Assembly: GCA_050732395.1 (NCBI GenBank)
Contig: JBOHQX010000300.1
Span: forward strand, 6,312-70,311
DNA: 64,000 bases
DNA from: a bacterium
GTDB lineage: Bacteria > Zhuqueibacterota > Zhuqueibacteria > Zhuqueibacterales > Zhuqueibacteraceae
Reading direction: 5' to 3'
Part shown: positions 1 to 64,000 of the stretch, one piece after another
How positions within the stretch are numbered: the stretch's first letter is position 1
Layout of the letters: each line of letters opens with the position of its first letter
The notes under the pieces: model-generated
Told to the model about the DNA's origin: nothing
The model's database searches: none
What the model saw: the letters and a program-made list of their open reading frames with translations, nothing else
Translations under genes and position numbers: made by a program

Positions 1-1
1 G

Positions 2-139
2 TTCGAGCATAAGATCTTCACCGGCTCGGCGCATGAAGCCAGCACGATCCGGCTGCTGCCGCCTTTGACGCTGGCAAGGCAACACGCCGACCGGTTTCTC
101 GAGTGTTTTGCTGCCGTTATGAAGCACCATCATGAATAG
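2..139 (+). CDS. 3' end of a class-III PLP aminotransferase (acetylornithine aminotransferase-like), 5' end outside window
   Basis: The frame is open from the window edge: FEHKIFTGSAHEASTIRLLPPLTLARQHADRFLECF. The xRLLPPLxL C-terminal motif is typical of ArgD-type enzymes. argB lies 1.3 kb downstream. The stop TAG at 137-139 overlaps the next ATG (ATGAATAG). Confidence 0.5.
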   Translation, partial: FEHKIFTGSAHEASTIRLLPPLTLARQHADRFLECFAAVMKHHHE

Positions 140-1019
140 CCAAATCAATCTGCCCATCGCGATCATCGGCGACACCCAGCGCACGTCGCGGCTGGAAAGA
201 TCACTCTTGCTGCGCGAGCAAAACGACGCGGAACGCGAGCGGCTCTTGCGGAGCTTGTTTGACACTGAGCTCGGACTGCTGGTGCATCTGGGAGATATGG
301 TCGTGAACGGCTCATCCCTACAGGCGTGGCAGGAATTCGATCGCCTCTTCGCGCCCATTTTTGCCAACGGCATACCCATTGTCCCGCTCCTGGGAAACCA
401 CGAATACTGGGGCAATAGGCGGCGAATGCTGTCCCACCTCGCCGCAAGATTTCCAGGATTGGAAGACACGCTTTGGAGCGCGCGCCTCCATGCCGGCGTC
501 GGACTGATCATGATCGATTCCAACATTTCCGCGTTCTCCCGGGCTGACTGGACGAAGCAAATCAATTGGTTCGAAAATACCTTGCGGAACATGGATGAAG
601 ATCCGAGCGTCCGCGCCATTGTGGTGTTCTCCCACCATCCGCCCTTCACCAATAGCGCGACAATCAAAGACGCGCCCTTTTTTCAGGAGAGCTTTTTGCC
701 AGCCTTTTTTTCGTCTCCCAAAACGGCGGCATTTATCAGTGGCCACGTTCATGGTTACGAACGTTTCGAGTCGAATGACAAGACGTTTGTGGTTTCAGGC
801 GGCGGTGGCGGGCCGCGGTTGCGCTTGCATCGGGGCAGGAAGGCGCGGCACAAGGACCAATTCCAGGGCGTTGGGCCCCGGCCGTTCAACTACATGTTGA
901 TTTATCCAGAAGACGACCAGCTGCAGATCGAAGTCATGGGCCTGGACAAGGGGGATCTGCAGATTCACACCATCGACAAACTCACGCTGCGCTATTCAAT
1001 CCCAGCGAACCCATCGTAA
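132..1019 (+). CDS. calcineurin-like metallophosphoesterase
   Basis: Ordered phosphoesterase motifs are present: GDTQ, GDMVVNG, GNHEYW, SHHPPF, GHVHGYE. Confidence 0.8.
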   Translation: MNSQINLPIAIIGDTQRTSRLERSLLLREQNDAERERLLRSLFDTELGLLVHLGDMVVNGSSLQAWQEFDRLFAPIFANGIPIVPLLGNHEYWGNRRRMLSHLAARFPGLEDTLWSARLHAGVGLIMIDSNISAFSRADWTKQINWFENTLRNMDEDPSVRAIVVFSHHPPFTNSATIKDAPFFQESFLPAFFSSPKTAAFISGHVHGYERFESNDKTFVVSGGGGGPRLRLHRGRKARHKDQFQGVGPRPFNYMLIYPEDDQLQIEVMGLDKGDLQIHTIDKLTLRYSIPANPS

Positions 1020-1030
1020 AGGAAATCGCC

Positions 1031-1399
1031 ATGGACCGTGCGCTCAATCAAAGACTTGCCGACGAAGTGTTTGTCGTGCTGCGCGACACCAGCCCGGAGT
1101 CATACCATGATGTGCTTCATATTGTCGCGATGCGGCGTCGCTTTCGGCCGCCGCACATTGGTTTGCAGAACGTCATCGATCAGGTTTTGCACACGGCTTA
1201 CGCCGCGATTGTGTTTTTGCCTGTTCTGTTTTGGCCTTCGTATTGGACGGCGGCCTTGAGCGGTTTCCTGCTCGGTGGCATCCGGGAAGTGGAACAATAC
1301 AAGAATGTCGATCTCATGATTCTCATGCTACGGGACCGGATACAAGATGCTTTCTTCTTCGCACTGGGGGCAGTTATGGTCTACCACCTCTCAAGATAA
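1031..1399 (+). CDS. small hypothetical membrane protein
   Basis: A 122-aa ORF packed between neighbouring genes, with two or three hydrophobic segments (AAIVFLPVLFWPSYWTAALSGFLLGG; FFFALGAVMVY). I recognise no family. Confidence 0.45.
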   Translation: MDRALNQRLADEVFVVLRDTSPESYHDVLHIVAMRRRFRPPHIGLQNVIDQVLHTAYAAIVFLPVLFWPSYWTAALSGFLLGGIREVEQYKNVDLMILMLRDRIQDAFFFALGAVMVYHLSR

Positions 1400-1401
1400 G
1401 C

Positions 1402-2199
1402 ATGGAAAATCTCCTCATTGTAAAGATCGGCGGCAACGTCATTGACCAAGGTGAGGCTCTGGCGTCATTCCTGGATGATTTTGCGCATCTCGCCACCAAA
1501 AAAATTCTCGTGCACGGTGGAGGCAAATTGGCCACTGAAGTTTCTCACGCGCTTGGAATCGAAGCTATCATGGTGGAGGGTCGCCGCATTACCGATCAAG
1601 AAACCTTGAAAGTTGTCACCATGGTGTATGGCGGTTGGATCAACAAAACCCTGGTCAGCGGCCTGCAAGCACGTGGCTGCAACGCCCTGGGCTTGACGGG
1701 CGCCGATGCCGATGTGGTCGTGGCAAAAAAACGGCAACATCCGGATATCGATTTCGGCTTTGTCGGGGACATCGACCGGGTCAATGGAGCGGCAATTGTG
1801 CACTTTTTGCAAGCCGGACTTACGCCTGTGTTTGCGCCTTTGACGCATGACGGTCAGGGTACGATGCTCAACACCAATGCGGATACGATCGCGGCGGCAC
1901 TGGCGCGCGCAATGCTGCCGTATTTTCGCACCACACTGATTTATTGCTTTGATAAAAAAGGCGTATTGGCAGCAGCGGACGAGGATGCAGTAATTGCCAA
2001 CCTGACGTTTGCGCAATATCAGGAATTGAGAAAGAAGGGTGTCATCTCCAAAGGCATGATACCCAAATTGGATGAATCGTTTGCGGCGTTGGCTGCCGGC
2101 GCGGAAGCAATAGTCCTGTGCCATGCTTCGCAATTGCGGCTGGTGGTGCATGGGGATGAATCGGTGGGAACGCGGCTGAGCGTCAAGACTTTCAATTAG
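1402..2199 (+). CDS. argB: acetylglutamate kinase
   Basis: Starts MENLLIVKIGGNVID, followed by ILVHGGG, GWINKTLV, LNTNADT and a C-terminal GMIPKL, which is the amino-acid kinase fold typical of ArgB. The ATG at 1402 is preferred over the long ORF-track start at 1231, which overlaps the previous gene. Confidence 0.85.
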   Translation: MENLLIVKIGGNVIDQGEALASFLDDFAHLATKKILVHGGGKLATEVSHALGIEAIMVEGRRITDQETLKVVTMVYGGWINKTLVSGLQARGCNALGLTGADADVVVAKKRQHPDIDFGFVGDIDRVNGAAIVHFLQAGLTPVFAPLTHDGQGTMLNTNADTIAAALARAMLPYFRTTLIYCFDKKGVLAAADEDAVIANLTFAQYQELRKKGVISKGMIPKLDESFAALAAGAEAIVLCHASQLRLVVHGDESVGTRLSVKTFN

Positions 2200-2349
2200 A
2201 CAATCGGCTAGGGAAAAATTCGAAGCCCCCTGCGTCGGAATCGAAAACTTCCATGAGGGAAATCAACCATTCAATTACCTTGACATTGTCACGTTTTAAA
2301 TTACCCCTAGGCCAAAAGGGAAACACGGAGCCCACGAAGAAGACGAAAT

Positions 2350-3265
2350 AACAGGGTCAAGAGCATCAACACCAATTATCAAGATACCGGCCAAAGCCTG
2401 GTCACCAATTGCAACAATTTCCTCAATCTGACTTGGAAAGAAGGTTTCTCGATTCATCTCAATCAAAATGAACCCATCAACAGCACCTACAAGCTATACG
2501 ATGTGACCGCCAAGCTTCCAGGCGGGGCCACCGCTGCAGAAAGCGATACTTATGTCGAGGTCGGCGTTTTACAGAACGGTTCTACCAACCACTACATGGT
2601 CGTCAACCGCCGCTGCACCGGCACCGAAACCCGTGAAATTACCCTTACTCTTCCGGGCAACTCCAATTATGCCTATCGCATCACTGATGTTTACTCCGGC
2701 AGTACGACGACCTGCTACCTCGGCAGTGGCATCACCACATTTCCCAATACGCTCGTGCTCGGTCCCGGACAGGGAAAACTGCTCAAGTTCGAAAACATAG
2801 GCGCGTGGTCGAGCACGATCAGCTCCAACACTACGTGGACGGGCAATTATAGTATCAATGCCAATGTCACCGTCAACAATAACATAACGCTCACTGTCTC
2901 GCCTGGAGCGAATGTCCAATTTGGCAGCGCCAAGTCGTTCATCATCAACGGCAGGCTCGTGGCCGACAGCAACAATCCCAGCCAACGTATCACTTTCAGC
3001 GACGCCAGCTCCACACCCGGCTTTTGGAGCGGCATCAAGATCAACCCGGGCAGCAGCACCAATGTCAGCACCCTGCGCCGCTGTAACGTGCAATATGCCA
3101 CGACCGGCATCACCATTACTTACACCGGCAACCAAAATTATGTCACTGTCGATAGGTGCCGAGTCAGCAACAACTCTTCGGGCGGCATAACCATGAATGG
3201 CAATGCCTATTCGGGCGCCTTGGTGCATCCGATCATTAGCAATGGTCACATTCACCACAACAATA
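2350..3265 (+). pseudogene. 5'- and 3'-truncated paralogous copy of the beta-helix gene at 5681-9076 (gene remnant)
   Basis: Nt 2350-3265 align colinearly with 6704-7618. The fragment RVKSINTNYQDTGQ...HPIISNGHIHHNN matches NRVKDINTNYQGTGQ...HPLISNSHVHSNS, with about 30 substitutions in about 250 aa by hand alignment. There is an in-frame TAG at 2308-2310 and no start codon before the GTG at 2503. Homology stops near 3265, where the frame runs into AT-rich unrelated sequence. Confidence 0.7.
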
Positions 3266-3848
3266 CCATCAAGTCAAATGGCAAACGAGGTGTCTGCATC
3301 TTTTTCCAAAGCAATCGCATAGCCGATGGCGGAGGTAGCGACACTAAAGCACGGAAAAGCAGCCCGGCTATGATTCTCACAATGATAGTGGAGTTGTTGT
3401 ATGTTCGCAAGTTTGAAACATTTGTAACATCGATGCGACAATTCCGCGATGAATTTATGATGCTTAGATCCCAAAAAATAAATTTTCTTGGTGTGACATT
3501 TTTCAGCAAAAAGCAACTATATTAACAGATGGGCAGTTCGAGTAGGGGTTTTTTTCTCATTTGAATGAGTCGAAATTTTGTTACACTAGTACCCTGAATT
3601 TTCGTACCCGCCGCCAACCCTCCGAATAAAACCTGAAAAAGGTGATCTTTATTTCTTCTGTTCGATTAAACCTTGGAAAAACAAGATAAAAGCTAAAATG
3701 ATTCTCTTCCTCATGTTTACCAGCATGCATTATGCTCACGCGTAATCGCAAAGGCGGCTGAAGCTTATTTTGGAATATTTTGCAATACACAAAAAATCTC
3801 AGTCTTAAAACAAGTTTTGCAGCCCATCCACCCACAAGGAGGTGTGTC

Positions 3849-5648
3849 ATGCGTAAACACTTCTTTTCCCTACTAACAGCATTGTCGCTACCTCTTCTAG
3901 CGTATGCACAGCCTGCATTTATAACTTCTCTCTATCCACCGCAACATGGTCTGAACATTCCGGCTGATGCCGAGCTGCAGATAGGTCTAAGAACCCCTTT
4001 GGATCCGGCCTCGATCTCTGATTCATCGATTTATGTCTGGTCGGACATCACCGGCCTACACAAGTTGACGGTAACGTTGGAAAATGGCAACAAAAACTTG
4101 CGTATCATACCACGCCACTGGCGCTTGATTGACCGCCCGCCATTTAATGTGGGCGAGCGCGTGACCGTAACGCTGACCACGCGATTGCGCTATGCCGACG
4201 GGCGACAGTTTGAGGGACTTACCTGGCATCATACCGTGGCTGTACGACAAAACTTTGGTGGGGATTTCAAACCGGAAGCACTCTTTGGTGGCGGTGGGTC
4301 AACTTATTTTTATGTATCCGATTTTAACGGCGACGGCTGGTGTGATCTCATTGGTCCTGATGACGGGGTACAGCGTAAGATGATTGTATTCTTCAACGAC
4401 AGCGAAGGATTGTTTCAGTTCAGCCATTTAGAGAATATTATCTATCCATACGGTGGTGAAGTAGTGGACTTAGATCGCGATGGTGCTCAGGAAATGACCT
4501 ACAGAAACAATCGATTGATCCTAAACGACGGAACTGGTCATTTTACAGAAAAAAAATTTCATAGTATACCGAATGGAAGTGTGAAGGCGCATGATTTTAA
4601 TAGTGACGCCATTATGGATTTTGTTGTTGGAGACGTGGTATCAGACACACTTTACTTTGGCCTAAGCGCGAATAGAGAGTCCTTTAAAACGTTACAAAAG
4701 GTCATCGCGCCAATTCGTCGGCCGACTTTCTATCTTCAAGGCCTCTCATATGATCTCAATAATGACGGCAGAATTGATTTTCTCTATGTAGGTGGTACAG
4801 GTAGCGGGGTTATCGACGGATTTGTAAGTTTTACAATGACCGCTACTGACAGCTTACAACTTTTGCAAATTAGAGAGCTGTTTTATGAGCAAGGGAGTTT
4901 CTACGGAAACGATTTTGATGGAGATGGTGATATTGATTATACTTTCGTTGCCGGCGGCACCGACAATTATGTTACTTTTTTTAATGATGGCGGTGGTCTG
5001 TTGAATCCAGCAGGTTTACAGCGCGATCCTCATGACACTCGACTGGCCGAAACCGTGGAGGGTGGAGACTTTGATGGTGATGGTGATATTGATTTGGCTT
5101 TTGCAAGCAGTAATCAAGTCTCTGTGATGCCGCAGAGTTTTGCTCCCGATGTTTCTATCTATTTGAACGATGGCAGGGGCAATTTTTTATTAACCAGTCG
5201 TTTTCGTCTGCCCTTTGATAGTCCCATCAGTTTGGTTTTACGTGCGATAGATCTTGATCGTGACGGTGACCTTGATCTGATTGGTGTCGCGAATGGCCTC
5301 GTCTATGTGGTGGCGAATGGCAATTATCCTAACGAGGTGACTGATCAACAATCATCCTTAATCCCAATGAAGTTCTCCATTGATCCCCTCTATCCCAATC
5401 CAGCAACGTCTTCAGCAAACATTCAGTTGAATTTATCCAAAGATGCAAAAGATGCGGTCCACGTCACGATCTTTGACGTCAATGGCAGAGTTGTGCAAGC
5501 TTGGCATTTTGACGGGCATGAAAAAACGATTCGATTCACCTGGTCTTTCCATGATCAAATGTCGCCACCTTTATCCAATGGCGTTTATTTTGTTCGAGCA
5601 CGCATGGGTAAATTGAGTGCAATACAGAAGCTTTTGATCCAAAAATAA
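3849..5648 (+). CDS. secreted FG-GAP/VCBS-repeat protein with T9SS-type C-terminal sorting domain
   Basis: AGGAGG lies 7 nt upstream of the ATG at 3849. Signal peptide MRKHFFSLLTALSLPLLAYAQ. Repeated DFNGDGxxD / DLDRDG / DFDGDGDID Ca-binding FG-GAP-like motifs are present. The C-terminus is YPNPATSSANIQLNL...NGVYFVRARMG...LLIQK. Confidence 0.8.
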   Translation: MRKHFFSLLTALSLPLLAYAQPAFITSLYPPQHGLNIPADAELQIGLRTPLDPASISDSSIYVWSDITGLHKLTVTLENGNKNLRIIPRHWRLIDRPPFNVGERVTVTLTTRLRYADGRQFEGLTWHHTVAVRQNFGGDFKPEALFGGGGSTYFYVSDFNGDGWCDLIGPDDGVQRKMIVFFNDSEGLFQFSHLENIIYPYGGEVVDLDRDGAQEMTYRNNRLILNDGTGHFTEKKFHSIPNGSVKAHDFNSDAIMDFVVGDVVSDTLYFGLSANRESFKTLQKVIAPIRRPTFYLQGLSYDLNNDGRIDFLYVGGTGSGVIDGFVSFTMTATDSLQLLQIRELFYEQGSFYGNDFDGDGDIDYTFVAGGTDNYVTFFNDGGGLLNPAGLQRDPHDTRLAETVEGGDFDGDGDIDLAFASSNQVSVMPQSFAPDVSIYLNDGRGNFLLTSRFRLPFDSPISLVLRAIDLDRDGDLDLIGVANGLVYVVANGNYPNEVTDQQSSLIPMKFSIDPLYPNPATSSANIQLNLSKDAKDAVHVTIFDVNGRVVQAWHFDGHEKTIRFTWSFHDQMSPPLSNGVYFVRARMGKLSAIQKLLIQK

Positions 5649-5680
5649 AAGTTATGAATCAACTCACAAGGAGGTATATC

Positions 5681-8600
5681 ATGTTTAGAAGAATTCTTCC
5701 ATGCTGCCTCGTTGTTTTGGGGTACAGTTCTATTGATGTTGGGAGTGGCTTGGCGCAATCCGTGTTTCGTGTTGGCGCCTGGTGCTTGCATCAACCGCAG
5801 CCAGCACCTCAGGCGGTTTATTTCAACGCTAGCGTTGGCGAATGGCGTGTTCTCACCCCAGAACGGGATAAGCTCCTCAATCTTGGATTAAATTACATGC
5901 TTGCATGCGCCAATCGTCTGGAGGCTGAGGACGCCTTGGTTTTCATGGGCGACTCACTGGCTTCCGCTCCCGCTCCCAAGGACTTTAAATCGACTTTGGA
6001 GTACGTGCCGCCTGGTTCTTCGACGTATTTCCCATCAGGCCAGCCAAATTATTTCTACCAAATGTGGCGCAAGTCGCGCACGGCGCAGTTGTACCTCACC
6101 ACCACCACTTGGGATGACAGTGTTGTCGCGGGCTTTCAAGCCATGAACAATCGCCACTCCGCCAGGATCGATGGGGTGCACAGCTTTCTAGCGCTTGCCG
6201 AAGGTTGTACGAATCAGAACAGCAAGATCACCGGTATCAATTTTATGTGTGATCATACTATCGTTGATTCCTACGTTCAACCGTGGCATGTGCCGACACC
6301 GTTCACACCATATCCCTGCGATAGCGTGCTAACTTATGAAATCGCCAACGGCCTGGTCAGCGCCGATCATTTTATGGGTGGCGGGTATTATTTGCAAACC
6401 GGAACGCCTTCTTCTGGAACACCTTTTCAAGCTGCGCTTCAAGGTTTTGTTTCCTCTCTCAGAGATCCCGCAAGAGGGATTCGAGACGCAACCTCTACCA
6501 CCAAGCTTTGGGTCGTACTGCAAGCGCACGAAGCCGCTCCTCCGATCAGCTTGCGTTTACCAACCAAAGAAGAGATTCTATGCCAGGTCAATCTGGCTTT
6601 GGCTCAAGGTGTGAAAGGGGTTGTGTATTATGTTTACTCCACCGTGGCAAATCCGTATCAATCCGGCCTCTTGAATGCGAGTCGTGATACCACCACGCAA
6701 TACAATCGCGTCAAGGACATCAACACCAATTATCAAGGGACTGGCCAAAACCTGGTCACTATTGGTAACAATTTTCTCAATCTGACCTGGAAAGAGGGCT
6801 ACTCGATTCACCTCAATCAAAACGAACCCATCAACAGCACGTACACGTTGTACGATGTGACCTCCAAAATTCCAGCCGGCGCCACGGATGCAGAAAGCGA
6901 TACTTATGTCGAGGTCGGCGTTTTACAGAACGGTTCTACCAGCCATTATATGGTCGTCAACCGCCGCTGCACCGGTACCGAAACCCGCGAAATTACCCTT
7001 ACTCATCAGGGCAACTCCAATTATGCCTATCGCATCACTGATGTTTACTCCGGCAGTACGACGACCTGTTACCTCGGCAGTGGCATCACCACCTTTCCCT
7101 ACACGCTCGTGCTCGGCCCCGGGCAAGGCAAGCTGCTCAAGCTCGAGGACATAGGCGCGTGGTCGAGCACGATCAGCGCCAACACCACGTGGTCGGGCAA
7201 CTATAGTATCAATGCCAATGTCACTGTCAACAATAATATCACGCTCACGGTCTCACCTGGAGCAATAGTTCAATTCGGCAGCGCGAAATCGCTCACCATT
7301 AACGGCAAGCTCGTCGCCGACAGCAACAATCCCAACCAGCGGATCACTTTCAACGGCGCCAGCTCCACACCCGGCTTTTGGAGCGGCATCAAAATCTACC
7401 CGGGCAGCAGCACCAACGTCAGCACCCTGCGCCGCTGTAACGTGCAGTATGCCACTACCGGCATCACCATTACTTACACCGGCAACCAAAACTACGTTAC
7501 CGTCGATAGATGCCGGGTCAGCAACAACGCTTCGAGTGGTATTACTGTGAATGGCAATGCCTTTTCGGGCGCTTTTGCGCATCCCCTCATCAGCAATAGC
7601 CACGTTCATTCCAACAGCTCCAGCGGCATCTCCATGTCTAACTACGCCAAGCCCGTGGTCAGCGGAAATCGAATTGAGGGCAATACCGGATACGGCATCA
7701 CTGCCAATACCTCTTGCCTTCCTGAAGTGAAGTATAATCTCGTCACCAGTAATAGTTCCAATGGCATGCTATTCACGTACTCCAGCAATGCGGAGGTGCA
7801 CCGCAACACCGTCAAAACCAACTCGAGTGGCGGAGTTTATACCATGTTCACCAGCAATATCACGGCTCATGGCGTGGGTGCTTCAAAAGGCCGCAATGAA
7901 ATCACCAACAATACCGGTTTGGGCATTTATGCCAATGGCAGCTCGCCAGTGTTCGGGATTGCTCCGAATGGCTACAACTGGATTCAAAACAACACGAGTT
8001 ATGAAGCGCAACAGGTCGGCAGCCTCAATCAAATACGCGCAGAAAATTGCTATTGGGGCGGCGGTGCACCGGCGCCCAGTGAAATTTCCGGCGCCGTCGA
8101 TTATTCGCCTTATACCACGACTGTCCCTGATTCGGTAGGTTGGGGCCATGACGGTACGTATGACCCCTCTTATCTCAAAACAGGCAATTCCGGGACGATC
8201 GCAGAACTGTTCGCCCCACAAACACCCAATGACCCCATGGCCTCGGCAGCCATTTTCGCGTCAAATGGCTCTTCAAGCGATTGGACAGAAGAGTTAAGGG
8301 CCGCGATTCACGAGGGACTCAAAACCGGCGATTGGAGCAAGGCCACCGAGGTGATTACCTCATTGCACCGCGAGCTGCAAAATGCACGCATACCCGAGGT
8401 CGATTTCAGCGTGGTCACCGCTTATGCCAACGACCGCGAGGTGGCATCTTTCATCGGCAAAATGCTGGCGCTGGTGTTGATGGAAAAAGACCTGCTTGAA
8501 AACAAAGTATCGGACGCGTTGGCAAAATCAGCCGCCTTCAGGCAGAGCAATGCCGAGCATCAAGCCGAACTTTTGGCTAATGCCGGCTTGATTCATCTGT

Positions 8601-9076
8601 ATCGCCAAAACGATCTGGTGGCGGCCAAAAACGTTTTGAGCCAATTGCAAGCCATGGCGCAGAGCGGCGATGCGACCGCAGCCGAGCATGTGAAGTTTTT
8701 CGGAATGATCATCACAGATTACGAGGGACAGCAGTCAGCAGAGGATGCGGGTTTAGCGAAGGTTGCGCTGGCCGTGGATCAAGCCAGCGCGCCTCCCATG
8801 AGCACGGCATTGGCGCAGAACTATCCGAACCCCTTCAATCCGGAAACGACTATCCGCTTTCGTCTAAACGAGAGTCAAAAGATTCGGCTACTCCTCTTTG
8901 ACCTCACGGGAAAACTCGCGCGGACTCTGGCGGAAGGCGAGTTCTCGGCCGGAGAGCAGATAATCTCCTGGGACGGACGCGATCAGCAAGGGCAATGGGT
9001 TGCCAGCGGAGTTTATTTCTATGAGCTCCGCACCGAGAATAAAGTTGAACGCAGGAAGATGTCGTTAATTCGTTAG
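5681..9076 (+). CDS. large secreted right-handed beta-helix (PbH1) repeat protein with helical region and T9SS C-terminal sorting domain
   Basis: AGGAGG precedes the ATG at 5681, and the signal-like N-terminus is MFRRILPCCLVVLGYSS. The central region has parallel beta-helix repeats (NNNITLTVSPGA, CRVSNNASSGITVNG, SSGISMSN, GYGITAN, SNGMLF). The C-terminus is LAQNYPNPFNPETTIRFRL...SGVYFYELRTE...MSLIR. Confidence 0.85.
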   Translation: MFRRILPCCLVVLGYSSIDVGSGLAQSVFRVGAWCLHQPQPAPQAVYFNASVGEWRVLTPERDKLLNLGLNYMLACANRLEAEDALVFMGDSLASAPAPKDFKSTLEYVPPGSSTYFPSGQPNYFYQMWRKSRTAQLYLTTTTWDDSVVAGFQAMNNRHSARIDGVHSFLALAEGCTNQNSKITGINFMCDHTIVDSYVQPWHVPTPFTPYPCDSVLTYEIANGLVSADHFMGGGYYLQTGTPSSGTPFQAALQGFVSSLRDPARGIRDATSTTKLWVVLQAHEAAPPISLRLPTKEEILCQVNLALAQGVKGVVYYVYSTVANPYQSGLLNASRDTTTQYNRVKDINTNYQGTGQNLVTIGNNFLNLTWKEGYSIHLNQNEPINSTYTLYDVTSKIPAGATDAESDTYVEVGVLQNGSTSHYMVVNRRCTGTETREITLTHQGNSNYAYRITDVYSGSTTTCYLGSGITTFPYTLVLGPGQGKLLKLEDIGAWSSTISANTTWSGNYSINANVTVNNNITLTVSPGAIVQFGSAKSLTINGKLVADSNNPNQRITFNGASSTPGFWSGIKIYPGSSTNVSTLRRCNVQYATTGITITYTGNQNYVTVDRCRVSNNASSGITVNGNAFSGAFAHPLISNSHVHSNSSSGISMSNYAKPVVSGNRIEGNTGYGITANTSCLPEVKYNLVTSNSSNGMLFTYSSNAEVHRNTVKTNSSGGVYTMFTSNITAHGVGASKGRNEITNNTGLGIYANGSSPVFGIAPNGYNWIQNNTSYEAQQVGSLNQIRAENCYWGGGAPAPSEISGAVDYSPYTTTVPDSVGWGHDGTYDPSYLKTGNSGTIAELFAPQTPNDPMASAAIFASNGSSSDWTEELRAAIHEGLKTGDWSKATEVITSLHRELQNARIPEVDFSVVTAYANDREVASFIGKMLALVLMEKDLLENKVSDALAKSAAFRQSNAEHQAELLANAGLIHLYRQNDLVAAKNVLSQLQAMAQSGDATAAEHVKFFGMIITDYEGQQSAEDAGLAKVALAVDQASAPPMSTALAQNYPNPFNPETTIRFRLNESQKIRLLLFDLTGKLARTLAEGEFSAGEQIISWDGRDQQGQWVASGVYFYELRTENKVERRKMSLIR

Positions 9077-9338
9077 CCGCACGAAGTCGCTCGACAAAAT
9101 CGAAGGGTCATTCGGCATACTTCGACTTTACCTGACAAGGGGCATTCACCTCCTCATGGCTCGCAGCAGGAGGCTGCAAAACTTTTGCAATCGTCCAGCT
9201 CAAGATTTTCAAACGAGCCGCTGAAGGGCCCTACGGTCTGAGAATCAAAGCTCCTTTCGGAGCAGCGTTAAATTAAGAACTTGCCAAACGGATTGAAAAA
9301 CGACCAACGGATTCTGTTCTGAAATCGTTGGTCGCTTT

Positions 9339-10313
9339 TCATCCGTAGCCTTTTCTAAACAATCCAATCTTCAAATAATCATCTCCAGAAAAATCTTTGC
9401 TGATAGGAATTTCTTCAATCAAGCTCAATTTCTCCGTTAAGGTTTGCAAAAAATTTCGGCGGGTGAGATCACGAGCATTCGTGCTGGCAAGCAGATAGCC
9501 GCCAGGGCGCAGCACGCGCTCGAAATCTTCCAGCATTTCACGAAAACCTTTTGCAACACTGAAACGAGTACCGGACTTTTGCGATGAGTAAGTCGGCGGA
9601 TCACAGATGATTAAATCAAACGACTCGTTCTTCTGCTTACGCAGAAATTTCACCGCATCTTCGCGACGTTGGCGCACGACCGCCACTTCATTTAGACCTT
9701 GATTTTCCTTCGCCCAATTCAGCCAATGCGCGCTGGTATCAACTTCGATAACGCGCCCCGCGCCGGCCTTGGCGGCAGCAATGGAAAACCCGCCGGTGTA
9801 GGAAAACAAATTCAAAACCTGATCACCGGCTTTCACGAGCTGGTAAACACGCTGCCGCGCATACTTGATATCCAAAAACAATCCCGTGCTGAAGCCGGCA
9901 TGAAACGAAACCGCAAATTGCAAGTCAAATTCATGAATAGTGAAACGCTCCGGAGGCAGTTCACCGAGCAACAATTGCGGTGCCGGTTTTTGTGAAAAGC
10001 CCTCACTGCTGGCGTGTGAAAGATTTTCAGGTCGAAATTTCTTTACGGCACCATGAAAACGCAAACCGAGCTTGCTCAGTACCTCCGCAAATTGAGCGGC
10101 CAGCTCGGCCAAATTCTCGTGGAAGTAGTTTTCATAACAAGTGAAGAGCAGATAGCCGCCGTAATAATCCACTGCAAGCCGAGGATCGATCTCAAAATGA
10201 GAAAGGCGAAAGGCATCACAAGTTGTGAAAAACTTCCGCCGGCTCGCTATCATGGCGGGAAGTGATGATGACATCATGAACAAAAGTTGGGTGAAGTAGT
10301 CATTTTGTAGCAT
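9339..10313 (-). CDS. class I SAM-dependent methyltransferase, RlmI/RlmK-like (no obvious PUA domain)
   Basis: SAM-binding motif VLNLFSYTGGFSIAAAKAGAGRVIEVDTS and catalytic-region motif DLIICDPPTY, as in 23S rRNA m5C/m2G methyltransferases. The start is uncertain; MMSSS lies about 14 codons in. Confidence 0.7.
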   Translation of the reverse strand: MLQNDYFTQLLFMMSSSLPAMIASRRKFFTTCDAFRLSHFEIDPRLAVDYYGGYLLFTCYENYFHENLAELAAQFAEVLSKLGLRFHGAVKKFRPENLSHASSEGFSQKPAPQLLLGELPPERFTIHEFDLQFAVSFHAGFSTGLFLDIKYARQRVYQLVKAGDQVLNLFSYTGGFSIAAAKAGAGRVIEVDTSAHWLNWAKENQGLNEVAVVRQRREDAVKFLRKQKNESFDLIICDPPTYSSQKSGTRFSVAKGFREMLEDFERVLRPGGYLLASTNARDLTRRNFLQTLTEKLSLIEEIPISKDFSGDDYLKIGLFRKGYG

Positions 10314-10367
10314 TCACTACTGTGGTGGATTGTACTGCGACGTGAAGTCGACTAAACTACCTTTGTT

Positions 10368-10467
10368 TGTCATTCAGGAGGAATCTTGGTGAGTATTACC
10401 GAGGCCTTGTGAGTCATACTTCTTTGAAGGCCTCGACGGCGCTCACCGGGATTCCTTCTGAATGACG
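10368..10467. repeat. nested inverted repeat, member of the TGTCAT(T/G)C... MITE/REP-like family
   Basis: The outer arms tgtcattcaggaggaatcttggtgag (10368-10393) and ctcaccgggattccttctgaatgacg (10442-10467) pair with 3 mismatches. The inner arms are gaggcctt / aaggcctc (10401-10434). Confidence 0.75.
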
Positions 10468-10510
10468 GGTCCAAATGTCCGAGAAAAATTCCAATCCGCA
10501 AGTTGGTATA

Positions 10511-11203
10511 TCAAGACTCCCGCTCAATCTTGCGCTGAATCAGGGTGATCAGCAACAACATGAAAAACGAAATGAGCAGTAAAATGAGAGCGTAAAGATG
10601 GGCCGTATCGTAATTGAGCTTTTGCACTTCGTCGTACAGCGCAATGGAAGCCACTCTCGTTTTGCCGGGTATGTTCCCTCCCAGCATGACCACGACGCCA
10701 AATTCGCCCAGCGTGTGTGCAAAACCCAATATCGCCCCGACGCCGATCCCTTTGAGCGAAAGCGGAAGCACAACGTGCCCAAACGTTTGCCACGGCGTCG
10801 CGCCCATGGCGCGAGCAGCATCGAGGTAATCCTGATGGACTGAACGAAAAGAGCTCAAGATTGGTTGGACGGCATAGGGCAGGCTGTAGATGACGGAGCC
10901 AATCACCAGGCCTTTAAAAGTGAATGTCAAGGTTTGGCCGGTGAGCTCCATCCAAAACGCGCCGAAGGGGCGTTGCGGTGAGAAGAGCATGAGCAAATAG
11001 AAGCCGATGACCGTGGGGGGCAACACGATCGGCAGGCTCACCACGGTTTCGAACACGACCGTGCTTCGCCCCCCGCGCCTGCACAGCCAGTACGCCAGCG
11101 GAAGGCTAACCAAAAGTAACAGCAGCGTGACCACGAAAGCCAGGCGCAACGTCAGCGCGAGTGCCTCCCACAGCTCGGGTGGCAATCCAAGAAATGCCGG
11201 CAA
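10511..11203 (-). CDS. modB: molybdate ABC transporter permease
   Basis: A five- to six-TM BPD-type permease with the EAA-loop region DAARAMGATPWQTFGHVVLPL and the ModB-typical tail HTLGEFGVVVMLGGNIPGKT. It sits directly downstream of modA. Confidence 0.85.
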   Translation of the reverse strand: MPAFLGLPPELWEALALTLRLAFVVTLLLLLVSLPLAYWLCRRGGRSTVVFETVVSLPIVLPPTVIGFYLLMLFSPQRPFGAFWMELTGQTLTFTFKGLVIGSVIYSLPYAVQPILSSFRSVHQDYLDAARAMGATPWQTFGHVVLPLSLKGIGVGAILGFAHTLGEFGVVVMLGGNIPGKTRVASIALYDEVQKLNYDTAHLYALILLLISFFMLLLITLIQRKIERES

Positions 11204-11214
11204 GCAGTGTTCCT

Positions 11215-12000
11215 TTATTGGGGCAGGCGAAATCCATAACGGTTGAAAACCGCCCTGGCCTGCTCCGAACGAATGAAATTCAGATATACTTTGGCCGCGG
11301 GCTTGCTTCTCCCCGTTTTGGTCAGCACCGCTCCCTGCTCCAACCGCGGATAGTAGCTTTCGGGAATTTCATAAAACTTGCCGGCGTTGCTGAGCTTGGG
11401 CGCGAGCACCAACGACAACGCGACGATGCCCGCGTCAACGTTCCCGGTTTGAATGAATTGCGCGGTTTGTGCGACGTTTTCGCCCAGCACGATTTTGTTT
11501 TGAATGGTATCCCAGGTTTTACTGTGCACCAGCGCGGCTTTCGCCGCCCGGCCGTACGGCGCATGCTCTGGATTCGCAATGGCAATGCGTTTGATCTTCA
11601 CGTCACGCAAGATTTCCAAACCGTGTTCGACCGCGATTTCGGGATTGAGCGACCAGAGCACGATATGGCCGACCGCATACAACGTCAAGCTACTGGAATC
11701 CGCCAGCCCGGCCTTGATCAATTCTTCGGGATATTTCATATCCGCCGACATGAAAATGTCAAAAGGCGCGCCGTTTTGTATTTGCGCGAATAGATTTCCG
11801 GAGGCACCTGCTGAAACCTGCAGCACGACCTGCGGATGCGTTTTCCGAAATTCCACGTTCAAATCGTCGAGGCAATATACCAAATCTGCGGCAGCGGCAA
11901 TGGTGAGCGTTTCATCATTTTGGGCACGAGCCACCGCCGCCATCGCAAAAAGGCTCATCCCAATGGCAATGAGACATTTAGTTTTCACAAGAGATTTCAT
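11215..12000 (-). CDS. modA: molybdate ABC transporter substrate-binding protein
   Basis: Signal peptide MKSLVKTKCLIAIGMSLFAMAAVARAQ, then TIAAAADL...ASGNLFAQIQNGAPFDIFMSAD...IAIANPEHAPYG, a typical ModA pattern. Confidence 0.85.
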   Translation of the reverse strand: MKSLVKTKCLIAIGMSLFAMAAVARAQNDETLTIAAAADLVYCLDDLNVEFRKTHPQVVLQVSAGASGNLFAQIQNGAPFDIFMSADMKYPEELIKAGLADSSSLTLYAVGHIVLWSLNPEIAVEHGLEILRDVKIKRIAIANPEHAPYGRAAKAALVHSKTWDTIQNKIVLGENVAQTAQFIQTGNVDAGIVALSLVLAPKLSNAGKFYEIPESYYPRLEQGAVLTKTGRSKPAAKVYLNFIRSEQARAVFNRYGFRLPQ

Positions 12001-12056
12001 CTGAAAATCCGGTGTTACATTCTTGCTTTGCGCCTGAAGGCGCTACTACGAACCGC

Positions 12057-14501
12057 TCAGACGGCTTTCAGCACCACCAGCGTCATATCGTCATGCTGCG
12101 GCTGGTCGCCGACAAAGCCTTTGACCGACTCAATGATACGGTGTACCAATTCCTCAGAACTGCCGTTCTTGTTGCGGTGGAGCATATCCAAAAATCGCTC
12201 TTCGCCGAATTCCTGCAAATGGCCATCCATCGCTTCGGTGAAGCCGTCGGTGTAAAGCACAAGGGTGTCACCCGGCGACAGTAGCAATTCGCCTTCCACC
12301 AGGGTTTTGTTGAACAATTCGCCGCCATCCAGCCCCAGCCCGATGCCCGCCGTTTGCAGCAGGCGCGCTTCGCTCTCGCCGGTGCGAAAAACAATGCCGG
12401 GGTTGTGACCCGCCCGTGCAAAGCGCAGCAGGCGCCGTTTGCTGTCGAGCACGGCGTAAAACATGCTCACGTACCAATTGCGCTCAATGGTGCGATACAT
12501 GAGATGGTTCACTTTGCTGAGGACTTTCTTGGGCGAAGTTTCTTCGCCGGCATGTGATTGCAAAATACCTTTGGTGAGCGTCATGTAAATCGCGGCTGGC
12601 ACGCCTTTGCCGGAAACGTCGCCCACGGCAATGCCGAGGTTACCGTCGCGCAGATCAACGAAATCAAAATAATCGCCGCCGACTTCAAGCGCAGGTATGC
12701 ATACGCCGGCGACGTCAAATCCAGCCACGGACGGTTGCGTTTTCGGCAACAACCCCAATTGCACGCGATGCGCGATTTCCAATTCCTTCTGCAGGCGTAC
12801 GCGCTCTTTAATGCGGCGAATATGCGCAGGCTCGTCTTCGGGCGTGAAGTGAAATTCTTCCCCGCGCCATTTGCCGATGGCTCCGATCACCAAAAGCCCG
12901 GCCAGCACTGCCAGCGCCAATAATCCATTGCTCAAAAAGAAGGGCGACGAGCTGGCGATGAACGGGCCAATTTGTGTCAACACCGAAAAAACTCCCATTG
13001 AAATCATGGCAGCAAGCAGACCATAGCGCCAAAAAACGATCCCTTGCATCAAGCCAAGCGCGAAAAATGGCACGAAAGTCAGATAAGCCGGGCGCAAGCT
13101 GTACGTGTCGTTGAAAAAGATCAGAAACAGGCCGTACAAAAAGGCGGAGACGGTGATCGCGGCCGCGGCCGAGTTCAGCTTGCGGCGCAGCGAGGGAATC
13201 AACCACAAGCGAAAGACGACTTCATCGAACAGCCCGCCGAAGATCAGGCTGATGGTGAAAGTCAGCACCGGCAAATAGTGATCAAAATTCGCTCCGCCAA
13301 CCGCGCTGATGCGCGGCTGTGCCCCGAGGGCGTGAATCATCACGTAATAGATAATTTGCACCAGTGCGAAAACGATGGCACCAAAGGCGATGCCGGCGGG
13401 CAGCTCGCGCCCGATATTTTTGGTGAGCAAGCGGCGATTGAAAAGACTATCGACGCCGGCCAGCAAGCGAGGATGATCCGCACGCAGCACTTGCTCGCCG
13501 ACGGTCCAGCCGCCGAGTACCATCAAAGCGATGAAGTTATAGCCGAAGACGGCTGATACGCCGAAATGAATCAATTTGCTGTATACCTGGCTGATGGCGC
13601 CGAAGCCGGTTCCTAAAGCCATACGGTCCCAGCTATTGATCGCACCGACCACCAACATAAAAAACACGATGCCAGCCAGCGACAGCCCGGTGCGCACGCC
13701 GATCTCACCCTCATGATATTTTCGCAAAAAAGCCACCAGAGAGACGAACAACAAAACGATGTAAACGATGACTGAAAGCGTATTGATGAGAATATTCGCA
13801 GAGCCGACGACACCCGAGGCTGCAATAAAGTCTTGAGGATCGCGCAGATAGCGCACGGCGGAAGTGAGCTTCGTGCCGGAGACGTAGAACTCGATGACAT
13901 CTGCGGCTTCTTTTAAAGAGGTATCGCGGCGAACAAAGACGAGCTTGGCATCGGTGCGCCGGAGCTTTTGCGTGCGGCTCGATTGCTCCAGCTTGAAATC
14001 CGCGGGTTGGATTTCAGGCCAATTGTTCAATGTCTGTTGCGCGATTTGCAAGCCTTGCGTCGCCGTCAAGGAATCCCCGGCCACCGAATCGGGTAGCGTA
14101 TGAATAAAGCCGATCAATTTGCCGCTCGGCGATACGCGCACCTGCATGGTCTCGCGTTGCTGATCCTTCGGCACGTTTTGATAAAAATCGAATTGCCAAT
14201 ACGATAAAGGTAAGCGATCTTCCCGGCCCAGTGCGATGATCGGCGCCACGCCGAATGCGCTCATCATGTAATCCAGGCCGGAGGCATCATAAATAAAAAT
14301 CGCATCATAATAAAATTTGCCGGCGTCGAAGCCTTGCTGCCGCAAACAAGCTTCCACGACTTGTTTGGCTTCGCTGCGGGTCACCCGGGGATCGCTGGCA
14401 AAATAGGGGTTGATTTGAGGCATGATCAAAGCCCCCAGTACCAGACTCACAAGCGCAATTCCGGCTAAAATCCAAGAAGAAATTGTCTTTTGTTGCTTCA
14501 T
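12057..14501 (-). CDS. membrane-bound PP2C-type (SpoIIE/RsbU family) serine phosphatase with large polytopic N-terminal domain
   Basis: The C-terminal domain carries GGDYFDFVDL, GDVSGKGVPAAIYMT, LVLYTDGFTEA and DDMTLVVL. The N-terminal region of about 550 aa has one N-terminal TM helix, a periplasmic-like domain and at least 8 TM helices. The ATG at 14501 (MKQQKTISSW) is preferred. Confidence 0.85.
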   Translation of the reverse strand: MKQQKTISSWILAGIALVSLVLGALIMPQINPYFASDPRVTRSEAKQVVEACLRQQGFDAGKFYYDAIFIYDASGLDYMMSAFGVAPIIALGREDRLPLSYWQFDFYQNVPKDQQRETMQVRVSPSGKLIGFIHTLPDSVAGDSLTATQGLQIAQQTLNNWPEIQPADFKLEQSSRTQKLRRTDAKLVFVRRDTSLKEAADVIEFYVSGTKLTSAVRYLRDPQDFIAASGVVGSANILINTLSVIVYIVLLFVSLVAFLRKYHEGEIGVRTGLSLAGIVFFMLVVGAINSWDRMALGTGFGAISQVYSKLIHFGVSAVFGYNFIALMVLGGWTVGEQVLRADHPRLLAGVDSLFNRRLLTKNIGRELPAGIAFGAIVFALVQIIYYVMIHALGAQPRISAVGGANFDHYLPVLTFTISLIFGGLFDEVVFRLWLIPSLRRKLNSAAAAITVSAFLYGLFLIFFNDTYSLRPAYLTFVPFFALGLMQGIVFWRYGLLAAMISMGVFSVLTQIGPFIASSSPFFLSNGLLALAVLAGLLVIGAIGKWRGEEFHFTPEDEPAHIRRIKERVRLQKELEIAHRVQLGLLPKTQPSVAGFDVAGVCIPALEVGGDYFDFVDLRDGNLGIAVGDVSGKGVPAAIYMTLTKGILQSHAGEETSPKKVLSKVNHLMYRTIERNWYVSMFYAVLDSKRRLLRFARAGHNPGIVFRTGESEARLLQTAGIGLGLDGGELFNKTLVEGELLLSPGDTLVLYTDGFTEAMDGHLQEFGEERFLDMLHRNKNGSSEELVHRIIESVKGFVGDQPQHDDMTLVVLKAV

Positions 14502-14617
14502 GTCCGCTCCAGCTCTTCCGATGATCCGTGGGTGACGAGAGACCAACCAGTGATAAAGCTATCGGTTTTTACTTGAAAATCAAACAAATGTTACCACTTT
14601 TTTGCCATATAAGTGGC

Positions 14618-14657
14618 TTGACATGCATGAGATTAGTGGTTAAGTTGATGGTATAAT
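14618..14657 (+). promoter_or_regulatory. possible sigma70-like promoter upstream of or overlapping the DUF192 ORF start
   Basis: A perfect TTGACA (14618-14623) lies 17 nt before TAAGTT (14641-14646). A perfect TATAAT (14652-14657) overlaps the ATG at 14656 but is 28 nt from the -35. This is motif reading only. Confidence 0.25.
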
Positions 14658-15330
14658 GAACAAACGTTTTGTTTCTGACCGCGCTTATTACACTCACAAA
14701 AGGCTTGCAACAAAAATGAAACCGCCAGGGAAGGAAATTTGGGAGAGCGAAGCTCTCGCCAAAGTCGGCAAATGGGTAGATTTGCATTTTGGAACAGGCT
14801 GGAGGAAGTCTGCAATTTTGAAGGGTTCTTCGTTACGGTTCCCATTTCGTAGCGGAATTCAGGCACGAAATATCACAATCGGATTGATCGCCATTCTTCC
14901 CATTTTGACCGGCTGCCAGAGTGCTTCCCAAGAAAAGCACAAGCCCGCTGAAGCGGAAACTCAAGGGCAAAATGCGGAGCATTTGCCTCGCATCATGGTC
15001 GGCAACATCCCCTTGCGCGTCGAGATTGTGCAAACCGATGAAGAACGCATGCGCGGCCTGATGTTTCGCGAGAAGCTGCCGGAGGGGCAAGGCATGTTGT
15101 TCGTGTTCGAGCACTCGAGCACGCAATCCTTTTGGATGCGCAACACGTTTATTGCGCTCGATATTGCTTTCATAGACGCGGACGGGCGCATTGTCGACAT
15201 CCAACGCATGGAGCCTTTGGATGAAACCAGGAGCTACCTTTCGCCCGCGCCCGTACCGTACGTTCTGGAAGTCAACGCCGGCTGGTTCACGCGGCACGGG
15301 CTCAAGGCGGGGGACATTGTGAAGTTTTAG
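14656..15330 (+). CDS. DUF192 family protein (probable lipoprotein); start codon uncertain
   Basis: The core MFREKLPEGQGMLFVF...SFWMRNTFIALDIAFIDADGRIVDI matches DUF192. A lipobox ILTGC sits at residue 87 of the long ORF, but no ATG/GTG lies 15-25 codons upstream of it. The true start may therefore be non-canonical or internal. Confidence 0.7.
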   Translation: MNKRFVSDRAYYTHKRLATKMKPPGKEIWESEALAKVGKWVDLHFGTGWRKSAILKGSSLRFPFRSGIQARNITIGLIAILPILTGCQSASQEKHKPAEAETQGQNAEHLPRIMVGNIPLRVEIVQTDEERMRGLMFREKLPEGQGMLFVFEHSSTQSFWMRNTFIALDIAFIDADGRIVDIQRMEPLDETRSYLSPAPVPYVLEVNAGWFTRHGLKAGDIVKF

Positions 15331-15362
15331 CGCGTTGGGCCAGGCAATCTCGGGACGCCGTT

Positions 15363-15614
15363 TCAAAGCCTCTTGACAAAACCTACGAGATATAACAACA
15401 CGATCGCGCCAACGGTTGCCGTAATGATGAAGCCGATCGTGCCATAGGCCGATAATCCCAGCAAGCTAAATAAAAAGCTGCCCAGCAAGGAGCCAACCAC
15501 TCCAACTATGATATTACCCACCAAACCGAAGCTGCGGCCTTTCATGATTTGTCCCGCCAGCCAGCCGGCTAGCAAACCGATCAACAGGACGTAAATCCAA
15601 TACGACAGGCTCAT
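15363..15614 (-). CDS. GlsB/YeaQ/YmgE family (transglycosylase-associated) small membrane protein
   Basis: An 83-aa protein with GWLAGQIMKGRSFGLVGNIIVGVVGSLLGSFLF, the glycine-zipper pattern typical of the family. Confidence 0.85.
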   Translation of the reverse strand: MSLSYWIYVLLIGLLAGWLAGQIMKGRSFGLVGNIIVGVVGSLLGSFLFSLLGLSAYGTIGFIITATVGAIVLLYLVGFVKRL

Positions 15615-15656
15615 AATCTTTCCTCCTCACTTTGAAATTGAAAGTTACACAAGAGA

Positions 15657-16010
15657 TTATTCCAATTGGCGATGGAGGAAGGCGGCGTTCTTCCGTCCTG
15701 CAATACTATTCTCCATGATGCGCTTCAATCCAGGACCAATTTGGGTTTTGTAAAACCGCATGGCCTCTTCTTCATTGTCATATACCTTATCGCTCCGCCA
15801 TTCTTGCGGCTCACCACTGCACTCAACGTTGTCCCAAACGTGAACAATGACAACAAAACCATTGACCTCAGGAGCGTAACGAATGCCGCCTTTCATGCGC
15901 AGACCGTGAGGCAACCCGGCCAGGATGTTTTGCTCCTTAGGTAAACAGCACTGCTTGTACTTTTTCCCCGAACCACAAGGGCAGAGTGCATTGCGACCGG
16001 TGGTTTCCAT
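15657..16010 (-). CDS. SEC-C motif domain protein
   Basis: N-terminal CPCGSGKKYKQCC metal-binding SEC-C motif. The ATG at 16010 is chosen because the longer ORF (to 16130) would overlap the upstream gene's end by 60 nt. Confidence 0.65.
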   Translation of the reverse strand: METTGRNALCPCGSGKKYKQCCLPKEQNILAGLPHGLRMKGGIRYAPEVNGFVVIVHVWDNVECSGEPQEWRSDKVYDNEEEAMRFYKTQIGPGLKRIMENSIAGRKNAAFLHRQLE

Positions 16011-16069
16011 CGATATGTTCCTTTCTGAATATTGTAGGAACGGTTCGGCGCAGACGGCCTTGCGCTCCT

Positions 16070-17815
16070 CTATTGCTGGGCCAATCCTTCCAGACGATAA
16101 TTGAACTCGTAAGTCAGGCTGTTGCTCCAACTTTCATCGAAAATCGTTTTGTAGCGTGTGCCGTCCGTGGGGCCGACGGGTTTGCCGTAGGAATAAAACC
16201 AATTGATCACGGGAGAGCCGGTGAAGCCGAGCGCGATCCAGTAACGCCCTGGAGCGAGGCGCAAATTTGCTTTTGAAAAATCGAATGGTTGCCAGCGATA
16301 GCCGGGGCGATTGCTGAGGGCATCGACGTTCAGAAATTCGCTTGTCGCCAAACGCGCGCCGGGCAGCCCATTGTCATCTCTTAGAATCTCCAACCACAAC
16401 GTGCCCTCACCGCCGAATTTTTGCAAAGCGAGCGCAATGTTTTTCAAGTCGACGGGGTTTTGCAGAACGAACACTTGCGCGTATTGTGCCGAGCTGGTGA
16501 CGTATTCCGCCGTTTCCACCAGGAAATTCTTGCGCATTTCTTGTGTTCCGGCGCCGGTCGTCGTCACTTCGCGTGCAAATGCAAAATTGACGTTTTCGGG
16601 AAACTCAAGATTCCCGAAAACAAATGATTTGGTGAATCCTCCAGATTGGCCAGGCGTGGGAACGGGTGGCACGGGCCTGCCGGGCTCGGGTGTCGCTGGT
16701 TTCGGCAGCGTTGGTGGCGGAGTCGCGTCGGCCAAAACGGGTTGAAAGGTCGCGTGCACTTCGGGCGTGAGCAATAAACTCTTCGGACCGTAACGCTGAC
16801 GCTTCGCGGTGATTTTGGATTCATCGACGGGAAAGTCCGAATCAATAATCTCTTCAAACTCCGGCTGGCCCGGACTCTCACCGGCCATGGTCCAGCGAAT
16901 CAAACCGTCCTGGGTGGTTTCTTCATTGTCGAGTCCGGCTTCGATGCGGATGTAGCGATTGCTGGTGAACAACTGGCTTTGCTGCGGATCGAACGGCACC
17001 CAGCCGAGATCGGGAAAAAAGACATCGATCCAGGAATGCCGGCCCTGCGCCATGCCCAGGGTCAACGCGCCGGTTTCCATTTTTGCATCATAGGAACGCT
17101 TCAGCGTGACGCCGTTCACGATGCGTACGGGAATGCCCACCGCACGCATCAAGGCCGCGGATAGGTGCGAATAGTTCTGGCAGTTGCCCTTGCCGGAATT
17201 GAAAGAATACATGGCCTCGTAACTTTCCGGCACGAGCACGTAGGTCATGTGATCCACCACCCACGCCAGAATACGTTGCACCGCGTCAAATTCCGTGGTG
17301 ACCTCGCGAGTGAGTTCCTTCGCTTTTGCCACGATGCGGGCATCCGTGGCCGGCACTTGTTTGGTCGACCGCAAATAGCCCTGCTCGGCGGGCGGGATGT
17401 TTTTCGGCGGAAAGGGTGCGGCGGTGTTGAGCGTGCTCAATTGCACCCAATTCGTCGCCGTGAGCAGGACCGAGGTCTTGACGGTTCCGGAGGGGTTCGA
17501 CCAAACTGCAGTTATGACTTTGTTGCCGCGCGTATCCAGCTTTTCTTCCTGCCGCGTGGGTTGCGGTGAAAAATTGAGTTTGAGATTGCTGACTTCTTGA
17601 TTGTAAGTGGGGGAAGTGAAAGACACCGGCACGACCGTGCTGATGATCAAGGACTTTGTGCCGGGCAAAGGCACGAGCCGCTGCGTGAGCGCATAGTTGA
17701 TGCGGGATTTTTGACTGCCCGCCAGGGTATAATTTTCTGCGGAAATGGGTTCGATTCGGCTGGCGAGCATACCCGGAAGCATAAGGCTTATCGCCCAAGC
17801 CAAGCGGCGCATCAT
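16070..17815 (-). CDS. secreted transglutaminase-like (cysteine protease fold) domain protein
   Basis: Signal peptide MMRRLAWAISLMLPGMLAS. The transglutaminase core has GKGNCQNYSHLSAALMRAVGIPVRIVNG (Cys), HSWIDVF (His) and GWVPFDP (Asp). A proline-rich linker is followed by a C-terminal beta-rich domain. Confidence 0.8.
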   Translation of the reverse strand: MMRRLAWAISLMLPGMLASRIEPISAENYTLAGSQKSRINYALTQRLVPLPGTKSLIISTVVPVSFTSPTYNQEVSNLKLNFSPQPTRQEEKLDTRGNKVITAVWSNPSGTVKTSVLLTATNWVQLSTLNTAAPFPPKNIPPAEQGYLRSTKQVPATDARIVAKAKELTREVTTEFDAVQRILAWVVDHMTYVLVPESYEAMYSFNSGKGNCQNYSHLSAALMRAVGIPVRIVNGVTLKRSYDAKMETGALTLGMAQGRHSWIDVFFPDLGWVPFDPQQSQLFTSNRYIRIEAGLDNEETTQDGLIRWTMAGESPGQPEFEEIIDSDFPVDESKITAKRQRYGPKSLLLTPEVHATFQPVLADATPPPTLPKPATPEPGRPVPPVPTPGQSGGFTKSFVFGNLEFPENVNFAFAREVTTTGAGTQEMRKNFLVETAEYVTSSAQYAQVFVLQNPVDLKNIALALQKFGGEGTLWLEILRDDNGLPGARLATSEFLNVDALSNRPGYRWQPFDFSKANLRLAPGRYWIALGFTGSPVINWFYSYGKPVGPTDGTRYKTIFDESWSNSLTYEFNYRLEGLAQQ

Positions 17816-18002
17816 GACAAGCTCCTCTTGATTGAAGAAAAGGCGTGAAGGCTGGGTTGAAACTTAAATAATGGTAACAAAGTCGGGAGAGAAAGTCAAG
17901 CGAGGGAGGTGATGCGAAAAAAGAGATGTGCTCATAATGGATTCCATTGCAACAAAAAGTAGGACGCAAATTTCGCAGATGTACGCAGGTTTGTTGTGCT
18001 TG

Positions 18003-18506
18003 CTACTTATCCCTCTCCTTGGCAAACGCGGCCTGCTCAGTTTGAGTCACGAAATGATGGGGCCCGTAGCTGCCAGGCACGTCGCGGAATGTGATGGCAA
18101 ATCTGTTCCAGGTGTTGATAATCACCACCGCGACCATGAGTTTCACCAAATCCTCTGCGGTGAACTGCTGTCGCGCTTGTTCATATATCTCTTCCGGCAC
18201 GCGCCTGTCCGCTATCAAGGTAACCGCTTCGGTAAAGGCCAGCGCGGCGCGTTCGCGGTCGGTGTAGTAGGGCGCTTCGCGCCAAACGCTGAGGCTATAC
18301 AGCCGCTGTTCCGTTTCGCCCCGCGTTCGTGCGTCCTTGGTGTGCATGTCAACGCAGTAAGCGCAGCCATTGATCTGCGAAGCGCGGAGTTTGATCAATT
18401 CCAACAGCGCAGGCTCCAACCCGCTCTTCTGGCTGTAGCGATCCAGACTATTGATGATTTTCATGCCTTCGGGAAGAACCTTCTGATAATCAAGTCGCGG
18501 ATTCAT
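18003..18506 (-). CDS. carboxymuconolactone decarboxylase family (AhpD-like) protein
   Basis: The motif LIKLRASQINGCAYCVDMH carries the family's CxxC active-site signature. Confidence 0.85.
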   Translation of the reverse strand: MNPRLDYQKVLPEGMKIINSLDRYSQKSGLEPALLELIKLRASQINGCAYCVDMHTKDARTRGETEQRLYSLSVWREAPYYTDRERAALAFTEAVTLIADRRVPEEIYEQARQQFTAEDLVKLMVAVVIINTWNRFAITFRDVPGSYGPHHFVTQTEQAAFAKERDK

Positions 18507-18556
18507 TTTGTGCTCCTGTATGAGAATTCTGACATTACCCTTTTACAGGAGCAAAT

Positions 18557-19624
18557 CTAAAACATAATACAATGAAGACCTGCATCTGGCGCGTGAATTT
18601 TCAGTGCTAGGCCGCTTGCTGTCGAAAGCAGCGCAGCGCGCCGCTCGGTATAGAGGGTTCGCATACGCCGCAGATGGCGTGCAAAGTGACCCTCGACTAT
18701 AAAATCCGTGAGTGCCAATTGTTCCAACATCGGCGTATGAACATCGATGAGACGCCGCACCTGCAAGAACGCTTCGACCAACGGCAGCGGCAAGATCAGA
18801 TAGCCGAGACGCAGAGATGGAAAGAGCACTTTGCTGAAAGTGCCAATGTAAATCACGCGTTCCGCGTCATCAAGCCCCTGCAGAGCAGCCAGTGGACGTT
18901 GGGTAAATCGATATTCGCTGTCGTAGTCATCTTCGAGAATGTAGGCGCCTGTGCGTTACGCCCAATGGAAACTGATGCGAGGGCGTGATGTACACCAGCC
19001 GTGCTTGCGGTGCAAGCGCCATTCCAGCTTCTACCACTAATCCCTCCTCATCGACGGGAACGGGAATGATGTGCGCCCCTGCCCCGAGCAAGGCGCCGCG
19101 GGCGCCAAAATAGCCAGGATCTTCCAGCCAAACAGGATCACCGGTATCGATCAGCATGCGGCAGGCCAGATCGAGCGCCCCTTGCGAGCCGGACACCATA
19201 ACAATCTGTTCCGGCGAACAGCGGACGCGGCGGGAGACGGTCACATGGGCGGCAATCGCTTCACGCTGTGGGCGATAACCCGCGGCGTCCTGGTAGGCAA
19301 GCACACTGCTCGATATTCGCCTCGCTTGCCGGACGACCAGTTTTGACCAGAGCTCGCAAGGAAAGGCTTCCAGCGCTGGCATGCCAAAACGAAAAGGGCG
19401 AGGTGAATGAGCGGACGGCGACTCGGACATTGGAGGCGTCGTTAACTGCGCCCTGGCCTGTTTTGAAAATCTGAGTGCGCGCGACTTTGTTTGTCCGTTA
19501 ACCGTGGGAGTTTCGCGGCGTGGTGTTTTGAGCAAGAGCTACGGAGTGCCGCACCGGACGTATTGCGCTTTAGAACTTCGCAACTATTCACATAGTCTGC
19601 GTTAGGCAAAACCGTTTCGGGCAA
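18557..19624 (-). pseudogene. decayed MocR/PdxR-type (GntR HTH + PLP aminotransferase-fold) regulator gene
   Basis: Two ORFs in different frames carry colinear MocR pieces. The first is FRFGMPALEAFP...YQDAAGYRPQREAIAAHV...LEDPGYFGARGAL...[12 protein letters not shown]; the second is (T)[15 protein letters not shown]...[22 protein letters not shown]. About 15 aa expected between PLGVT and GAYILEDDY are missing, with a frame change near 18950. The HTH region is only a trace (LKRNTSGAAL), and the C-terminus is cut short at the next gene. Confidence 0.7.
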
Positions 19625-19629
19625 AATGA

Positions 19630-20418
19630 TTAACAGACAACATCATACTTGCGCAAATTCTTGACCGTCGCATTGAAGTCTTTTGGGAGCGCGGCATGGA
19701 TGGTGAAAGGCTCTCGCCGCAAGGGATGCGCCAAGCGAAGAGCGACCGCGTGCAAGGCCAATCGCCCCAGGAGAGGCAGCTCTTCGCCTTTCGCACGATA
19801 GTTAGCTTTGAGGGCAGAAAGAAAAAGGGCTTCCGTCCTGGCATACAACGGATCGACCACAAGCGGATGTCCCCAAGCTTGCAAATGCACTCGAATTTGA
19901 TGTTGGCGGCCCGTGAGCGGCCGGGCTTCCACGAGCGAGAAATGTCGAAAGCGTTCGAGCACACGAATCGTCGTCGCTGCAGCCTTGCCGCTCTCGTGCA
20001 CGATCATCATGCCAGGTTTTTTCGGGTGCGGGGCGAGAGGCATTTGGATAATATGCTCTTCGGTCTCGACATTGCCCTGAACGATGGCCCAATATACTTT
20101 TTCGACTCGCCGTTGGGTAAATTGCTCGCACAGAGCATGATGTGCCTCGGCCGTTTTTGCGAACAACACCACGCCGCTCGTGCCGGCATCGAGGCGATGC
20201 ACGACCCAAATGCGCGCCCCGAGCTGTTCCGTCGCAATGCTTTTCAGGCACGGCCAATCCGGATGCCAGCGCTCGGGAATCACCGGCAAGCCCGCAGGCT
20301 TGTTCAGCGCAAGCAGGGCACCATCCTCGTGCAAGATCGCAATGCGCCATTTTTGTTGCCGGCTGCGATCGTAGACGCGCCATTCAGGGTGTGGGTGATC
20401 TTCCTGGTGCACTGTCAT
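19630..20418 (-). CDS. RluA family pseudouridine synthase
   Basis: Carries LNKPAGLPV and the catalytic motif HRLDAGTSGVVLFAKT, then GRQHQIRVHL. Confidence 0.85.
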   Translation of the reverse strand: MTVHQEDHPHPEWRVYDRSRQQKWRIAILHEDGALLALNKPAGLPVIPERWHPDWPCLKSIATEQLGARIWVVHRLDAGTSGVVLFAKTAEAHHALCEQFTQRRVEKVYWAIVQGNVETEEHIIQMPLAPHPKKPGMMIVHESGKAAATTIRVLERFRHFSLVEARPLTGRQHQIRVHLQAWGHPLVVDPLYARTEALFLSALKANYRAKGEELPLLGRLALHAVALRLAHPLRREPFTIHAALPKDFNATVKNLRKYDVVC

Positions 20419-20452
20419 GAAACATCACCGCCGAGCAACAGGGGATACGAAA

Positions 20453-21580
20453 TCACAGCGGCCGGTCGTAAATGCGGTAGCGCTTGTAAATTTCGGCGCC
20501 GAGCAACCGCATGCCGCGGTTGATCAAGTCGTTGTTCTCCAGGGTCCACGAAAACTCGCCGGAGCCGAAGCCGGCCGCGGTGGGCCGGCGGAAAGTTTCC
20601 ATATACAATGCCGCGCCAATGCCGCTGACGGTTTGCAGCTTGCGCACTACCCCAAGTGTGAGCACACGAGCCACGTGAATTTTGCGCGCGTAGTACATGA
20701 CTTTGAAAATACCAATAGGCAACAAGCGACCGTTGATTTTCTTCAAGGCGCGATTCAAATCAGGCAGAGTCAGCGAAAATCCCACCGGTTCTCCGTTCTT
20801 TTCAACAATCATAACCAGGCGCGAATCGACCACGGGCTTTAGGTCTTTGGCCAGAAAGTGAAATTCTTCGTCCGTCATCGGTACGAACCCCCAGTTGTTG
20901 CTCCAGGCATCGTTATAAATGTGCTTGATCAGCTCGACTTCCTCCCAAAAATTTTTCAGATCGATGTTGCGCAACACCATGCCCTGTTCCTGCAGAACTT
21001 TTTCACCCACGCGTACAATTTTGGGATTGAGGCCACCATCCTCCGTCATCCACCAGGCATACAAATCCATCGCTTTTTTGAAGCCCTCGCCTTCGATCAA
21101 GTCGACGTAATAGCGAGGGTTGTAAGCCATCAAGATTGCCGGGCTGGAATCGAAGCCCTCCACCAGCAGGCCACAGGTTTCATTGGTGGAATAGCTCGTC
21201 GGGCCGCGCAAAACGTTCATGCCTTGCGCCCGCGCCCAATCGGCGGCGGTCTCCAGGAGCGTATGCGCGACTTCGGGATCATTCACGCATTCAAAAAATC
21301 CGAAGAACGCCGTTTTTTCATTGTGAAATTTGTTATGATTGTTATTGAGAATGGCCGCGATACGGCCGACGTTTTCGCCATTGCGCCGGGCGAGGAAAAA
21401 ATCGGCGGTGGAGTGCAGAAAGAAGGGATGCTTTTTCTTGTTCAGCAGCTTTTTTTGATCGATGATGAGAGGCGGAACCCAGTATTGGTCCCGCAGAGCA
21501 GGATAAATTTTCCAAGGCAGCCTGATGAACTCGCGCAACTGCCCACCGCCGGTCACTGGAATGATTTCAACTTTTGACAA
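20453..21580 (-). CDS. GNAT-fold N-acyltransferase-like protein (about 375 aa family, function unproven)
   Basis: Two-lobed architecture with FFGFFECVND...AADWARAQGMNVLRGP and a C-terminal GVVRKLQTVSGIGAALY acyl-CoA-binding-like segment. It sits immediately downstream of the alpha-oxoamine synthase. Confidence 0.55.
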   Translation of the reverse strand: MSKVEIIPVTGGGQLREFIRLPWKIYPALRDQYWVPPLIIDQKKLLNKKKHPFFLHSTADFFLARRNGENVGRIAAILNNNHNKFHNEKTAFFGFFECVNDPEVAHTLLETAADWARAQGMNVLRGPTSYSTNETCGLLVEGFDSSPAILMAYNPRYYVDLIEGEGFKKAMDLYAWWMTEDGGLNPKIVRVGEKVLQEQGMVLRNIDLKNFWEEVELIKHIYNDAWSNNWGFVPMTDEEFHFLAKDLKPVVDSRLVMIVEKNGEPVGFSLTLPDLNRALKKINGRLLPIGIFKVMYYARKIHVARVLTLGVVRKLQTVSGIGAALYMETFRRPTAAGFGSGEFSWTLENNDLINRGMRLLGAEIYKRYRIYDRPL

Positions 21581-21607
21581 AGAATTTCCTTATGGCAGGA
21601 GTGGATC

Positions 21608-21656
21608 GTTACACTTTACACGTTACACCTTACACGTGTAACGTGTAACGTGTAAG
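21608..21656. repeat. self-complementary heptamer array (4x NTTACAC followed by 3x GTGTAAN)
   Basis: cgttacac tttacac gttacac cttacac | gtgtaac gtgtaac gtgtaag forms a loop-less hairpin or cruciform. It lies 12 nt 3' of the stop of the upstream minus-strand gene. Confidence 0.9.
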
Positions 21657-21667
21657 CAATAATCGGC

Positions 21668-22864
21668 TTATACTAATCCAAATTGCTTTCCAATGCGCGC
21701 AAACGCCTCGATAATCTGGTCCAAAATTTCATTCGTATGCGTGGCCATGTAACTGGTACGGATCAGGCCGTGGCCCTGCGGTACTGCGGGTGAAATCACC
21801 GGATTGGTGAAAATGCCGCTTTCAAAAAGCATGCGCCAAAATTCGAAAGTTTGCATGTCTTCGCCGATATGAAGTGGAATGATGGGCGATTGCGTGCCGC
21901 CGGTGTTGAAGCCAAGGTCGTCGAACGCCTTCTTCATTTTATGCACGTTGCGCCACAACCACTCGATACGCTCCGGCTCCTTCTCGAGAATGTCGACGGC
22001 GGCAATGACCGCCGCCGTTGAGGCGGGCGGCATGCTGGCCGAAAAAATCAACGAGCGCGCATGATGCTTGATATAATCGATTACGTAGTGGTCTCCCACA
22101 ACGAAACCGCCGATGGAAGCAAAGGATTTACTGAAGGTTCCGATCACCAGATCGACTTTATCTTCCATACCATAGTGCTCGCCCGTGCCGCGGCCATGCT
22201 GGCCCAGTACGCCGATGGAATGGGCGTCGTCGATGATGATGCGCGCGCCGTATTTCTCTGCCAGCAACGCCATCTCGGGCAACTTGACAATGTCGCCCTC
22301 CATGCTGAAAACGCCGTCGGCGATGATCACCTTTCCGGGTGCGTCTTTGTGCTTCGCCAGCAAGCGCTCGAGATGGTTCATGTCGTTGTGGCGGTAACGC
22401 ACGGTTTCGCCGAAAGCCAGGCGGCTGCCGTCCACGATGCTGGCGTGGTTGGCGCGGTCGGTGAATATCATCTCGTCTTTGCCGACCAGCGTTGCGATCA
22501 CTCCCAAATTGGTTTGAAAGCCGGTGGAAAATACCAGCGCGGCTTCGCGCTTCATGAAGCCGGCGAGGCGATGCTCCAGCTCTTCGTGCAGCTCCAGCGT
22601 GCCGTTGAGAAAACGCGAGCCGGTACAACCCGAGCCGAATTTTTCAATGGCATCGATCGCCGCTCGTTTGACGCGCGGATCTTGTGTCAAACCGAGATAG
22701 TTGTTCGAGCCGGCCATGATCATTTTGTGACCCTTGATCATGACTTCGATATCGGCGCCGGATTGGATGGCTTTGAAGTAGGGGTACCAGCCCTCTTCAA
22801 TCGCCTGCTGTGCCCGGGTAAAACTACGGCACTTTTGGAAGAGATCCAAATTGACCTCCCTCAC
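21668..22864 (-). CDS. alpha-oxoamine synthase family PLP enzyme (serine palmitoyltransferase / 8-amino-7-oxononanoate synthase-like)
   Basis: Contains GSNNYLGL, GSGCTGSRFLNG, IIDDAHSIGVLG and the PLP-lysine motif GTFSKSFASIGG. The N-terminal YPYFKAIQS...IKGHKMIM resembles bacterial SPT-type members. Confidence 0.85.
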   Translation of the reverse strand: MREVNLDLFQKCRSFTRAQQAIEEGWYPYFKAIQSGADIEVMIKGHKMIMAGSNNYLGLTQDPRVKRAAIDAIEKFGSGCTGSRFLNGTLELHEELEHRLAGFMKREAALVFSTGFQTNLGVIATLVGKDEMIFTDRANHASIVDGSRLAFGETVRYRHNDMNHLERLLAKHKDAPGKVIIADGVFSMEGDIVKLPEMALLAEKYGARIIIDDAHSIGVLGQHGRGTGEHYGMEDKVDLVIGTFSKSFASIGGFVVGDHYVIDYIKHHARSLIFSASMPPASTAAVIAAVDILEKEPERIEWLWRNVHKMKKAFDDLGFNTGGTQSPIIPLHIGEDMQTFEFWRMLFESGIFTNPVISPAVPQGHGLIRTSYMATHTNEILDQIIEAFARIGKQFGLV

Positions 22865-23129
22865 CTGAGTATTCGTTCAATGCGCGATTGTTAACTTTTT
22901 GAAATAGTCCTTTGTTCAGATTGGAGGAAAATATAATGTTCCACCATAAGCAAATCAACTGAAATAGCAGATCAACTGAAAAATGGCACTTGCGCCTGTA
23001 TGGCGGCGAAGTGCTTGGTTTTAAAAGGATTCGTGCTATCTTATGCGCGCTTGGCAGAATATTTTAAACCTTTTGGCTGCAAGTCGGTACATATAAGTAG
23101 AAAGCAATCAGCGACGAGGAAGGAGTTTC

Positions 23130-23708
23130 GTGCACGCACCCCGAAGGGTCCTCGAAGGGCCGGCCGACAATGAAATCATGATGAGGGTCCGCGACGGAGA
23201 GGTGTCGCAGCTTGGGCTTTTATTCGAACGGCATCAAACGATGTTGTATAATTTTTTCCTGCGGCAGAGCGGAAATCGCGAGGCCAGCCAGGATATGGTG
23301 CAGGAAGTGTTCTTGCGCATCTTACGCTATCGCCAGACTTTTCGAGGAGAAAGCAAGTTCACCGTCTGGATGTACAGTATTGCACGCAATGCCTACGCGG
23401 ATCATTTTCGTAAACGAAAAAAAGAAACGCCCGTGGATACCGGCGGGCTCGAAGCCTCCAGTGACGATCCCCTGCCGCATGAGACCATGGAGCAGGATCA
23501 AGAAGTGGCGTTGCTGCGGCGTGCGTTGGATCGGTTGTCTTCCGAAAAACGAGAGGTGTTGATGCTGAGTCGTTTTCAAAATCTCAAATATGAAGAGATC
23601 TCCCAGATTCTGAACTGCCCGGTCGGCACAATCAAAGCGCGCGTGCATTGGGCGATCAAAGACTTAAGAAAAATTTTCGAGCAATTATCCGGTGCGGCCA
23701 CGTCATGA
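23130..23708 (+). CDS. ECF-type RNA polymerase sigma-70 family factor
   Basis: GGAAGGAG lies 5 nt upstream of the GTG at 23130. Region 2 is QEVFLRILRYRQTFRGESKFTVWMYSIARN. Region 4 is REVLMLSRFQNLKYEEISQILNCPVGTIKARVHWA. Confidence 0.85.
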   Translation: MHAPRRVLEGPADNEIMMRVRDGEVSQLGLLFERHQTMLYNFFLRQSGNREASQDMVQEVFLRILRYRQTFRGESKFTVWMYSIARNAYADHFRKRKKETPVDTGGLEASSDDPLPHETMEQDQEVALLRRALDRLSSEKREVLMLSRFQNLKYEEISQILNCPVGTIKARVHWAIKDLRKIFEQLSGAATS

Positions 23709-24529
23709 CTTGCGAACAAGCCAACCAACATTTTCCGGATTATCTCAACGGTGATCTGGAGGAAACCACCAAACGCATCATGCAGATGCACGTGGAGCAA
23801 TGTGCGCATTGCCGGACCGAGCTGGCCGAGGCCGAAGCAATCTGGGCACGCTTGGGCCGCCTGCCGGAAGAGCCGCCGCCGGCGGCGCTGCAGGCGAGAT
23901 TCTATGCCATGCTCGCCGCCTATGAGCAGGGATTGCAGCACGCTCGGCCGCGCATGCGTTTGAGTGAGCACGTCAACGCCTGGCTCGAACGCTGGTGGCC
24001 GAAACAACCGGCCTGGCAATTCGCCGTGGCGGTCTTGTGTTTGGGTTTGGGTTTGCTCGCCGGCCGCGGCTGGCAATCCTCCCCCTCGCTCCCCCAAGAA
24101 GGTTTGCAAGTGGCACAACTACGCTCAGAAGTGCAGACGATGCAGCAAATGGTGGCGCTTTCGTTGTTGCAACAACCTTCACCCAGTGAGCGCCTGCGCG
24201 GCGTGAGTTGGAGTTATCAAGTGGCACACCCGGACCAGCAAATGCTCGCGGCGTTGATGCAAACCTTGAATTATGACGCCAACGTCAACGTGCGGCTGTC
24301 GGCGCTGGAAGCTTTGCATACATTCGCAGATCAGGACACCGTGCGGCAGGCGCTGGCCGCCTCTTTACCGCGCCAGAATTCGCCGCTGGTGCAAATTCGA
24401 TTGATCAATCTGATCGTAGAATTGCGCACTCGGCAAGCCAACGAGACTTTGCGGCAGCTTTTACAAGACGAGCAGCTCAGCCAGGAAGTGCGGCAGCGCG
24501 CGGAGTGGGGGTTGCGGCAATTGTTATAG
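23705..24529 (+). CDS. anti-sigma factor (zf-HC2, one TM helix, C-terminal HEAT-like repeats)
   Basis: The ATG overlaps the sigma gene stop (ATGA). The zf-HC2 motif is HVEQCAHCRTEL. The TM segment is WQFAVAVLCLGLGLLAG. The C-terminus has NVNVRLSALEAL / SPLVQIRLINLI HEAT-like repeats. Confidence 0.75.
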   Translation: MTCEQANQHFPDYLNGDLEETTKRIMQMHVEQCAHCRTELAEAEAIWARLGRLPEEPPPAALQARFYAMLAAYEQGLQHARPRMRLSEHVNAWLERWWPKQPAWQFAVAVLCLGLGLLAGRGWQSSPSLPQEGLQVAQLRSEVQTMQQMVALSLLQQPSPSERLRGVSWSYQVAHPDQQMLAALMQTLNYDANVNVRLSALEALHTFADQDTVRQALAASLPRQNSPLVQIRLINLIVELRTRQANETLRQLLQDEQLSQEVRQRAEWGLRQLL

Positions 24530-24550
24530 AATTGGTGTGTTCATCGCATT

Positions 24551-24689
24551 CCTACTCATACTCATACTCCTACTCCCACTCTTACTCGCTTTGAAATCTT
24601 GAAAGGCGAGTAAGAGTAAGAGTAAGAGTAAGAGTAAGAGTAAGAGTAAGAGCAAGAGTAAGAGTAAGAGTAGGAGTAAGAGAAGGAAG
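24551..24689. repeat. hexanucleotide microsatellite hairpin: (TACTCN)n arm, 16-nt loop, (AAGAGT)~13 arm
   Basis: The left arm (24551-24589, cctactcatactcatactcctactcccactcttactcgc) is the imperfect reverse complement of the first half of the right arm (24606-24689, gcgagt + aagagt repeats). The right arm runs into the AAGGAAG RBS of the gene starting at 24699. Confidence 0.9.
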
Positions 24690-24698
24690 AAAACCCTC

Positions 24699-25553
24699 AT
24701 GGCCTATCCAGTAATAACTCTGCTCTCAGCATTCTCCCTTCTGCTTGCCGCCTCCGATTGGCGTGTGCAGGAGAAGGAGGAGATCAAGCAAACGCTGCGG
24801 TTTTCCGATCCTGCCAAAACACGGCAAGTGATCGTCGACAATATCAACGGTGCGATCACGGTGGCGGGATACGCCGGCAGCGAGGTGCAGCTCGTTGCGA
24901 TCAAGACGCTGCGGGCACGCTCCCCGGAAAGGCTGGCCGAGGCCAGAGAAAAGATCCGCCTGGAAATTTCCGAGCGTGACAACGTGATCGAGTTGTACGT
25001 CGACAGCCCGTGTCGCCGGCGAGATGATGACAGGAATTATCGCGGCTCGGACTACTACGGCTTTGAAGTCCAATTCGATTTCACGCTTAAAGTGCCGTGG
25101 CAAACCGATCTCAGGCTGAAGACGATCAACGACGGCGACATCGACGTTGAAAACGTCGCGGGCGAGTTCGACATCGACAACATCAATGGCTCCGTCGAGA
25201 TGCTCGAAGTCGCCGGTGGCGGGCGGGCGTATGCGCTCAACGGCGAGCTCGCCGTGCGCTTCAAGAAAAACCCGGAAATCGATTCCTATTTCGGCTCACT
25301 CAACGGCGACGTCAAAGTCGAGCTTCTCGAAAACCTTTCCGCGGACGTGCGCCTGAAAACTTTCAATGGCGAAGTCTACACCGATTTTCGCGTCACCTCC
25401 CTGCCGGCGCGCGCGAGGGCGCAAGAAAAAAGCGGCGGGAGATACGTCTACCGCAGCGACAGCGCCTTCGGTGTGCGCATCGGCAGCGGGGGGCCAGAAT
25501 TGGAATTTGATGCTTTCAATGGGGATATTCATATTGTCAAGCGTCCGAATTAA
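24699..25553 (+). CDS. DUF4097 (putative adhesin / toastrack beta-repeat) protein
   Basis: Signal-like N-terminus, then repeated NINGAITV, NDGDIDVENVAGEFDIDNINGSVEM, SLNGDVKVEL and FNGDIHIVKR strands. Confidence 0.8.
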   Translation: MAYPVITLLSAFSLLLAASDWRVQEKEEIKQTLRFSDPAKTRQVIVDNINGAITVAGYAGSEVQLVAIKTLRARSPERLAEAREKIRLEISERDNVIELYVDSPCRRRDDDRNYRGSDYYGFEVQFDFTLKVPWQTDLRLKTINDGDIDVENVAGEFDIDNINGSVEMLEVAGGGRAYALNGELAVRFKKNPEIDSYFGSLNGDVKVELLENLSADVRLKTFNGEVYTDFRVTSLPARARAQEKSGGRYVYRSDSAFGVRIGSGGPELEFDAFNGDIHIVKRPN

Positions 25554-25717
25554 TGGTTCATCCTAAATCACTTCTCTTGCACGCAAAATGTCACTCTGAA
25601 AGAATCCTGGTTGAATGGAACACTACGCTAGTGCTTCCCCAGATTCCTCGAATGAATGACAGGAGAAAAAGTCCGGGCGTAGTACCTGTAGACAAATCAA
25701 GTTTCGAGGCCATTCTC

Positions 25718-26578
25718 ATGACTATCAGGAAATCTGAAAAGCTCTTTCTTCTCTGTCTTCTGTTACTTGGCAATCTTGTTTTTGCCCAATCCCCCGGCAT
25801 GGATCGTTTGACCATCCCGCTTAGCGATCCTGCCCGCCCGGTAACCCTGAAAGCGGGGCTGATGAACGGCGGCATCACGGTGACGGGTTACGCCGGCAAG
25901 GAAGTGCTCGTAGAAGCACGCGTGCGCACGGAAGCAGATGAGGAGGAACGCCAAAGGCACAATCAAAAAAACAAGGAGAAGGACAAAGCCCTGGGTATGC
26001 GCCGGTTGGAAATCACCGCCACTGGGTTGACCGTGGAAGAAGAGAACAATGTGGTCGAAATCTCCACTTCATCCATGAACCGCACGGTCGACTTGAACAT
26101 TCAGGTGCCGCAGCGCGCGTCGTTGGAGCTGAGCTGCTTGAACGATGGCGACATCAAGGTCGATAACCTCACCGGCGAGTTCGAAATCAACAACACCAAC
26201 GGCGGCGTCACGCTCACCAACATTTCAGGTGCGGTGGTGGCGCATGCGCTCAATGAGAACGTGGTCGTCACCTTCACGAAAGTCGAGCCGGACAAGTCCA
26301 TGTCCTTCACTTCGCTCAACGGCGACATCGACGTGACCTTTCCGCCGGACGTGCGTGCGAAAGTGAAATTGAAATCAGATAACGGTGAGATCTACAGCGA
26401 TTTCGATGTTCGGCTCGAGCCCTCGACCGTTAAAACCGAGGAAGACGGGCGCAAAAAAGGCGGGAAATATCGAATTCAGTTGGAAAAAACCATGATCGGC
26501 ATGATCAACGGCGGCGGGCCGGAAATGCAATTCGCGACGTTTAATGGGGATATTTATATTCGGAAGAGGAAGCCGTAG
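25718..26578 (+). CDS. DUF4097 (toastrack beta-repeat) protein, second paralog
   Basis: The ATG at 25718 gives the signal peptide MTIRKSEKLFLLCLLLLGNLVFAQ. It shows the same repeat logic as its neighbour (MNGGITVTGYAG, NDGDIKVDNLTGEFEINNTNGGVTL, SLNGDIDVTF, FNGDIYIRKR). Confidence 0.8.
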   Translation: MTIRKSEKLFLLCLLLLGNLVFAQSPGMDRLTIPLSDPARPVTLKAGLMNGGITVTGYAGKEVLVEARVRTEADEEERQRHNQKNKEKDKALGMRRLEITATGLTVEEENNVVEISTSSMNRTVDLNIQVPQRASLELSCLNDGDIKVDNLTGEFEINNTNGGVTLTNISGAVVAHALNENVVVTFTKVEPDKSMSFTSLNGDIDVTFPPDVRAKVKLKSDNGEIYSDFDVRLEPSTVKTEEDGRKKGGKYRIQLEKTMIGMINGGGPEMQFATFNGDIYIRKRKP

Positions 26579-26681
26579 ATAGAAGATAGTAGATCGTGGT
26601 TCGTAGATTGTGGAGCGTAATGCTGAAATGAATGGTTGGGTTACTGGATTGATGGATTTTTGGATTACTGGATTACTGGAG
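26576..26681. repeat. two degenerate periodic arrays starting at the stop codon (TAGAT/GATCGTGG type, then TGGATNNN octamers)
   Basis: The first array is tagatagaagatagtagatcgtggttcgtagattgtgg (26576-26617). The second is ggttactg gattgatg gatttttg gattactg gattactg (about 26633-26681), which is the reverse complement of the array at 26871-26921. Confidence 0.8.
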
Positions 26682-26870
26682 AACTTGAGCTGTGAGGAGA
26701 TTCGCAATACAGTATTTCACCGCGACCTTCGGGCCTTTGGACTGTCATTCTGCAAGAATCTTCCCTAGCACTGGCTACAGGCCCGGATTGGATAGCTACC
26801 CGGTGCTAGAGTCAAATGCCAGCATAGCCACAGAGTGCTGAATTGCTTGAGCGTAGGACTTGAAATTCCA

Positions 26871-26921
26871 ATGATCCATCAATCCAGTAATCCATCAATC
26901 CAATAATTCACCACTCCAATG
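26871..26921. repeat. octamer array (ATCCANNA)n, inverted partner of 26633-26681
   Basis: atgatcc atcaatcc agtaatcc atcaatcc aataattc accactcc. It lies 16 nt 3' of the PorV/PorQ-like stop codon. The same word family recurs at 49341-49396. Confidence 0.8.
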
Positions 26922-26936
26922 CCCTACAATCCCATC

Positions 26937-27848
26937 TCAGAAAGTCATCGACAAGCTCAACCGGTTCAAGCTTCCAACTTCGCCAAAAGAAGAAATACCG
27001 TAATCGAATTTATACTGGCGATATTCCAACCCCAAACCCAGTGACACCCCGGCGAAGCGGTCGCCACTGGTTCCAACCTTTTGATCGCTGCCAATCGAAT
27101 CATAACCGAGTCGCAAAAACAATCCGGTTGACAGCATAAACTCGCCCCCCACCCGAAAGCGCAAGTCTTCCTCGGAATAACCGACGAGCGCGAGGCTGTA
27201 GCGCAGCGGCAAATGTTCGAGGCGCTTGGAAACGCCGACTTGATAGTTGAAGGGCAGGCGTTCTTTGGTCTGATCGAAAGCCGAGATCACGCCGCCGAGG
27301 TTGAAGAGCCCGCCGCCGAAGTCCATGTTGCCAAGGACCGAGGAATGATAGATCACACCAATGTCGACGGCGTAAGCATCAGAAGAAAAATTGGCCAACT
27401 CGGAACGAATGTACTTTAAATTCGCACCGATTTGCACGCGCTTGGCGCGCGTCTGCGCGTAGCTCAAATAGAACACGGCGCTGCTGGCGCCGAAGGTGCC
27501 CTGCTCGAGCCCCAGCTCGTTCGTGCGCTCAAACTCGCCGTAGCTGGTGTATTGCACGGCTGCGCCCAGGGTGCCGTTTCGCATCGGCATGACGTAAGCC
27601 CCGGCGAAGTTTTGAATGTCGAGAATGTGATTCAAATATCCGAACGCCGCCGTGCGCTTTTGTATATCGCCGATACCGGCCGGATTATAAAAAATACAGT
27701 GCGGATCGTTCGTCATGGCGACGAAGCTCGAGGCCATGCCCGAAGGCCGCGCGCCAACAGACGTGCGCAGAAAGGCGTAACCGATAGGATTTGATTGTGC
27801 GGACAAGATTGATGGAACAGCAACGGCGAGAAGAAAAATTTTTATCAT
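26937..27848 (-). CDS. PorV/PorQ family outer-membrane beta-barrel (T9SS-associated)
   Basis: The ATG at 27848 gives the signal peptide MIKIFLLAVAVPSILSAQ. The motif FLRTSVGARPSGMASSFVAMTNDPHCIFYNPAGIG resembles the PorV/PorQ N-terminal signature. Alternating beta-strand pattern ending in ...LSLSMTF. The longer track ORF runs through the two tRNA genes and is rejected. Confidence 0.65.
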   Translation of the reverse strand: MIKIFLLAVAVPSILSAQSNPIGYAFLRTSVGARPSGMASSFVAMTNDPHCIFYNPAGIGDIQKRTAAFGYLNHILDIQNFAGAYVMPMRNGTLGAAVQYTSYGEFERTNELGLEQGTFGASSAVFYLSYAQTRAKRVQIGANLKYIRSELANFSSDAYAVDIGVIYHSSVLGNMDFGGGLFNLGGVISAFDQTKERLPFNYQVGVSKRLEHLPLRYSLALVGYSEEDLRFRVGGEFMLSTGLFLRLGYDSIGSDQKVGTSGDRFAGVSLGLGLEYRQYKFDYGISSFGEVGSLNRLSLSMTF

Positions 27849-27922
27849 GAAATGACTTCGCAAGAAGTGAAAGGAACGAGCTAACCCAATCATCGCAAGA
27901 ATGCAAGAGCTTTTCAACATAG

Positions 27923-27995
<73 letters not shown>

Positions 27996-28082
27996 TTGGA
28001 AAGGCAAAGAGAAAACGTCAAACAGAAAAAAGCAAACGGCGAAAAGAAAAAAGCAAAACCGAGCGGCTTTGCTGTGAGGTCG

Positions 28083-28155
<73 letters not shown>

Positions 28156-28173
28156 CCACTTAAAAAACAAATC

Positions 28174-28203
28174 AAAGTAAATCTCTAAGCACAAAAAGTC
28201 AAG
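28174..28203 (-). promoter_or_regulatory. possible sigma70-like promoter for the tRNA-Phe/tRNA-Thr unit
   Basis: On the minus strand, TTGACT (28203-28198) is followed after an 18-nt spacer by TACTTT (28179-28174), about 20 nt upstream of the tRNA-Phe 5' end. This is motif reading only. Confidence 0.25.
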
Positions 28204-28303
28204 ATTAAATTTGACCTGCGCCTGATCGAATACGACCGCGTAACGGTCTACGCCAATTTTCAGTCACGCTGAAAAGTGAAGCTCTTTGCTAGGCAAAGCA
28301 TGC

Positions 28304-28368
28304 GCCCACGGAAGAGGAAATCCCACGGAAGTAAAATTTTTTTTCGTGGGATTTCCTTTTCCGTGGGC
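28304..28368. repeat. 24-bp-stem inverted repeat (hairpin) with T-rich loop
   Basis: The arms gcccacggaagaggaaatcccacg (28304-27) and cgtgggatttccttttccgtgggc (28345-68) pair with 1 mismatch. The loop is gaagtaaaatttttttt. Confidence 0.85.
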
Positions 28369-28395
28369 GTAATTTTTACAATTTTGTTCTATCTT

Positions 28396-28533
28396 GACAA
28401 TGTTAAGTTAAATCCACGTCATCTCAATCTGTCATGCTGTAAGCATCTTCCCTAGGTCTTGGTGCAGCCCTCTTGGGAAGATGCTTACAGCATGACAGAG
28501 AACAGCGGCTTTGAGGGCTAACTTAACATTGTC
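28396..28533. repeat. 138-bp nested-palindrome MITE/REP-like element (archetype copy)
   Basis: The outer inverted repeat is gacaatgttaagtta (28396-28410) / taacttaacattgtc (28519-28533). The inner inverted repeat is a perfect 24 bp: ctgtcatgctgtaagcatcttccc (28429-52) / gggaagatgcttacagcatgacag (28475-98). A second full copy lies at 46876-47012. Confidence 0.85.
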
Positions 28534-28558
28534 GACCTATCTTTGCTCTTTTAACCGC

Positions 28559-29080
28559 CTAGGGAAACGTGAGCGTCCCAGAAACTCTATTTTTGTGCAG
28601 CAACAAACTCTTACGCTTGCTATCAGCCTTGACGTGGACAATATTCACCTGCTCATCGTGGCGCTCGAGCAACAGCCGGTTGACGACCTCGATCTTGCTG
28701 ATCGCAGCCACATTTTTGGCTTCGACGTAACACCAGGTTATCTCCGCCTCCACTTCTTTGCCGATATAGGTGAAAGTGGCGCTGTCGCCCTCGACGAGAA
28801 AAGCCACTTTCTTTTTCAAGTACGAAAAGATATAGCGGCCGGCGTTCTTATCCTCCTCTGCGGTTCCGAGGTGCATCTTGCCGGCACCCTGCGCTGCGAG
28901 GGCTTCCTCCAAATCGTCGGTGAATATTTTGAACGTGATCTCGAGCGTTTGGGCCTGCGCAATATGATCAACCTCGCAAATGCTAATATAATAAGGATGG
29001 CGCAAGCTCCCCCAAAAAACTGCGACACAGGCAGCGATCCCAAGCCCGAGAGGTTGTTTGCGTAACGTCCATCTTTGCAA
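28559..29080 (-). CDS. DUF6702-like protein (start uncertain, TTG at 29080)
   Basis: After a signal-like N-terminus comes HPYYISICEVDHIAQAQTLEITFKIFTDDLEEAL, the pattern I associate with DUF6702. It is divergently paired with an M1 peptidase, as often seen in FCB genomes. Confidence 0.6.
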   Translation of the reverse strand: MQRWTLRKQPLGLGIAACVAVFWGSLRHPYYISICEVDHIAQAQTLEITFKIFTDDLEEALAAQGAGKMHLGTAEEDKNAGRYIFSYLKKKVAFLVEGDSATFTYIGKEVEAEITWCYVEAKNVAAISKIEVVNRLLLERHDEQVNIVHVKADSKRKSLLLHKNRVSGTLTFP

Positions 29081-29268
29081 GAGGCTACTCCCGCTCTGAA
29101 AATTTCTGACTTAATTTTGAATTGTGACTTGACTCCAATCTATTTCAATATTAATATACTGTAACAGAATCTGCTTTCACAAGCAAGATTTTGAAGCCTT
29201 TCCTGTGAATGATCCCAAGTCGTCATTGTTTTATCTGCATTTATACGTACTAAAACGGCGAGGGTAAA

Positions 29269-31614
29269 ATGAACCTCAAACTTTTACGACGCTGTTTGTG
29301 CAGTTTATTTTTTCTTGGCTTGATCGACACACTCGTTCATGCACAGGAATTCTCGGCCCATGGCAAATTTGAACAACTCTACCTGGAATTGCAGACCCCA
29401 GGAGTATACCGCACCGCCTCCGGCGCGCCGGGGCATTTGTACTGGCAGCAGCGGGCCGACTATGACATGCAAATCGAGCTGGATGACGAGGCGCAAAAAC
29501 TCTCGGGCACCGAGACCATTATGTATCACAACAACTCACCGGATGCGCTCACCTATCTCTGGGTACAGCTCGATCAAAATCTTTTCGAGAAGGAATCCGA
29601 TTATTACACCACCCGCACCACCAGCATTTCCGAGCAAATGAGCTTCAGCGATCTCAAGCGCATGCATCACGACTTTGACGGGGGCTTCAAAATTGAAGAC
29701 GTGAAAGATCGCGCCGGCCGCGACCTGCCTCGCGTCATCAACAAAACCATGATGCGCGTCGACCTGCCGCAACCGCTGTTGCCGAAATCAGCTTTCGTAT
29801 TCAAGATCAAGTGGTGGCACAACATCAACGATCGCCAAAAGCTCGGCGGGCGATCGGGTCTCGAATATTTTCCGGAAGACGGCAACTATCTGTATGTAAT
29901 CGCGCAGTTTTTTCCCTGCATGGCGGTGTACAGCGAAAATCAAGGCTGGCAAAACAAGCAATTCCTGGGCAGCGGCGAGTTCACTCTGCCCTTTGGCAAT
30001 TATTCCGTGAGTCTCACCGTGCCGGCTGATCATGTTTTAGGCGCGACCGGCGTTTTGCAAAATCCGAATCAGGTTTTGAGCGCCAAACAACAGGAGCGTC
30101 TGCAGGAAGCGCGCGCCGCCGGCGCGCCGGTGGCCATCGTCACTGAATCCGAGGCGCGCGCCGCCGAACAAGGGCACAGCCGCGGCAAGAAGACGTGGAT
30201 CTTCAAAGCGGAAAACGTGCGAGATTTCGCCTTTGCCACTTCACGTAAGTTCATTTGGGACGCCATGGGAGTGAAAGTTGGCGACCGTACGGTGATGGCG
30301 ATGTCGTATTATCCCAAAGAAGGCAATCCCTTATGGGAGCGGTATTCCACCAAAGTCGTGGCGCACACACTGAAGGTTTATTCAAAGCACACTTTCGATT
30401 ATCCCTATCCGGTCGCGATTTCGGTGCACACCGATCGCATTGGCATGGAATATCCCATGATCTGCTTCAACGGCGGCCGTCCGGAAAAAGACGGCACCTA
30501 TTCCGAGCGGACAAAACACGGCATGATCAGCGTCATCATCCACGAAGTCGGCCATAACTATTTTCCCATGATTGTCAATTCCGACGAGCGCCAATGGACC
30601 TGGATGGACGAGGGCCTGAACTCATTTTTGCAATACCTGGCCGAACAGGAATGGGATCGCCACTACCCCTCCAAGCGCGGACCGGCCAGCAATATCGTCG
30701 AATATATGAAAGGTGATCGCAGTGCGCTGTCGCCGATCATGACCAATTCCGAATCCATCATTCAGTTCGGCAATAATGCCTACGGCAAGCCGGCGACGGC
30801 ACTCAACATTTTGCGTGAAACGATCATGGGCCGGGAGCTCTTCGATTTCGCTTTCAAACAATACGCGCAACGTTGGATGTTCAAGCACCCGACGCCGGAG
30901 GATCTTTTTCGCACTCTGGAGGATGCTTCAGGCGTAGACTTGGATTGGTTCTGGCGCGGATGGTTCTACGGCGTCGATCCCGTCGACGTCGCGATCGAGG
31001 AGGTCAAATGGTTCAAGGTAGACACGCAAGATCCGGACCTGGAAAAGCCCCTAACGCGCGCGGCGGTGAATCAGAGTCCGCAATTCATCGGCGACCTGCG
31101 CAATCGTACGGCCATAGCGCAGCCAATGATTGAAAAGGATCCTTCGTTGCAGGATTTTTACAACAAATACGATTCGCTGGAAGTGTCCGTGCTCGATCAG
31201 CGCGAGTTTGAAAGATATTACGCGAGCTTGAACGAAAGTGAAAAGGCCTTACTGCGCCAGGAGACGAATTATTATGAGATTCAGTTCTCCAATATCGGCG
31301 GCCTAGTCACGCCACTCATTCTGGAATTCGAATTGGAAGACGGCGCAAAAGTCGAAAAACGCATTCCCGCCGAAATCTGGCGCTATAACGACAAAAAGAT
31401 CAGTAAGGTATTCGTGCTGCCCAAGCCGGTGAAAAGCATCACGCTCGATCCTTTTCTGGAAACAGCCGATGTCGACATCAGCAACAATTACTGGCCGCCC
31501 CGCGCCGTGCCCACGCGCTTCCAGCTATTCAAGCAGCGCGAGCAGGAGCGGGAAAACCCCATGCAACGCGACCGGCGTGCGAAAGAGTTGGAGAAAAGAG
31601 AGAAAACAGAGTGA
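29269..31614 (+). CDS. M1 family zinc metallopeptidase (secreted)
   Basis: Signal peptide MNLKLLRRCLCSLFFLGLIDTLVHAQ. GMEYPMICF exopeptidase-like motif. Gluzincin site HEVGHNYFPMIVNSDERQWTWMDEGLNSF (HExxH + E). Confidence 0.9.
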   Translation: MNLKLLRRCLCSLFFLGLIDTLVHAQEFSAHGKFEQLYLELQTPGVYRTASGAPGHLYWQQRADYDMQIELDDEAQKLSGTETIMYHNNSPDALTYLWVQLDQNLFEKESDYYTTRTTSISEQMSFSDLKRMHHDFDGGFKIEDVKDRAGRDLPRVINKTMMRVDLPQPLLPKSAFVFKIKWWHNINDRQKLGGRSGLEYFPEDGNYLYVIAQFFPCMAVYSENQGWQNKQFLGSGEFTLPFGNYSVSLTVPADHVLGATGVLQNPNQVLSAKQQERLQEARAAGAPVAIVTESEARAAEQGHSRGKKTWIFKAENVRDFAFATSRKFIWDAMGVKVGDRTVMAMSYYPKEGNPLWERYSTKVVAHTLKVYSKHTFDYPYPVAISVHTDRIGMEYPMICFNGGRPEKDGTYSERTKHGMISVIIHEVGHNYFPMIVNSDERQWTWMDEGLNSFLQYLAEQEWDRHYPSKRGPASNIVEYMKGDRSALSPIMTNSESIIQFGNNAYGKPATALNILRETIMGRELFDFAFKQYAQRWMFKHPTPEDLFRTLEDASGVDLDWFWRGWFYGVDPVDVAIEEVKWFKVDTQDPDLEKPLTRAAVNQSPQFIGDLRNRTAIAQPMIEKDPSLQDFYNKYDSLEVSVLDQREFERYYASLNESEKALLRQETNYYEIQFSNIGGLVTPLILEFELEDGAKVEKRIPAEIWRYNDKKISKVFVLPKPVKSITLDPFLETADVDISNNYWPPRAVPTRFQLFKQREQERENPMQRDRRAKELEKREKTE

Positions 31615-31617
31615 ATC

Positions 31618-32127
31618 GTGCCGGCCATCCGAATTCGATTTGCAACCCAGCAAGACGTTCCCCTGATTCTGCAATTCATTCGTGATTTGGCAGAGTACGA
31701 ACGCCTGGCGCATGAGCTCATTGCGACCGAAGATCGCCTGCGCACTTCCCTGTTTGGGCCGCACTCCGGCCCCGAAGTCATTTTTGCCGAAGTAGATGGC
31801 ACCCCCGCCGGCTTCGCCTTATTTTATCACAACTATTCCACCTTTCTCGCGCAGCGTGGACTGTATCTCGAGGATCTTTTCGTGCGTCCCGAATTCCGCG
31901 GCCACGGCATTGGCCGGCGATTGCTGGTTTATTTAGCTCACCTTGCAGTCACCCGCGGCTGTGGCCGGTTTGAATGGTGGGTGCTGGATTGGAATGAACC
32001 GTCGATCAAATTCTACAAAAAACTAGGCGCGATTCCGATGTCCGACTGGACCGTGTTTCGAGTGACCGGAGAAGCATTGTCACGTTTGGCATCGGAGTAC
32101 GGAAGTGGTGATGATGAGACAACCTGA
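31618..32127 (+). CDS. GNAT family N-acetyltransferase (diamine/SSAT-like)
   Basis: IRFATQQDVPLILQFIRDLAEYE...LEDLFVRPEFRGHGIGRRLL (motif A Q/RxxGxG/A)...FEWWVLDWNEPSIKFYKKLGA. GTG start 3 nt after the peptidase stop. Confidence 0.85.
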   Translation: MPAIRIRFATQQDVPLILQFIRDLAEYERLAHELIATEDRLRTSLFGPHSGPEVIFAEVDGTPAGFALFYHNYSTFLAQRGLYLEDLFVRPEFRGHGIGRRLLVYLAHLAVTRGCGRFEWWVLDWNEPSIKFYKKLGAIPMSDWTVFRVTGEALSRLASEYGSGDDETT

Positions 32128-32138
32128 AAAGAGGAACC

Positions 32139-35100
32139 ATGCTAGCCGCAATCAGACCAAGAAGCCTTTCGTTGCATGCGGCGGTACACACGTCGGTGGC
32201 TTTGCTGCTCAACTTGACCATGCCATCCACGGCCTCCGCGCAAAAATCTGCATCCGCTTACCTGAGGCGGGTGCGGGAGATCGCTACGCGCGATTTCGGC
32301 ATTCCCAATCCTCAGGGCCTGACTTTCTCGCCTTCAGCAGATGCCCTCTTCGTGCTCGCGGCCGCGAATACAACTTCGGCTGCGGCGGGCGCTCCCAAAC
32401 TGGCTATGATCGACGCATTGGAAGATCTGGCCGGTTCTTTGGATCTGGCGTCCGTTCCTGCCTCACCCATTACAATGGTTTTTGACAACAAGCTCAAGCG
32501 CTTGTTGTTCTATGATGTTCCCTCCAAACATTTGATTGCGATTCAGACAAACGCCAAGGGCCAGCCTGACCCAGCTTTGATGACCCGTTTCGAGGCCAAC
32601 GAGCTAGATTTGCAAAACCCGGTCGGGATGGCGCTCGATCCAAACGGCGGAAGCCTCTTCATCCTGGACCAGGCCCCCTCACAACTGGTCCGCATCGACC
32701 CCGGCCCTCAGAGCAGCATGGACGGCGCCGACGCCCTTAAAAAAACCCGGGTCTCGCAAATCGATCTCCAGCATACCGGTGTGCTTGATCTCCGTGGTCT
32801 TGCGTTCAATCCAGCGGACGGCCATCTTTATCTCGTGAGCCCGGAGCATCAGACGGTCTATGAGCTTACCACGGCCGGTCAGATCGTGGCGACCCGTGAC
32901 CTTGGTGCTGCCAACGTTCAGTTGGTCAAGCCTGAAGCCATGGTCTTCGCGCCCAGCGGAGATCTGACGGACGACCCGGAGGATATGAGCCTTTATATTG
33001 TTGACAACAAACCGGATCACGAAGGGTTCGGAGGTAGCCAGATCGTTGAATTGTCGTTCATATCACCCCTCGAAACGGATTACTCCGCGGCTGCAATGCT
33101 CTCAGCCCGCTTGGTGAAAATGACGCAAACCAGCAAGTGGTCCCCGCCCAGTCCAGATCCGATGGGGGCTGCTTATATTCCCTCCTCCAAGCGGCTGATG
33201 ATCAGCGATTCCGAAGTCGATGAAATGTCCATTTTTAAACGAGTCAATGTTTATGAAACGACGCTGTCAGGTAGCGTGCTGAGCACTGCCCAAACGACCT
33301 CTTTCTCCAAGGAGCCGACCGGAGTCGCTTTTAATCCAAGCAATGGCCATATCTTCATTTCCGACGATGATCTCGCCAAAGTATTTGAAATTGATCCAGG
33401 AGCCGATGGAAAATACTTCAGCAAAGATGACGTCCGTACTTCATTTAATACCAAAGGCTCGAAAAGTATAGACGCCGAAGGCATCACTTTTGGAAATGGC
33501 TATCTTTATATTGCAGACGGTGTGAATTCAGAAATTTACGAGTTCAGGCCGGGTGCCAATGGCCGATTCGATGGCCAGAAACCGGCGGGCGATGATCAAG
33601 TGAGCCATTTTGATACGAAAGCTCTGGGTATTCCGGATCCTGAAACCGTTGAATTTAATTCAACCTCGGGCACGCTATACATTACCGGTTATGGGTCCAG
33701 GAAGGTGATCGAAACCACGACTTCCGGAGAATTGCTCGATGTGATTGATATTGCTTTTTTGAAAGCAACGAATCCGTCAGGCATGGCTTATGCGCCAAGC
33801 AGTCTGAACCCGGCGGTAATGAATCTCTACATTGTGGCCCGAGGAGTGGATAATAATTCCAACCGGAAGGAAAATGACGGCAAGCTGTTTGAAATTTCCA
33901 TTCAATACCCGCTGCCGACCACAAGCATTTCCATTGATGATTTTTCCATAAGCGAAGGCGACACCGGCACGGTGAGTGCGATTTTCACCTTGCGCCTGTC
34001 CGAGTCGAGCAAGCGCATCGTCTCCGTGGACTATGCCACTGCAGATAGTACTGCCGCTGCCGGAAGTGATTATGTGTCCGGCTCCGGAACGGTGAGCTTC
34101 CCAGCCGGTACAACCTCGCAGACGATTACCTTGATCGTCAAAGGCGACACGGTCCCCGAGCCGAACGAGATTTTTTTGGTTCATCTTAGCAACCCGACCA
34201 ACGCGACCATTGGGGACGGCCAGGGTTTAGGTACAATCATTAACGATGAAATTGCGCCTGCAAGCGCCATCTCCATCAATGATGTCACGGTGACGGAAGG
34301 CGATTCCGGTACGACCGACGCCGTTTTCAATGTAACCCTGGATGTGCCAAGCGAGCAGACCGTCACCGTGGACTACGCCACGGCCGATAGTACAGCCACC
34401 GCCGGCAGTGATTATGTGTCCGGCTCCGGAACGCTCATTTTTCCAGCCGCAACAACTTCCCGGACGATTGCCGTGGCCGTCAATGGCGACGTGCTCGCAG
34501 GGTCAAACGAGACTTTTACGGTTCGGCTCATCAATCCGGCCAACGCGACCATTGCGGACAGCCAAGGAGTAGGGACAATCATGAACGATGATGACGCGTC
34601 CGCAGTCTCCATCTCGATTGATGATGTCTCTATCACTGAAGGCGACGCCGGCACGTCCAATGCAATTTTCAATGTGAAACTGTCTGCCCAATGCGAGCAG
34701 ACTGTCACCGTGGACTACGCCACGGCCGATAGTACTGCCACCGCCGGAAGTGATTATGTGTCTCGCTCCGGTACTGTAAGCTTTCCAGCCGAAACCACCT
34801 CTCAGACAATTGCCGTGGTCGTCAATGGCGACGTGCTCGTCGAGGCGAACGAGATTTTTTTGGTTCATCTCAGCAACCCGACCAACGCGACCATTGGGGA
34901 TGGTCATGCTTTGGGGACGATCATTGAAGAAGCCGCTGCTCAAATTGCACACGAAGAAACCAAGACCGGCGGAACTTCAAATTCCACCATGGTAATGACT
35001 TCTGCGAGCGTGACTGCTGTTAGCGGTCACCTTTACCTCGTAGCGATTTCGACCAGACCGACTGTTACCGTAAATGGTGTTTCCGGACTGGGCTTGAGCT

Positions 35101-35939
35101 GGAGCCGGGTGAAGGCGCAATGTGCCGGCAGGAATCGAACTGGAATAGAAGTATGGATGGCGCGCGGGAACCCGGGCGCTAGCAGCGCTGTGACGGCGAC
35201 ACTCGCCGCGGCCCCTTCGAGTGCGGCCATCACGGTATCGAGGTATTCGGGAGCAGCGGTAGCAAACCCGATAGGAAATATGGTTTCCGGCAATACGAAT
35301 GGAATAAACGGAGCCTGCTCAGGCGGAACCGATAATAATTCCTACTCATTCAATTTAACGACCACGGTAAATGAAGCAGTCGTGTATGGTGCAATTACCA
35401 TGCGGAATAGAACCCACACGCCAGGTGCCGGCTATACCGAGCGTGCAAAGATCCGGCAGGATAGCGGCTCAAACATGGCTTCCGTCGCCGTGCAGGATAA
35501 GAGCGTCGCTGCCATTTCAACAGTCGCAGTAAACGGCTCGTTCAGTGGCACTATTGATTGGGCGATGGTGGCTGTGGAGATCAAGCCACAGGCCGGGAGG
35601 ACTGGTGCACTCACACTTTCAAAAGAAGAACAAGAGCCGGCAGCCATTACGCCTCCACCAATGGCTTTTCAGCTTGATCAGAACCATCCGAATCCTTTCA
35701 ACCCAAGCACGCGCATCCGCTACAGCATGCCTGCGGACAGCCAGGTACGCTTGACGATCTACGATTTAGAGGGGCGCACGATAGCAGTTTTGGTGGACGG
35801 ATTTCAGAGCGCCGGAATTTATACCCAGATTTGGGGCGCCTCGGATTTCAAAGGCCGGCAACTTCCCAATGGCGTATATTTCTACCGCCTTCAGGCCGGC
35901 ACTCATGTTGCGACACGAAAAATGACGTTGCTGCGATAA
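32139..35939 (+). CDS. giant secreted beta-propeller (SdiA-regulated/NHL-like blades) + 3x Calx-beta protein with T9SS C-terminal sorting domain
   Basis: Signal-like N-terminus. Repeated blade motifs are present (GLAFNPADGHLYLVS, PTGVAFNPSNGHIFISD, AEGITFGNGYLYIAD, TVEFNSTSGTLYITG). Three Calx-beta units follow (I(S/N)DxxxxEGDxG...VDYATADSTAxAGSDYVSxSGT...). The C-terminus is LDQNHPNPFNPSTRIRY...NGVYFYRLQAG...MTLLR. Confidence 0.85.
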   Translation: MLAAIRPRSLSLHAAVHTSVALLLNLTMPSTASAQKSASAYLRRVREIATRDFGIPNPQGLTFSPSADALFVLAAANTTSAAAGAPKLAMIDALEDLAGSLDLASVPASPITMVFDNKLKRLLFYDVPSKHLIAIQTNAKGQPDPALMTRFEANELDLQNPVGMALDPNGGSLFILDQAPSQLVRIDPGPQSSMDGADALKKTRVSQIDLQHTGVLDLRGLAFNPADGHLYLVSPEHQTVYELTTAGQIVATRDLGAANVQLVKPEAMVFAPSGDLTDDPEDMSLYIVDNKPDHEGFGGSQIVELSFISPLETDYSAAAMLSARLVKMTQTSKWSPPSPDPMGAAYIPSSKRLMISDSEVDEMSIFKRVNVYETTLSGSVLSTAQTTSFSKEPTGVAFNPSNGHIFISDDDLAKVFEIDPGADGKYFSKDDVRTSFNTKGSKSIDAEGITFGNGYLYIADGVNSEIYEFRPGANGRFDGQKPAGDDQVSHFDTKALGIPDPETVEFNSTSGTLYITGYGSRKVIETTTSGELLDVIDIAFLKATNPSGMAYAPSSLNPAVMNLYIVARGVDNNSNRKENDGKLFEISIQYPLPTTSISIDDFSISEGDTGTVSAIFTLRLSESSKRIVSVDYATADSTAAAGSDYVSGSGTVSFPAGTTSQTITLIVKGDTVPEPNEIFLVHLSNPTNATIGDGQGLGTIINDEIAPASAISINDVTVTEGDSGTTDAVFNVTLDVPSEQTVTVDYATADSTATAGSDYVSGSGTLIFPAATTSRTIAVAVNGDVLAGSNETFTVRLINPANATIADSQGVGTIMNDDDASAVSISIDDVSITEGDAGTSNAIFNVKLSAQCEQTVTVDYATADSTATAGSDYVSRSGTVSFPAETTSQTIAVVVNGDVLVEANEIFLVHLSNPTNATIGDGHALGTIIEEAAAQIAHEETKTGGTSNSTMVMTSASVTAVSGHLYLVAISTRPTVTVNGVSGLGLSWSRVKAQCAGRNRTGIEVWMARGNPGASSAVTATLAAAPSSAAITVSRYSGAAVANPIGNMVSGNTNGINGACSGGTDNNSYSFNLTTTVNEAVVYGAITMRNRTHTPGAGYTERAKIRQDSGSNMASVAVQDKSVAAISTVAVNGSFSGTIDWAMVAVEIKPQAGRTGALTLSKEEQEPAAITPPPMAFQLDQNHPNPFNPSTRIRYSMPADSQVRLTIYDLEGRTIAVLVDGFQSAGIYTQIWGASDFKGRQLPNGVYFYRLQAGTHVATRKMTLLR
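33921..34930 (+). repeat. three tandem ~335-340-nt coding repeats (Calx-beta units)
   Basis: Units at about 33921-34260, 34261-34595 and 34596-34930 share long identical stretches, for example gtggactacgccacggccgatagtac(a/t)gccaccgccgg(c/a)agtgattatgtgtc. Confidence 0.85.
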
Positions 35940-35955
35940 CGAAAGCACTGCTACC

Positions 35956-36335
35956 TTAGTTTTTGTAGGCGGCAATATCTCGGATGTGCGACTTCTTTCG
36001 CGCCCGGGTTGTGATGAAGTGCCAATTCACGGTTGAATATACCCGATTTTGTATCTGCGCGCAGGACTTGATGAGGTCTGTACCTGAGCGCCTTGAGGCA
36101 CCATCATACAAAATGCGGAAGGCCGTGGCATGGCCGCAAGGTGCGGCAGCAGCATCGGTCCAATTGGGGGCAGCAAAATTGCCGGTCATGACATCGGCCG
36201 CATAAACGAAATCATTTTGTGATTGCGCTTTGCGCAAGCCCCAATTGCCGTGACAATAGCTACTACTGCAGGAGTTGGTGTTGAGGTCATAGACCACCTG
36301 CGGTGCGCGGTCGCCACCTTCCGTCGCGGCATGTG
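35956..36335 (-). pseudogene. 3' remnant of a CxxxxCH/CxxCH cytochrome gene (paralog of 39723-40784)
   Basis: The translation TEGGDRAPQVVYDLNTNSCSSSYCHGNWGLRKAQSQNDFVYAADVMTGNFAAPNWT matches TEGGNRAPQVVYDFNANTCSNSYCHGNWGLRKAQAGDNEFMYAADVMTGNSAVPNWT of the full gene. There is no N-terminal part. The downstream CGSCH and CTNCH haem motifs are destroyed (PCGHATAF, SCAQIQ). Confidence 0.6.
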
Positions 36336-36864
36336 AACGTTTAGTCGTCTGGCTCAGATAACTCCCAAGACTGATCTGATTGCAGAGCCATACGACTCAA
36401 TTCCTCTTCACCAAAACCGTTTCTGCCCTGTCATTCAAGCCTTACAAAATCATCTTCTGAATTACTTCCTTCCTTATAGCCTCTCTCCTGAAGCGCACCA
36501 AATCTTTTCTGGATTTTTCGCAAATCAAGCAAAGTCAAGTATAATAGTGAGCGTAAAGACCTCTCCAGCACGACTGCAAGCATGAAGGGGAAGGATTCCC
36601 TACCGAGAACGGACTCTCCATTTTTCGATTTTGCAGGTCACCTAAATGATAAATTAATTCGTAGCTGTTCGGCTCTACCCTGTCGTCCCCAAAAACATGG
36701 CGACTTCCGATTTACGATCGCAGACCGACAATCGAAAATCGAAAATCGTCAATCCGCTGAACAGTCACATTAGTTCATAATCCGCCCAGCGAGGAAGGGC
36801 GCACGGCAAACAGCGTTCAAACTGCATTTTGGTTGACTTAAATGGACCCGTTTATCTTCTTGCC

Positions 36865-39555
36865 ATGGAGCAGCGTATGCGATACTCTAGCAATTCTGCA
36901 TTGGCTTGGTGTGGGAGACTGGTGTTGTGGTGTGCCGGCTGGGCCAGGCTGAGCCCGCTGATCTGCCTGTTCTTCACCTCAAGGCTGTATGCACAAGCCG
37001 CGCCGAGCAATTTAACGGCGACGACGGCGAGCAACAGCCAGATTAATCTCATCTGGGTCGACAACTCAAACAATGAAATCGCGTTCGTCATATTTCGCGG
37101 AACTGTTAATGGCGGCCCCTATGCTCGCATCGACTCCGTCGATGTAAACACAACGACTTATTCCAACCTCGGTTTGACCGGCAATAGCACGTATTACTAC
37201 GTCGTTTGGGCCAAAAAAAATAACAGCCATTCGGGCTTTTCCAATCAAGCCAGCGCGACGACAAATCCGGATTTGCCCGCAACCCCGACCGGCTTGCTGG
37301 CGAATGCGACAAGCGCCAGCCAGATCAATCTGTCTTGGACGGATGCCTCGGGCACAAACAATCCCACCGCTCGTTTTCGCATTGAACGCAAGACCGGCCC
37401 AGGCGGAACGTACGCGCAAATTGACTCGGTTAACGCGCCGACCACCGTCTATTCGGACAATGGTCTGGGTGGAGGCACCCAATATTACTATCGCGTGCGT
37501 TCGGTCAACGTGACCGGATCTTCAAATTATTCCAGCGAAGCCAACGCGACGACGCAGCCTGCTTTACCAGCTCCCACTGGTTTTGTTGCCTCGGCCGTGA
37601 GTAATACTCAAATCAATCTGTCGTGGACGGACAACTCCAACAACGAAACCGATTTCAAGATCGAGCGCAAGAAAACAGGCGAAACCTCCTTCACGGAGAT
37701 TGCGACGGTTGGTGCGAATGTGACGAGTTACTCGAACACCGGCTTGCTCGGTAATCTCGTCTATTTCTATCGCGTGCGCGCCCATCGCGACGCCGGCTTT
37801 TCAGCCTATTCCAATGAGGACAGCGCAATAACCTTGATGAAAGCACCTGCGAATTTGGTTGCCACGGCCGTCGGCAACAGCCAAATTAATCTGGCGTGGA
37901 GCGATCAAACGGCCAGCGAAACCGGTTTCTCCATCGAGCGCAAGACCGGTGCTGCCGGCAGCTATGCGCAGGTGGGGACTGCAGGCGCGAACGCGACGAG
38001 TTTCTCGGATAATGGCCTGACGGTGAGCACGCAGTATTACTATCGCGTGCGCGCGACCAGTGCGATGAATGTTTCCGTATATTCGAACGAAGCCAACGCC
38101 ACGACGTTCAGTGGCCAGCCCGCAACGCCGGACAGCCTGAGCGCGACGGCGGTGAGCAACACGCAGATTAATCTGGCGTGGAAGGACAAGTCTTCCAACG
38201 AGGATGGTTTTAAGATCGAGCGCAAGCAAGGCGCCTTGGGCACGTATGCTGAAATTGCGACGGTAGGGCCGAACGTGAAGAACTATGCGAACTTCAGCGG
38301 TTTAAGCGTGAATGCCAAATACTTCTATCGCGTGCGTGCTTATAACGCGGCGGGCAATTCGGCCTATAGCAACGAAGCCAGCGCGACCACCTTGCTCAAA
38401 GCCCCGACCAATTTGACAGCCACTCCTGTCAGCAGCAGTCAAATCGATCTCGCCTGGACGGATCAAACCGCAAATGAAATCGGCTTTAAGATCGAGCGCA
38501 AGACCGGGTTTGGAGGCAACTATGCGGAAATTGCGACGGTCGGCGTGAATGTGACAAATTACTCGAACACCGGGCTGGCGAATGGTACGCAATATTTCTA
38601 CCGCGTACGCGCATTTAGCACCACCAATGTGTCGGCCTATTCGAACCAGGCCAACGCCACGACGTTCAGCGACCAGCCCGCGACGCCGGACAGCTTGAGC
38701 GCGACGGCGGTGAGCAACACGCAGATCGATCTCGCCTGGAAGGACAAATCATCAAACGAAGAGGGTTTCAAGATTGAGCGCAAGCAGGGCGCTTTAGGCA
38801 CGTATGCTCAGATAGCGACGGTGGGGCCGAACGTGACGAGCTATGCGAACCTCAGCGGTTTGAGCGCGAATACCAAATACTTCTATCGCGTGCGTGCTTA
38901 TAACGCAGCGGGCAACTCGGCCTATAGCAACGAAGCCAGCGCGACCAGCTTGCTCAAAGCCCCGACCAATGCGGTGGCCATCACCATCAGCAGCAGTCAA
39001 ATCGATATCGCATGGACGGATCAAACCACGAATGAAAGCGGCTTTAAAATCGAGCGCAAGACCGGGGCCGCGGGCACCTATGCGGAAATTGTGACGGTTG
39101 GTGCGAATGTGTCACTCTATTCGAACATCGGGCTGGCGGCGGGCACGCAGTATTTTTATCGCATACGCGCATATAGCTCCACCAATGTGTCGGCCTATTC
39201 AAAGGAAGTGAACGCCACGACTTCCGGACCCGCCAAGCCCGGCAGCCCGGACAACAGCAAAGCGGAGGGCGAGGAGAATGCTGCGATTCCCGAGGGCATT
39301 ACGCTGGCGCCGAACTATCCCAACCCGTTCAACCCGTCGACGACGATAGGGTATACATTGTCGGAAGGCACGCAAGTAAAGCTCATCGTGGTCAATATCA
39401 GCGGCCAGGTCGTTGCGGTCCTGGTCAACGGCTATCAGGGTGCGGGCAGGTATGACAAGATTTTTAAAGGCGGGGATTTACCTTCCGGTGTGTACTACGC
39501 CGTGCTGAAGGCGGGTGCGATTACGAGGACACAGCGGATGTTACTCACGAAATAA
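36865..39555 (+). CDS. secreted 8x fibronectin type III repeat protein with T9SS C-terminal sorting domain
   Basis: Signal-like N-terminus ending LYAQAAP. Eight units of about 95 aa carry (S/T)QI(N/D)L(S/A)W(T/K)D...F(K/R)IERK...Y(F/Y)YRVRA...YSNEA(S/N)ATT. The C-terminus is LAPNYPNPFNPSTTIGY...SGVYYAVLKAG...MLLTK. The start could be the ATG at 36865 or 36877, or the TTG at 36829. Confidence 0.85.
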   Translation: MEQRMRYSSNSALAWCGRLVLWCAGWARLSPLICLFFTSRLYAQAAPSNLTATTASNSQINLIWVDNSNNEIAFVIFRGTVNGGPYARIDSVDVNTTTYSNLGLTGNSTYYYVVWAKKNNSHSGFSNQASATTNPDLPATPTGLLANATSASQINLSWTDASGTNNPTARFRIERKTGPGGTYAQIDSVNAPTTVYSDNGLGGGTQYYYRVRSVNVTGSSNYSSEANATTQPALPAPTGFVASAVSNTQINLSWTDNSNNETDFKIERKKTGETSFTEIATVGANVTSYSNTGLLGNLVYFYRVRAHRDAGFSAYSNEDSAITLMKAPANLVATAVGNSQINLAWSDQTASETGFSIERKTGAAGSYAQVGTAGANATSFSDNGLTVSTQYYYRVRATSAMNVSVYSNEANATTFSGQPATPDSLSATAVSNTQINLAWKDKSSNEDGFKIERKQGALGTYAEIATVGPNVKNYANFSGLSVNAKYFYRVRAYNAAGNSAYSNEASATTLLKAPTNLTATPVSSSQIDLAWTDQTANEIGFKIERKTGFGGNYAEIATVGVNVTNYSNTGLANGTQYFYRVRAFSTTNVSAYSNQANATTFSDQPATPDSLSATAVSNTQIDLAWKDKSSNEEGFKIERKQGALGTYAQIATVGPNVTSYANLSGLSANTKYFYRVRAYNAAGNSAYSNEASATSLLKAPTNAVAITISSSQIDIAWTDQTTNESGFKIERKTGAAGTYAEIVTVGANVSLYSNIGLAAGTQYFYRIRAYSSTNVSAYSKEVNATTSGPAKPGSPDNSKAEGEENAAIPEGITLAPNYPNPFNPSTTIGYTLSEGTQVKLIVVNISGQVVAVLVNGYQGAGRYDKIFKGGDLPSGVYYAVLKAGAITRTQRMLLTK
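38104..39222 (+). repeat. tandem duplication of a two-FN3-domain unit (~560 nt x2)
   Basis: Domains 5+6 (38104-38661) and 7+8 (38662-39222) are much closer to each other than to domains 1-4. For example, TFSGQPATPDSLSATAVSNTQINLAWKDKSSNEDGFKIERKQGALGTYAEIATVGPNV matches TFSDQPATPDSLSATAVSNTQIDLAWKDKSSNEEGFKIERKQGALGTYAQIATVGPNV. Confidence 0.85.
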
Positions 39556-39597
39556 GGTCCGAGCAATCGCTCGTTGCAAGCGATGTAACAGTCGACG

Positions 39598-39640
39598 AAA
39601 GGCCGGTCGTGCCCCATGGGTATGGCCGGCCTTTTGTTTT
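39598..39640. terminator. bidirectional intrinsic-terminator-like hairpin between convergent genes
   Basis: aaaggccgg (39598-39606) pairs with ccggccttt (39626-39634), followed by tgtttt. A-run on the left and T-run on the right. It lies between the FN3 gene stop (39555) and the cytochrome gene stop (39723). Confidence 0.6.
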
Positions 39641-39722
39641 CTAATCAACATGCATGAATTGCCAACAACTTCGTTCGGTTTTGTGCTGGAAAAAGGCGAT
39701 GCTCGCCACTATAAACCATTGC

Positions 39723-40784
39723 TCAAAACATCGGATACTCACTCATAAACACATTTATCTTCCCGTTCATATGCTTGGTGCTGTCAGTGATCACCCCAAA
39801 GCCATCGACGACACCGAAATGACAATTCGTGCATGCCGTAATCGGAAAGGGGTTGTGCCCGGTGGGCGGAAGCCCGTGGCAGGAGCCACAAGAGGCCGTG
39901 GCCGGATTCGTCCAATTTGGCACAGCCGAGTTGCCGGTCATGACGTCAGCGGCGTACATGAATTCGTTATCCCCGGCTTGGGCTTTGCGCAGGCCCCAAT
40001 TGCCATGACAATAGCTGTTGCTGCACGTATTGGCGTTGAAATCATAAACAACTTGCGGCGCGCGATTGCCGCCTTCGGTTTTCAAATTGCTCAGCGGACC
40101 GTTGAATACCAGCTCGGCGCGGTTGTTGTCATCAATATGGCTCGCATCGGAAAAGTTGGTGGGCACAACGTGGCATTCCTGACAAATCTCGCGCGCGGGC
40201 AAGTGCTTGAAATAGCCGAGATGCGTTTGGTGCGCGCCCACGGCGGGTGTGGTGGAGCCGGTTTCTCCATCCAATCCTTCGGGCGGCGCGGCGTTGCGCA
40301 GATCCGCGGCATCACGGCCCGAATTACCGTGGCAATTATTGCAAGCCTCCGGACCGCCTTCCTGCGAGTGGCAAGTAACGCAGGAATTGTTCACTTTCAC
40401 TAGACTATAATCCTGGCCATGGCACGGTTGGCAAGAGGCCAAATCGTAATTATTGTTCTTCAAATAGACGTAATGCGAGCTCGAGCCCGACACCCAACCG
40501 GAAGCGGGGTGCGGGAAACTTGCATGGCAGGTGTAGCACGCGACTCCCGCCGTGCCACCGTCATATTGGCTGCCATGGCACGGGCGGCAATTTTCGGTAT
40601 TGTAGTTTTGCTTCGCCAGCACCGCGCCATGGAAGTTCGGCGAAGACGGGTCGAGCCAGCCTTCGCCGTGCACACTCACTTCGTTTTGCACGCCCGTAGG
40701 GGCATCTTGTGGCTCACTGCAAGCGTGGAACATGAGGGCGGCTAACGAGAGCAACACCACCAAAATTATTTGCATTCTTTTCAT
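39723..40784 (-). CDS. multihaem c-type cytochrome of the CxxxxCH/CxxCH (Geobacter-type motif) family, possible lipoprotein; 9 haem sites
   Basis: The ATG at 40784 gives MKRMQIILVVLLSLAALMFHAC (Cys after the signal-like segment). My count is 8 CxxCH (CRPCH, CYTCH, CQPCH, CVTCH, CNNCH, CQECH, CGSCH, CTNCH) plus 1 CxxxxCH (CSNSYCH), the latter followed by GNWG as in the named family. Confidence 0.85.
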   Translation of the reverse strand: MKRMQIILVVLLSLAALMFHACSEPQDAPTGVQNEVSVHGEGWLDPSSPNFHGAVLAKQNYNTENCRPCHGSQYDGGTAGVACYTCHASFPHPASGWVSGSSSHYVYLKNNNYDLASCQPCHGQDYSLVKVNNSCVTCHSQEGGPEACNNCHGNSGRDAADLRNAAPPEGLDGETGSTTPAVGAHQTHLGYFKHLPAREICQECHVVPTNFSDASHIDDNNRAELVFNGPLSNLKTEGGNRAPQVVYDFNANTCSNSYCHGNWGLRKAQAGDNEFMYAADVMTGNSAVPNWTNPATASCGSCHGLPPTGHNPFPITACTNCHFGVVDGFGVITDSTKHMNGKINVFMSEYPMF

Positions 40785-40826
40785 TTTATTCCCTTTGCGG
40801 GTAATGCCAACAAGTAAACCTTCTTT

Positions 40827-41166
40827 CAACACAGAGACCCAGAGTGCACGGAGTGTCACAGCGCGGCGTTGCCGCAACAAGAAAAACTCACGCAGAGCCT
40901 CGCAAAGATTCGCAGAGATTTCCGGCTGGCAAAGTCGCAACCAAAATCTTTGCTAAAATGCAAAGCTTTACAAGTTTGTATTACAGAGGAAGTACGCTCG
41001 CTCCGTTACTCTCTGTAATACAAAATTGTTGAACTTTGCTTTTTTAGCAAAGTTTTTGATTACGACTCTGCTGCCCTGTAAATCTCTGCGAGTCTTTGCG
41101 AAGCTCTGCGTGCGTCATTTTTTTTTGCGGCTACGCCGCGCTGTGCGCTCCGTGTCTCTGTGTTGG
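40827..41166. repeat. 340-bp imperfect palindrome (two ~160-bp arms, 22-nt centre)
   Basis: The left arm starts caacacagagac (40827) and the right arm ends gtctctgtgttg (41166). The centre is gtattacagag (40978-88) / ctctgtaatac (41011-21). Colinear blocks include cacgcagagcctcgcaaagattcgcagagattt vs the reverse complement cacgcagagcttcgcaaagactcgcagagattt. The arms match at roughly four in five positions by eye. Confidence 0.85.
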
Positions 41167-41348
41167 AAGGCTTTTGCGTTTTTATGCTGTACGAAGTACT
41201 TCAGCTTTCGGCTTGTTTGAAAGAATGATATAGTTCTTTTCCGAGCTATTTCGTGCGGTTCTGTGGCCGAGTCAACCAAGATCCCTACGGGATGACATAT
41301 CAAGGACTTCGTTGAAGACAGATTGCTCAGCGGGACATTGCGCTGCTA

Positions 41349-42569
41349 TCACTTGCCGCCCGGCGCGAGATTCGTATGGCAGATGACGCAAACGGGATCG
41401 CGGCCCTCCACGTCGTGGCAAGAGGCGCAGGATTCCATGTCCCGGCGTGCCAGCCTGGCATGCTGGCCGCCTTCGCTGCCCAAGCCGAGGAGCACGAAAT
41501 CGGGCGTGCGATGGCTGAGCGGAAATGGCGTCGCAAAACCGGCTTCTTGATTGCGCGCGTGGCATTCGGCGCAGAAGGTTTGCACGTTGTGGCACGAGTA
41601 ACAATCCGACTGCCTGGCGCGCAGATCGAGACTGTGTACGAACACATAGTTCAATTCGTGCACGTTTTCTATAACCAAGGGATTTTTGCCGGAAGGTTCC
41701 GGGCGATTTTCCGGCACACTGCGCACCGGAGCGCCACTGGTGAATTGTAATGTAGGCTCCGCGTGGCACTGCTGGCAAAAATTCTCGGTGTGGCAGGAAG
41801 CGCAGTCGTTGGAGGTATGCTCGGCACGCACCAAGCGCTTGTGCTCTTTAGCCCAATCCGGCAGGCGGTGCGAGAGCGGCAGCATGGTCTCTATTCTGGG
41901 ATGGCAAGATTCGCAGGCGTTGGTGGCTTTCGCATCGTTATGGCAGGAATAACACGTGGCCATGCTGGGCAGAAAGGCCACGCTGGGCTTTACCGATTTC
42001 TCAATGCCTTTATGGCAAACGGCGCAGTCGAGATCTTGGCTTTCGATATGCTGTTTGTGGCTGAAGACAATATCCTCGCGAGCAGGAGCTGCAAAGGCTT
42101 CGAGCTGATCAATATCCGTGTGACAATATTTGCAATCCTCCATATTCTCACTCTCGACCTCGGCATGGCAGGTCGAGCATTCGGCATGCTTCGGAAACAA
42201 CAGATCGCCGGCCTTTTCGCTGGTTTGCGCAGCGGCATGGCAAGCGTTGCATTCCGCGCCGACTTCTTCGAGGTGTTGTTTGTGTGAGAATTTAATTTTA
42301 GCCCACTGCGCCACGGGGTCGCCCCATGACGAGGGCCGGTCGTCACCCGCTCGCAAGATGGTCGCTATTGCCAATAGGCCCAATACGAAAACATGCGAGC
42401 AGGCGTTCTTGCCTCTCCGGACAAAAAGGCAAAAGCATACACGCAAAGATGCAGAGACGCAAAGGTCCGCAAAGAAAGCGCTTTGCACAATCTTTGCATC
42501 TCTGTCCCGCAGTCTCGGGATGCGCTTTTCTGTTTTGGGGATGCAGTTCGAAGGCCTAGTGCTGGACAT
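41349..42569 (-). CDS. dodecahaem c-type cytochrome (c7/c3-type domain polymer-like), periplasmic candidate; start uncertain
   Basis: I count 12 CxxCH: CNACH, CSTCH, CKYCH, CAVCH, CYSCH, CESCH, CASCH, CQQCH, CYSCH, CAECH, CASCH, CVICH. Recurring F(S)HKQH motifs are typical of c7-type units. The first ~50 codons of the track ORF translate a repeat-like sequence (ADLCVSASLRVCFCLF), so the true start is probably internal (hydrophobic HVFVLGLLAIATILRA). Confidence 0.85.
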   Translation of the reverse strand: MSSTRPSNCIPKTEKRIPRLRDRDAKIVQSAFFADLCVSASLRVCFCLFVRRGKNACSHVFVLGLLAIATILRAGDDRPSSWGDPVAQWAKIKFSHKQHLEEVGAECNACHAAAQTSEKAGDLLFPKHAECSTCHAEVESENMEDCKYCHTDIDQLEAFAAPAREDIVFSHKQHIESQDLDCAVCHKGIEKSVKPSVAFLPSMATCYSCHNDAKATNACESCHPRIETMLPLSHRLPDWAKEHKRLVRAEHTSNDCASCHTENFCQQCHAEPTLQFTSGAPVRSVPENRPEPSGKNPLVIENVHELNYVFVHSLDLRARQSDCYSCHNVQTFCAECHARNQEAGFATPFPLSHRTPDFVLLGLGSEGGQHARLARRDMESCASCHDVEGRDPVCVICHTNLAPGGK

Positions 42570-42582
42570 TTTTTCTCCCTCC

Positions 42583-43878
42583 TCATGATGCTGCGCTCAG
42601 TTTGGTGAAGAACCAATACTGTAGTCGAAACATGAAACGGACATCATTCTTATAGTAGCGATTGTGCAAGAGTTGGAACTGCCCGTCGAGCGTCAGTTTT
42701 TTCATGGGCCGCACAAGCAGGCCGGCAGCGCCGGAGAACAGGGATTCGCGCTCCGGAGCATCCCCATCTAGTTTGTACGTGGCCCAGGAGAGTTGCACAC
42801 TGGGCATGAACTGGTTGCGGCGCGTGGGATAATAAAACGAGGCGTTGAGGCCGTCCAGATTGCCGGCATAGCCGCCGCGATGCACGTAGCTGACACCGCC
42901 GTACTTCAGCTCCGTTCCCACCGTGAGGCGCAAGGATTCGTCGCCGGAGTAGAAAATTGCGGCAGCATTGCCATAAAGACGCAACGACGGTCGGTACTGG
43001 TAATAAAACCCGCCTTCGACCTCGTGGTTGTCTTCGACATTGAAAGCAGAAAAAATCGAATTCCAGGGCAGGCGGGGAGAGCGGTAGATATAATTGCCGG
43101 TCAAAATCATTTCGGGCGAGATTTCCGCGCGCACGGAAAGATCGCCACGCGCCAGCTCTTCGGCGTGAAAATCATAATCGCTGCGAGCATACAGAGAAGT
43201 TTTGGCATTTACGAACCAGGAGGCGTCGAGCGAGCCCAATCGAGACGCGCGATCCGTGGGCTCGACGTAGAGCGTAAACACGTTGCCCACGGAATCTGCC
43301 CGCTGTGCATCGTAGCCGGGACGCAATTGCCGTTTATCAAAAAAGCTAAGGCTCAGATTCAAATCTGTCTTCGGGGTCCATACCGCTTGTCCGCCGGCCA
43401 TGTAATTTTGGTCGAAATCGTCGATCACTTTGACGCGCTGATCGGCCGGCAGCAAGCCGCCTCCGAATGCTTTCAGGCGTAACCAGGGCGCGGCCCGCAC
43501 CTTGATTTGCGCGCCGTCAATCGTACCCACCGCCACACCGCCGAAAACCGGTTGGCGGCCAAACTGTACATCGACGCGCTGCGCAATGTTCTTCCACTCC
43601 AAATACAAATTGTACATGCGCGCCTTGCCGTCGCCGGCGAGCGGGGTGCTGAAATCGGTGTCAAACTGACCATAGCTGCGCACCAGAATGTTTTTCGTGG
43701 AGAAATCGATTTGATAGGCCTGGTAACCGCGCGCAGAACTGGATTCGATGTTGATCGAGTCGCTGCGCTGGAAGGCATACAACGAGCTGGTGAGCCGGCC
43801 GGAGAGTGTTTGCGCGTTCGACATCGAAGGCAAGGCAAGGCTGAGCAACAGCAGGCAAATATTTCGCAATCGCGTCAT
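42583..43878 (-). CDS. outer-membrane beta-barrel (porin-like) protein
   Basis: Signal peptide MTRLRNICLLLLSLALPSMSNAQ. It shows alternating aromatic/hydrophilic strand patterns throughout (YAFQRS, YQAYQIDFS, VRSYGQFDTDFS, LYLEW, YARSDYDF, FYYQYRPSLRLYGNAA, RFMFRLQYWF). The stop is 13 nt from the maximal start of the 12-haem gene. Confidence 0.7.
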   Translation of the reverse strand: MTRLRNICLLLLSLALPSMSNAQTLSGRLTSSLYAFQRSDSINIESSSARGYQAYQIDFSTKNILVRSYGQFDTDFSTPLAGDGKARMYNLYLEWKNIAQRVDVQFGRQPVFGGVAVGTIDGAQIKVRAAPWLRLKAFGGGLLPADQRVKVIDDFDQNYMAGGQAVWTPKTDLNLSLSFFDKRQLRPGYDAQRADSVGNVFTLYVEPTDRASRLGSLDASWFVNAKTSLYARSDYDFHAEELARGDLSVRAEISPEMILTGNYIYRSPRLPWNSIFSAFNVEDNHEVEGGFYYQYRPSLRLYGNAAAIFYSGDESLRLTVGTELKYGGVSYVHRGGYAGNLDGLNASFYYPTRRNQFMPSVQLSWATYKLDGDAPERESLFSGAAGLLVRPMKKLTLDGQFQLLHNRYYKNDVRFMFRLQYWFFTKLSAAS

Positions 43879-43933
43879 TGTGCGCCGCCTCGGGGCATGT
43901 GTACAATTCTTGCCGTTTAATCCCCACGTGTTA

Positions 43934-44005
43934 TGTCATGCTGGAAGCATCTTTTTCAGTACGGCCGTGGGGCTCGATGCTTGAAAAGATCCTTCCAGGA
44001 TGACA
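43934..44005. repeat. inverted repeat, inner-core member of the TGTCATGCTG... family
   Basis: tgtcatgctggaagcatctttttc (43934-57) pairs with gaaaagatccttccaggatgaca (43983-44005). It lies between the T9SS cytochrome stop and the barrel gene start. Confidence 0.75.
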
Positions 44006-44025
44006 TTGAGACGAACCGGATAGCC

Positions 44026-46836
44026 TTATTTCATCATGACCATCTTCTTCATCATTGAGAACTTCTCGCTTTCGAGCCGATAGAGGTATAGGCCGGAGGG
44101 CACGATGTTCCCGGCCCGGTCGCGACCGTCCCAAACGATGAGATGATAGGCCGCTGCCTGATCGCTATCCACCAGCTGCCGCACCTGATGGCCGAGCGCA
44201 TCGAAGATGGTGATACGCACATGGCCCGGCTGCGGCAATTGATATTTGATCGTGGTTTCAGGATTGAATGGGTTCGGGTAATTCTGCTCGAGCGCATATT
44301 CGGTGGGCGTGCCGCCGCCACGTTCTTCCACCCGCGTGATCACCCCGACCTCGGAAGAGTACGGGCTTTCATTGCCCGAGTAGTCAAAGGTGGACAAACG
44401 ATAATAATATGTGCGTCCGCTCGATACTTGATTGTCGGTGTATTCCGTCTGGATGAGCGTGGCCAGCGGCGTTGTTCCTTTGGGATCAAACCCGGGCGTC
44501 GTGCCGCGATAGATTGCGAAATATTTGAAATCTTCATCAATGGGACCATCCCATCTCAAGTTGACGGTGCCGGCAACATAGCTGGCTGCGATATTAGTTG
44601 GCGGCGCCGGCGCGAGGTTGTCGACCGAATATCCGCTGTCTGGCGCGGTCTCGTAAACCACGCCGTTCGCCTGGCCGGAAATGAAGAACACTGACCAATG
44701 CAGGCCCGCAGCGGTGCTGTCATAAAGCGTGGGCGCGACCGTACTATAGGCCTCGTAAGCGGAAGCCGGTAACCAGCCAACAAAATCCCAAGTTTCGGCC
44801 TGATTGACCGTATAGCGCTTGCCAACGTTGCTCAAGAGGCCATTCGCAATCAGCTCTTCTTTGGAACCGAGCTGAATGCCGACACTGGTGGCAACATCAT
44901 CGACGCGCCTCCAGATCGAATAGCTCGTCACTGGATTGGTTGACGCTGGACCGTCGGCGGCAAATTTCGACCACATGAGGCGTACTTGCTTGCCTTGATC
45001 GCCGCCCACGTCCTCGATTGAGACGATTTCGCCCGCGCCTACATCGCCGGTGGTCAGCGTGGCGATGGAGCGGCGCAGCAAGGCAATTGCGTAGCCGGCA
45101 TTGTGCACACCGCGACTTCCGTCCTCCTCGACAAACAACAAATTGTACCACGCATTGGTGTAGGCGTGACGCCGTTCGATTTCCGCCTGCGACAAGCCCG
45201 GTAGTGTCCAATCATAGTTTGCTTTAATCACCGCATCCGAGGTGCGCGGCGGCAGCAACTGGTCGAGACGGTGCTCCAAGCCTTCGATTTCAAGGCGCGT
45301 GCCCTCAATGGTGCCGTCTTCGTCGAAATCCGCCTTGGCCGCAATATCGTCGAAAGACGTAATCGGGCCGTGGCACGTCTGGCAAACGGCGACGTTTTGC
45401 ACGTCATCGCCATGATCGTCGGGTGTGCCGTTATCCGTGCTTACAGCGAAGGTGTGTTGTCCAACTTTGTCATGTCCGGGCTGGCCCTCTGCCGGCGTGG
45501 CGCCCATATGGCAAGTCACACAGGCATCTGCGACAGCGAACTTGTGGCCGGAGCTCCCGATCGGCACGCCATATTCGATGGCATTGGAACCGTCAATCAT
45601 GTCGGCCTGATTGCTATGATGCGGGCCGAAGCGCGTGGAAAGATTGGCGGGATTGCTGACATAGTCCACCGCATCGCGGCGGCTGATGTGGCATTGCATA
45701 CAGATTTTGCCCATGCCGCCGTAATTGACTACGGTCACACTATCGCCCAGGGTGACATCGTTCAAGGTCCGCACTTGCGCCGGCAACAATTCCGACCGGT
45801 GCGGATCGTGGCAAACCGCGCAACTAATCTGCTCAAAGCCGCTGGACGGCCGGGTATCCGGATTCTTGGGATCGACAACTCGAATAAAGCCCCAGCCGGA
45901 ATGGCAACGAGTGCAACTGGGATTGGTCGAAGGCGAAAGCACACCCACTGCATGCCTGGATGCTTTCCACTGCGTACTGATGCGATGATACGGCGCTTCT
46001 TCATGACAGTAGCCGCACGAGGCCTCGTCCAGGCTCATCGCGATGCTGGTCTTGTCGCCCCGATGCTGCGTTGCCGGCCCATGGCAGTTTTCGCATTGGA
46101 TATTTGCTCTCGCCGCCAGCTTGGGATACTGCGAGACCAGCGCGGCGTAGTTGCCGGGCTGCAACGTCGGCGGAAAAGTCCAGCCGACTTCTCTTGCCAC
46201 GTCATCAAAACCTTCATTGACGGCCGCGGGGCTGTCGTCAAATCCAACATTGTGGCATTCGATGCAAGATTCGTTGTAAGAACCAAGCTGGCCGTCAATC
46301 GCGCGTTTGAAAAATGTTGCATGGCCAGTTTTACCCCAGGCGGTGAAATTGGCGCTGTGGCACAAGCTGCATTGCCCTTCCGAAGGCTCCGAAGGCAAGC
46401 CGTCTGTGCCACCCACCCCGGCGAACTTCGCCGAGGTGATCGTAGTCGTCTTCGGCGCGCTGGTTCCGCCCGCCGTGGTGATCTGCAATTGCACGGTGAA
46501 TTTGCCTTCAATGTCCGGTTTGAAGGTGGTTTGTCTCTTGTTCGTACTATCCAACACCGCAGTGGAGCCTGCAGGCCTTGCCGTCAACGACCAGGCATAA
46601 CTGGTCACGGCGGCATTGAGCGAGTCACGGCCGAGGAGATAGACCACCTGGCCCACGCCGACAACAGACAAACCAGTTGAGCGAGGCGAAGTCCAGCCCA
46701 AGTCATGAATCTCTTGAGGGCTGTAACCTTCGATCTTGATGATCGCATTTGGAACTTGCGCATGCGTGGGAGGAACCAAGAAAGTCGTAGCTATCATCGT
46801 TGCGGCCAGCACACGCCATAGTATCGAGCACATCAT
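44026..46836 (-). CDS. extracellular-type 9-haem c-type cytochrome with N-terminal PKD/Ig-like domain, FN3 domain and T9SS C-terminal sorting domain
   Basis: GGAGG lies 5 nt upstream of the ATG at 46836. Signal peptide MMCSILWRVLAATMIATTFLVPPTHAQ. I count 9 CxxCH: CSLCH, CIECH, CENCH, CGYCH, CTRCH, CAVCH, CMQCH, CVTCH, CQTCH. The FN3-like unit is APAPPTNIAASYVAGTVNLRWDGP...YYYRLSTFDYSGNESPYS. The C-terminus is LEQNYPNPFNPETTIKYQL...SGLYLYRLESE...MVMMK. Confidence 0.85.
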   Translation of the reverse strand: MMCSILWRVLAATMIATTFLVPPTHAQVPNAIIKIEGYSPQEIHDLGWTSPRSTGLSVVGVGQVVYLLGRDSLNAAVTSYAWSLTARPAGSTAVLDSTNKRQTTFKPDIEGKFTVQLQITTAGGTSAPKTTTITSAKFAGVGGTDGLPSEPSEGQCSLCHSANFTAWGKTGHATFFKRAIDGQLGSYNESCIECHNVGFDDSPAAVNEGFDDVAREVGWTFPPTLQPGNYAALVSQYPKLAARANIQCENCHGPATQHRGDKTSIAMSLDEASCGYCHEEAPYHRISTQWKASRHAVGVLSPSTNPSCTRCHSGWGFIRVVDPKNPDTRPSSGFEQISCAVCHDPHRSELLPAQVRTLNDVTLGDSVTVVNYGGMGKICMQCHISRRDAVDYVSNPANLSTRFGPHHSNQADMIDGSNAIEYGVPIGSSGHKFAVADACVTCHMGATPAEGQPGHDKVGQHTFAVSTDNGTPDDHGDDVQNVAVCQTCHGPITSFDDIAAKADFDEDGTIEGTRLEIEGLEHRLDQLLPPRTSDAVIKANYDWTLPGLSQAEIERRHAYTNAWYNLLFVEEDGSRGVHNAGYAIALLRRSIATLTTGDVGAGEIVSIEDVGGDQGKQVRLMWSKFAADGPASTNPVTSYSIWRRVDDVATSVGIQLGSKEELIANGLLSNVGKRYTVNQAETWDFVGWLPASAYEAYSTVAPTLYDSTAAGLHWSVFFISGQANGVVYETAPDSGYSVDNLAPAPPTNIAASYVAGTVNLRWDGPIDEDFKYFAIYRGTTPGFDPKGTTPLATLIQTEYTDNQVSSGRTYYYRLSTFDYSGNESPYSSEVGVITRVEERGGGTPTEYALEQNYPNPFNPETTIKYQLPQPGHVRITIFDALGHQVRQLVDSDQAAAYHLIVWDGRDRAGNIVPSGLYLYRLESEKFSMMKKMVMMK

Positions 46837-46875
46837 AAACACCTCCGTATGAGGTTTTCGCGTAGACTCCAAATT

Positions 46876-47012
46876 GACATAGTTAAGTTAAGATTGCACC
46901 CCTCAAATTGTCATGCTGTAAGCATCCTCCCTAGTTCTTATGCAGGATTTGGGGAAGATTCCTAAAGGAATGACAATCAATATTATCATTCTCGAAGCAA
47001 CTTAACATTGTC
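46876..47012. repeat. 137-bp nested-palindrome MITE/REP-like element (second full copy)
   Basis: The outer inverted repeat is gacatagttaagtta (46876-90) / caacttaacattgtc (46998-47012). The inner core is ttgtcatgctgtaagcatcctccc (46908-31), with a degenerate right partner ggggaagattcctaaaggaatgacaa (46951-76). It sits 40 nt upstream of the T9SS cytochrome start. Confidence 0.8.
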
Positions 47013-47360
47013 GGGCTAAGATCTACCTCTGCTTTTCAGACAGACTGAAAACAGAAGCCCTACGGGCAGCACACGCGGATCAACAACGCACACGGAAAAG
47101 CTTTCAATCCGCGTGAGTTTTTGATCCGTGTGTAAACTTTCAGAATTTTATTCCATGTTTGTTTCCTTAAGCGCCTATGAGGGGTATAGAAGCAACAGTT
47201 ATACCCGGGAATCTTGATATATTTCATTTTAACATATTGATACTTCGATGGGGTTTCTATTTCCATCTGACCGTCTCTATCGGATTTGAGAAACTGCGAA
47301 AAGTTTTTCTCAAATTTCGGAAATTATTCACAATACATTACGGCATTGTGCACAGCGCTT

Positions 47361-47413
47361 GGGAAGATGCTTGCAGCATGACCTCCCTGGTAGTGGCATT
47401 GACTTAACGTTGC
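47361..47413. repeat. solo right half of the MITE/REP-like element
   Basis: gggaagatgcttgcagcatgac (47361-82) followed by gacttaacgttgc (47401-13). No left half is present. Confidence 0.65.
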
Positions 47414-47451
47414 AGTGATAGGTAAGCCACGTCAACAGTCATATCCGACGC

Positions 47452-48969
47452 TTACATACCCGCTGCAATGCCGTGGCATTCATGACAGCTCGTCTCCTTC
47501 CAGGCGTCGCCGATGTCGATCGGATGTGCGAATTCCAATCCTTTCAGGTCCATCTGCTGCACCTCATTGCCGTTGCCTTGTTCAATGATCAAATGGCAGG
47601 CGTTGCAATCGCGGGTAATAGTTTTGCCCTCCGCACTTTGGTGCAAGCCGTCGTGGCAGCGATAACAGCCCGGGCTGAGATAGTGCCCGATGTGATTGGG
47701 ATACGCGCGCCAGCTCGATTTCATGTAGGGAAAATTGTTGCGAGCATAGACTTCCTGCACGCGCTGAATGGCATTGTCTACGGCCTGCCGCTTTTGCGGC
47801 ACCAGGTCGGGATAGTTGGCGTCATAAAACGCGCGAATCGTGGAATCAATCGCAGCCAGCGCCGCTTCTTTGGTTGGATATTCCGGCGTGAGCGCCTCTA
47901 CGGCGGTGGCTTTGATCGAAGGCAGGCTCATGTCGATCAAGCCGTTGCTCATGATAGTGTTCAAAGCAATATTGGGCGCTTGGAAAATGTGCGCAGGTCT
48001 GTTGTGGCAATCGATGCAGTCCATGACCCGAATTTTCTTGGCGTCGATTTGGCCATTTGACATGAGGGCTGGATCAGAGGAATAAACCGTGACTTCGCCT
48101 TTGGCATTGGTGGCACGCACCCAGGGAATGACCTCGCGCGATTCGTCCGTGGCATAGTACTCGATTTTGTTGCTGATGTTCATGTGCCAATGAATCCCCG
48201 AAGTGTGCCCCTCTTCCTGACTGCCGCCGCCGATCTTTATCAGCAGGTTGTAGGCCCAGCGCGTGTTGTGCTCGTCCTTCATGAAGTGCACGCGCATATC
48301 CTGCTTGTTGCCGAAAAACGCCTGCGGCCAGTGGCAATGCTCGCACGTTTCACGCGCCGGGCGCAGATTTTCGATCGGCGTGGGAATCGGCCGGGAATAC
48401 TTCTTGAACAACACCGAATAGACCTGATAAGCGCCGGAGAGCTTCGATTGCACGTACCACCCGGCGCCCGGGCCGACGTGGCAACCGGCGCAGGTCACGC
48501 GCGCATGCGGCGAGTTCTGATAGGCGGTGTATTCCGGCTCCATGACCGTGTGACAGGTTTTGCCGCAAAAGGTCGTGGATTCGCTGAACTCATAGGCTTT
48601 GTAACTGCCCACGGCGGTGAAGAGCAAAAAGAGCGTGGTGACGATTCCCACGATTGCGGCCATGCGGCGATGGCGCGGCAGATTGAAATCGATGTGCAGC
48701 AAGGCGGGCTCGGTCGCGGAGCGGCTGCGGCGGCGATGCTCGCGCCACATGCCGATGGGAACGAGCACCAACCCCAAAACCAAAAACGCAGGAAAGACGA
48801 GATAGGTGAGAATACCGAGATAAGGCATCGTGGTCTCGGCAAAAAAATCCACTAAAAAGAAAAACAATATACAGGCAAAGCTCACGGCCGCAATCCCGGC
48901 GCCCATCATGCTGACGGTGTTGTAGAATGACCCGGGGAGCTTGCCGCTTTTTTCTAGCGATTCTGCCAT
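47452..48969 (-). CDS. inner-membrane multihaem cytochrome, ImcH-like architecture (3 TM + NapC/NirT-like region, 7 haem sites)
   Basis: AAGGAAG lies upstream of the ATG at 48969. Three hydrophobic helices are present (GAGIAAVSFACILFFFLVDFF; YLGILTYLVFPAFLVLGLVLVPIG; MAAIVGIVTTLFLLFTAVG). The haem sites are one CX3CH (CGKTCH) and six CxxCH (CAGCH, CEHCH, CIDCH, CYRCH, CNACH, CHECH). Confidence 0.75.
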   Translation of the reverse strand: MAESLEKSGKLPGSFYNTVSMMGAGIAAVSFACILFFFLVDFFAETTMPYLGILTYLVFPAFLVLGLVLVPIGMWREHRRRSRSATEPALLHIDFNLPRHRRMAAIVGIVTTLFLLFTAVGSYKAYEFSESTTFCGKTCHTVMEPEYTAYQNSPHARVTCAGCHVGPGAGWYVQSKLSGAYQVYSVLFKKYSRPIPTPIENLRPARETCEHCHWPQAFFGNKQDMRVHFMKDEHNTRWAYNLLIKIGGGSQEEGHTSGIHWHMNISNKIEYYATDESREVIPWVRATNAKGEVTVYSSDPALMSNGQIDAKKIRVMDCIDCHNRPAHIFQAPNIALNTIMSNGLIDMSLPSIKATAVEALTPEYPTKEAALAAIDSTIRAFYDANYPDLVPQKRQAVDNAIQRVQEVYARNNFPYMKSSWRAYPNHIGHYLSPGCYRCHDGLHQSAEGKTITRDCNACHLIIEQGNGNEVQQMDLKGLEFAHPIDIGDAWKETSCHECHGIAAGM

Positions 48970-49340
48970 ACTTATCTTCCTTGTTGAATTCTTTGCGGGC
49001 AATGGTGAAACGCTTGCGGTTGTCTCCGTGCCGGCTGCTCTTCTTCGCGCCACAACAAGCAAAGACATTCTTCACGCCCGCCAACTAGCGGCAGCGTAGT
49101 CCATGAACCGATCACATGGAACTGTTCGAAGCGAGCACCTTGTGACAGCCGTGGCAGTGACCGCATATTGGAACGTCGAAAGACAGTTGGGTAACAGCAG
49201 GTCGGGCTAGCAAAACAATTGGAGTGGTGGAGTTACAGCGTATTGGAACATTAAATTGTTGGATGAGTGAAAAAGTTATGCACTTCCTGTGCAGGTAATA
49301 TTGATCTTGCTTTTAAACAAAACCTCACCATTCTCCCTTC

Positions 49341-49396
49341 CTACCTCCACTCCACTACTCCATCAATCCACCAATCCAGTAATCCATCAATCCACA
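49341..49396. repeat. octamer array (ATCCANNA family) directly 3' of the tetrahaem gene stop
   Basis: ctacctcc actccact actccatc aatccacc aatccagt aatccatc aatccaca. It uses the same words as 26871-26921. Confidence 0.8.
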
Positions 49397-49400
49397 GTTT

Positions 49401-49955
49401 TTACTGCTTGGGCGTCGTGTGCGCAATCTTCTTACTGTATTCTGCAAAATTGAACCCCTTGAAATTTGGGCTTTCGGAATTGTGGCAGGTCAAACAGAGT
49501 TTTTCGTCGCCTTTGACCAGGCCGACAGTCTCGCCCTTGATCTTGCCGGTATCGATATCCTTCATGACTTGCATGCCTTTATATTCTGAACCGGCGCCAT
49601 GGCAAGATTCACAGCCTACGCCCTGGCCCGGCTTGAAAGTGGACGCCAGTTGGGCCGCGGCCACTCCCGCTGCGGTATCATGGCATTTCAGACAAGCGGC
49701 ATCTTTTTGCGGATCGGCGATGCCTTTTTGCTTGGCGATCTCCAACGCTGCAGGCGTGGCGAGCGTGGCAAACGCTTTGGCATGCAGACTCTTCTGCCAA
49801 ATCGTGAATGCCGCGCCGGTCTTGGGCGCCAGATGACAAGGCTTGCAGGTATTAGCGCCGACATATTTGGCTTTGCTTTGCGCCAAGAGCGCGCAGGGTA
49901 CGATCGTGCAAATCGCAATGGTCGTAGCAGCCATGCTTTTCAAACGCGCCATCAT
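49401..49955 (-). CDS. periplasmic tetrahaem cytochrome c (cytochrome c554-like family)
   Basis: AAAGGAA lies upstream of the ATG at 49955. Signal peptide MMARLKSMAATTIAICTIVPCALLAQS. There are 4 CxxCH (CKPCH, CLKCH, CESCH, CLTCH). The N-terminal YVGANTCKPCH...WQKSLHAKAF is typical of c554-type proteins. Confidence 0.8.
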   Translation of the reverse strand: MMARLKSMAATTIAICTIVPCALLAQSKAKYVGANTCKPCHLAPKTGAAFTIWQKSLHAKAFATLATPAALEIAKQKGIADPQKDAACLKCHDTAAGVAAAQLASTFKPGQGVGCESCHGAGSEYKGMQVMKDIDTGKIKGETVGLVKGDEKLCLTCHNSESPNFKGFNFAEYSKKIAHTTPKQ

Positions 49956-50207
49956 CTTGGGATTCCTTTCTGAGCGGTGCATGAAGCGTGCACTATGCTT
50001 TGCTTTGTGACTCTGTAATCGCCTACCGCCCGGGCGCTGTAAATCTTCCAGGAGATGAGATCACTTTTTCAGTTCATTCTTCCAACCCCAGAAAAAGCAA
50101 AAGCGCCAGAGCGATGGGGTGAATAGTTACAAAAATGATACAAAAAGTCAAGGCAAAAAAGCCGGGGGCAAAATGAGGCATGTTTATCACTGGCAAATCA
50201 AATTACC

Positions 50208-50950
50208 TTACAACTGGGCCTTCTCAGCGTCCCGCCAAAGCGCAGTAACATTCGAAGAACTCGGCTTGTAACTCGGCAATGCTTTCATGTATTGCGCCCG
50301 CTCGAAAGCAGAAGGATCGGCACAATTCTTCTGGCTCATACTACCGCGCATTTGCCGGACGGATTCGTATTCGTGTTCTGCCATCCATTGCCGCAAGCTC
50401 TGCTCAATGCTGCGAAGATGATCAATGCCCTGACGCAACAGCGTCGCGGCCATCATCGTGATATTCGCTCCCACCATCAACATCTTGATCACGTCCGGCG
50501 CCTCGTGAATGCCGCTGGTCGCGGCGAGGTCGGCGCGGATGCGGCCATGAAGAATGCCGATCCACGTCAAGGGCAGCCGTAAGGCTTGCGGCGTGCTGAG
50601 CAGCACGTTCGGGCGAACTTCCAGGGTTTCCAGGTCGAGGTCCGGTTGATAAAAGCGCGTTTGGCGCGGCGGATGTGCTCGAGATACGCATCCGGTCCGA
50701 GATGAAATGCTTCCGGCTGGGGAAAGTATGTGAGCGCTTCCGGAAAACTCTCGGTACCATTGGTCAGGTGATGATTGAGCTCATAAGTTTCGAGCCGCAA
50801 TTGTTCTTCGAACAAAGAATGCAGCACCACCGCCGCCGCGCCCGCATCTTCCATGCGTTTGATGTTGCCGATCTCTTCTGAAAGCGGCGACGCCGAAGGC
50901 ACCAGCGGCGTACGGAGCTTCAGGCCGAGGTAGGTGGTTGTGAGGTCCAT
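50208..50950 (-). pseudogene. dihydroorotate dehydrogenase-like (class 1 DHOD fold) gene with large internal deletion and frameshift
   Basis: The N-terminal piece is [50 protein letters not shown]...EHIRRAKRA. In another frame it is joined directly to [38 protein letters not shown]...ERAQYMKAL. The ~120-aa FMN-barrel core normally between these segments is absent. Confidence 0.7.
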
Positions 50951-50972
50951 TCGGTGCTCTCCAGTTTTTATT

Positions 50973-51120
50973 GTCGATCGTAGATAGATGATCGTGGGTC
51001 GTAAAGGCTAAACCCAGGCGCAAAACAGCATCAATCGAAGCACTTACGGACGAACCAATGTCCACTATCTACCATCCACTACCCACGATCCACCATCCTC
51101 CATCTTCGATCCTCGACTCC
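50973..51120. repeat. inverted pair of degenerate periodic arrays overlapping the PFOR stop codon
   Basis: The left array is gtcgatcgtagatagatgatcgtgggtcgtaaagg (50973-51007). The right array is tccactatctaccatccactacccacgatccaccatcctccatcttcgatcctcgactcc (51061-51120). They share the complementary words gatcgtggg/cccacgatc and tagata/tatcta. The left array resembles 26576-26617. Confidence 0.7.
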
Positions 51121-54100
51121 CACCCCCCGTGCCGCCAAATATTCATAAAACCTCCATCGCATATTCACGTCCTCCTGCGCCGCCTTGAGCAGTTGCTTGG
51201 CCTCCTCCGGCTTGCTCTTGGTGAGCATTTCGAAGCGATTCTCCATGTACAAATATTTTTCCACCGGCATTTTCGGAGGCTGGGAATCGAGCTGCAGCGG
51301 ATTTTCGCCCTTATTCGCCCGATCGGGGTGATAGCGATATAGCAGCCATTGTCCGGTATCGACCGCAGCTTTTTGATTTTGCATAGCGGTCGCCATGTTG
51401 ATGCCATGCGCGATGCAATGACTATACGCGATAATCAGCGACGGCCCTTCATATGCTTCGGCCTCGAGAAAGGCCTTGAGCGTATGCTCATCCTTCGCGC
51501 CCATGGCCACGCGGGCAACGTAGACGTTGCCGTAAGTCATGGCAATCAAGCCGAGGTCCTTTTTCGGTGCGGACTTGCCACCGGCGGCGAATTTCGCCAC
51601 CGCGCCGCGCGGCGTGGCTTTGGACATTTGCCCGCCGGTGTTGGAATACACTTCGGTGTCGAGTACAAGCACGTTCACATTACGCCCACTTGCGAGCACG
51701 TGATCCAGGCCGCCGAATCCGATGTCATAGGCCCAGCCATCTCCGCCGATGATCCATACGCTCTTTTTGACCAGCATATCTGCGAGCGGCAGCAATCTTT
51801 GTGCGGCGGGGGTATTGAATCTTTCCAGCTTTCTTTTGAGCAGTTCGACTCGCATGCGCTGTTCATAAATATCGGCTTCATCCTTTTGTTCTGCAGCAAG
51901 GATCGCATTGACCAGATCATCACCCATCGCGCCGGATAATTCTTGCAGGTCCTGCGCCGCCATTTCTTTTTGTTTGTCGAGGGCGAGGCGAAATCCCAAA
52001 CCAAATTCCGCATTATCTTCAAAGAGGGAGTTTGACCAGGCCGGCCCGCGGCCGTGGGCATTCGTAGTCCAGGGCGTGGTCGGCAGGTTGCCGCCGTAAA
52101 TCGAGGAGCAGCCGGTGGCATTCGCAATCATCGCTCGTTCGCCGAACAATTGGGTGAGCAGCTTGATATAGGGCGTTTCACCGCAACCCGCGCACGCGCC
52201 GGAAAATTCAAACAATGGTTCTTGCACTTGCTGCTGGCGAATACTCGTGTTTTTGATCCGGCGGCGGTCCATCTCGGGGATGGCCAAAAAGAAATCCCAG
52301 TTCTCGCGTTCCGCTGCGCGCAACGGCGGCTGCGGCCGCATATTGATGGCCTTGATGCGCGTCTCAGACTTTTTCCGGGCAGGGCAGACATCCACACAGA
52401 GTGCGCAGCCGGTGCAGTCTTCGGGCGCGACCTGGATCGTGTATTTCAATCCTTGCCATTCGCGGTCGCGAGCGTCACACTCTTTAAAGGTGTCCGGCGC
52501 GCCGGCAAGATGTTTTTCGTCGTAAGCCTTGATGCGAATCACGGCGTGCGGACAAACCATCGCGCATTTGCCGCATTGAATGCAAATATCCGGCTCCCAT
52601 ACCGGAATCTCCAAGGCCAAATTGCGTTTCTCCCATTTGGCCGTGCCCGTGGGAAACGTGCCGTCGACCGGCAGGGCGCTCACCGGCAGCTCGTCACCCT
52701 TGCCCGCGATGATTTTGCCCAGCACTTCACGCACGAAGGGCGCGGCCTGCGCGGTGGGTGGAGGCGGCAAAACCAGATAACCATTCGAATGATCCGGAGT
52801 TTTCACTTCGAACAAGTGCGCGAGCGTGCGATCGACCGCAGCGAGATTGATGCGAACGATCTCCTCGCCTTTTTTGCCGTAAGTTTCTTTCAATGAGCGC
52901 TTGATCGCCGCAATCGCTTCATCCTTCGGCAGCACGCCAGACAGCGCAAAAAAGCAAACTTGCATGACGGTGTTGATACGTCCGCCCATGCCGCTTTCCC
53001 GTGCGACTTTGTTGGCGTCGATCACATAGAACTTCAGTTTTCTCTGCAGAATTTGTTTTTGCACCTCCGCCGGCAGATGCTGCCAAATCTCCTGCGGTCC
53101 ATGGGCGCTATTCAGCAAAAACTTGCCCCCGGCAACGATGCCATCCAGCATCTCGTACCGTTCGAGAAAGATCTGTTGATGGCAGGCAACGAAATTGGGC
53201 CGTGTCACCAGGTAAGTCGAATGAATCGGTTCCGGACCAAAACGCAGATGCGAGACCGTGATCGCGCCCGCTTTTTTTGAATCATAAACGAAATAGCCTT
53301 GCGCATAATTGCCGGTGTTCTCGCCAATGATTTTGATGGAGTTTTTGTTCGCACCGACGGTGCCATCGGAACCGAGACCGTAAAACAATGCACGGATCAC
53401 GCTATCCGCCTCCGTGGAAAAGGCCGAATCATAAGGCAGGCTGGTGTGCGTCACGTCATCCTCAATGCCAATGGTGAAATGATTCTTGAGGGTGCTGCCG
53501 GATAAATGATCGAAGATTGCTTTCACCATCGCCGGCGTGAATTCCTTCGAGGATAGGCCATAGCGCCCGCCAATGATTTTCGGAGATTTTTCTATCCAGC
53601 CGTTGCTTGTGCCTTCATGAATGGCATTGACGCAATCAAGATAAAGCGGCTCGCCGGCACTGCCCGGTTCCTTTGTGCGATCGAGCACGGCGATAGCTTT
53701 TGTAGTTGCCGGCAGAGCTTCAAGAAAACGCCTCACGTCAAACGGGCGATACAACCGCACCTTGAGTATGCCAGTTTTTTCACCGCGTTTATTGAGATAA
53801 TCGATGGTCTCCTGGACCGTTTCGCAACCAGAACCCATCAATACCAGCACGCGCATGGCCTCCGGATCGCCATAATATTCGAATAAACGATATTGCCGCC
53901 CTGCGACTCGTGCAAATTTGTCCATGACCTGTTGTACGATGTCGGGGCAGGCGAGATAGTGAGGATTGACCGTTTCGCGCGCCTGGAAATACACGTCCGG
54001 GTTCTGTGCCGTGCCGCGCAGTACCGGATGATCCGGCGAAAGCGCGCGGCTGCGATGAGCCCTCACCCGCTCCTCCTCGATCATGGCACGCATGTGATCA

Positions 54101-54669
54101 TCGGACAACATTTCAATTTTTGACACTTCGTGTGATGTGCGGAAACCGTCGAAGAAATGCAGAAATGGAATGCGCGTCTCCAGCGTGGCGGCATGTGCGA
54201 TCAAGGCAAAATCCATGGCCTCTTGCACCGAAGCGGAGGAGAGCAGGGCAAAGCCTGTTGCGCGCGTGGCCATGACGTCGCTATGATCGCCGAATATCGA
54301 AAGTCCTTGCGCAGCCAATGCGCGCGCCGCGACATGAAATACGGTTGCAGTGAGCTCCCCGGCGATTTTGTACATGTTGGGAATCATCAACAGGAACCCC
54401 TGCGAGGAGGTGAAGGTTGTGGTCAATGCTCCGGCTTGCAAAGCGCCGTGCACCGCGCCCGCGGCGCCAGCCTCACTTTGCATTTCCACCACGGTTGGCA
54501 CAATGCCCCACAAATTCGGATTTCGTTCCGCCGCCCAGGCATCAGCCCACTCGCCCATGGGAGAGGAGGGCGTGATGGGATAAATGGCAATCACTTCGTT
54601 CAAACGGAACGCCACGTGCGCTACGGCTTCGTTGCCGTCGAGGGTTACAAAGTTTTTTGTCTTCATCAT
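51079..54669 (-). CDS. nifJ: pyruvate:ferredoxin (flavodoxin) oxidoreductase, single-polypeptide type
   Basis: GGGAG lies upstream of the ATG at 54669. N-terminus MMKTKNFVTLDGNEAVAHVAFRLNEVIAIYPITPSSPMGEW. Two 4Fe-4S motifs are present (CIQCGKCAMVCP and CTGCALCVDVCP), plus the TPP motif GGDGWAYDIGFGGLDH. The ~1196-aa length fits the family. Confidence 0.92.
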   Translation of the reverse strand: MMKTKNFVTLDGNEAVAHVAFRLNEVIAIYPITPSSPMGEWADAWAAERNPNLWGIVPTVVEMQSEAGAAGAVHGALQAGALTTTFTSSQGFLLMIPNMYKIAGELTATVFHVAARALAAQGLSIFGDHSDVMATRATGFALLSSASVQEAMDFALIAHAATLETRIPFLHFFDGFRTSHEVSKIEMLSDDHMRAMIEEERVRAHRSRALSPDHPVLRGTAQNPDVYFQARETVNPHYLACPDIVQQVMDKFARVAGRQYRLFEYYGDPEAMRVLVLMGSGCETVQETIDYLNKRGEKTGILKVRLYRPFDVRRFLEALPATTKAIAVLDRTKEPGSAGEPLYLDCVNAIHEGTSNGWIEKSPKIIGGRYGLSSKEFTPAMVKAIFDHLSGSTLKNHFTIGIEDDVTHTSLPYDSAFSTEADSVIRALFYGLGSDGTVGANKNSIKIIGENTGNYAQGYFVYDSKKAGAITVSHLRFGPEPIHSTYLVTRPNFVACHQQIFLERYEMLDGIVAGGKFLLNSAHGPQEIWQHLPAEVQKQILQRKLKFYVIDANKVARESGMGGRINTVMQVCFFALSGVLPKDEAIAAIKRSLKETYGKKGEEIVRINLAAVDRTLAHLFEVKTPDHSNGYLVLPPPPTAQAAPFVREVLGKIIAGKGDELPVSALPVDGTFPTGTAKWEKRNLALEIPVWEPDICIQCGKCAMVCPHAVIRIKAYDEKHLAGAPDTFKECDARDREWQGLKYTIQVAPEDCTGCALCVDVCPARKKSETRIKAINMRPQPPLRAAERENWDFFLAIPEMDRRRIKNTSIRQQQVQEPLFEFSGACAGCGETPYIKLLTQLFGERAMIANATGCSSIYGGNLPTTPWTTNAHGRGPAWSNSLFEDNAEFGLGFRLALDKQKEMAAQDLQELSGAMGDDLVNAILAAEQKDEADIYEQRMRVELLKRKLERFNTPAAQRLLPLADMLVKKSVWIIGGDGWAYDIGFGGLDHVLASGRNVNVLVLDTEVYSNTGGQMSKATPRGAVAKFAAGGKSAPKKDLGLIAMTYGNVYVARVAMGAKDEHTLKAFLEAEAYEGPSLIIAYSHCIAHGINMATAMQNQKAAVDTGQWLLYRYHPDRANKGENPLQLDSQPPKMPVEKYLYMENRFEMLTKSKPEEAKQLLKAAQEDVNMRWRFYEYLAARGVGVEDRRWRMVDRG

Positions 54670-55032
54670 GAGACTCCCAACATCTGCATGGCCATGTTCA
54701 AGCGTGAAAATGAGCGCCATCGAATCGCGCACCAATGCCGGCATGGCCGGTGAGATTAGTTTAAGAGCACAACCTGCGTGCAACCGACTTCGCTGCAAAT
54801 GCTAAAGCTTTACACTTCAAACAATATGCCTTTATCCTCCGAAAAAAAAGAAAGCCGTTCGTACGTACACAAACGGCCATAAAACAGCTGATTATCGTGC
54901 ACTTGCTGTTTAAGGAATTATTGCATCATCTCGCATTTTTCTTAGTCTTAATAAAACGAATGGCTGCAGTTCTTATCTTTGAGAAGACTTGCACAAATGA
55001 TCGCCAAACCAACAGGTCCAGATCTCTTCGAG

Positions 55033-56007
55033 TTATTGTCTCTGCGCCGGGTTATTCGGCCGACCATGTGTGTCATTTTCCAAAAACTTCTCGTGGATCT
55101 CGTCATGGCTTTCTATCGGCTCCAAGTGGGTGGTGATTTCTATGGTCATGGGAAAAGCATGGTGAATTTCCTGCTCAATGAGGGTAGCCAGCTCATGCGC
55201 TTGCACAATCGAGGTCGCTTCCGGAAAGAGCATGTGGCATTCAACCAGCAGTTTATTACCGGAATTGCGATGGCGCAGGCTGTGAAATTGCAAGCGGTAT
55301 TTCCGCGTTTCGCGTTGCAAAATCTCACGAAGTTTGGCATCGATCTCCGGATCCATCTCATCCATCAAGCCGCCAATCGCGCGCCGGATCAACTTCGAGC
55401 CCGTCCAAAGAATATTGAGTGCGACGAGTATGGCGATGAGTGGATCGAAGGGCAGCCAACCGGTCCAAAGCGTCAACAGCAGCGCTAAGATCACGCCCAA
55501 GCTCGTCCAGCTATCCGTGAGCACATGTTTGCCGTTCGCCTCAAGCACGAGGGAATAGTGCTTGCGGCCTTGCCGAACGAGATACCAGCCCAATGCACCA
55601 TTGATGAGTGTGGCGAACGCAATAAAGCCTGCGCCGGCGGCGATATTTTGCAATTGCAATCCCGCGAGCCATTTTTGCACGGCTTCATGAATGATGAACA
55701 CGGCGGCAACAACAATCATGGCGCCCTCGAAACCCGCAGAGAAAAAACTGATGCGGTCGTGGCCGTAGAGATGCGACCCGTCCGCCGGCTTCATACTGAG
55801 CCACAGGCTATAAGCCGCGAAACCAACGGCGAAGAGGTGAACGACGGACTCCGCGGCATCAGCCATGATGGCTGCCGAATGCGTCATCACATAAGCGATT
55901 ACTTTGGTGAAGAACATCAAAACGCCGGCTGCCAGCGAAAGGCTCATCGCAAATTTCGATTGCCGTATCGGATCGTTCGTTCTATTCACGCGGGCAAGTG
56001 CTTTCAT
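55033..56007 (-). CDS. cation diffusion facilitator (CDF) family metal efflux transporter
   Basis: Six TM segments with SAAIMADAAESVVH (TM2 metal site) and HVLTDSWTS (TM5 HxxxD), plus a C-terminal cytoplasmic domain (LQFHSLRHRNSGNKLLVECHMLF). Confidence 0.85.
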   Translation of the reverse strand: MKALARVNRTNDPIRQSKFAMSLSLAAGVLMFFTKVIAYVMTHSAAIMADAAESVVHLFAVGFAAYSLWLSMKPADGSHLYGHDRISFFSAGFEGAMIVVAAVFIIHEAVQKWLAGLQLQNIAAGAGFIAFATLINGALGWYLVRQGRKHYSLVLEANGKHVLTDSWTSLGVILALLLTLWTGWLPFDPLIAILVALNILWTGSKLIRRAIGGLMDEMDPEIDAKLREILQRETRKYRLQFHSLRHRNSGNKLLVECHMLFPEATSIVQAHELATLIEQEIHHAFPMTIEITTHLEPIESHDEIHEKFLENDTHGRPNNPAQRQ

Positions 56008-56094
56008 AGTTTTATAAGAAGGAAAGCAGATCATCGTTGCGTGTCAAAAAGGTTATACGGAAGATTCTCACTACGAGCCGCACCCAAACAGGCT

Positions 56095-57507
56095 CTAAAC
56101 CGTCTTCATCAAATTGACGGTCAAGCACAAAACCGCCGTCATCGCGACCATACCAGAGATCGCAAAGAGGGTTTGGGATACTACAATGATTGCAGGAAAT
56201 GCCTCAAACACGACCACCGGCAAAAGTAATGGCATGATGCGAAAAATAGCCGCGGCATTGCCCAACCAAAACGTAGCCTCCACCAGCTTCGCGCTCCAAA
56301 TTCTTTTCTTCTGCATGAATCCCGGAATCATGCGCACCGACATGCCAAAGATGAGGAGACAGATGAATCCTAAAAGATAAACGTGGCGGCCGGCGTCGCT
56401 GCTGTGTGTGAGTGTAAAACCGAAAATCGTACTGGCGCCGGAAAGCATTTCCAAGGTGGCGCCGAGCGCGAGCCAGCAATAAGAAGCATAAACCAAGCGC
56501 TCGAATCGCCCAAACTCGCCATAGTCCGGCAGGCCTGGCCGCGTTCGTAGCCGCTCCGGCCCAGGATGAAATACGCGATTGACCGTCCAAGGCTGGCGCC
56601 GGCGCGTGAGCAAATCCAGCTTCCATATGAAAATTAGAATCACGCTACCTTTGAAGATCATCCCAATGCTCGAGAGCAACAGCGGCCATTTGGAAGGAAT
56701 ACTTGCGATCGGCGGCAGATTCGGCAAGACTTGCAAGCAGAACATACAACCATAGACATATGCCAGCCTTCGCACCGGCCACTCCGGCGCGCGCAGCCGG
56801 AGATAAAGCGGAAACATGCGCACGGAAAAGGCAAATGCCACTGGCATGAGCACCAAACCCATGAAGGCCTGAATCGCAAATTCATTCCACGCCTGCATCA
56901 CCACCAAGGATTCGCTCACCGCCATTTGCACAAGCAAAGCGAGATTGATGGCGGCGTATAGATTCCAACCTACCAGCATCATCAGAAAGAATGGCGCTAC
57001 TTGAGATAAAGCGGGGCGCTTGCTGAGGTCTTCGCTGCGGCGAAAAGCGCTGAGGAGCAGGCCCGCATACAAGAGGATGCCGATCCATTCCAACAAGCCC
57101 GAGGCCACGACCATCCATGCCACCGGGACGAAAAACGCACCATTGACAACATAAGGCATCACGCATTGGCCGAAGCTTCTTAAAATGAGGCCGGAGGCGA
57201 TTAGCCACAAAATCCATACAATCCACTCGGGATGAGTAATGGGAACGCCGGCAAGGCGCGGAATGAAATGCAGGCTGATGCTGATGATGAACAATCCCAC
57301 CCACGCCACGAGCTGCACGTGGCCATGAACTTGGACGAGACTGTAGAACGCCGGCCCCAATGGAAAATCGAATCCGATGACGGCAGCGACGTGCGCGCCG
57401 ATTGCAAAGCCGATAAAGAGCGCTGCTGCTAAAGCGACCCAGATGTAGTCGAGCTGAAATTCAGCTTGCTTTATTTGGGTTGGAGATTGAGTTTGAATGG
57501 CGTCCAT
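56095..57507 (-). CDS. polytopic (about 12 TM) membrane protein, possibly NnrS-like
   Basis: Hydrophobic throughout. The His-rich segment VQVHGHVQLVAWVGLFIISISLHFIPRLAG loosely resembles the NnrS H-x-H...G...P...G pattern. The family assignment is unverified. Confidence 0.4.
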   Translation of the reverse strand: MDAIQTQSPTQIKQAEFQLDYIWVALAAALFIGFAIGAHVAAVIGFDFPLGPAFYSLVQVHGHVQLVAWVGLFIISISLHFIPRLAGVPITHPEWIVWILWLIASGLILRSFGQCVMPYVVNGAFFVPVAWMVVASGLLEWIGILLYAGLLLSAFRRSEDLSKRPALSQVAPFFLMMLVGWNLYAAINLALLVQMAVSESLVVMQAWNEFAIQAFMGLVLMPVAFAFSVRMFPLYLRLRAPEWPVRRLAYVYGCMFCLQVLPNLPPIASIPSKWPLLLSSIGMIFKGSVILIFIWKLDLLTRRRQPWTVNRVFHPGPERLRTRPGLPDYGEFGRFERLVYASYCWLALGATLEMLSGASTIFGFTLTHSSDAGRHVYLLGFICLLIFGMSVRMIPGFMQKKRIWSAKLVEATFWLGNAAAIFRIMPLLLPVVVFEAFPAIIVVSQTLFAISGMVAMTAVLCLTVNLMKTV

Positions 57508-57604
57508 GCGCAATGATATCTGAATCAACACCCTTCAACTACCGTGGGCAATTTTATTTCCCCCTGAAAGAATAAAAAAGAGAAGTGAAATATGCCATCT
57601 CAAA

Positions 57605-58072
57605 TCATCGCGCTTTGAAGACCGGCTCCACGAGAACCTTGGTGCGTATCGAATTCGCAATCAAACAAGCATGATGGGCATCGTGCAACGCTTTCTCCGC
57701 CGGTGCTAACGATTCGTGCCCGGCAACGACGATAGCGGGGCGCAACACCACTCTGGTGAAGCGATAGCCTCCGTCACTGAATTCCAGCACGCCCTCGGCA
57801 TGGCTGTGATAAGAAACAACGGACAAATTGAGCTTTTGTGCAAAAGCAATGAAAGTCGTCATCGTGCAAGCTTCAACGGCAGCGACGAACAAATCTTCTG
57901 GCGTCCACACTCCGGCTTCACCTTTGAATTCCGGTGGGCTGGAAACGCGCAACTCGGGCTTGCCCTCCGCGCGCAACCAGCCTGCGCGATTGTCGGTCCA
58001 CCGCAGCGCAGTGCGATACACAAATGATTTGTGCCTCGCTTTGGACGGTGCGGTCGTTTCCTGTTTTATCAT
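57605..58072 (-). CDS. OsmC/Ohr family peroxiredoxin-like protein
   Basis: GAGGAAA lies upstream of the ATG at 58072. PPEFKGEAGVWTPEDLFVAAVEACTMTTF...HHACLIANSIRTKV, with the two conserved Cys regions of OsmC-type proteins. Confidence 0.8.
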   Translation of the reverse strand: MIKQETTAPSKARHKSFVYRTALRWTDNRAGWLRAEGKPELRVSSPPEFKGEAGVWTPEDLFVAAVEACTMTTFIAFAQKLNLSVVSYHSHAEGVLEFSDGGYRFTRVVLRPAIVVAGHESLAPAEKALHDAHHACLIANSIRTKVLVEPVFKAR

Positions 58073-58128
58073 TGAATTTCCTCGGGCAGTGGGTTGTTTT
58101 ATAAAAGGCAAATTCCATAACGGCCTTA

Positions 58129-58629
58129 TCACAACAATGCCGCCTTTTGCAAAACCTTGAGATCAACCTCGCGAATCTCTGCCAGGCTGAAACGGTTGAC
58201 TTTCGCCATTTGCAGCTCGTCCATGACATCGACCATTTGATGATATTTGCTCTTGCGGTCAACCTTGATCAGCGTCACGAGTTTGGGGTTATTCTCGTTG
58301 TGCATGATCAAAAACCTGCGCAACTGCTTGAATTCGAGGCGTTGCGGCGTTTCAATGCCGAAATTCCAAAAGATGCGGCCGTCCGATATCACGCGCAGGG
58401 TGAGCAGATTGGATTCGGCCACCTCTACCTCCGTTTCCTGCGGCGGCAGATTGATCTCCATGGTTTGCGGCCGGAGGAACACGCTGGTCAACATGAAAAA
58501 CGTCAACAGCAGGAAAGCGATATCTACCATCGGCGTCATGTCGATGCGAATGCCGAGACGCCGCGTTTTATGGGTTTTCCTGCCCTTGCGGTTCTCCGGG
58601 CGCGGAGCGCCACTACCAACGTCTGCCAT
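58129..58629 (-). CDS. exbD: ExbD/TolR family biopolymer transport protein (second copy)
   Basis: IRIDMTPMVDIAFLLLTFFML followed by a periplasmic domain ...LIKVDRKSKYHQMVDVMDEL. Lies in an operon with ExbB and TonB. Confidence 0.85.
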   Translation of the reverse strand: MADVGSGAPRPENRKGRKTHKTRRLGIRIDMTPMVDIAFLLLTFFMLTSVFLRPQTMEINLPPQETEVEVAESNLLTLRVISDGRIFWNFGIETPQRLEFKQLRRFLIMHNENNPKLVTLIKVDRKSKYHQMVDVMDELQMAKVNRFSLAEIREVDLKVLQKAALL

Positions 58630-59120
58630 GATTGATCACCTCGATACTCGCCTTGTTCCAGATTCGTTACCAGATTAAAACGTGACAGATTGACTTTTTG
58701 CAGAACATCCATGACGTCCAAAACCGGGCCGTATTCGGCATTGCGGTCACTCTTGATCACAGCACGCAGCTTGGGGTTGGCGACACGCGCTTCCAACAAC
58801 TTGCGCGACAACTCGCTCAATTGAATCGGAACATCGGCCTTGAGCATGTTCTCCTGACCAAAAAGCTTGGCGCGCAAAAATTGAGAATCCACACCCATGT
58901 ACAACGCGCCGTCTTTGGCAATGGTGATGGTCATCACGTCGGTTTCCGGCAGTTTGATCTGCGCATGCGAATCCGGCAAAACAACATCCACTTCTGCCGG
59001 CGGCCGGAATTGCGTTGTGAGCATGAAAAATGTCAACAAGAGGAAAGCGACGTCCACCATTGGCGTCATGTCGATGCGAATACCCATGCGGGCTGTCTTA
59101 ATTTTGGGCATAGGGGCCAC
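58536..59120 (-). CDS. exbD: ExbD/TolR family biopolymer transport protein (first copy; 3' end overlaps next gene by 94 nt)
   Basis: IRIDMTPMVDVAFLLLTFFMLTTQF...VIKSDRNAEYGPVLDVMDVL. The frame stays open about 45 codons beyond the usual family end, into the next exbD. Confidence 0.8.
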   Translation of the reverse strand: MAPMPKIKTARMGIRIDMTPMVDVAFLLLTFFMLTTQFRPPAEVDVVLPDSHAQIKLPETDVMTITIAKDGALYMGVDSQFLRAKLFGQENMLKADVPIQLSELSRKLLEARVANPKLRAVIKSDRNAEYGPVLDVMDVLQKVNLSRFNLVTNLEQGEYRGDQSWQTLVVALRARRTARAGKPIKRGVSAFAST

Positions 59121-59143
59121 CTGTCTCTCGGTTTGCTGTTTCG

Positions 59144-59249
59144 TTGATGCTCGATCCTTGATCTTCGATGCTCATTAATTATGGCTGGATGTACAGCAGT
59201 GAAGATGATCGTGCATCGAGCATCCAGTATCGAGAATCCAGCATCCAAC
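59144..59249. repeat. inverted pair of degenerate ~8-nt periodic arrays between exbB and exbD
   Basis: The left array is gttgatgctcgatccttgatcttcgatgctc (59144-73). The right array is gatcgtgcatcgagcatccagtatcgagaatccagcatccaac (59206-49). The reverse complement of the left array (gagcatcgaagatcaaggatcgagcatcaac) parallels the right array. Confidence 0.7.
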
Positions 59250-59251
59250 CC

Positions 59252-60043
59252 TCAAGCCGCTGCGACCTTCTCTTCGCTCTTACCCGTCAGGATCTCGACG
59301 ACCGTATAGCTGGCTTCGTCGATCATATAGGTGAAATTATCCACCTTGGTGACGAAATAGTTGTAAAACACGATACCAATAATTGCGGCGGCCAAGCCTC
59401 CGGCGGTGTTGATCAACGCTTCGGAAATGCCGATGGACAACTGTACGGCGTCCGGCGCGCCGGCATGCGCTAAAGCGCGAAACGCTCGAATCATGCCGAT
59501 GGTCGTGCCCAGCAATCCTACCATGGTCGCAATCGAAGCAATGGTGGAGAGCGCGACGAGATTCTTCTCCAATAACGGCACTTCAAGCATGGTGGCTTGA
59601 TCTATGGCGCGCTGTGTTTCGCTCGCGACTTTTTCCTGGTCGTTGTTGGTGCGTTGATGCACGATCTTGTAGCGCTCCAGTCCCGCGCGAATGATGTTCG
59701 CCAGCGAGCCGCGTTGTTCATTGCAGGCCGCGAGCGCGGTCTCTACTTTGCCGTCCATCAAGTCGCGTTGCACGTCGTGGAGAAAATTGGCCAGCGCGTT
59801 GCGGCCGCGCGCCTTCGTGAGCGACAACCACCGCTCAACGATGAAAGTGATGTCCATCATCAACAGCGCCAACAGCACGATCACCAACGGACCGCCTTTG
59901 TAAATGAATTCCAGGCCGTATCTGTCCTGGGGCGCGCCGAAGATCGCGAAGAAGATATAAGCCGCAATCGCGAACTCGATCAATACCACGATAGCCAAAA
60001 AAAATTCTCTGCGCATACTCTGTCTCCTTTCAAGTTGAATCAC
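59252..60043 (-). CDS. exbB: MotA/TolQ/ExbB proton-channel family protein
   Basis: Three TM segments with the signature IASIATMVGLLGTTIGMIRAF and AGGLAAAIIGIVFYNYF. Confidence 0.88.
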   Translation of the reverse strand: MIQLERRQSMRREFFLAIVVLIEFAIAAYIFFAIFGAPQDRYGLEFIYKGGPLVIVLLALLMMDITFIVERWLSLTKARGRNALANFLHDVQRDLMDGKVETALAACNEQRGSLANIIRAGLERYKIVHQRTNNDQEKVASETQRAIDQATMLEVPLLEKNLVALSTIASIATMVGLLGTTIGMIRAFRALAHAGAPDAVQLSIGISEALINTAGGLAAAIIGIVFYNYFVTKVDNFTYMIDEASYTVVEILTGKSEEKVAAA

Positions 60044-60306
60044 CTGTTACTATATAACAAGTGCAATCGTTGCTTTTTAAGCAAAACCCATTGCAAAACT
60101 TCTTTAGGCAATATGATTAAAGAATTATTTTGCCCGCAATCGTTTTGCTTTTATGGGTGCAAGCTTGTTTATGTTAGCTCATTCAGGAAAAATCTTTTTC
60201 AGCATTTCGAGTGCGCCAGATTTTAACAAGATTCTTACAGAATGACATGCAAAGAGCATAGGAGATTCCTCTCTGCGTGGGAATGACGTCCTGGTTTTAT
60301 GAAAAA

Positions 60307-60348
60307 ACTGAACACTGATCACTGAATACTGAACACTGACTACTGAAA
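60307..60348. repeat. heptamer array 6x (ACTGANN) overlapping the TPR gene stop codon
   Basis: actgaac actgatc actgaat actgaac actgact actgaaa. The stop codon (cta on the plus strand, 60340-42) lies inside the array. Confidence 0.85.
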
Positions 60349-61983
60349 CTGCTCCAACATCTCCAACCCTCGCTGCGCCTCCGCATTCCGTGGATTGATT
60401 TGCAAAACTTTTTGATATGATGTTTTCGCTTCCGCAAACTGCCGATTCAACGCCAAGCCCTGCGCCAGCCACAGCCAGCCATATTCACTTCTCGGATCCA
60501 ATGTGACGTGTTTGCGCAAAGACTGCACGGCCTTGGTATAGCTTTTCTTAATGAGATGGTAATAGCCAATCTGTTTGTATGCTTCCGAATGCTTGGGGCC
60601 GAGCTTGAGCACTTCTTCATATTCGGCCTCGGCTTGCGCGAAGGAATCGACTTGCGCGTACGTGCGCGCCAGAGACAGCCGGCCGTCGAGATGGTCGGGC
60701 TTGTAGCGCAGGCCTTCCTTCAAGACCGGAATCGCCGCCTGCCAATCCGACAACCCGATATAAGCGATGCCTTTGTTGAAGTAGGCGCCAGCGGCGGTAG
60801 TATCGGCGTGGATTTTTTTGTCGAAACAGGGAATCGCCTCGGCATAGCGCTTTTGAATCACCAATAAAGTGCCGAGTTCGAAATACACTTCCGACAGTGT
60901 GGAGTCCAACACCACGGCGTGCTGATATTGCGTGATCGCTTCGTCGTTTTCTTTGAGCTTGGTCTGGCTGCGCCCCCACCGCACGTAATCCTCGGCTTGG
61001 AGCTCCGCTTTGTTTGCTGGCTGCGCCAGTTTTTCAAACGCTTGCACTGCGTTTTCATAATCACGATTCTCGTAATAAAGATTCGCCAACAAACGCTGTG
61101 CTTCCGCGGTGGGATTCAGTGCCACGGCTCTCTGCGCATGCGGCAAGGCGCTCTCCACCTGGCGGCTGGCATATAATGACTTCGCCAGTAAGAAATAAGC
61201 AGGATAAAAATCCGTTTTGATCTCAACGAAGCTTGCCAGCGTGGAGGCCGCTTCGGTGTAGCGCTTGCCGGCATAGTACAGGTTTCCCAGATCGAAATAA
61301 GCTTCGACATAATCCGGATCGAGCCGCACCACTTCCTTGAACTCGGCAAGGGCCTCGTTGAACAGCTTTTCCTTCTGCAATAGTTTGCCGAGCGTGTAGC
61401 GGGCCTCGGTCCACTCCTGGTCGCGTCGCACGGCTTCGCGATAATTGTCAATAGCCAAGGCCATTATCCTTTGTTTAGTATAGGCATCAGCGATCGCGCG
61501 ATATACTTTGGGATTCTCCGGGTTCGCCTCGCGCGCTTGCAACAATGCGAGGAGGGCCTGCTCGAGCGAATCGCGCGCCATGAAAAGCAGGCCCCGGCCG
61601 TAAAGGAATGGTGAAGGATTTTCTTTCAGTCTCAGTCCGTCATTGAAAGCGGCGTGAGCTTCCTCAAACTTTTTCAATTCCACGCACAGCACGCCAAAGG
61701 CATAAAGATACTCTCCGTTTTTGCTACTGAGTTCACGCGCTTTCTTCAGTTCAGAATAAGCCTCTTCAGGGCTGCCGGCCTCCCACAAAGATAACCCCAG
61801 ATAATAACGTGCATGATCTGAGCTTGGGTTGCGTTCCAACTCGCTGCGCAGCAACGTGATCGCTTCGCCATATTTCCGGTTGTGATATGCGTCTTGTGCG
61901 AGCACCAAAAGCGACTGTTGGGCGGAAGCGGTGACGGCGCAGCACACAATGGCAGCCAAGAGGATGAACCTTGATGATTTCAT
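60340..61983 (-). CDS. secreted tetratricopeptide (TPR) repeat protein
   Basis: Signal peptide MKSSRFILLAAIVCCAVTASAQ, followed by at least 12 34-residue A/Y/L-patterned TPR units (for example YYLGLSLWEAGSPEEAYSELKKA). Confidence 0.85.
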   Translation of the reverse strand: MKSSRFILLAAIVCCAVTASAQQSLLVLAQDAYHNRKYGEAITLLRSELERNPSSDHARYYLGLSLWEAGSPEEAYSELKKARELSSKNGEYLYAFGVLCVELKKFEEAHAAFNDGLRLKENPSPFLYGRGLLFMARDSLEQALLALLQAREANPENPKVYRAIADAYTKQRIMALAIDNYREAVRRDQEWTEARYTLGKLLQKEKLFNEALAEFKEVVRLDPDYVEAYFDLGNLYYAGKRYTEAASTLASFVEIKTDFYPAYFLLAKSLYASRQVESALPHAQRAVALNPTAEAQRLLANLYYENRDYENAVQAFEKLAQPANKAELQAEDYVRWGRSQTKLKENDEAITQYQHAVVLDSTLSEVYFELGTLLVIQKRYAEAIPCFDKKIHADTTAAGAYFNKGIAYIGLSDWQAAIPVLKEGLRYKPDHLDGRLSLARTYAQVDSFAQAEAEYEEVLKLGPKHSEAYKQIGYYHLIKKSYTKAVQSLRKHVTLDPRSEYGWLWLAQGLALNRQFAEAKTSYQKVLQINPRNAEAQRGLEMLEQFQ

Positions 61984-61994
61984 TTTTTCTCCGC

Positions 61995-62903
61995 TTAGCT
62001 ACGGAACTTTACCAACTTCACCGGCATCGTCGCCGGTACCAGGCCGGCATTGAGAATCACCTTTTGACCGGCGGCGCTGGTCACAAAAGCAATAAATCCC
62101 ACTGCCACTCCTAACCGACGATCCCGCGACAACAAGTAAAGCGGCCGGCACAAGGGATAATCGCCGCGATACACCGCAGCTTGATACAATGCCACACAAT
62201 TAGCGGTCGTGTCCTTCGCCAGTTTCAACACTTTGATCTTGTCGGCGATTGCAGCGATTGACGAAGTAGAGTCACTTAACCAGGCCGAGCTCACGAAGCC
62301 AATGCTATTGTCGCGTTGCGCAATCGCTTCCAACAATTTTCGGCTGGAGGCACAGATGTATGTTGAAAGAGAGAATGAAGTATCGTGCACAGCGCGCGCC
62401 AGCATGAATTCCGCCGTGCCCGTGTTACGCGACAGAGCAATCGGTAAAATCGGCCGTGAATTGCCGCCGACGGCATGCCAATTCTGGATTTCACCCCGAT
62501 AGATGGCGCCGACTTGCGCAATACTCAAATTCTGCACCGGATTCTGCGGATGCACAATAACAGCCACACCTTCAATGGCAATGCGGAAAGAATCGATCGA
62601 AATAGCATTCTCGCGTGCAATTTGTTTCTCGTCCGCGCTCAATTGTCTATCCAGGAAAATGGTTTGCACGTCCCCGCGCAAAAATTGCAAAACGGTCTCG
62701 CGTGAGCTTGCCAGCTTCATAGTGATGCTCGTTTTTTCATACAAGCGCTGGAACTCCTCAATCTGCTTTTCCGCAACAGGCGCAAGAGATTCTGCCGACA
62801 TGATCACCAGACTGCCGCTGGTCGGCGAGTCGCCCTCGGGTCGTGAGCCGCCCAGCCACAAAACGGCGAGCATAGGCCATAGTTTTACACCGCCGATTTT
62901 CAT
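61995..62903 (-). CDS. PstS-family (phosphate-binding-protein-like) periplasmic substrate-binding domain protein
   Basis: The ATG at 62903 is 2 nt after the tonB stop. The sequence is GSLVIMSAESLAPV...GVAVIVHPQNPVQNLSIAQVGAIYRGEIQNWHAVGG...SRNTGTAEFM, a type-2 PBP pattern. This PBP is commonly embedded in FCB tonB-exbBD clusters. Confidence 0.7.
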   Translation of the reverse strand: MKIGGVKLWPMLAVLWLGGSRPEGDSPTSGSLVIMSAESLAPVAEKQIEEFQRLYEKTSITMKLASSRETVLQFLRGDVQTIFLDRQLSADEKQIARENAISIDSFRIAIEGVAVIVHPQNPVQNLSIAQVGAIYRGEIQNWHAVGGNSRPILPIALSRNTGTAEFMLARAVHDTSFSLSTYICASSRKLLEAIAQRDNSIGFVSSAWLSDSTSSIAAIADKIKVLKLAKDTTANCVALYQAAVYRGDYPLCRPLYLLSRDRRLGVAVGFIAFVTSAAGQKVILNAGLVPATMPVKLVKFRS

Positions 62904-62904
62904 T

Positions 62905-63660
62905 TTACTCCCGCAGTTGAAAAAGGACAGGAATGACCATCCACACTGCAATTGGACGATCATGCTGGATCGCCGGTTTGAAGACCCACTGCACGACCGC
63001 AGAGACCGCGGCTTCATGGAGAATCTCCGGGCCCTGTATGACCACAGCACGTTTTACTTTACCTTCCTTATCTATCAATATCTTGACGAAAACCCTGCCT
63101 TGCATGCCGGCTTTGCGCGCTAATTCGGGGTATACGGGCTCCACGCGCTTGACGATGGCAGGCGGTGTTTGATAGGGAATGAAGGCATCGATTGGTGGTT
63201 CTTCGTCTCCAAAGAGGAGCCCTTCATCCGAGACTATCAATGAATCTCCCCCGCCAGCAGTCCCTTCCCCGGCAAACAGCGCTTGCATTTGTGCCAATTC
63301 ATCTTGCGTAGCTATAGTCGCCTCTTCGGTAATCTGCGCATCGGGAACCGGAACCGGCACTCCGATGCTGGGACGTACCGCCGGTCCGCTGACCGCTATC
63401 GCGGGTGCCGCGGGCGCTGCGATCGAAGGCGGCGGTCCCAATTCCGCAACATCTTTGATCACTCGTATTCTAACCATGGGCGCTTCCGGTTCTTCACTCA
63501 AAATGCGCGCGCCAATCCACGTGCCCAGGCCAAGAGCTTGGAAAAGAATCGCCGACGTCATCGCCCATGCCAGATGCTTGTGGTACACTTCCAGCATCTC
63601 CGGAGCGCCGTAAGGGAAAAGATATCGAATGGTTTTGGCTTGCACGTTCATAAGGACCAT
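62905..63660 (-). CDS. tonB: TonB family energy transducer
   Basis: N-terminal TM helix (AMTSAILFQALGLGTWIGA), a Pro/Ala-rich spacer (GPPPSIAAPAAPAIAVSGPAVRPSIGVPVPVPD), and the C-terminal TonB domain PPAIVKRVEPVYPELARKAGMQGRVFVKILIDKEGKV. Confidence 0.88.
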   Translation of the reverse strand: MVLMNVQAKTIRYLFPYGAPEMLEVYHKHLAWAMTSAILFQALGLGTWIGARILSEEPEAPMVRIRVIKDVAELGPPPSIAAPAAPAIAVSGPAVRPSIGVPVPVPDAQITEEATIATQDELAQMQALFAGEGTAGGGDSLIVSDEGLLFGDEEPPIDAFIPYQTPPAIVKRVEPVYPELARKAGMQGRVFVKILIDKEGKVKRAVVIQGPEILHEAAVSAVVQWVFKPAIQHDRPIAVWMVIPVLFQLRE

Positions 63661-63701
63661 ACCGTTTTTCCATTGTTATTCAAACCCACAAAGGCCCGGA
63701 G

Positions 63702-64000
63702 TCAGTGGCCTCTCACGTACCCGCTTTGCACATGCCACTTCGGATCTCGCAAAAAAACCGCCTTGCAATCCGGGCACTCGAAATAGTAAAACTTGCCTCT
63801 ATATGAGGCTTCCAGAGAATTGATCACCGCTTTCGCGCTTTCCACCTCTGCACCGCATACCGGACAGCGTGTATCCGGGTTTTGCAGATTTGCCGGTGTG
63901 TTCTTTTGTGCATGCAAAGAGGCGAGGTATTGCGTCACTGCGCTGATCTCGTGCGGTTTCAGGGGAATGGGCGGCATGCTGCTCACTTCAGTAAATTGTA
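63702..64000 (-). CDS. C-terminal part of a cytochrome c domain fused to a YHS/TRASH-like metal-binding domain (5' end outside window)
   Basis: The frame is open to the window edge (..QFTEVSSMPPIPLKPHEISAVTQYLASL, a typical class-I cytochrome c C-terminal helix with the Met ligand region). It is followed by CPVCGAEV...GKFYYFECPDCKAVFLRDP (YHS-like). Confidence 0.55.
   Translation of the reverse strand, partial: QFTEVSSMPPIPLKPHEISAVTQYLASLHAQKNTPANLQNPDTRCPVCGAEVESAKAVINSLEASYRGKFYYFECPDCKAVFLRDPKWHVQSGYVRGH

What the first reader, a model, noticed from the sequence alone, without database searches (positions are those of the whole stretch)
44026..46836. Multihaem cytochrome c carrying a T9SS C-terminal sorting domain
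A single 936-aa polypeptide combines several modules. It has a Sec signal peptide, a PKD/Ig-like N-domain (YAWSLTARPAGSTAVLDSTNKRQTTFKPDIEGKFTVQLQI) and nine CxxCH sites. These are followed by a beta-rich middle domain, an FN3 unit and a C-terminus (LEQNYPNPFNPETTIKYQL...GLYLYRL). That C-terminus is near-identical in motif to the CTDs of the four adhesin-like cargo proteins in this window.

This implies that haem attachment in the periplasm is followed by T9SS export and probably cell-surface anchoring. That localisation route differs from the T2SS/lipoprotein routes known for MtrC/OmcA or OmcS/OmcZ-type cytochromes.
Basis: partly seen in the sequence, partly recalled or inferred. Interest (0 to 1): 0.8.

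Follow-up and report, generated by a model that had tools for sequence, protein, structure and literature searches.

The report
Nine-haem cytochrome with T9SS export tag

Summary
The minus-strand ORF 44026-46836 encodes 936 aa. It has a Sec signal peptide, a PKD-like domain, nine CxxCH motifs, a beta-sandwich, an FN3-like domain and a terminal domain that passes the curated T9SS type A model (TIGR04183, 34.4 vs 23 bits).

It is not an assembly chimera. More than 100 full-length relatives at 40-100% identity, from KSB1, Calditrichota and Rhodothermia assemblies, keep all nine motifs and the tag.

The haem module is closest to OcwA, the nine-haem surface reductase of Thermincola (E 1.4e-16). Of its 150 nearest 50%-identity clusters, 67 end in this tag.

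In the window and four relatives the gene adjoins a predicted 22-24-strand outer-membrane barrel, a 12-haem cytochrome and a haem lipoprotein. An ImcH-like quinol oxidase lies nearby in the window and one relative. This forms a porin-cytochrome conduit.

My best reading is a T9SS-exported terminal reductase for extracellular electron transfer.

Not shown:
- T9SS core genes in this genome (none in the window).
- Secretion itself.
- Surface anchoring.

Ten full-text searches found no paper linking T9SS to multihaem cytochromes. I rate it a new variant of a known kind, interest about 0.62.

The parts
44026..46836 (-). Whole gene: 936-aa nonahaem c-type cytochrome with T9SS type A C-terminal domain (stop codon 44026-44028)
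   Evidence: ORF and nine CxxCH. ATG preceded by GGAGG. Full-length relatives at 40-100% identity.
46759..46836 (-). Sec signal peptide, aa 1-26 (..PPTHA|QVP); no lipobox
   Evidence: Sequence inspection. The AF2 model shows an N-terminal helix at 2-20. Relatives have MKR/MKK-type signals at the same place.
46417..46755 (-). PKD/Ig-like beta-sandwich, aa ~28-140
   Evidence: Pfam K319L-like_PKD 18.7 bits, below threshold. PDB profile hits to KIAA0319L and collagenase PKD domains. pLDDT about 90 in the AF2 model. Relative P0212 passes the Pfam threshold.
45046..46389 (-). Nonahaem module, aa ~150-597: nine CxxCH plus a C-terminal helical bundle, OcwA/NrfA-like
   Evidence: nine CxxCH, eight fully invariant and the first cysteine of motif 1 (C156) kept in at least 90%, plus nine further conserved His (H172, 258, 284, 295, 346, 406, 431, 461, 578). 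PDB profile hits to OcwA 6i5b (E 1.4e-16), 6qvm (1.2e-11) and NrfA (1e-5); helices at 513-595.
44644..45039 (-). Beta-sandwich middle domain, aa ~600-731, with conserved DVPNDQGKQVRV..W motif; likely a stalk or spacer
   Evidence: AF2 strands at 604-729. Conserved in alignment A1. The same aa ~600-936 cassette matches CTD-bearing ORFs in loci where no haem-module match was reported (L009, L011, L061).
44341..44643 (-). FN3-like domain, aa ~732-832
   Evidence: PDB profile hits 5z06 (2.9e-9), 3mpc, titin and chitinase A1 FN3. Foldseek matches to FN3 tandems.
44029..44298 (-). T9SS type A C-terminal sorting domain, aa ~847-936, preceded by a low-confidence linker EERGGG (aa 836-841)
   Evidence: TIGR04183 34.4 bits against a cut-off of 23. 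Pfam Por_Secre_tail 24.7 and FlgD_ig 34.1. Seven predicted strands. NYPNPFNP invariant. Homologous to four other tails in the window.
42583..43878 (-). 431-aa outer-membrane beta-barrel with signal peptide and about 22-24 strands; candidate porin sheath of the conduit
   Evidence: No Pfam or NCBIfam hit. AF2 pLDDT 84.7, pTM 0.74, 24 strand elements. Foldseek matches outer-membrane barrels, best TM 0.55-0.56 to the FimD usher chain, a barrel I recall as 24-stranded. 75 homologues, those with names from KSB1 and Calditrichaeota. Syntenic in L001, L003, L005 and L098.
41349..42569 (-). 12-haem cytochrome (12 CxxCH in 406 aa), poly-c7 type; candidate periplasmic or barrel-inserted wire
   Evidence: Best PDB hit is 3ov0, a 318-aa 'cytochrome c family protein' that I recall as Geobacter dodecahaem GSU1996 (2.9e-13). 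Syntenic homologues.
39723..40784 (-). 353-aa lipoprotein cytochrome with 8 CxxCH plus one CxxxxCH (GSu_C4xC__C2xCH domain); lipobox ..LMFHAC|S
   Evidence: The homologue in L098 has the canonical lipobox LLLNAC|S. Syntenic.
47452..48969 (-). ImcH-like inner-membrane quinol oxidase: 505 aa from the SD-supported ATG, three N-terminal TM helices, CGKTCH (CX3CH) plus six CxxCH, NapC/NirT region
   Evidence: Matches the ImcH family signature given in PMC6295460. A 48% identical homologue lies next to the CTD-cytochrome in L005.
49401..49955 (-). Small tetrahaem cytochrome c554-like protein with signal peptide; candidate periplasmic carrier
   Evidence: Pfam Cytochrome_C554 64 bits. Four CxxCH. Start codon.
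3780..5648 (+). Other T9SS type A cargo (622 aa); context showing the organism uses this tag
   Evidence: TIGR04183 42.4 bits.
5654..9076 (+). Other T9SS type A cargo (1140 aa)
   Evidence: TIGR04183 36.3 bits.
32139..35939 (+). Other T9SS type A cargo (1266 aa) with a region resembling a sodium/calcium exchanger
   Evidence: TIGR04183 32.0 bits; TIGR00845 'sodium/calcium exchanger 1' 131.6 bits, far below its cut-off of 679.85.
36829..39555 (+). Other T9SS cargo (908 aa, seven FN3 repeats plus tail)
   Evidence: Pfam fn3 x7; Por_Secre_tail 25.2 bits. Tail alignment.

Best explanation
The gene encodes an OcwA-like nine-haem c-type cytochrome. I propose it is the extracellular end of a respiratory electron conduit and reaches the cell surface through the type IX secretion system.

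Proposed sequence of events:
1. Sec export through the signal peptide (shown by sequence).
2. Covalent haem attachment and folding in the periplasm (established knowledge for CxxCH cytochromes).
3. Recognition of the C-terminal beta-sandwich tag by the T9SS and passage of the folded, haem-loaded protein through the SprA/Sov translocon (inferred).
4. Removal of the tag at the flexible linker, then either attachment to a surface lipopolysaccharide or release (inferred from P. gingivalis and F. johnsoniae type A cargo).

The beta-sandwich and FN3-like domains would act as a stalk. The PKD-like domain may help contact with solids.

Proposed electron path: from the quinol pool through the ImcH-like oxidase, via the small tetrahaem carrier, to the 12-haem cytochrome held in the 22-24-strand barrel together with the haem lipoprotein, and from there to the nine-haem protein. 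That protein would reduce insoluble or high-potential acceptors such as Fe(III) or Mn(IV) minerals, or partner cells.
For: Architecture and haem motifs.

Family conservation: 460 hits, more than 100 full-length. In 30 aligned members eight of the nine CxxCH motifs are fully invariant and the first cysteine of motif 1 is kept in at least 90%; nine further His and the NYPNPFNP motif are conserved.

Haem module: closest solved relatives are cell-surface reductases of metal-reducing monoderms, OcwA 6i5b (E 1.4e-16) and 6qvm (1.2e-11). OcwA's properties are described in PMC6703420.

Reach of the fusion:
- 627 clusters at E<=1e-30 share the haem module.
- 67 of the 150 nearest end in a homologous tag, in a short form (630-800 aa) and a long form (850-1060 aa).
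- Short forms pass Pfam's Por_Secre_tail threshold.
- Relatives from Chloroflexota, Myxococcota and Chromatiaceae MAGs carry the same haem module with other tails. The tag is therefore a lineage-specific localisation device.

Context:
- The barrel model has pLDDT 84.7.
- The 12-haem protein resembles PDB 3ov0, which I recall as GSU1996.
- The downstream cytochrome is a lipoprotein.
- The inner-membrane cytochrome matches the ImcH signature.
- The barrel and cytochrome module is adjacent in the window, L001, L003, L005 and L098.

Other cytochromes with the same tag exist: L003 5151-7109 and L098 5827-8697.
Against: - No T9SS core gene lies in the window, and the rest of the genome could not be read.
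- The tail scores below Pfam's Por_Secre_tail threshold in this protein (24.7 against 27). By sequence it is closer to solved FlgD Ig-like domains (1.1e-5) than to the PorU tail (0.85).
- In four of nine loci examined (L094, L095, L096, L097) the gene stands alone, with no barrel or cytochrome neighbours. The link to a conduit is therefore not universal.
- No cofactor-loaded redox protein is listed among T9SS cargo in the 2023 effector review, so transport of a nine-haem protein has no precedent.
- OcwA also reduces nitrite and hydroxylamine, so an enzymatic role is possible.
- The AF2 model of the haem region is only moderate (pLDDT about 50-75), and the full-length fold search gave no information on it.
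Confidence: 0.6

Rival explanations
1. T9SS-secreted but soluble. The tag is cleaved and the nine-haem protein is released into the medium or matrix. It would then act as a diffusible or matrix-bound electron carrier rather than as a surface-anchored partner of the barrel complex.
For: From my own knowledge, type A tails in Flavobacterium johnsoniae (for example ChiA) lead to release rather than anchoring. The gene stands alone in L094-L097. The long stalk-like domains are absent in the short form.
Against: The gene is adjacent to the barrel and cytochrome module in five loci. The stalk-like beta-sandwich and FN3 domains of the long form suit a tethered protein. A released cytochrome is costly.
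Confidence: 0.15
2. The protein is a NrfA/OTR/MccA-type catalytic enzyme acting on a soluble substrate such as nitrite, hydroxylamine or sulfur oxyanions, whether periplasmic or secreted. It would not be a mineral- or electrode-facing electron outlet.
For: The module belongs to the NrfA-related group. OcwA reduces nitrite and both oxidises and reduces hydroxylamine, and has two open-coordination haems.
Against: There is no CxxCK motif. Nine conserved extra His are enough for bis-His ligation of all nine haems, although the same count misled for OcwA. OcwA's nitrite turnover is very slow, about 1 per minute. The neighbours are a barrel, haem wires and an ImcH-like oxidase rather than NrfH/NrfBCD-type partners.
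Confidence: 0.12
3. The C-terminal domain is only a FlgD-like Ig fold with a structural or binding role and is not a working secretion signal. The cytochrome would stay in the periplasm.
For: Pfam FlgD_ig scores above threshold while Por_Secre_tail scores below it. The closest solved sequences are FlgD domains. T9SS core genes are not shown for this genome.
Against: The curated T9SS type A model is passed. The domain is at the extreme C-terminus and ends in the usual K-x-x-x-x-K/R. The same tail ends four unrelated large surface-type proteins in the window. In the genome scan the tail motif hit mainly MAGs labelled Ignavibacteriota, Calditrichota, KSB1, Bacteroidota, Marinimicrobia, Cloacimonadota, Latescibacterota, Zixibacteria and Gemmatimonadota, plus a few otherwise-labelled MAGs. 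Relatives pass the Pfam model. The same haem module outside these lineages carries different tails.
Confidence: 0.08
4. The conduit runs inward. The surface cytochrome would take electrons from Fe(II), minerals, cathodes or partner cells.
For: Multihaem conduits are reversible in principle, and CymA and CbcL-type oxidases occur in both iron reducers and iron oxidisers.
Against: The linked inner-membrane protein is ImcH-like, a family so far implicated only in quinol oxidation in Fe(III) reducers. No Cyc2 or MtoA-type gene was seen in the window.
Confidence: 0.05

Closest known systems
OcwA, nonahaem cell-surface terminal reductase of Thermincola potens JR (PDB 6I5B)
   Same: Both have nine CxxCH haems and belong to the NrfA/c554/MccA-related fold group. 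Both have a C-terminal helical bundle with the conserved DGSxGxHN helix. The PDB profile match is E 1.4e-16 across the haem module. OcwA's role is as the outermost reductase of an extracellular electron transfer chain.
   Different: OcwA is 526 aa, comes from a monoderm, and has no PKD-like domain, stalk domains or sorting tag. Sequence similarity is confined to haem motifs, ligands and the helical bundle. Whether the open-coordination haems 2 and 5 and the His-Met haem 9 are kept here is unknown.
Porin-cytochrome conduits: MtrCAB of Shewanella, and OmaB-OmbB-OmcB and ExtABCD of Geobacter
   Same: The gene module has the same make-up: an outer-membrane barrel, a haem-dense periplasmic cytochrome and a lipoprotein cytochrome, together with an inner-membrane quinol oxidase.
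   Different: The barrel shows no detectable sequence relation to MtrB or OmbB (no Pfam or NCBIfam hit). From my own knowledge, the known extracellular partners (MtrC, OmcA, OmcB, ExtC/D) are lipoproteins, and MtrC/OmcA depend on the type II system. Here an additional outermost cytochrome carries a T9SS tag instead.
[quoted passage not shown]
   Same: The layout is an N-terminal Sec signal, a functional region, Ig/FN3-type spacers and an 80-90 aa C-terminal beta-sandwich that matches TIGR04183.
   Different: Listed cargo classes are proteases, glycan-degrading enzymes, adhesins, S-layer proteins, nucleases and a non-covalent haem binder; the review does not mention cytochromes. This cargo would carry nine covalently bound haems and serve respiration. 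It comes from lineages outside Bacteroidota.
PDB 6QVM 'multiheme cytochrome cf'
   Same: The second-best PDB profile hit (E 1.2e-11) covers haem motifs 3-9 of the module. From memory, this is the surface multihaem cytochrome of Carboxydothermus ferrireducens, another monoderm metal reducer.
   Different: The domain composition and number of haems differ, and there is no T9SS tag. Its identity and localisation are recalled from memory, not tested here.
ImcH (GSU3259) family of inner-membrane quinol oxidases; applies to the neighbouring gene 47452-48969
   Same: Three N-terminal TM helices, one CX3CH next to the last helix, six CX2CH and a length of 505 aa match the family description of 495-519 aa.
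   Different: NCBIfam reports only NrfH/NapC-type similarity.

Membership tests
T9SS type A cargo (TIGR04183 / Pfam PF18962 C-terminal domain) | C-terminal domain scores above the curated model cut-off | tested here: met
   TIGR04183 scores 34.4 bits against a cut-off of 23. Pfam PF18962 scores 24.7, below 27, in this protein, but 38.1 and 43.8 in short-form relatives P0199 and P0212.
T9SS type A cargo (TIGR04183 / Pfam PF18962 C-terminal domain) | Domain lies at the extreme C-terminus of a protein that has an N-terminal Sec signal | tested here: met
   The match covers aa 853-933 of 936. The signal peptide is aa 1-26.
T9SS type A cargo (TIGR04183 / Pfam PF18962 C-terminal domain) | Beta-sandwich fold of about seven strands | tested here: met
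   The AF2 model has seven strands between aa 848 and 934, with pLDDT about 75-86. Foldseek lists PorU 6za2 among its hits.
T9SS type A cargo (TIGR04183 / Pfam PF18962 C-terminal domain) | Genome encodes the T9SS core (SprA/Sov, PorK/L/M/N, PorU, PorV) | tested here: inconclusive
   None is found among the ORFs of the 64 kb window. PorV/PorQ-family proteins are named from KSB1 and Calditrichia MAGs. They score below the PorV equivalog cut-off and sit in polysaccharide-utilisation-like loci. Indirect support comes from five type A tails in this one window.
T9SS type A cargo (TIGR04183 / Pfam PF18962 C-terminal domain) | T9SS-dependent secretion with cleavage of the tail | not testable with these tools
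   This needs genetics or proteomics.
OcwA-like / NrfA-related multihaem cytochromes | Significant sequence relation to OcwA/NrfA over the haem core and helical bundle | tested here: met
   The profile of 30 members matches 6i5b at E 1.4e-16 in four collinear segments that include the final helices. It also matches NrfA 2vr0 and 2j7a at about 1e-5.
OcwA-like / NrfA-related multihaem cytochromes | Nine CxxCH haem sites | tested here: met
   Nine motifs are present. In 30 relatives eight are fully invariant and the first cysteine of motif 1 is kept in at least 90%.
OcwA-like / NrfA-related multihaem cytochromes | Haem packing and axial ligation as in OcwA (open haems 2 and 5, His-Met haem 9) | not testable with these tools
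   The model has no haems, and pLDDT is 50-75 in this region. Nine conserved extra His and invariant M380 and M444 are noted. The count of ligands alone does not decide this.
MtrC/OmcA/UndA outer-membrane decahaem family | Ten haems in a staggered cross, flanking beta-barrel domains, lipoprotein signal | tested here: not met
   The protein has nine haems and no lipobox. The Pfam MtrC-MtrF_II-IV hit (49.5 bits) covers only a haem-motif stretch, aa 264-348. The NCBIfam OmcA/MtrC model does not match this protein.
Porin-cytochrome conduit (gene-cluster level) | Large outer-membrane barrel encoded next to a periplasmic multihaem cytochrome and an outer cytochrome | tested here: met
   The barrel model has 22-24 strands and pTM 0.74. 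A 12-haem protein and a haem lipoprotein are adjacent. The arrangement recurs in L001, L003, L005 and L098.
Porin-cytochrome conduit (gene-cluster level) | Homology of the barrel to MtrB/PioB/OmbB | tested here: not met
   No Pfam or NCBIfam family matches. The named homologues are all 'hypothetical protein'.
ImcH family (neighbour gene 47452-48969) | Three TM helices, CX3CH next to the TM region, about six CX2CH, about 500 aa | tested here: met
   The sequence features match the family description in PMC6295460. Direct alignment to GSU3259 was not done.

The most novel reading that the evidence does not exclude
The type IX secretion system is the general route by which bacteria of the FCB superphylum (KSB1, Calditrichota, Ignavibacteriota, Rhodothermia) place covalently haem-loaded respiratory cytochromes on or beyond their outer membrane. 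That would make multihaem cytochromes a new functional class of T9SS cargo, the first carrying covalently bound redox cofactors. It would also make T9SS a third, independent solution to the problem of getting electron-transfer proteins outside a diderm cell, alongside type II-dependent lipoproteins and cytochrome filaments.
Probability: 0.55. Interest if true: 0.78.

Novelty: new variant of a known kind. Interest (0 to 1): 0.62.

Why it matters
**For extracellular electron transfer.** How outer cytochromes reach the surface is known only for a few Proteobacteria. These lineages are largely uncultured but common in sediments, aquifers and bioreactors. A clear sequence signature (OcwA-like nonahaem module plus T9SS tag, often beside a barrel and haem-wire module and an ImcH-like oxidase) would allow metal or electrode respiration to be predicted in them. 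At present public annotation calls these proteins only 'T9SS type A sorting domain-containing protein' or 'hypothetical'.

**For secretion biology.** It would show that the T9SS translocon can pass a large, folded, cofactor-loaded redox protein. It would also extend T9SS function from degradation, adhesion and motility to energy metabolism. The 2023 effector review does not list this class.

**For engineering.** The tag could be tried as a way to display multihaem cytochromes on Bacteroidota.

Tried and rejected
1. **Chimeric assembly.** Rejected. The architecture is conserved in more than 100 relatives, and an identical copy exists in a separate assembly.

2. **MtrC/OmcA membership.** Rejected. 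The protein has nine haems and no lipobox, the NCBIfam OmcA/MtrC model does not match, and the Pfam hit is partial.

3. **Fold search of the full-length model.** This led nowhere for the haem module.

4. **Promoter and terminator scan of 39.5-51.2 kb.** No enrichment over shuffles, so the operon structure is not resolved.

5. **Search for T9SS core genes.**
   - Most ORFs of 150 aa or more in the window that looked like genes were scanned, and none matched.
   - I screened fetched loci for PorU/PorV-like gene pairs. One PorV/PorQ-family gene turned up in L049, of unknown taxon.
   - A profile search then found PorV/PorQ-family proteins named from KSB1 and Calditrichia. Their context is polysaccharide-utilisation-like, and they fall below the PorV equivalog score. 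This is weak support only.

6. **The single genome-collection scan.** It was largely consumed by the tail motif NYPNPFNP, so most of the 80 loci are unrelated cargo. It was still useful for the taxonomic range of the tail and for four haem-module relatives without a tail.

7. **Search for a cultured carrier of the family.** Only MAG names were found.

8. **Literature.** Ten searches pairing T9SS, type IX or Por secretion with multihaem or c-type cytochromes or with extracellular electron transfer gave no relevant paper. KSB1 paired with extracellular electron transfer gave only FeGenie-style surveys. The library lacks most subscription journals, so this is absence in that library only.

Full report
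**Observation**

The finding's coordinates hold an ORF on the minus strand, 44026..46836. It encodes 936 aa from an ATG preceded by GGAGG; the longer 948-aa reading from TTG at 46872 has no ribosome-binding site. There are exactly nine CxxCH motifs (aa 156-489), and 18 of the 19 cysteines lie in them.

Pfam finds several multihaem families (Cytochrome_C7, the MtrC/MtrF II-IV stretch, c554). For the tail it finds FlgD_ig (34.1 bits, above 27) and Por_Secre_tail (24.7 bits, just below 27). NCBIfam's curated T9SS type A model TIGR04183 is passed, 34.4 bits against a cut-off of 23, over aa 853-933.

The PKD-like N-domain and the FN3-like unit are weak in Pfam. Both are supported by a PDB profile search, by the AF2 model and by relatives that pass the Pfam threshold.

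Four other large proteins in the window end in the same kind of tail. The tails share the NYPNPFNP...GxYxY...KKMxLxK motifs but are only 26-42% identical to the cytochrome's tail overall.

**Not an artefact**

A search of 5.8 billion proteins gave 460 hits. More than 100 are full-length (about 900-945 aa) at 40-100% identity. Those with names come from candidate division KSB1, Calditrichaeota and Rhodothermia MAGs, and are labelled only 'T9SS type A sorting domain-containing protein' or 'hypothetical'.

In an alignment of 30 members (43-82% identity), eight of the nine CxxCH motifs are fully invariant, and the first cysteine of motif 1 is kept in at least 90%. Nine further histidines, two methionines and the tail motif are invariant or nearly so. 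An identical copy exists in a separate Logan assembly. A chimeric join is excluded as an explanation of the architecture.

The window itself comes from an NCBI MAG labelled 'bacterium', with locus-tag prefix ACREOO and a 76.8 kb contig.

**What the haem module is**

A profile of the family matches OcwA (PDB 6i5b) at E 1.4e-16, in four collinear pieces that include the terminal helices with the DGSxGxHN motif. It then matches 6qvm ('multiheme cytochrome cf') at 1.2e-11 and NrfA at about 1e-5.

OcwA is the nine-haem terminal reductase on the surface of the monoderm Thermincola potens. Structurally it belongs with NrfA, c554 and MccA rather than with MtrC (PMC6703420). The protein here is therefore OcwA-like and is not a member of the MtrC/OmcA family: it has nine haems, no lipobox and no NCBIfam OmcA/MtrC match.

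The full-length AF2 model is moderate (pLDDT 75). It shows a beta-sandwich N-domain, a helical haem region, two beta-sandwich domains and a seven-strand tail. Its fold search was dominated by the FN3/Ig part and said nothing about the haem core.

**How widespread the fusion is**

I scored the PKD plus haem module (aa 28-600) against 1.84 billion cluster representatives. There were 6238 hits at E<=1e-3, 2798 at E<=1e-10 and 627 at E<=1e-30.

Of the best 150, 67 end within 5 residues of their C-terminus in a domain homologous to this family's tail. They come in two forms:
- a short form of 630-800 aa (PKD, nine haems, tail);
- a long form of 850-1060 aa, with the beta-sandwich and FN3 stalk.

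Two short forms pass Pfam's own Por_Secre_tail threshold, and one such cluster is named from Ignavibacteriales.

The other relatives carry different ends:
- TSP3 repeats followed by an unknown domain ending F[FY]RV;
- a ..YPxAxLR end;
- other endings.

These include MAGs labelled Limnocylindrales, Myxococcaceae and Chromatiaceae.

The tail motif itself hit mainly MAGs labelled Ignavibacteriota, Calditrichota, KSB1, Bacteroidota, Marinimicrobia, Cloacimonadota, Latescibacterota, Zixibacteria and Gemmatimonadota, plus a few otherwise-labelled MAGs. The same redox module has thus been combined with lineage-specific localisation devices, and the T9SS tag is the device used in the FCB group.

Cytochromes are rare among tagged proteins. 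Among 122 ORFs with the tail motif in the fetched loci, only this family and one 7-haem protein had three or more CxxCH. At least two further tagged cytochrome types do exist: L003 5151-7109 (652 aa, 7 CxxCH) and L098 5827-8697 (956 aa, with an EB_dh domain).

**Context in the window**

All of the following genes are on the minus strand.

| Coordinates | Product | Evidence |
|---|---|---|
| 49401-49955 | c554-like tetrahaem protein with signal peptide | |
| 47452-48969 | 505-aa cytochrome: three N-terminal TM helices, one CX3CH (CGKTCH), six CxxCH, NapC/NirT region | |
| 44026-46836 | the tagged nonahaem protein | |
| 42583-43878 | 431-aa protein with no family hit; predicted 22-24-strand outer-membrane barrel | |
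| 41349-42569 | 12-haem protein | |
| 39723-40784 | lipoprotein with 8 CxxCH plus one CxxxxCH | |

The 505-aa cytochrome has exactly the signature given for the ImcH quinol-oxidase family in PMC6295460. The barrel model has pLDDT 84.7 and pTM 0.74, with its best fold match (TM 0.55-0.56) to the FimD usher chain, whose barrel I recall as 24-stranded. The 12-haem protein's best solved relative is PDB 3ov0, which I recall as the Geobacter dodecahaem GSU1996 (2.9e-13).

Together these genes give a complete path from the quinol pool to the outside. It is built like the porin-cytochrome conduits of Shewanella and Geobacter. The barrel, however, has no detectable relation to MtrB or OmbB, and the conduit has an extra outermost cytochrome carrying a T9SS tag.

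**Synteny elsewhere**

The barrel, 12-haem (14 in L098) and lipoprotein-cytochrome module lies next to the tagged cytochrome in:
- a KSB1 MAG (L001);
- a Calditrichaeota MAG (L003);
- a metagenome contig (L098);
- L005, in a different order and with an ImcH-like gene directly downstream.

In three more distant long-form members (L094, L095, L096; 44-47% identity) and in a short-form member (L097), the gene stands alone. The link to a conduit is therefore recurrent but not universal.

**T9SS machinery**

No core gene was found in the window, and the tools do not allow the rest of the MAG to be read.

Among the fetched loci I found one PorV/PorQ-family gene (NF033709, 153.9 bits against a cut-off of 90). 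A profile of seven such proteins retrieved PorV/PorQ-family proteins named from KSB1 and Calditrichia MAGs. These score below the PorV equivalog cut-off and sit beside TonB-dependent receptors and glycoside hydrolases. They are only weak evidence.

The strongest indirect evidence is the density of type A tails: five in 64 kb, and on unrelated surface-type proteins.

**Mechanism and rivals**

Shown by sequence:
- the Sec signal, the nine haem sites and the curated T9SS tail;
- a family-wide fusion of the haem module and the tail;
- neighbours of porin-cytochrome type.

Inferred:
- periplasmic haem attachment (standard for CxxCH cytochromes);
- passage of the folded holo-protein through the T9SS translocon;
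- cleavage at the flexible EERGGG linker, then anchoring or release;
- electron flow ImcH-like, tetrahaem, 12-haem in the barrel, lipoprotein, nonahaem, external acceptor.

The rivals are as follows. Each has a stated refuting experiment in its own entry.
1. Release as a soluble extracellular carrier.
2. A NrfA-like catalytic role on soluble substrates; OcwA has slow nitrite and hydroxylamine activity.
3. A tail that is merely a FlgD-like Ig domain. FlgD domains are the closest solved sequences, and Pfam's Por_Secre_tail threshold is narrowly missed.
4. Inward electron flow.

**Novelty**

Ten full-text searches paired T9SS, type IX or Por secretion with multihaem or c-type cytochromes or with extracellular electron transfer. 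They found nothing relevant. The 2023 review of T9SS effectors lists proteases, glycan-degrading enzymes, a haem-binding protein, S-layer proteins, adhesins and nucleases, and does not mention cytochromes. Surveys of KSB1 MAGs report porin-cytochrome hits without noting the tag.

The library omits most subscription journals, so prior mention elsewhere cannot be excluded.

The parts are all of known kinds: an OcwA-like cytochrome, a porin-cytochrome module, an ImcH-like oxidase and a T9SS tail. The combination, and the secretion route it implies, appear undescribed. I therefore rate it a new variant of a known kind, with interest 0.62.

Noticed in passing
window 50208-50950 (minus strand): Two overlapping ORF fragments lie in different frames between the pyruvate:ferredoxin oxidoreductase gene and the cytochrome cluster. 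By eye, one ([26 protein letters not shown]...) resembles a dihydroorotate-dehydrogenase-like protein. This may be a frameshifted pseudogene or a sequencing error.
   Followed up: no
P0208, P0215, P0224, P0247, P0251, P0253, P0266, P0280, P0300; L006 9710-12124; L008 9851-12151: Relatives of the same nonahaem module that lack the T9SS tail often end in bacterial TSP3 repeats followed by an unannotated ~100-150 aa domain. Its last strand reads [FY][FYH]R[VA]xxxP (13 of the 150 nearest clusters). This may be another lineage-specific sorting or anchoring domain. It has no Pfam match.
   Followed up: partly
L003 5151-7109; L098 5827-8697: Two further, different cytochromes carry the same T9SS tail. 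One is a 652-aa protein with 7 CxxCH in a Calditrichaeota MAG. The other is a 956-aa protein with 7 CxxCH, two longer-spaced motifs and an EB_dh haem-binding domain, lying directly upstream of a family member.
   Followed up: partly
L085 4572-9032; L088 2128-9032: In KSB1 and Calditrichia MAGs, PorV/PorQ-family outer-membrane proteins sit immediately after unannotated ~1030-1050-aa proteins. Glycoside hydrolases follow in both loci, and L088 also has a TonB-dependent receptor and other tailed proteins. This looks like a recurring polysaccharide-utilisation-like arrangement rather than a porU-porV pair.
   Followed up: no
window 57605-63660 (minus strand): A cluster encodes an OsmC/Ohr-like peroxiredoxin, an ExbD/TolR-like protein, an ExbB/TolQ-like protein, a 547-aa TPR protein, a PstS-family binding protein and a TonB C-terminal-domain protein. 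The TPR protein has only weak TPR-level similarity to PorW/SprE and PorE, far below their cut-offs.
   Followed up: no
window 51079-54798 (minus strand); 27922-28155: A single-polypeptide pyruvate:ferredoxin oxidoreductase (1239 aa) lies just upstream of the cytochrome cluster. tRNA-Thr(CGT) and tRNA-Phe(GAA) lie at 27.9-28.2 kb, and a 391-aa 'ORF' that overlaps them is spurious.
   Followed up: no
window 41349-42569: The 12-haem gene has a strong Shine-Dalgarno ATG at 42569, which adds about 55 aa before the signal-like hydrophobic stretch. The homologue in L001 is 352 aa and aligns only from residue 77. The true start, and whether the protein has a cleaved signal or an N-terminal anchor, are unresolved.
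   Followed up: partly
L009, L011, L061 (matches to aa ~600-936): The beta-sandwich, FN3 and tail cassette of the long form matches CTD-bearing ORFs in Neomarinimicrobiota, KSB1 and Ignavibacteriales loci where no haem-module match was reported. This suggests a mobile 'stalk plus tag' module.
   Followed up: no
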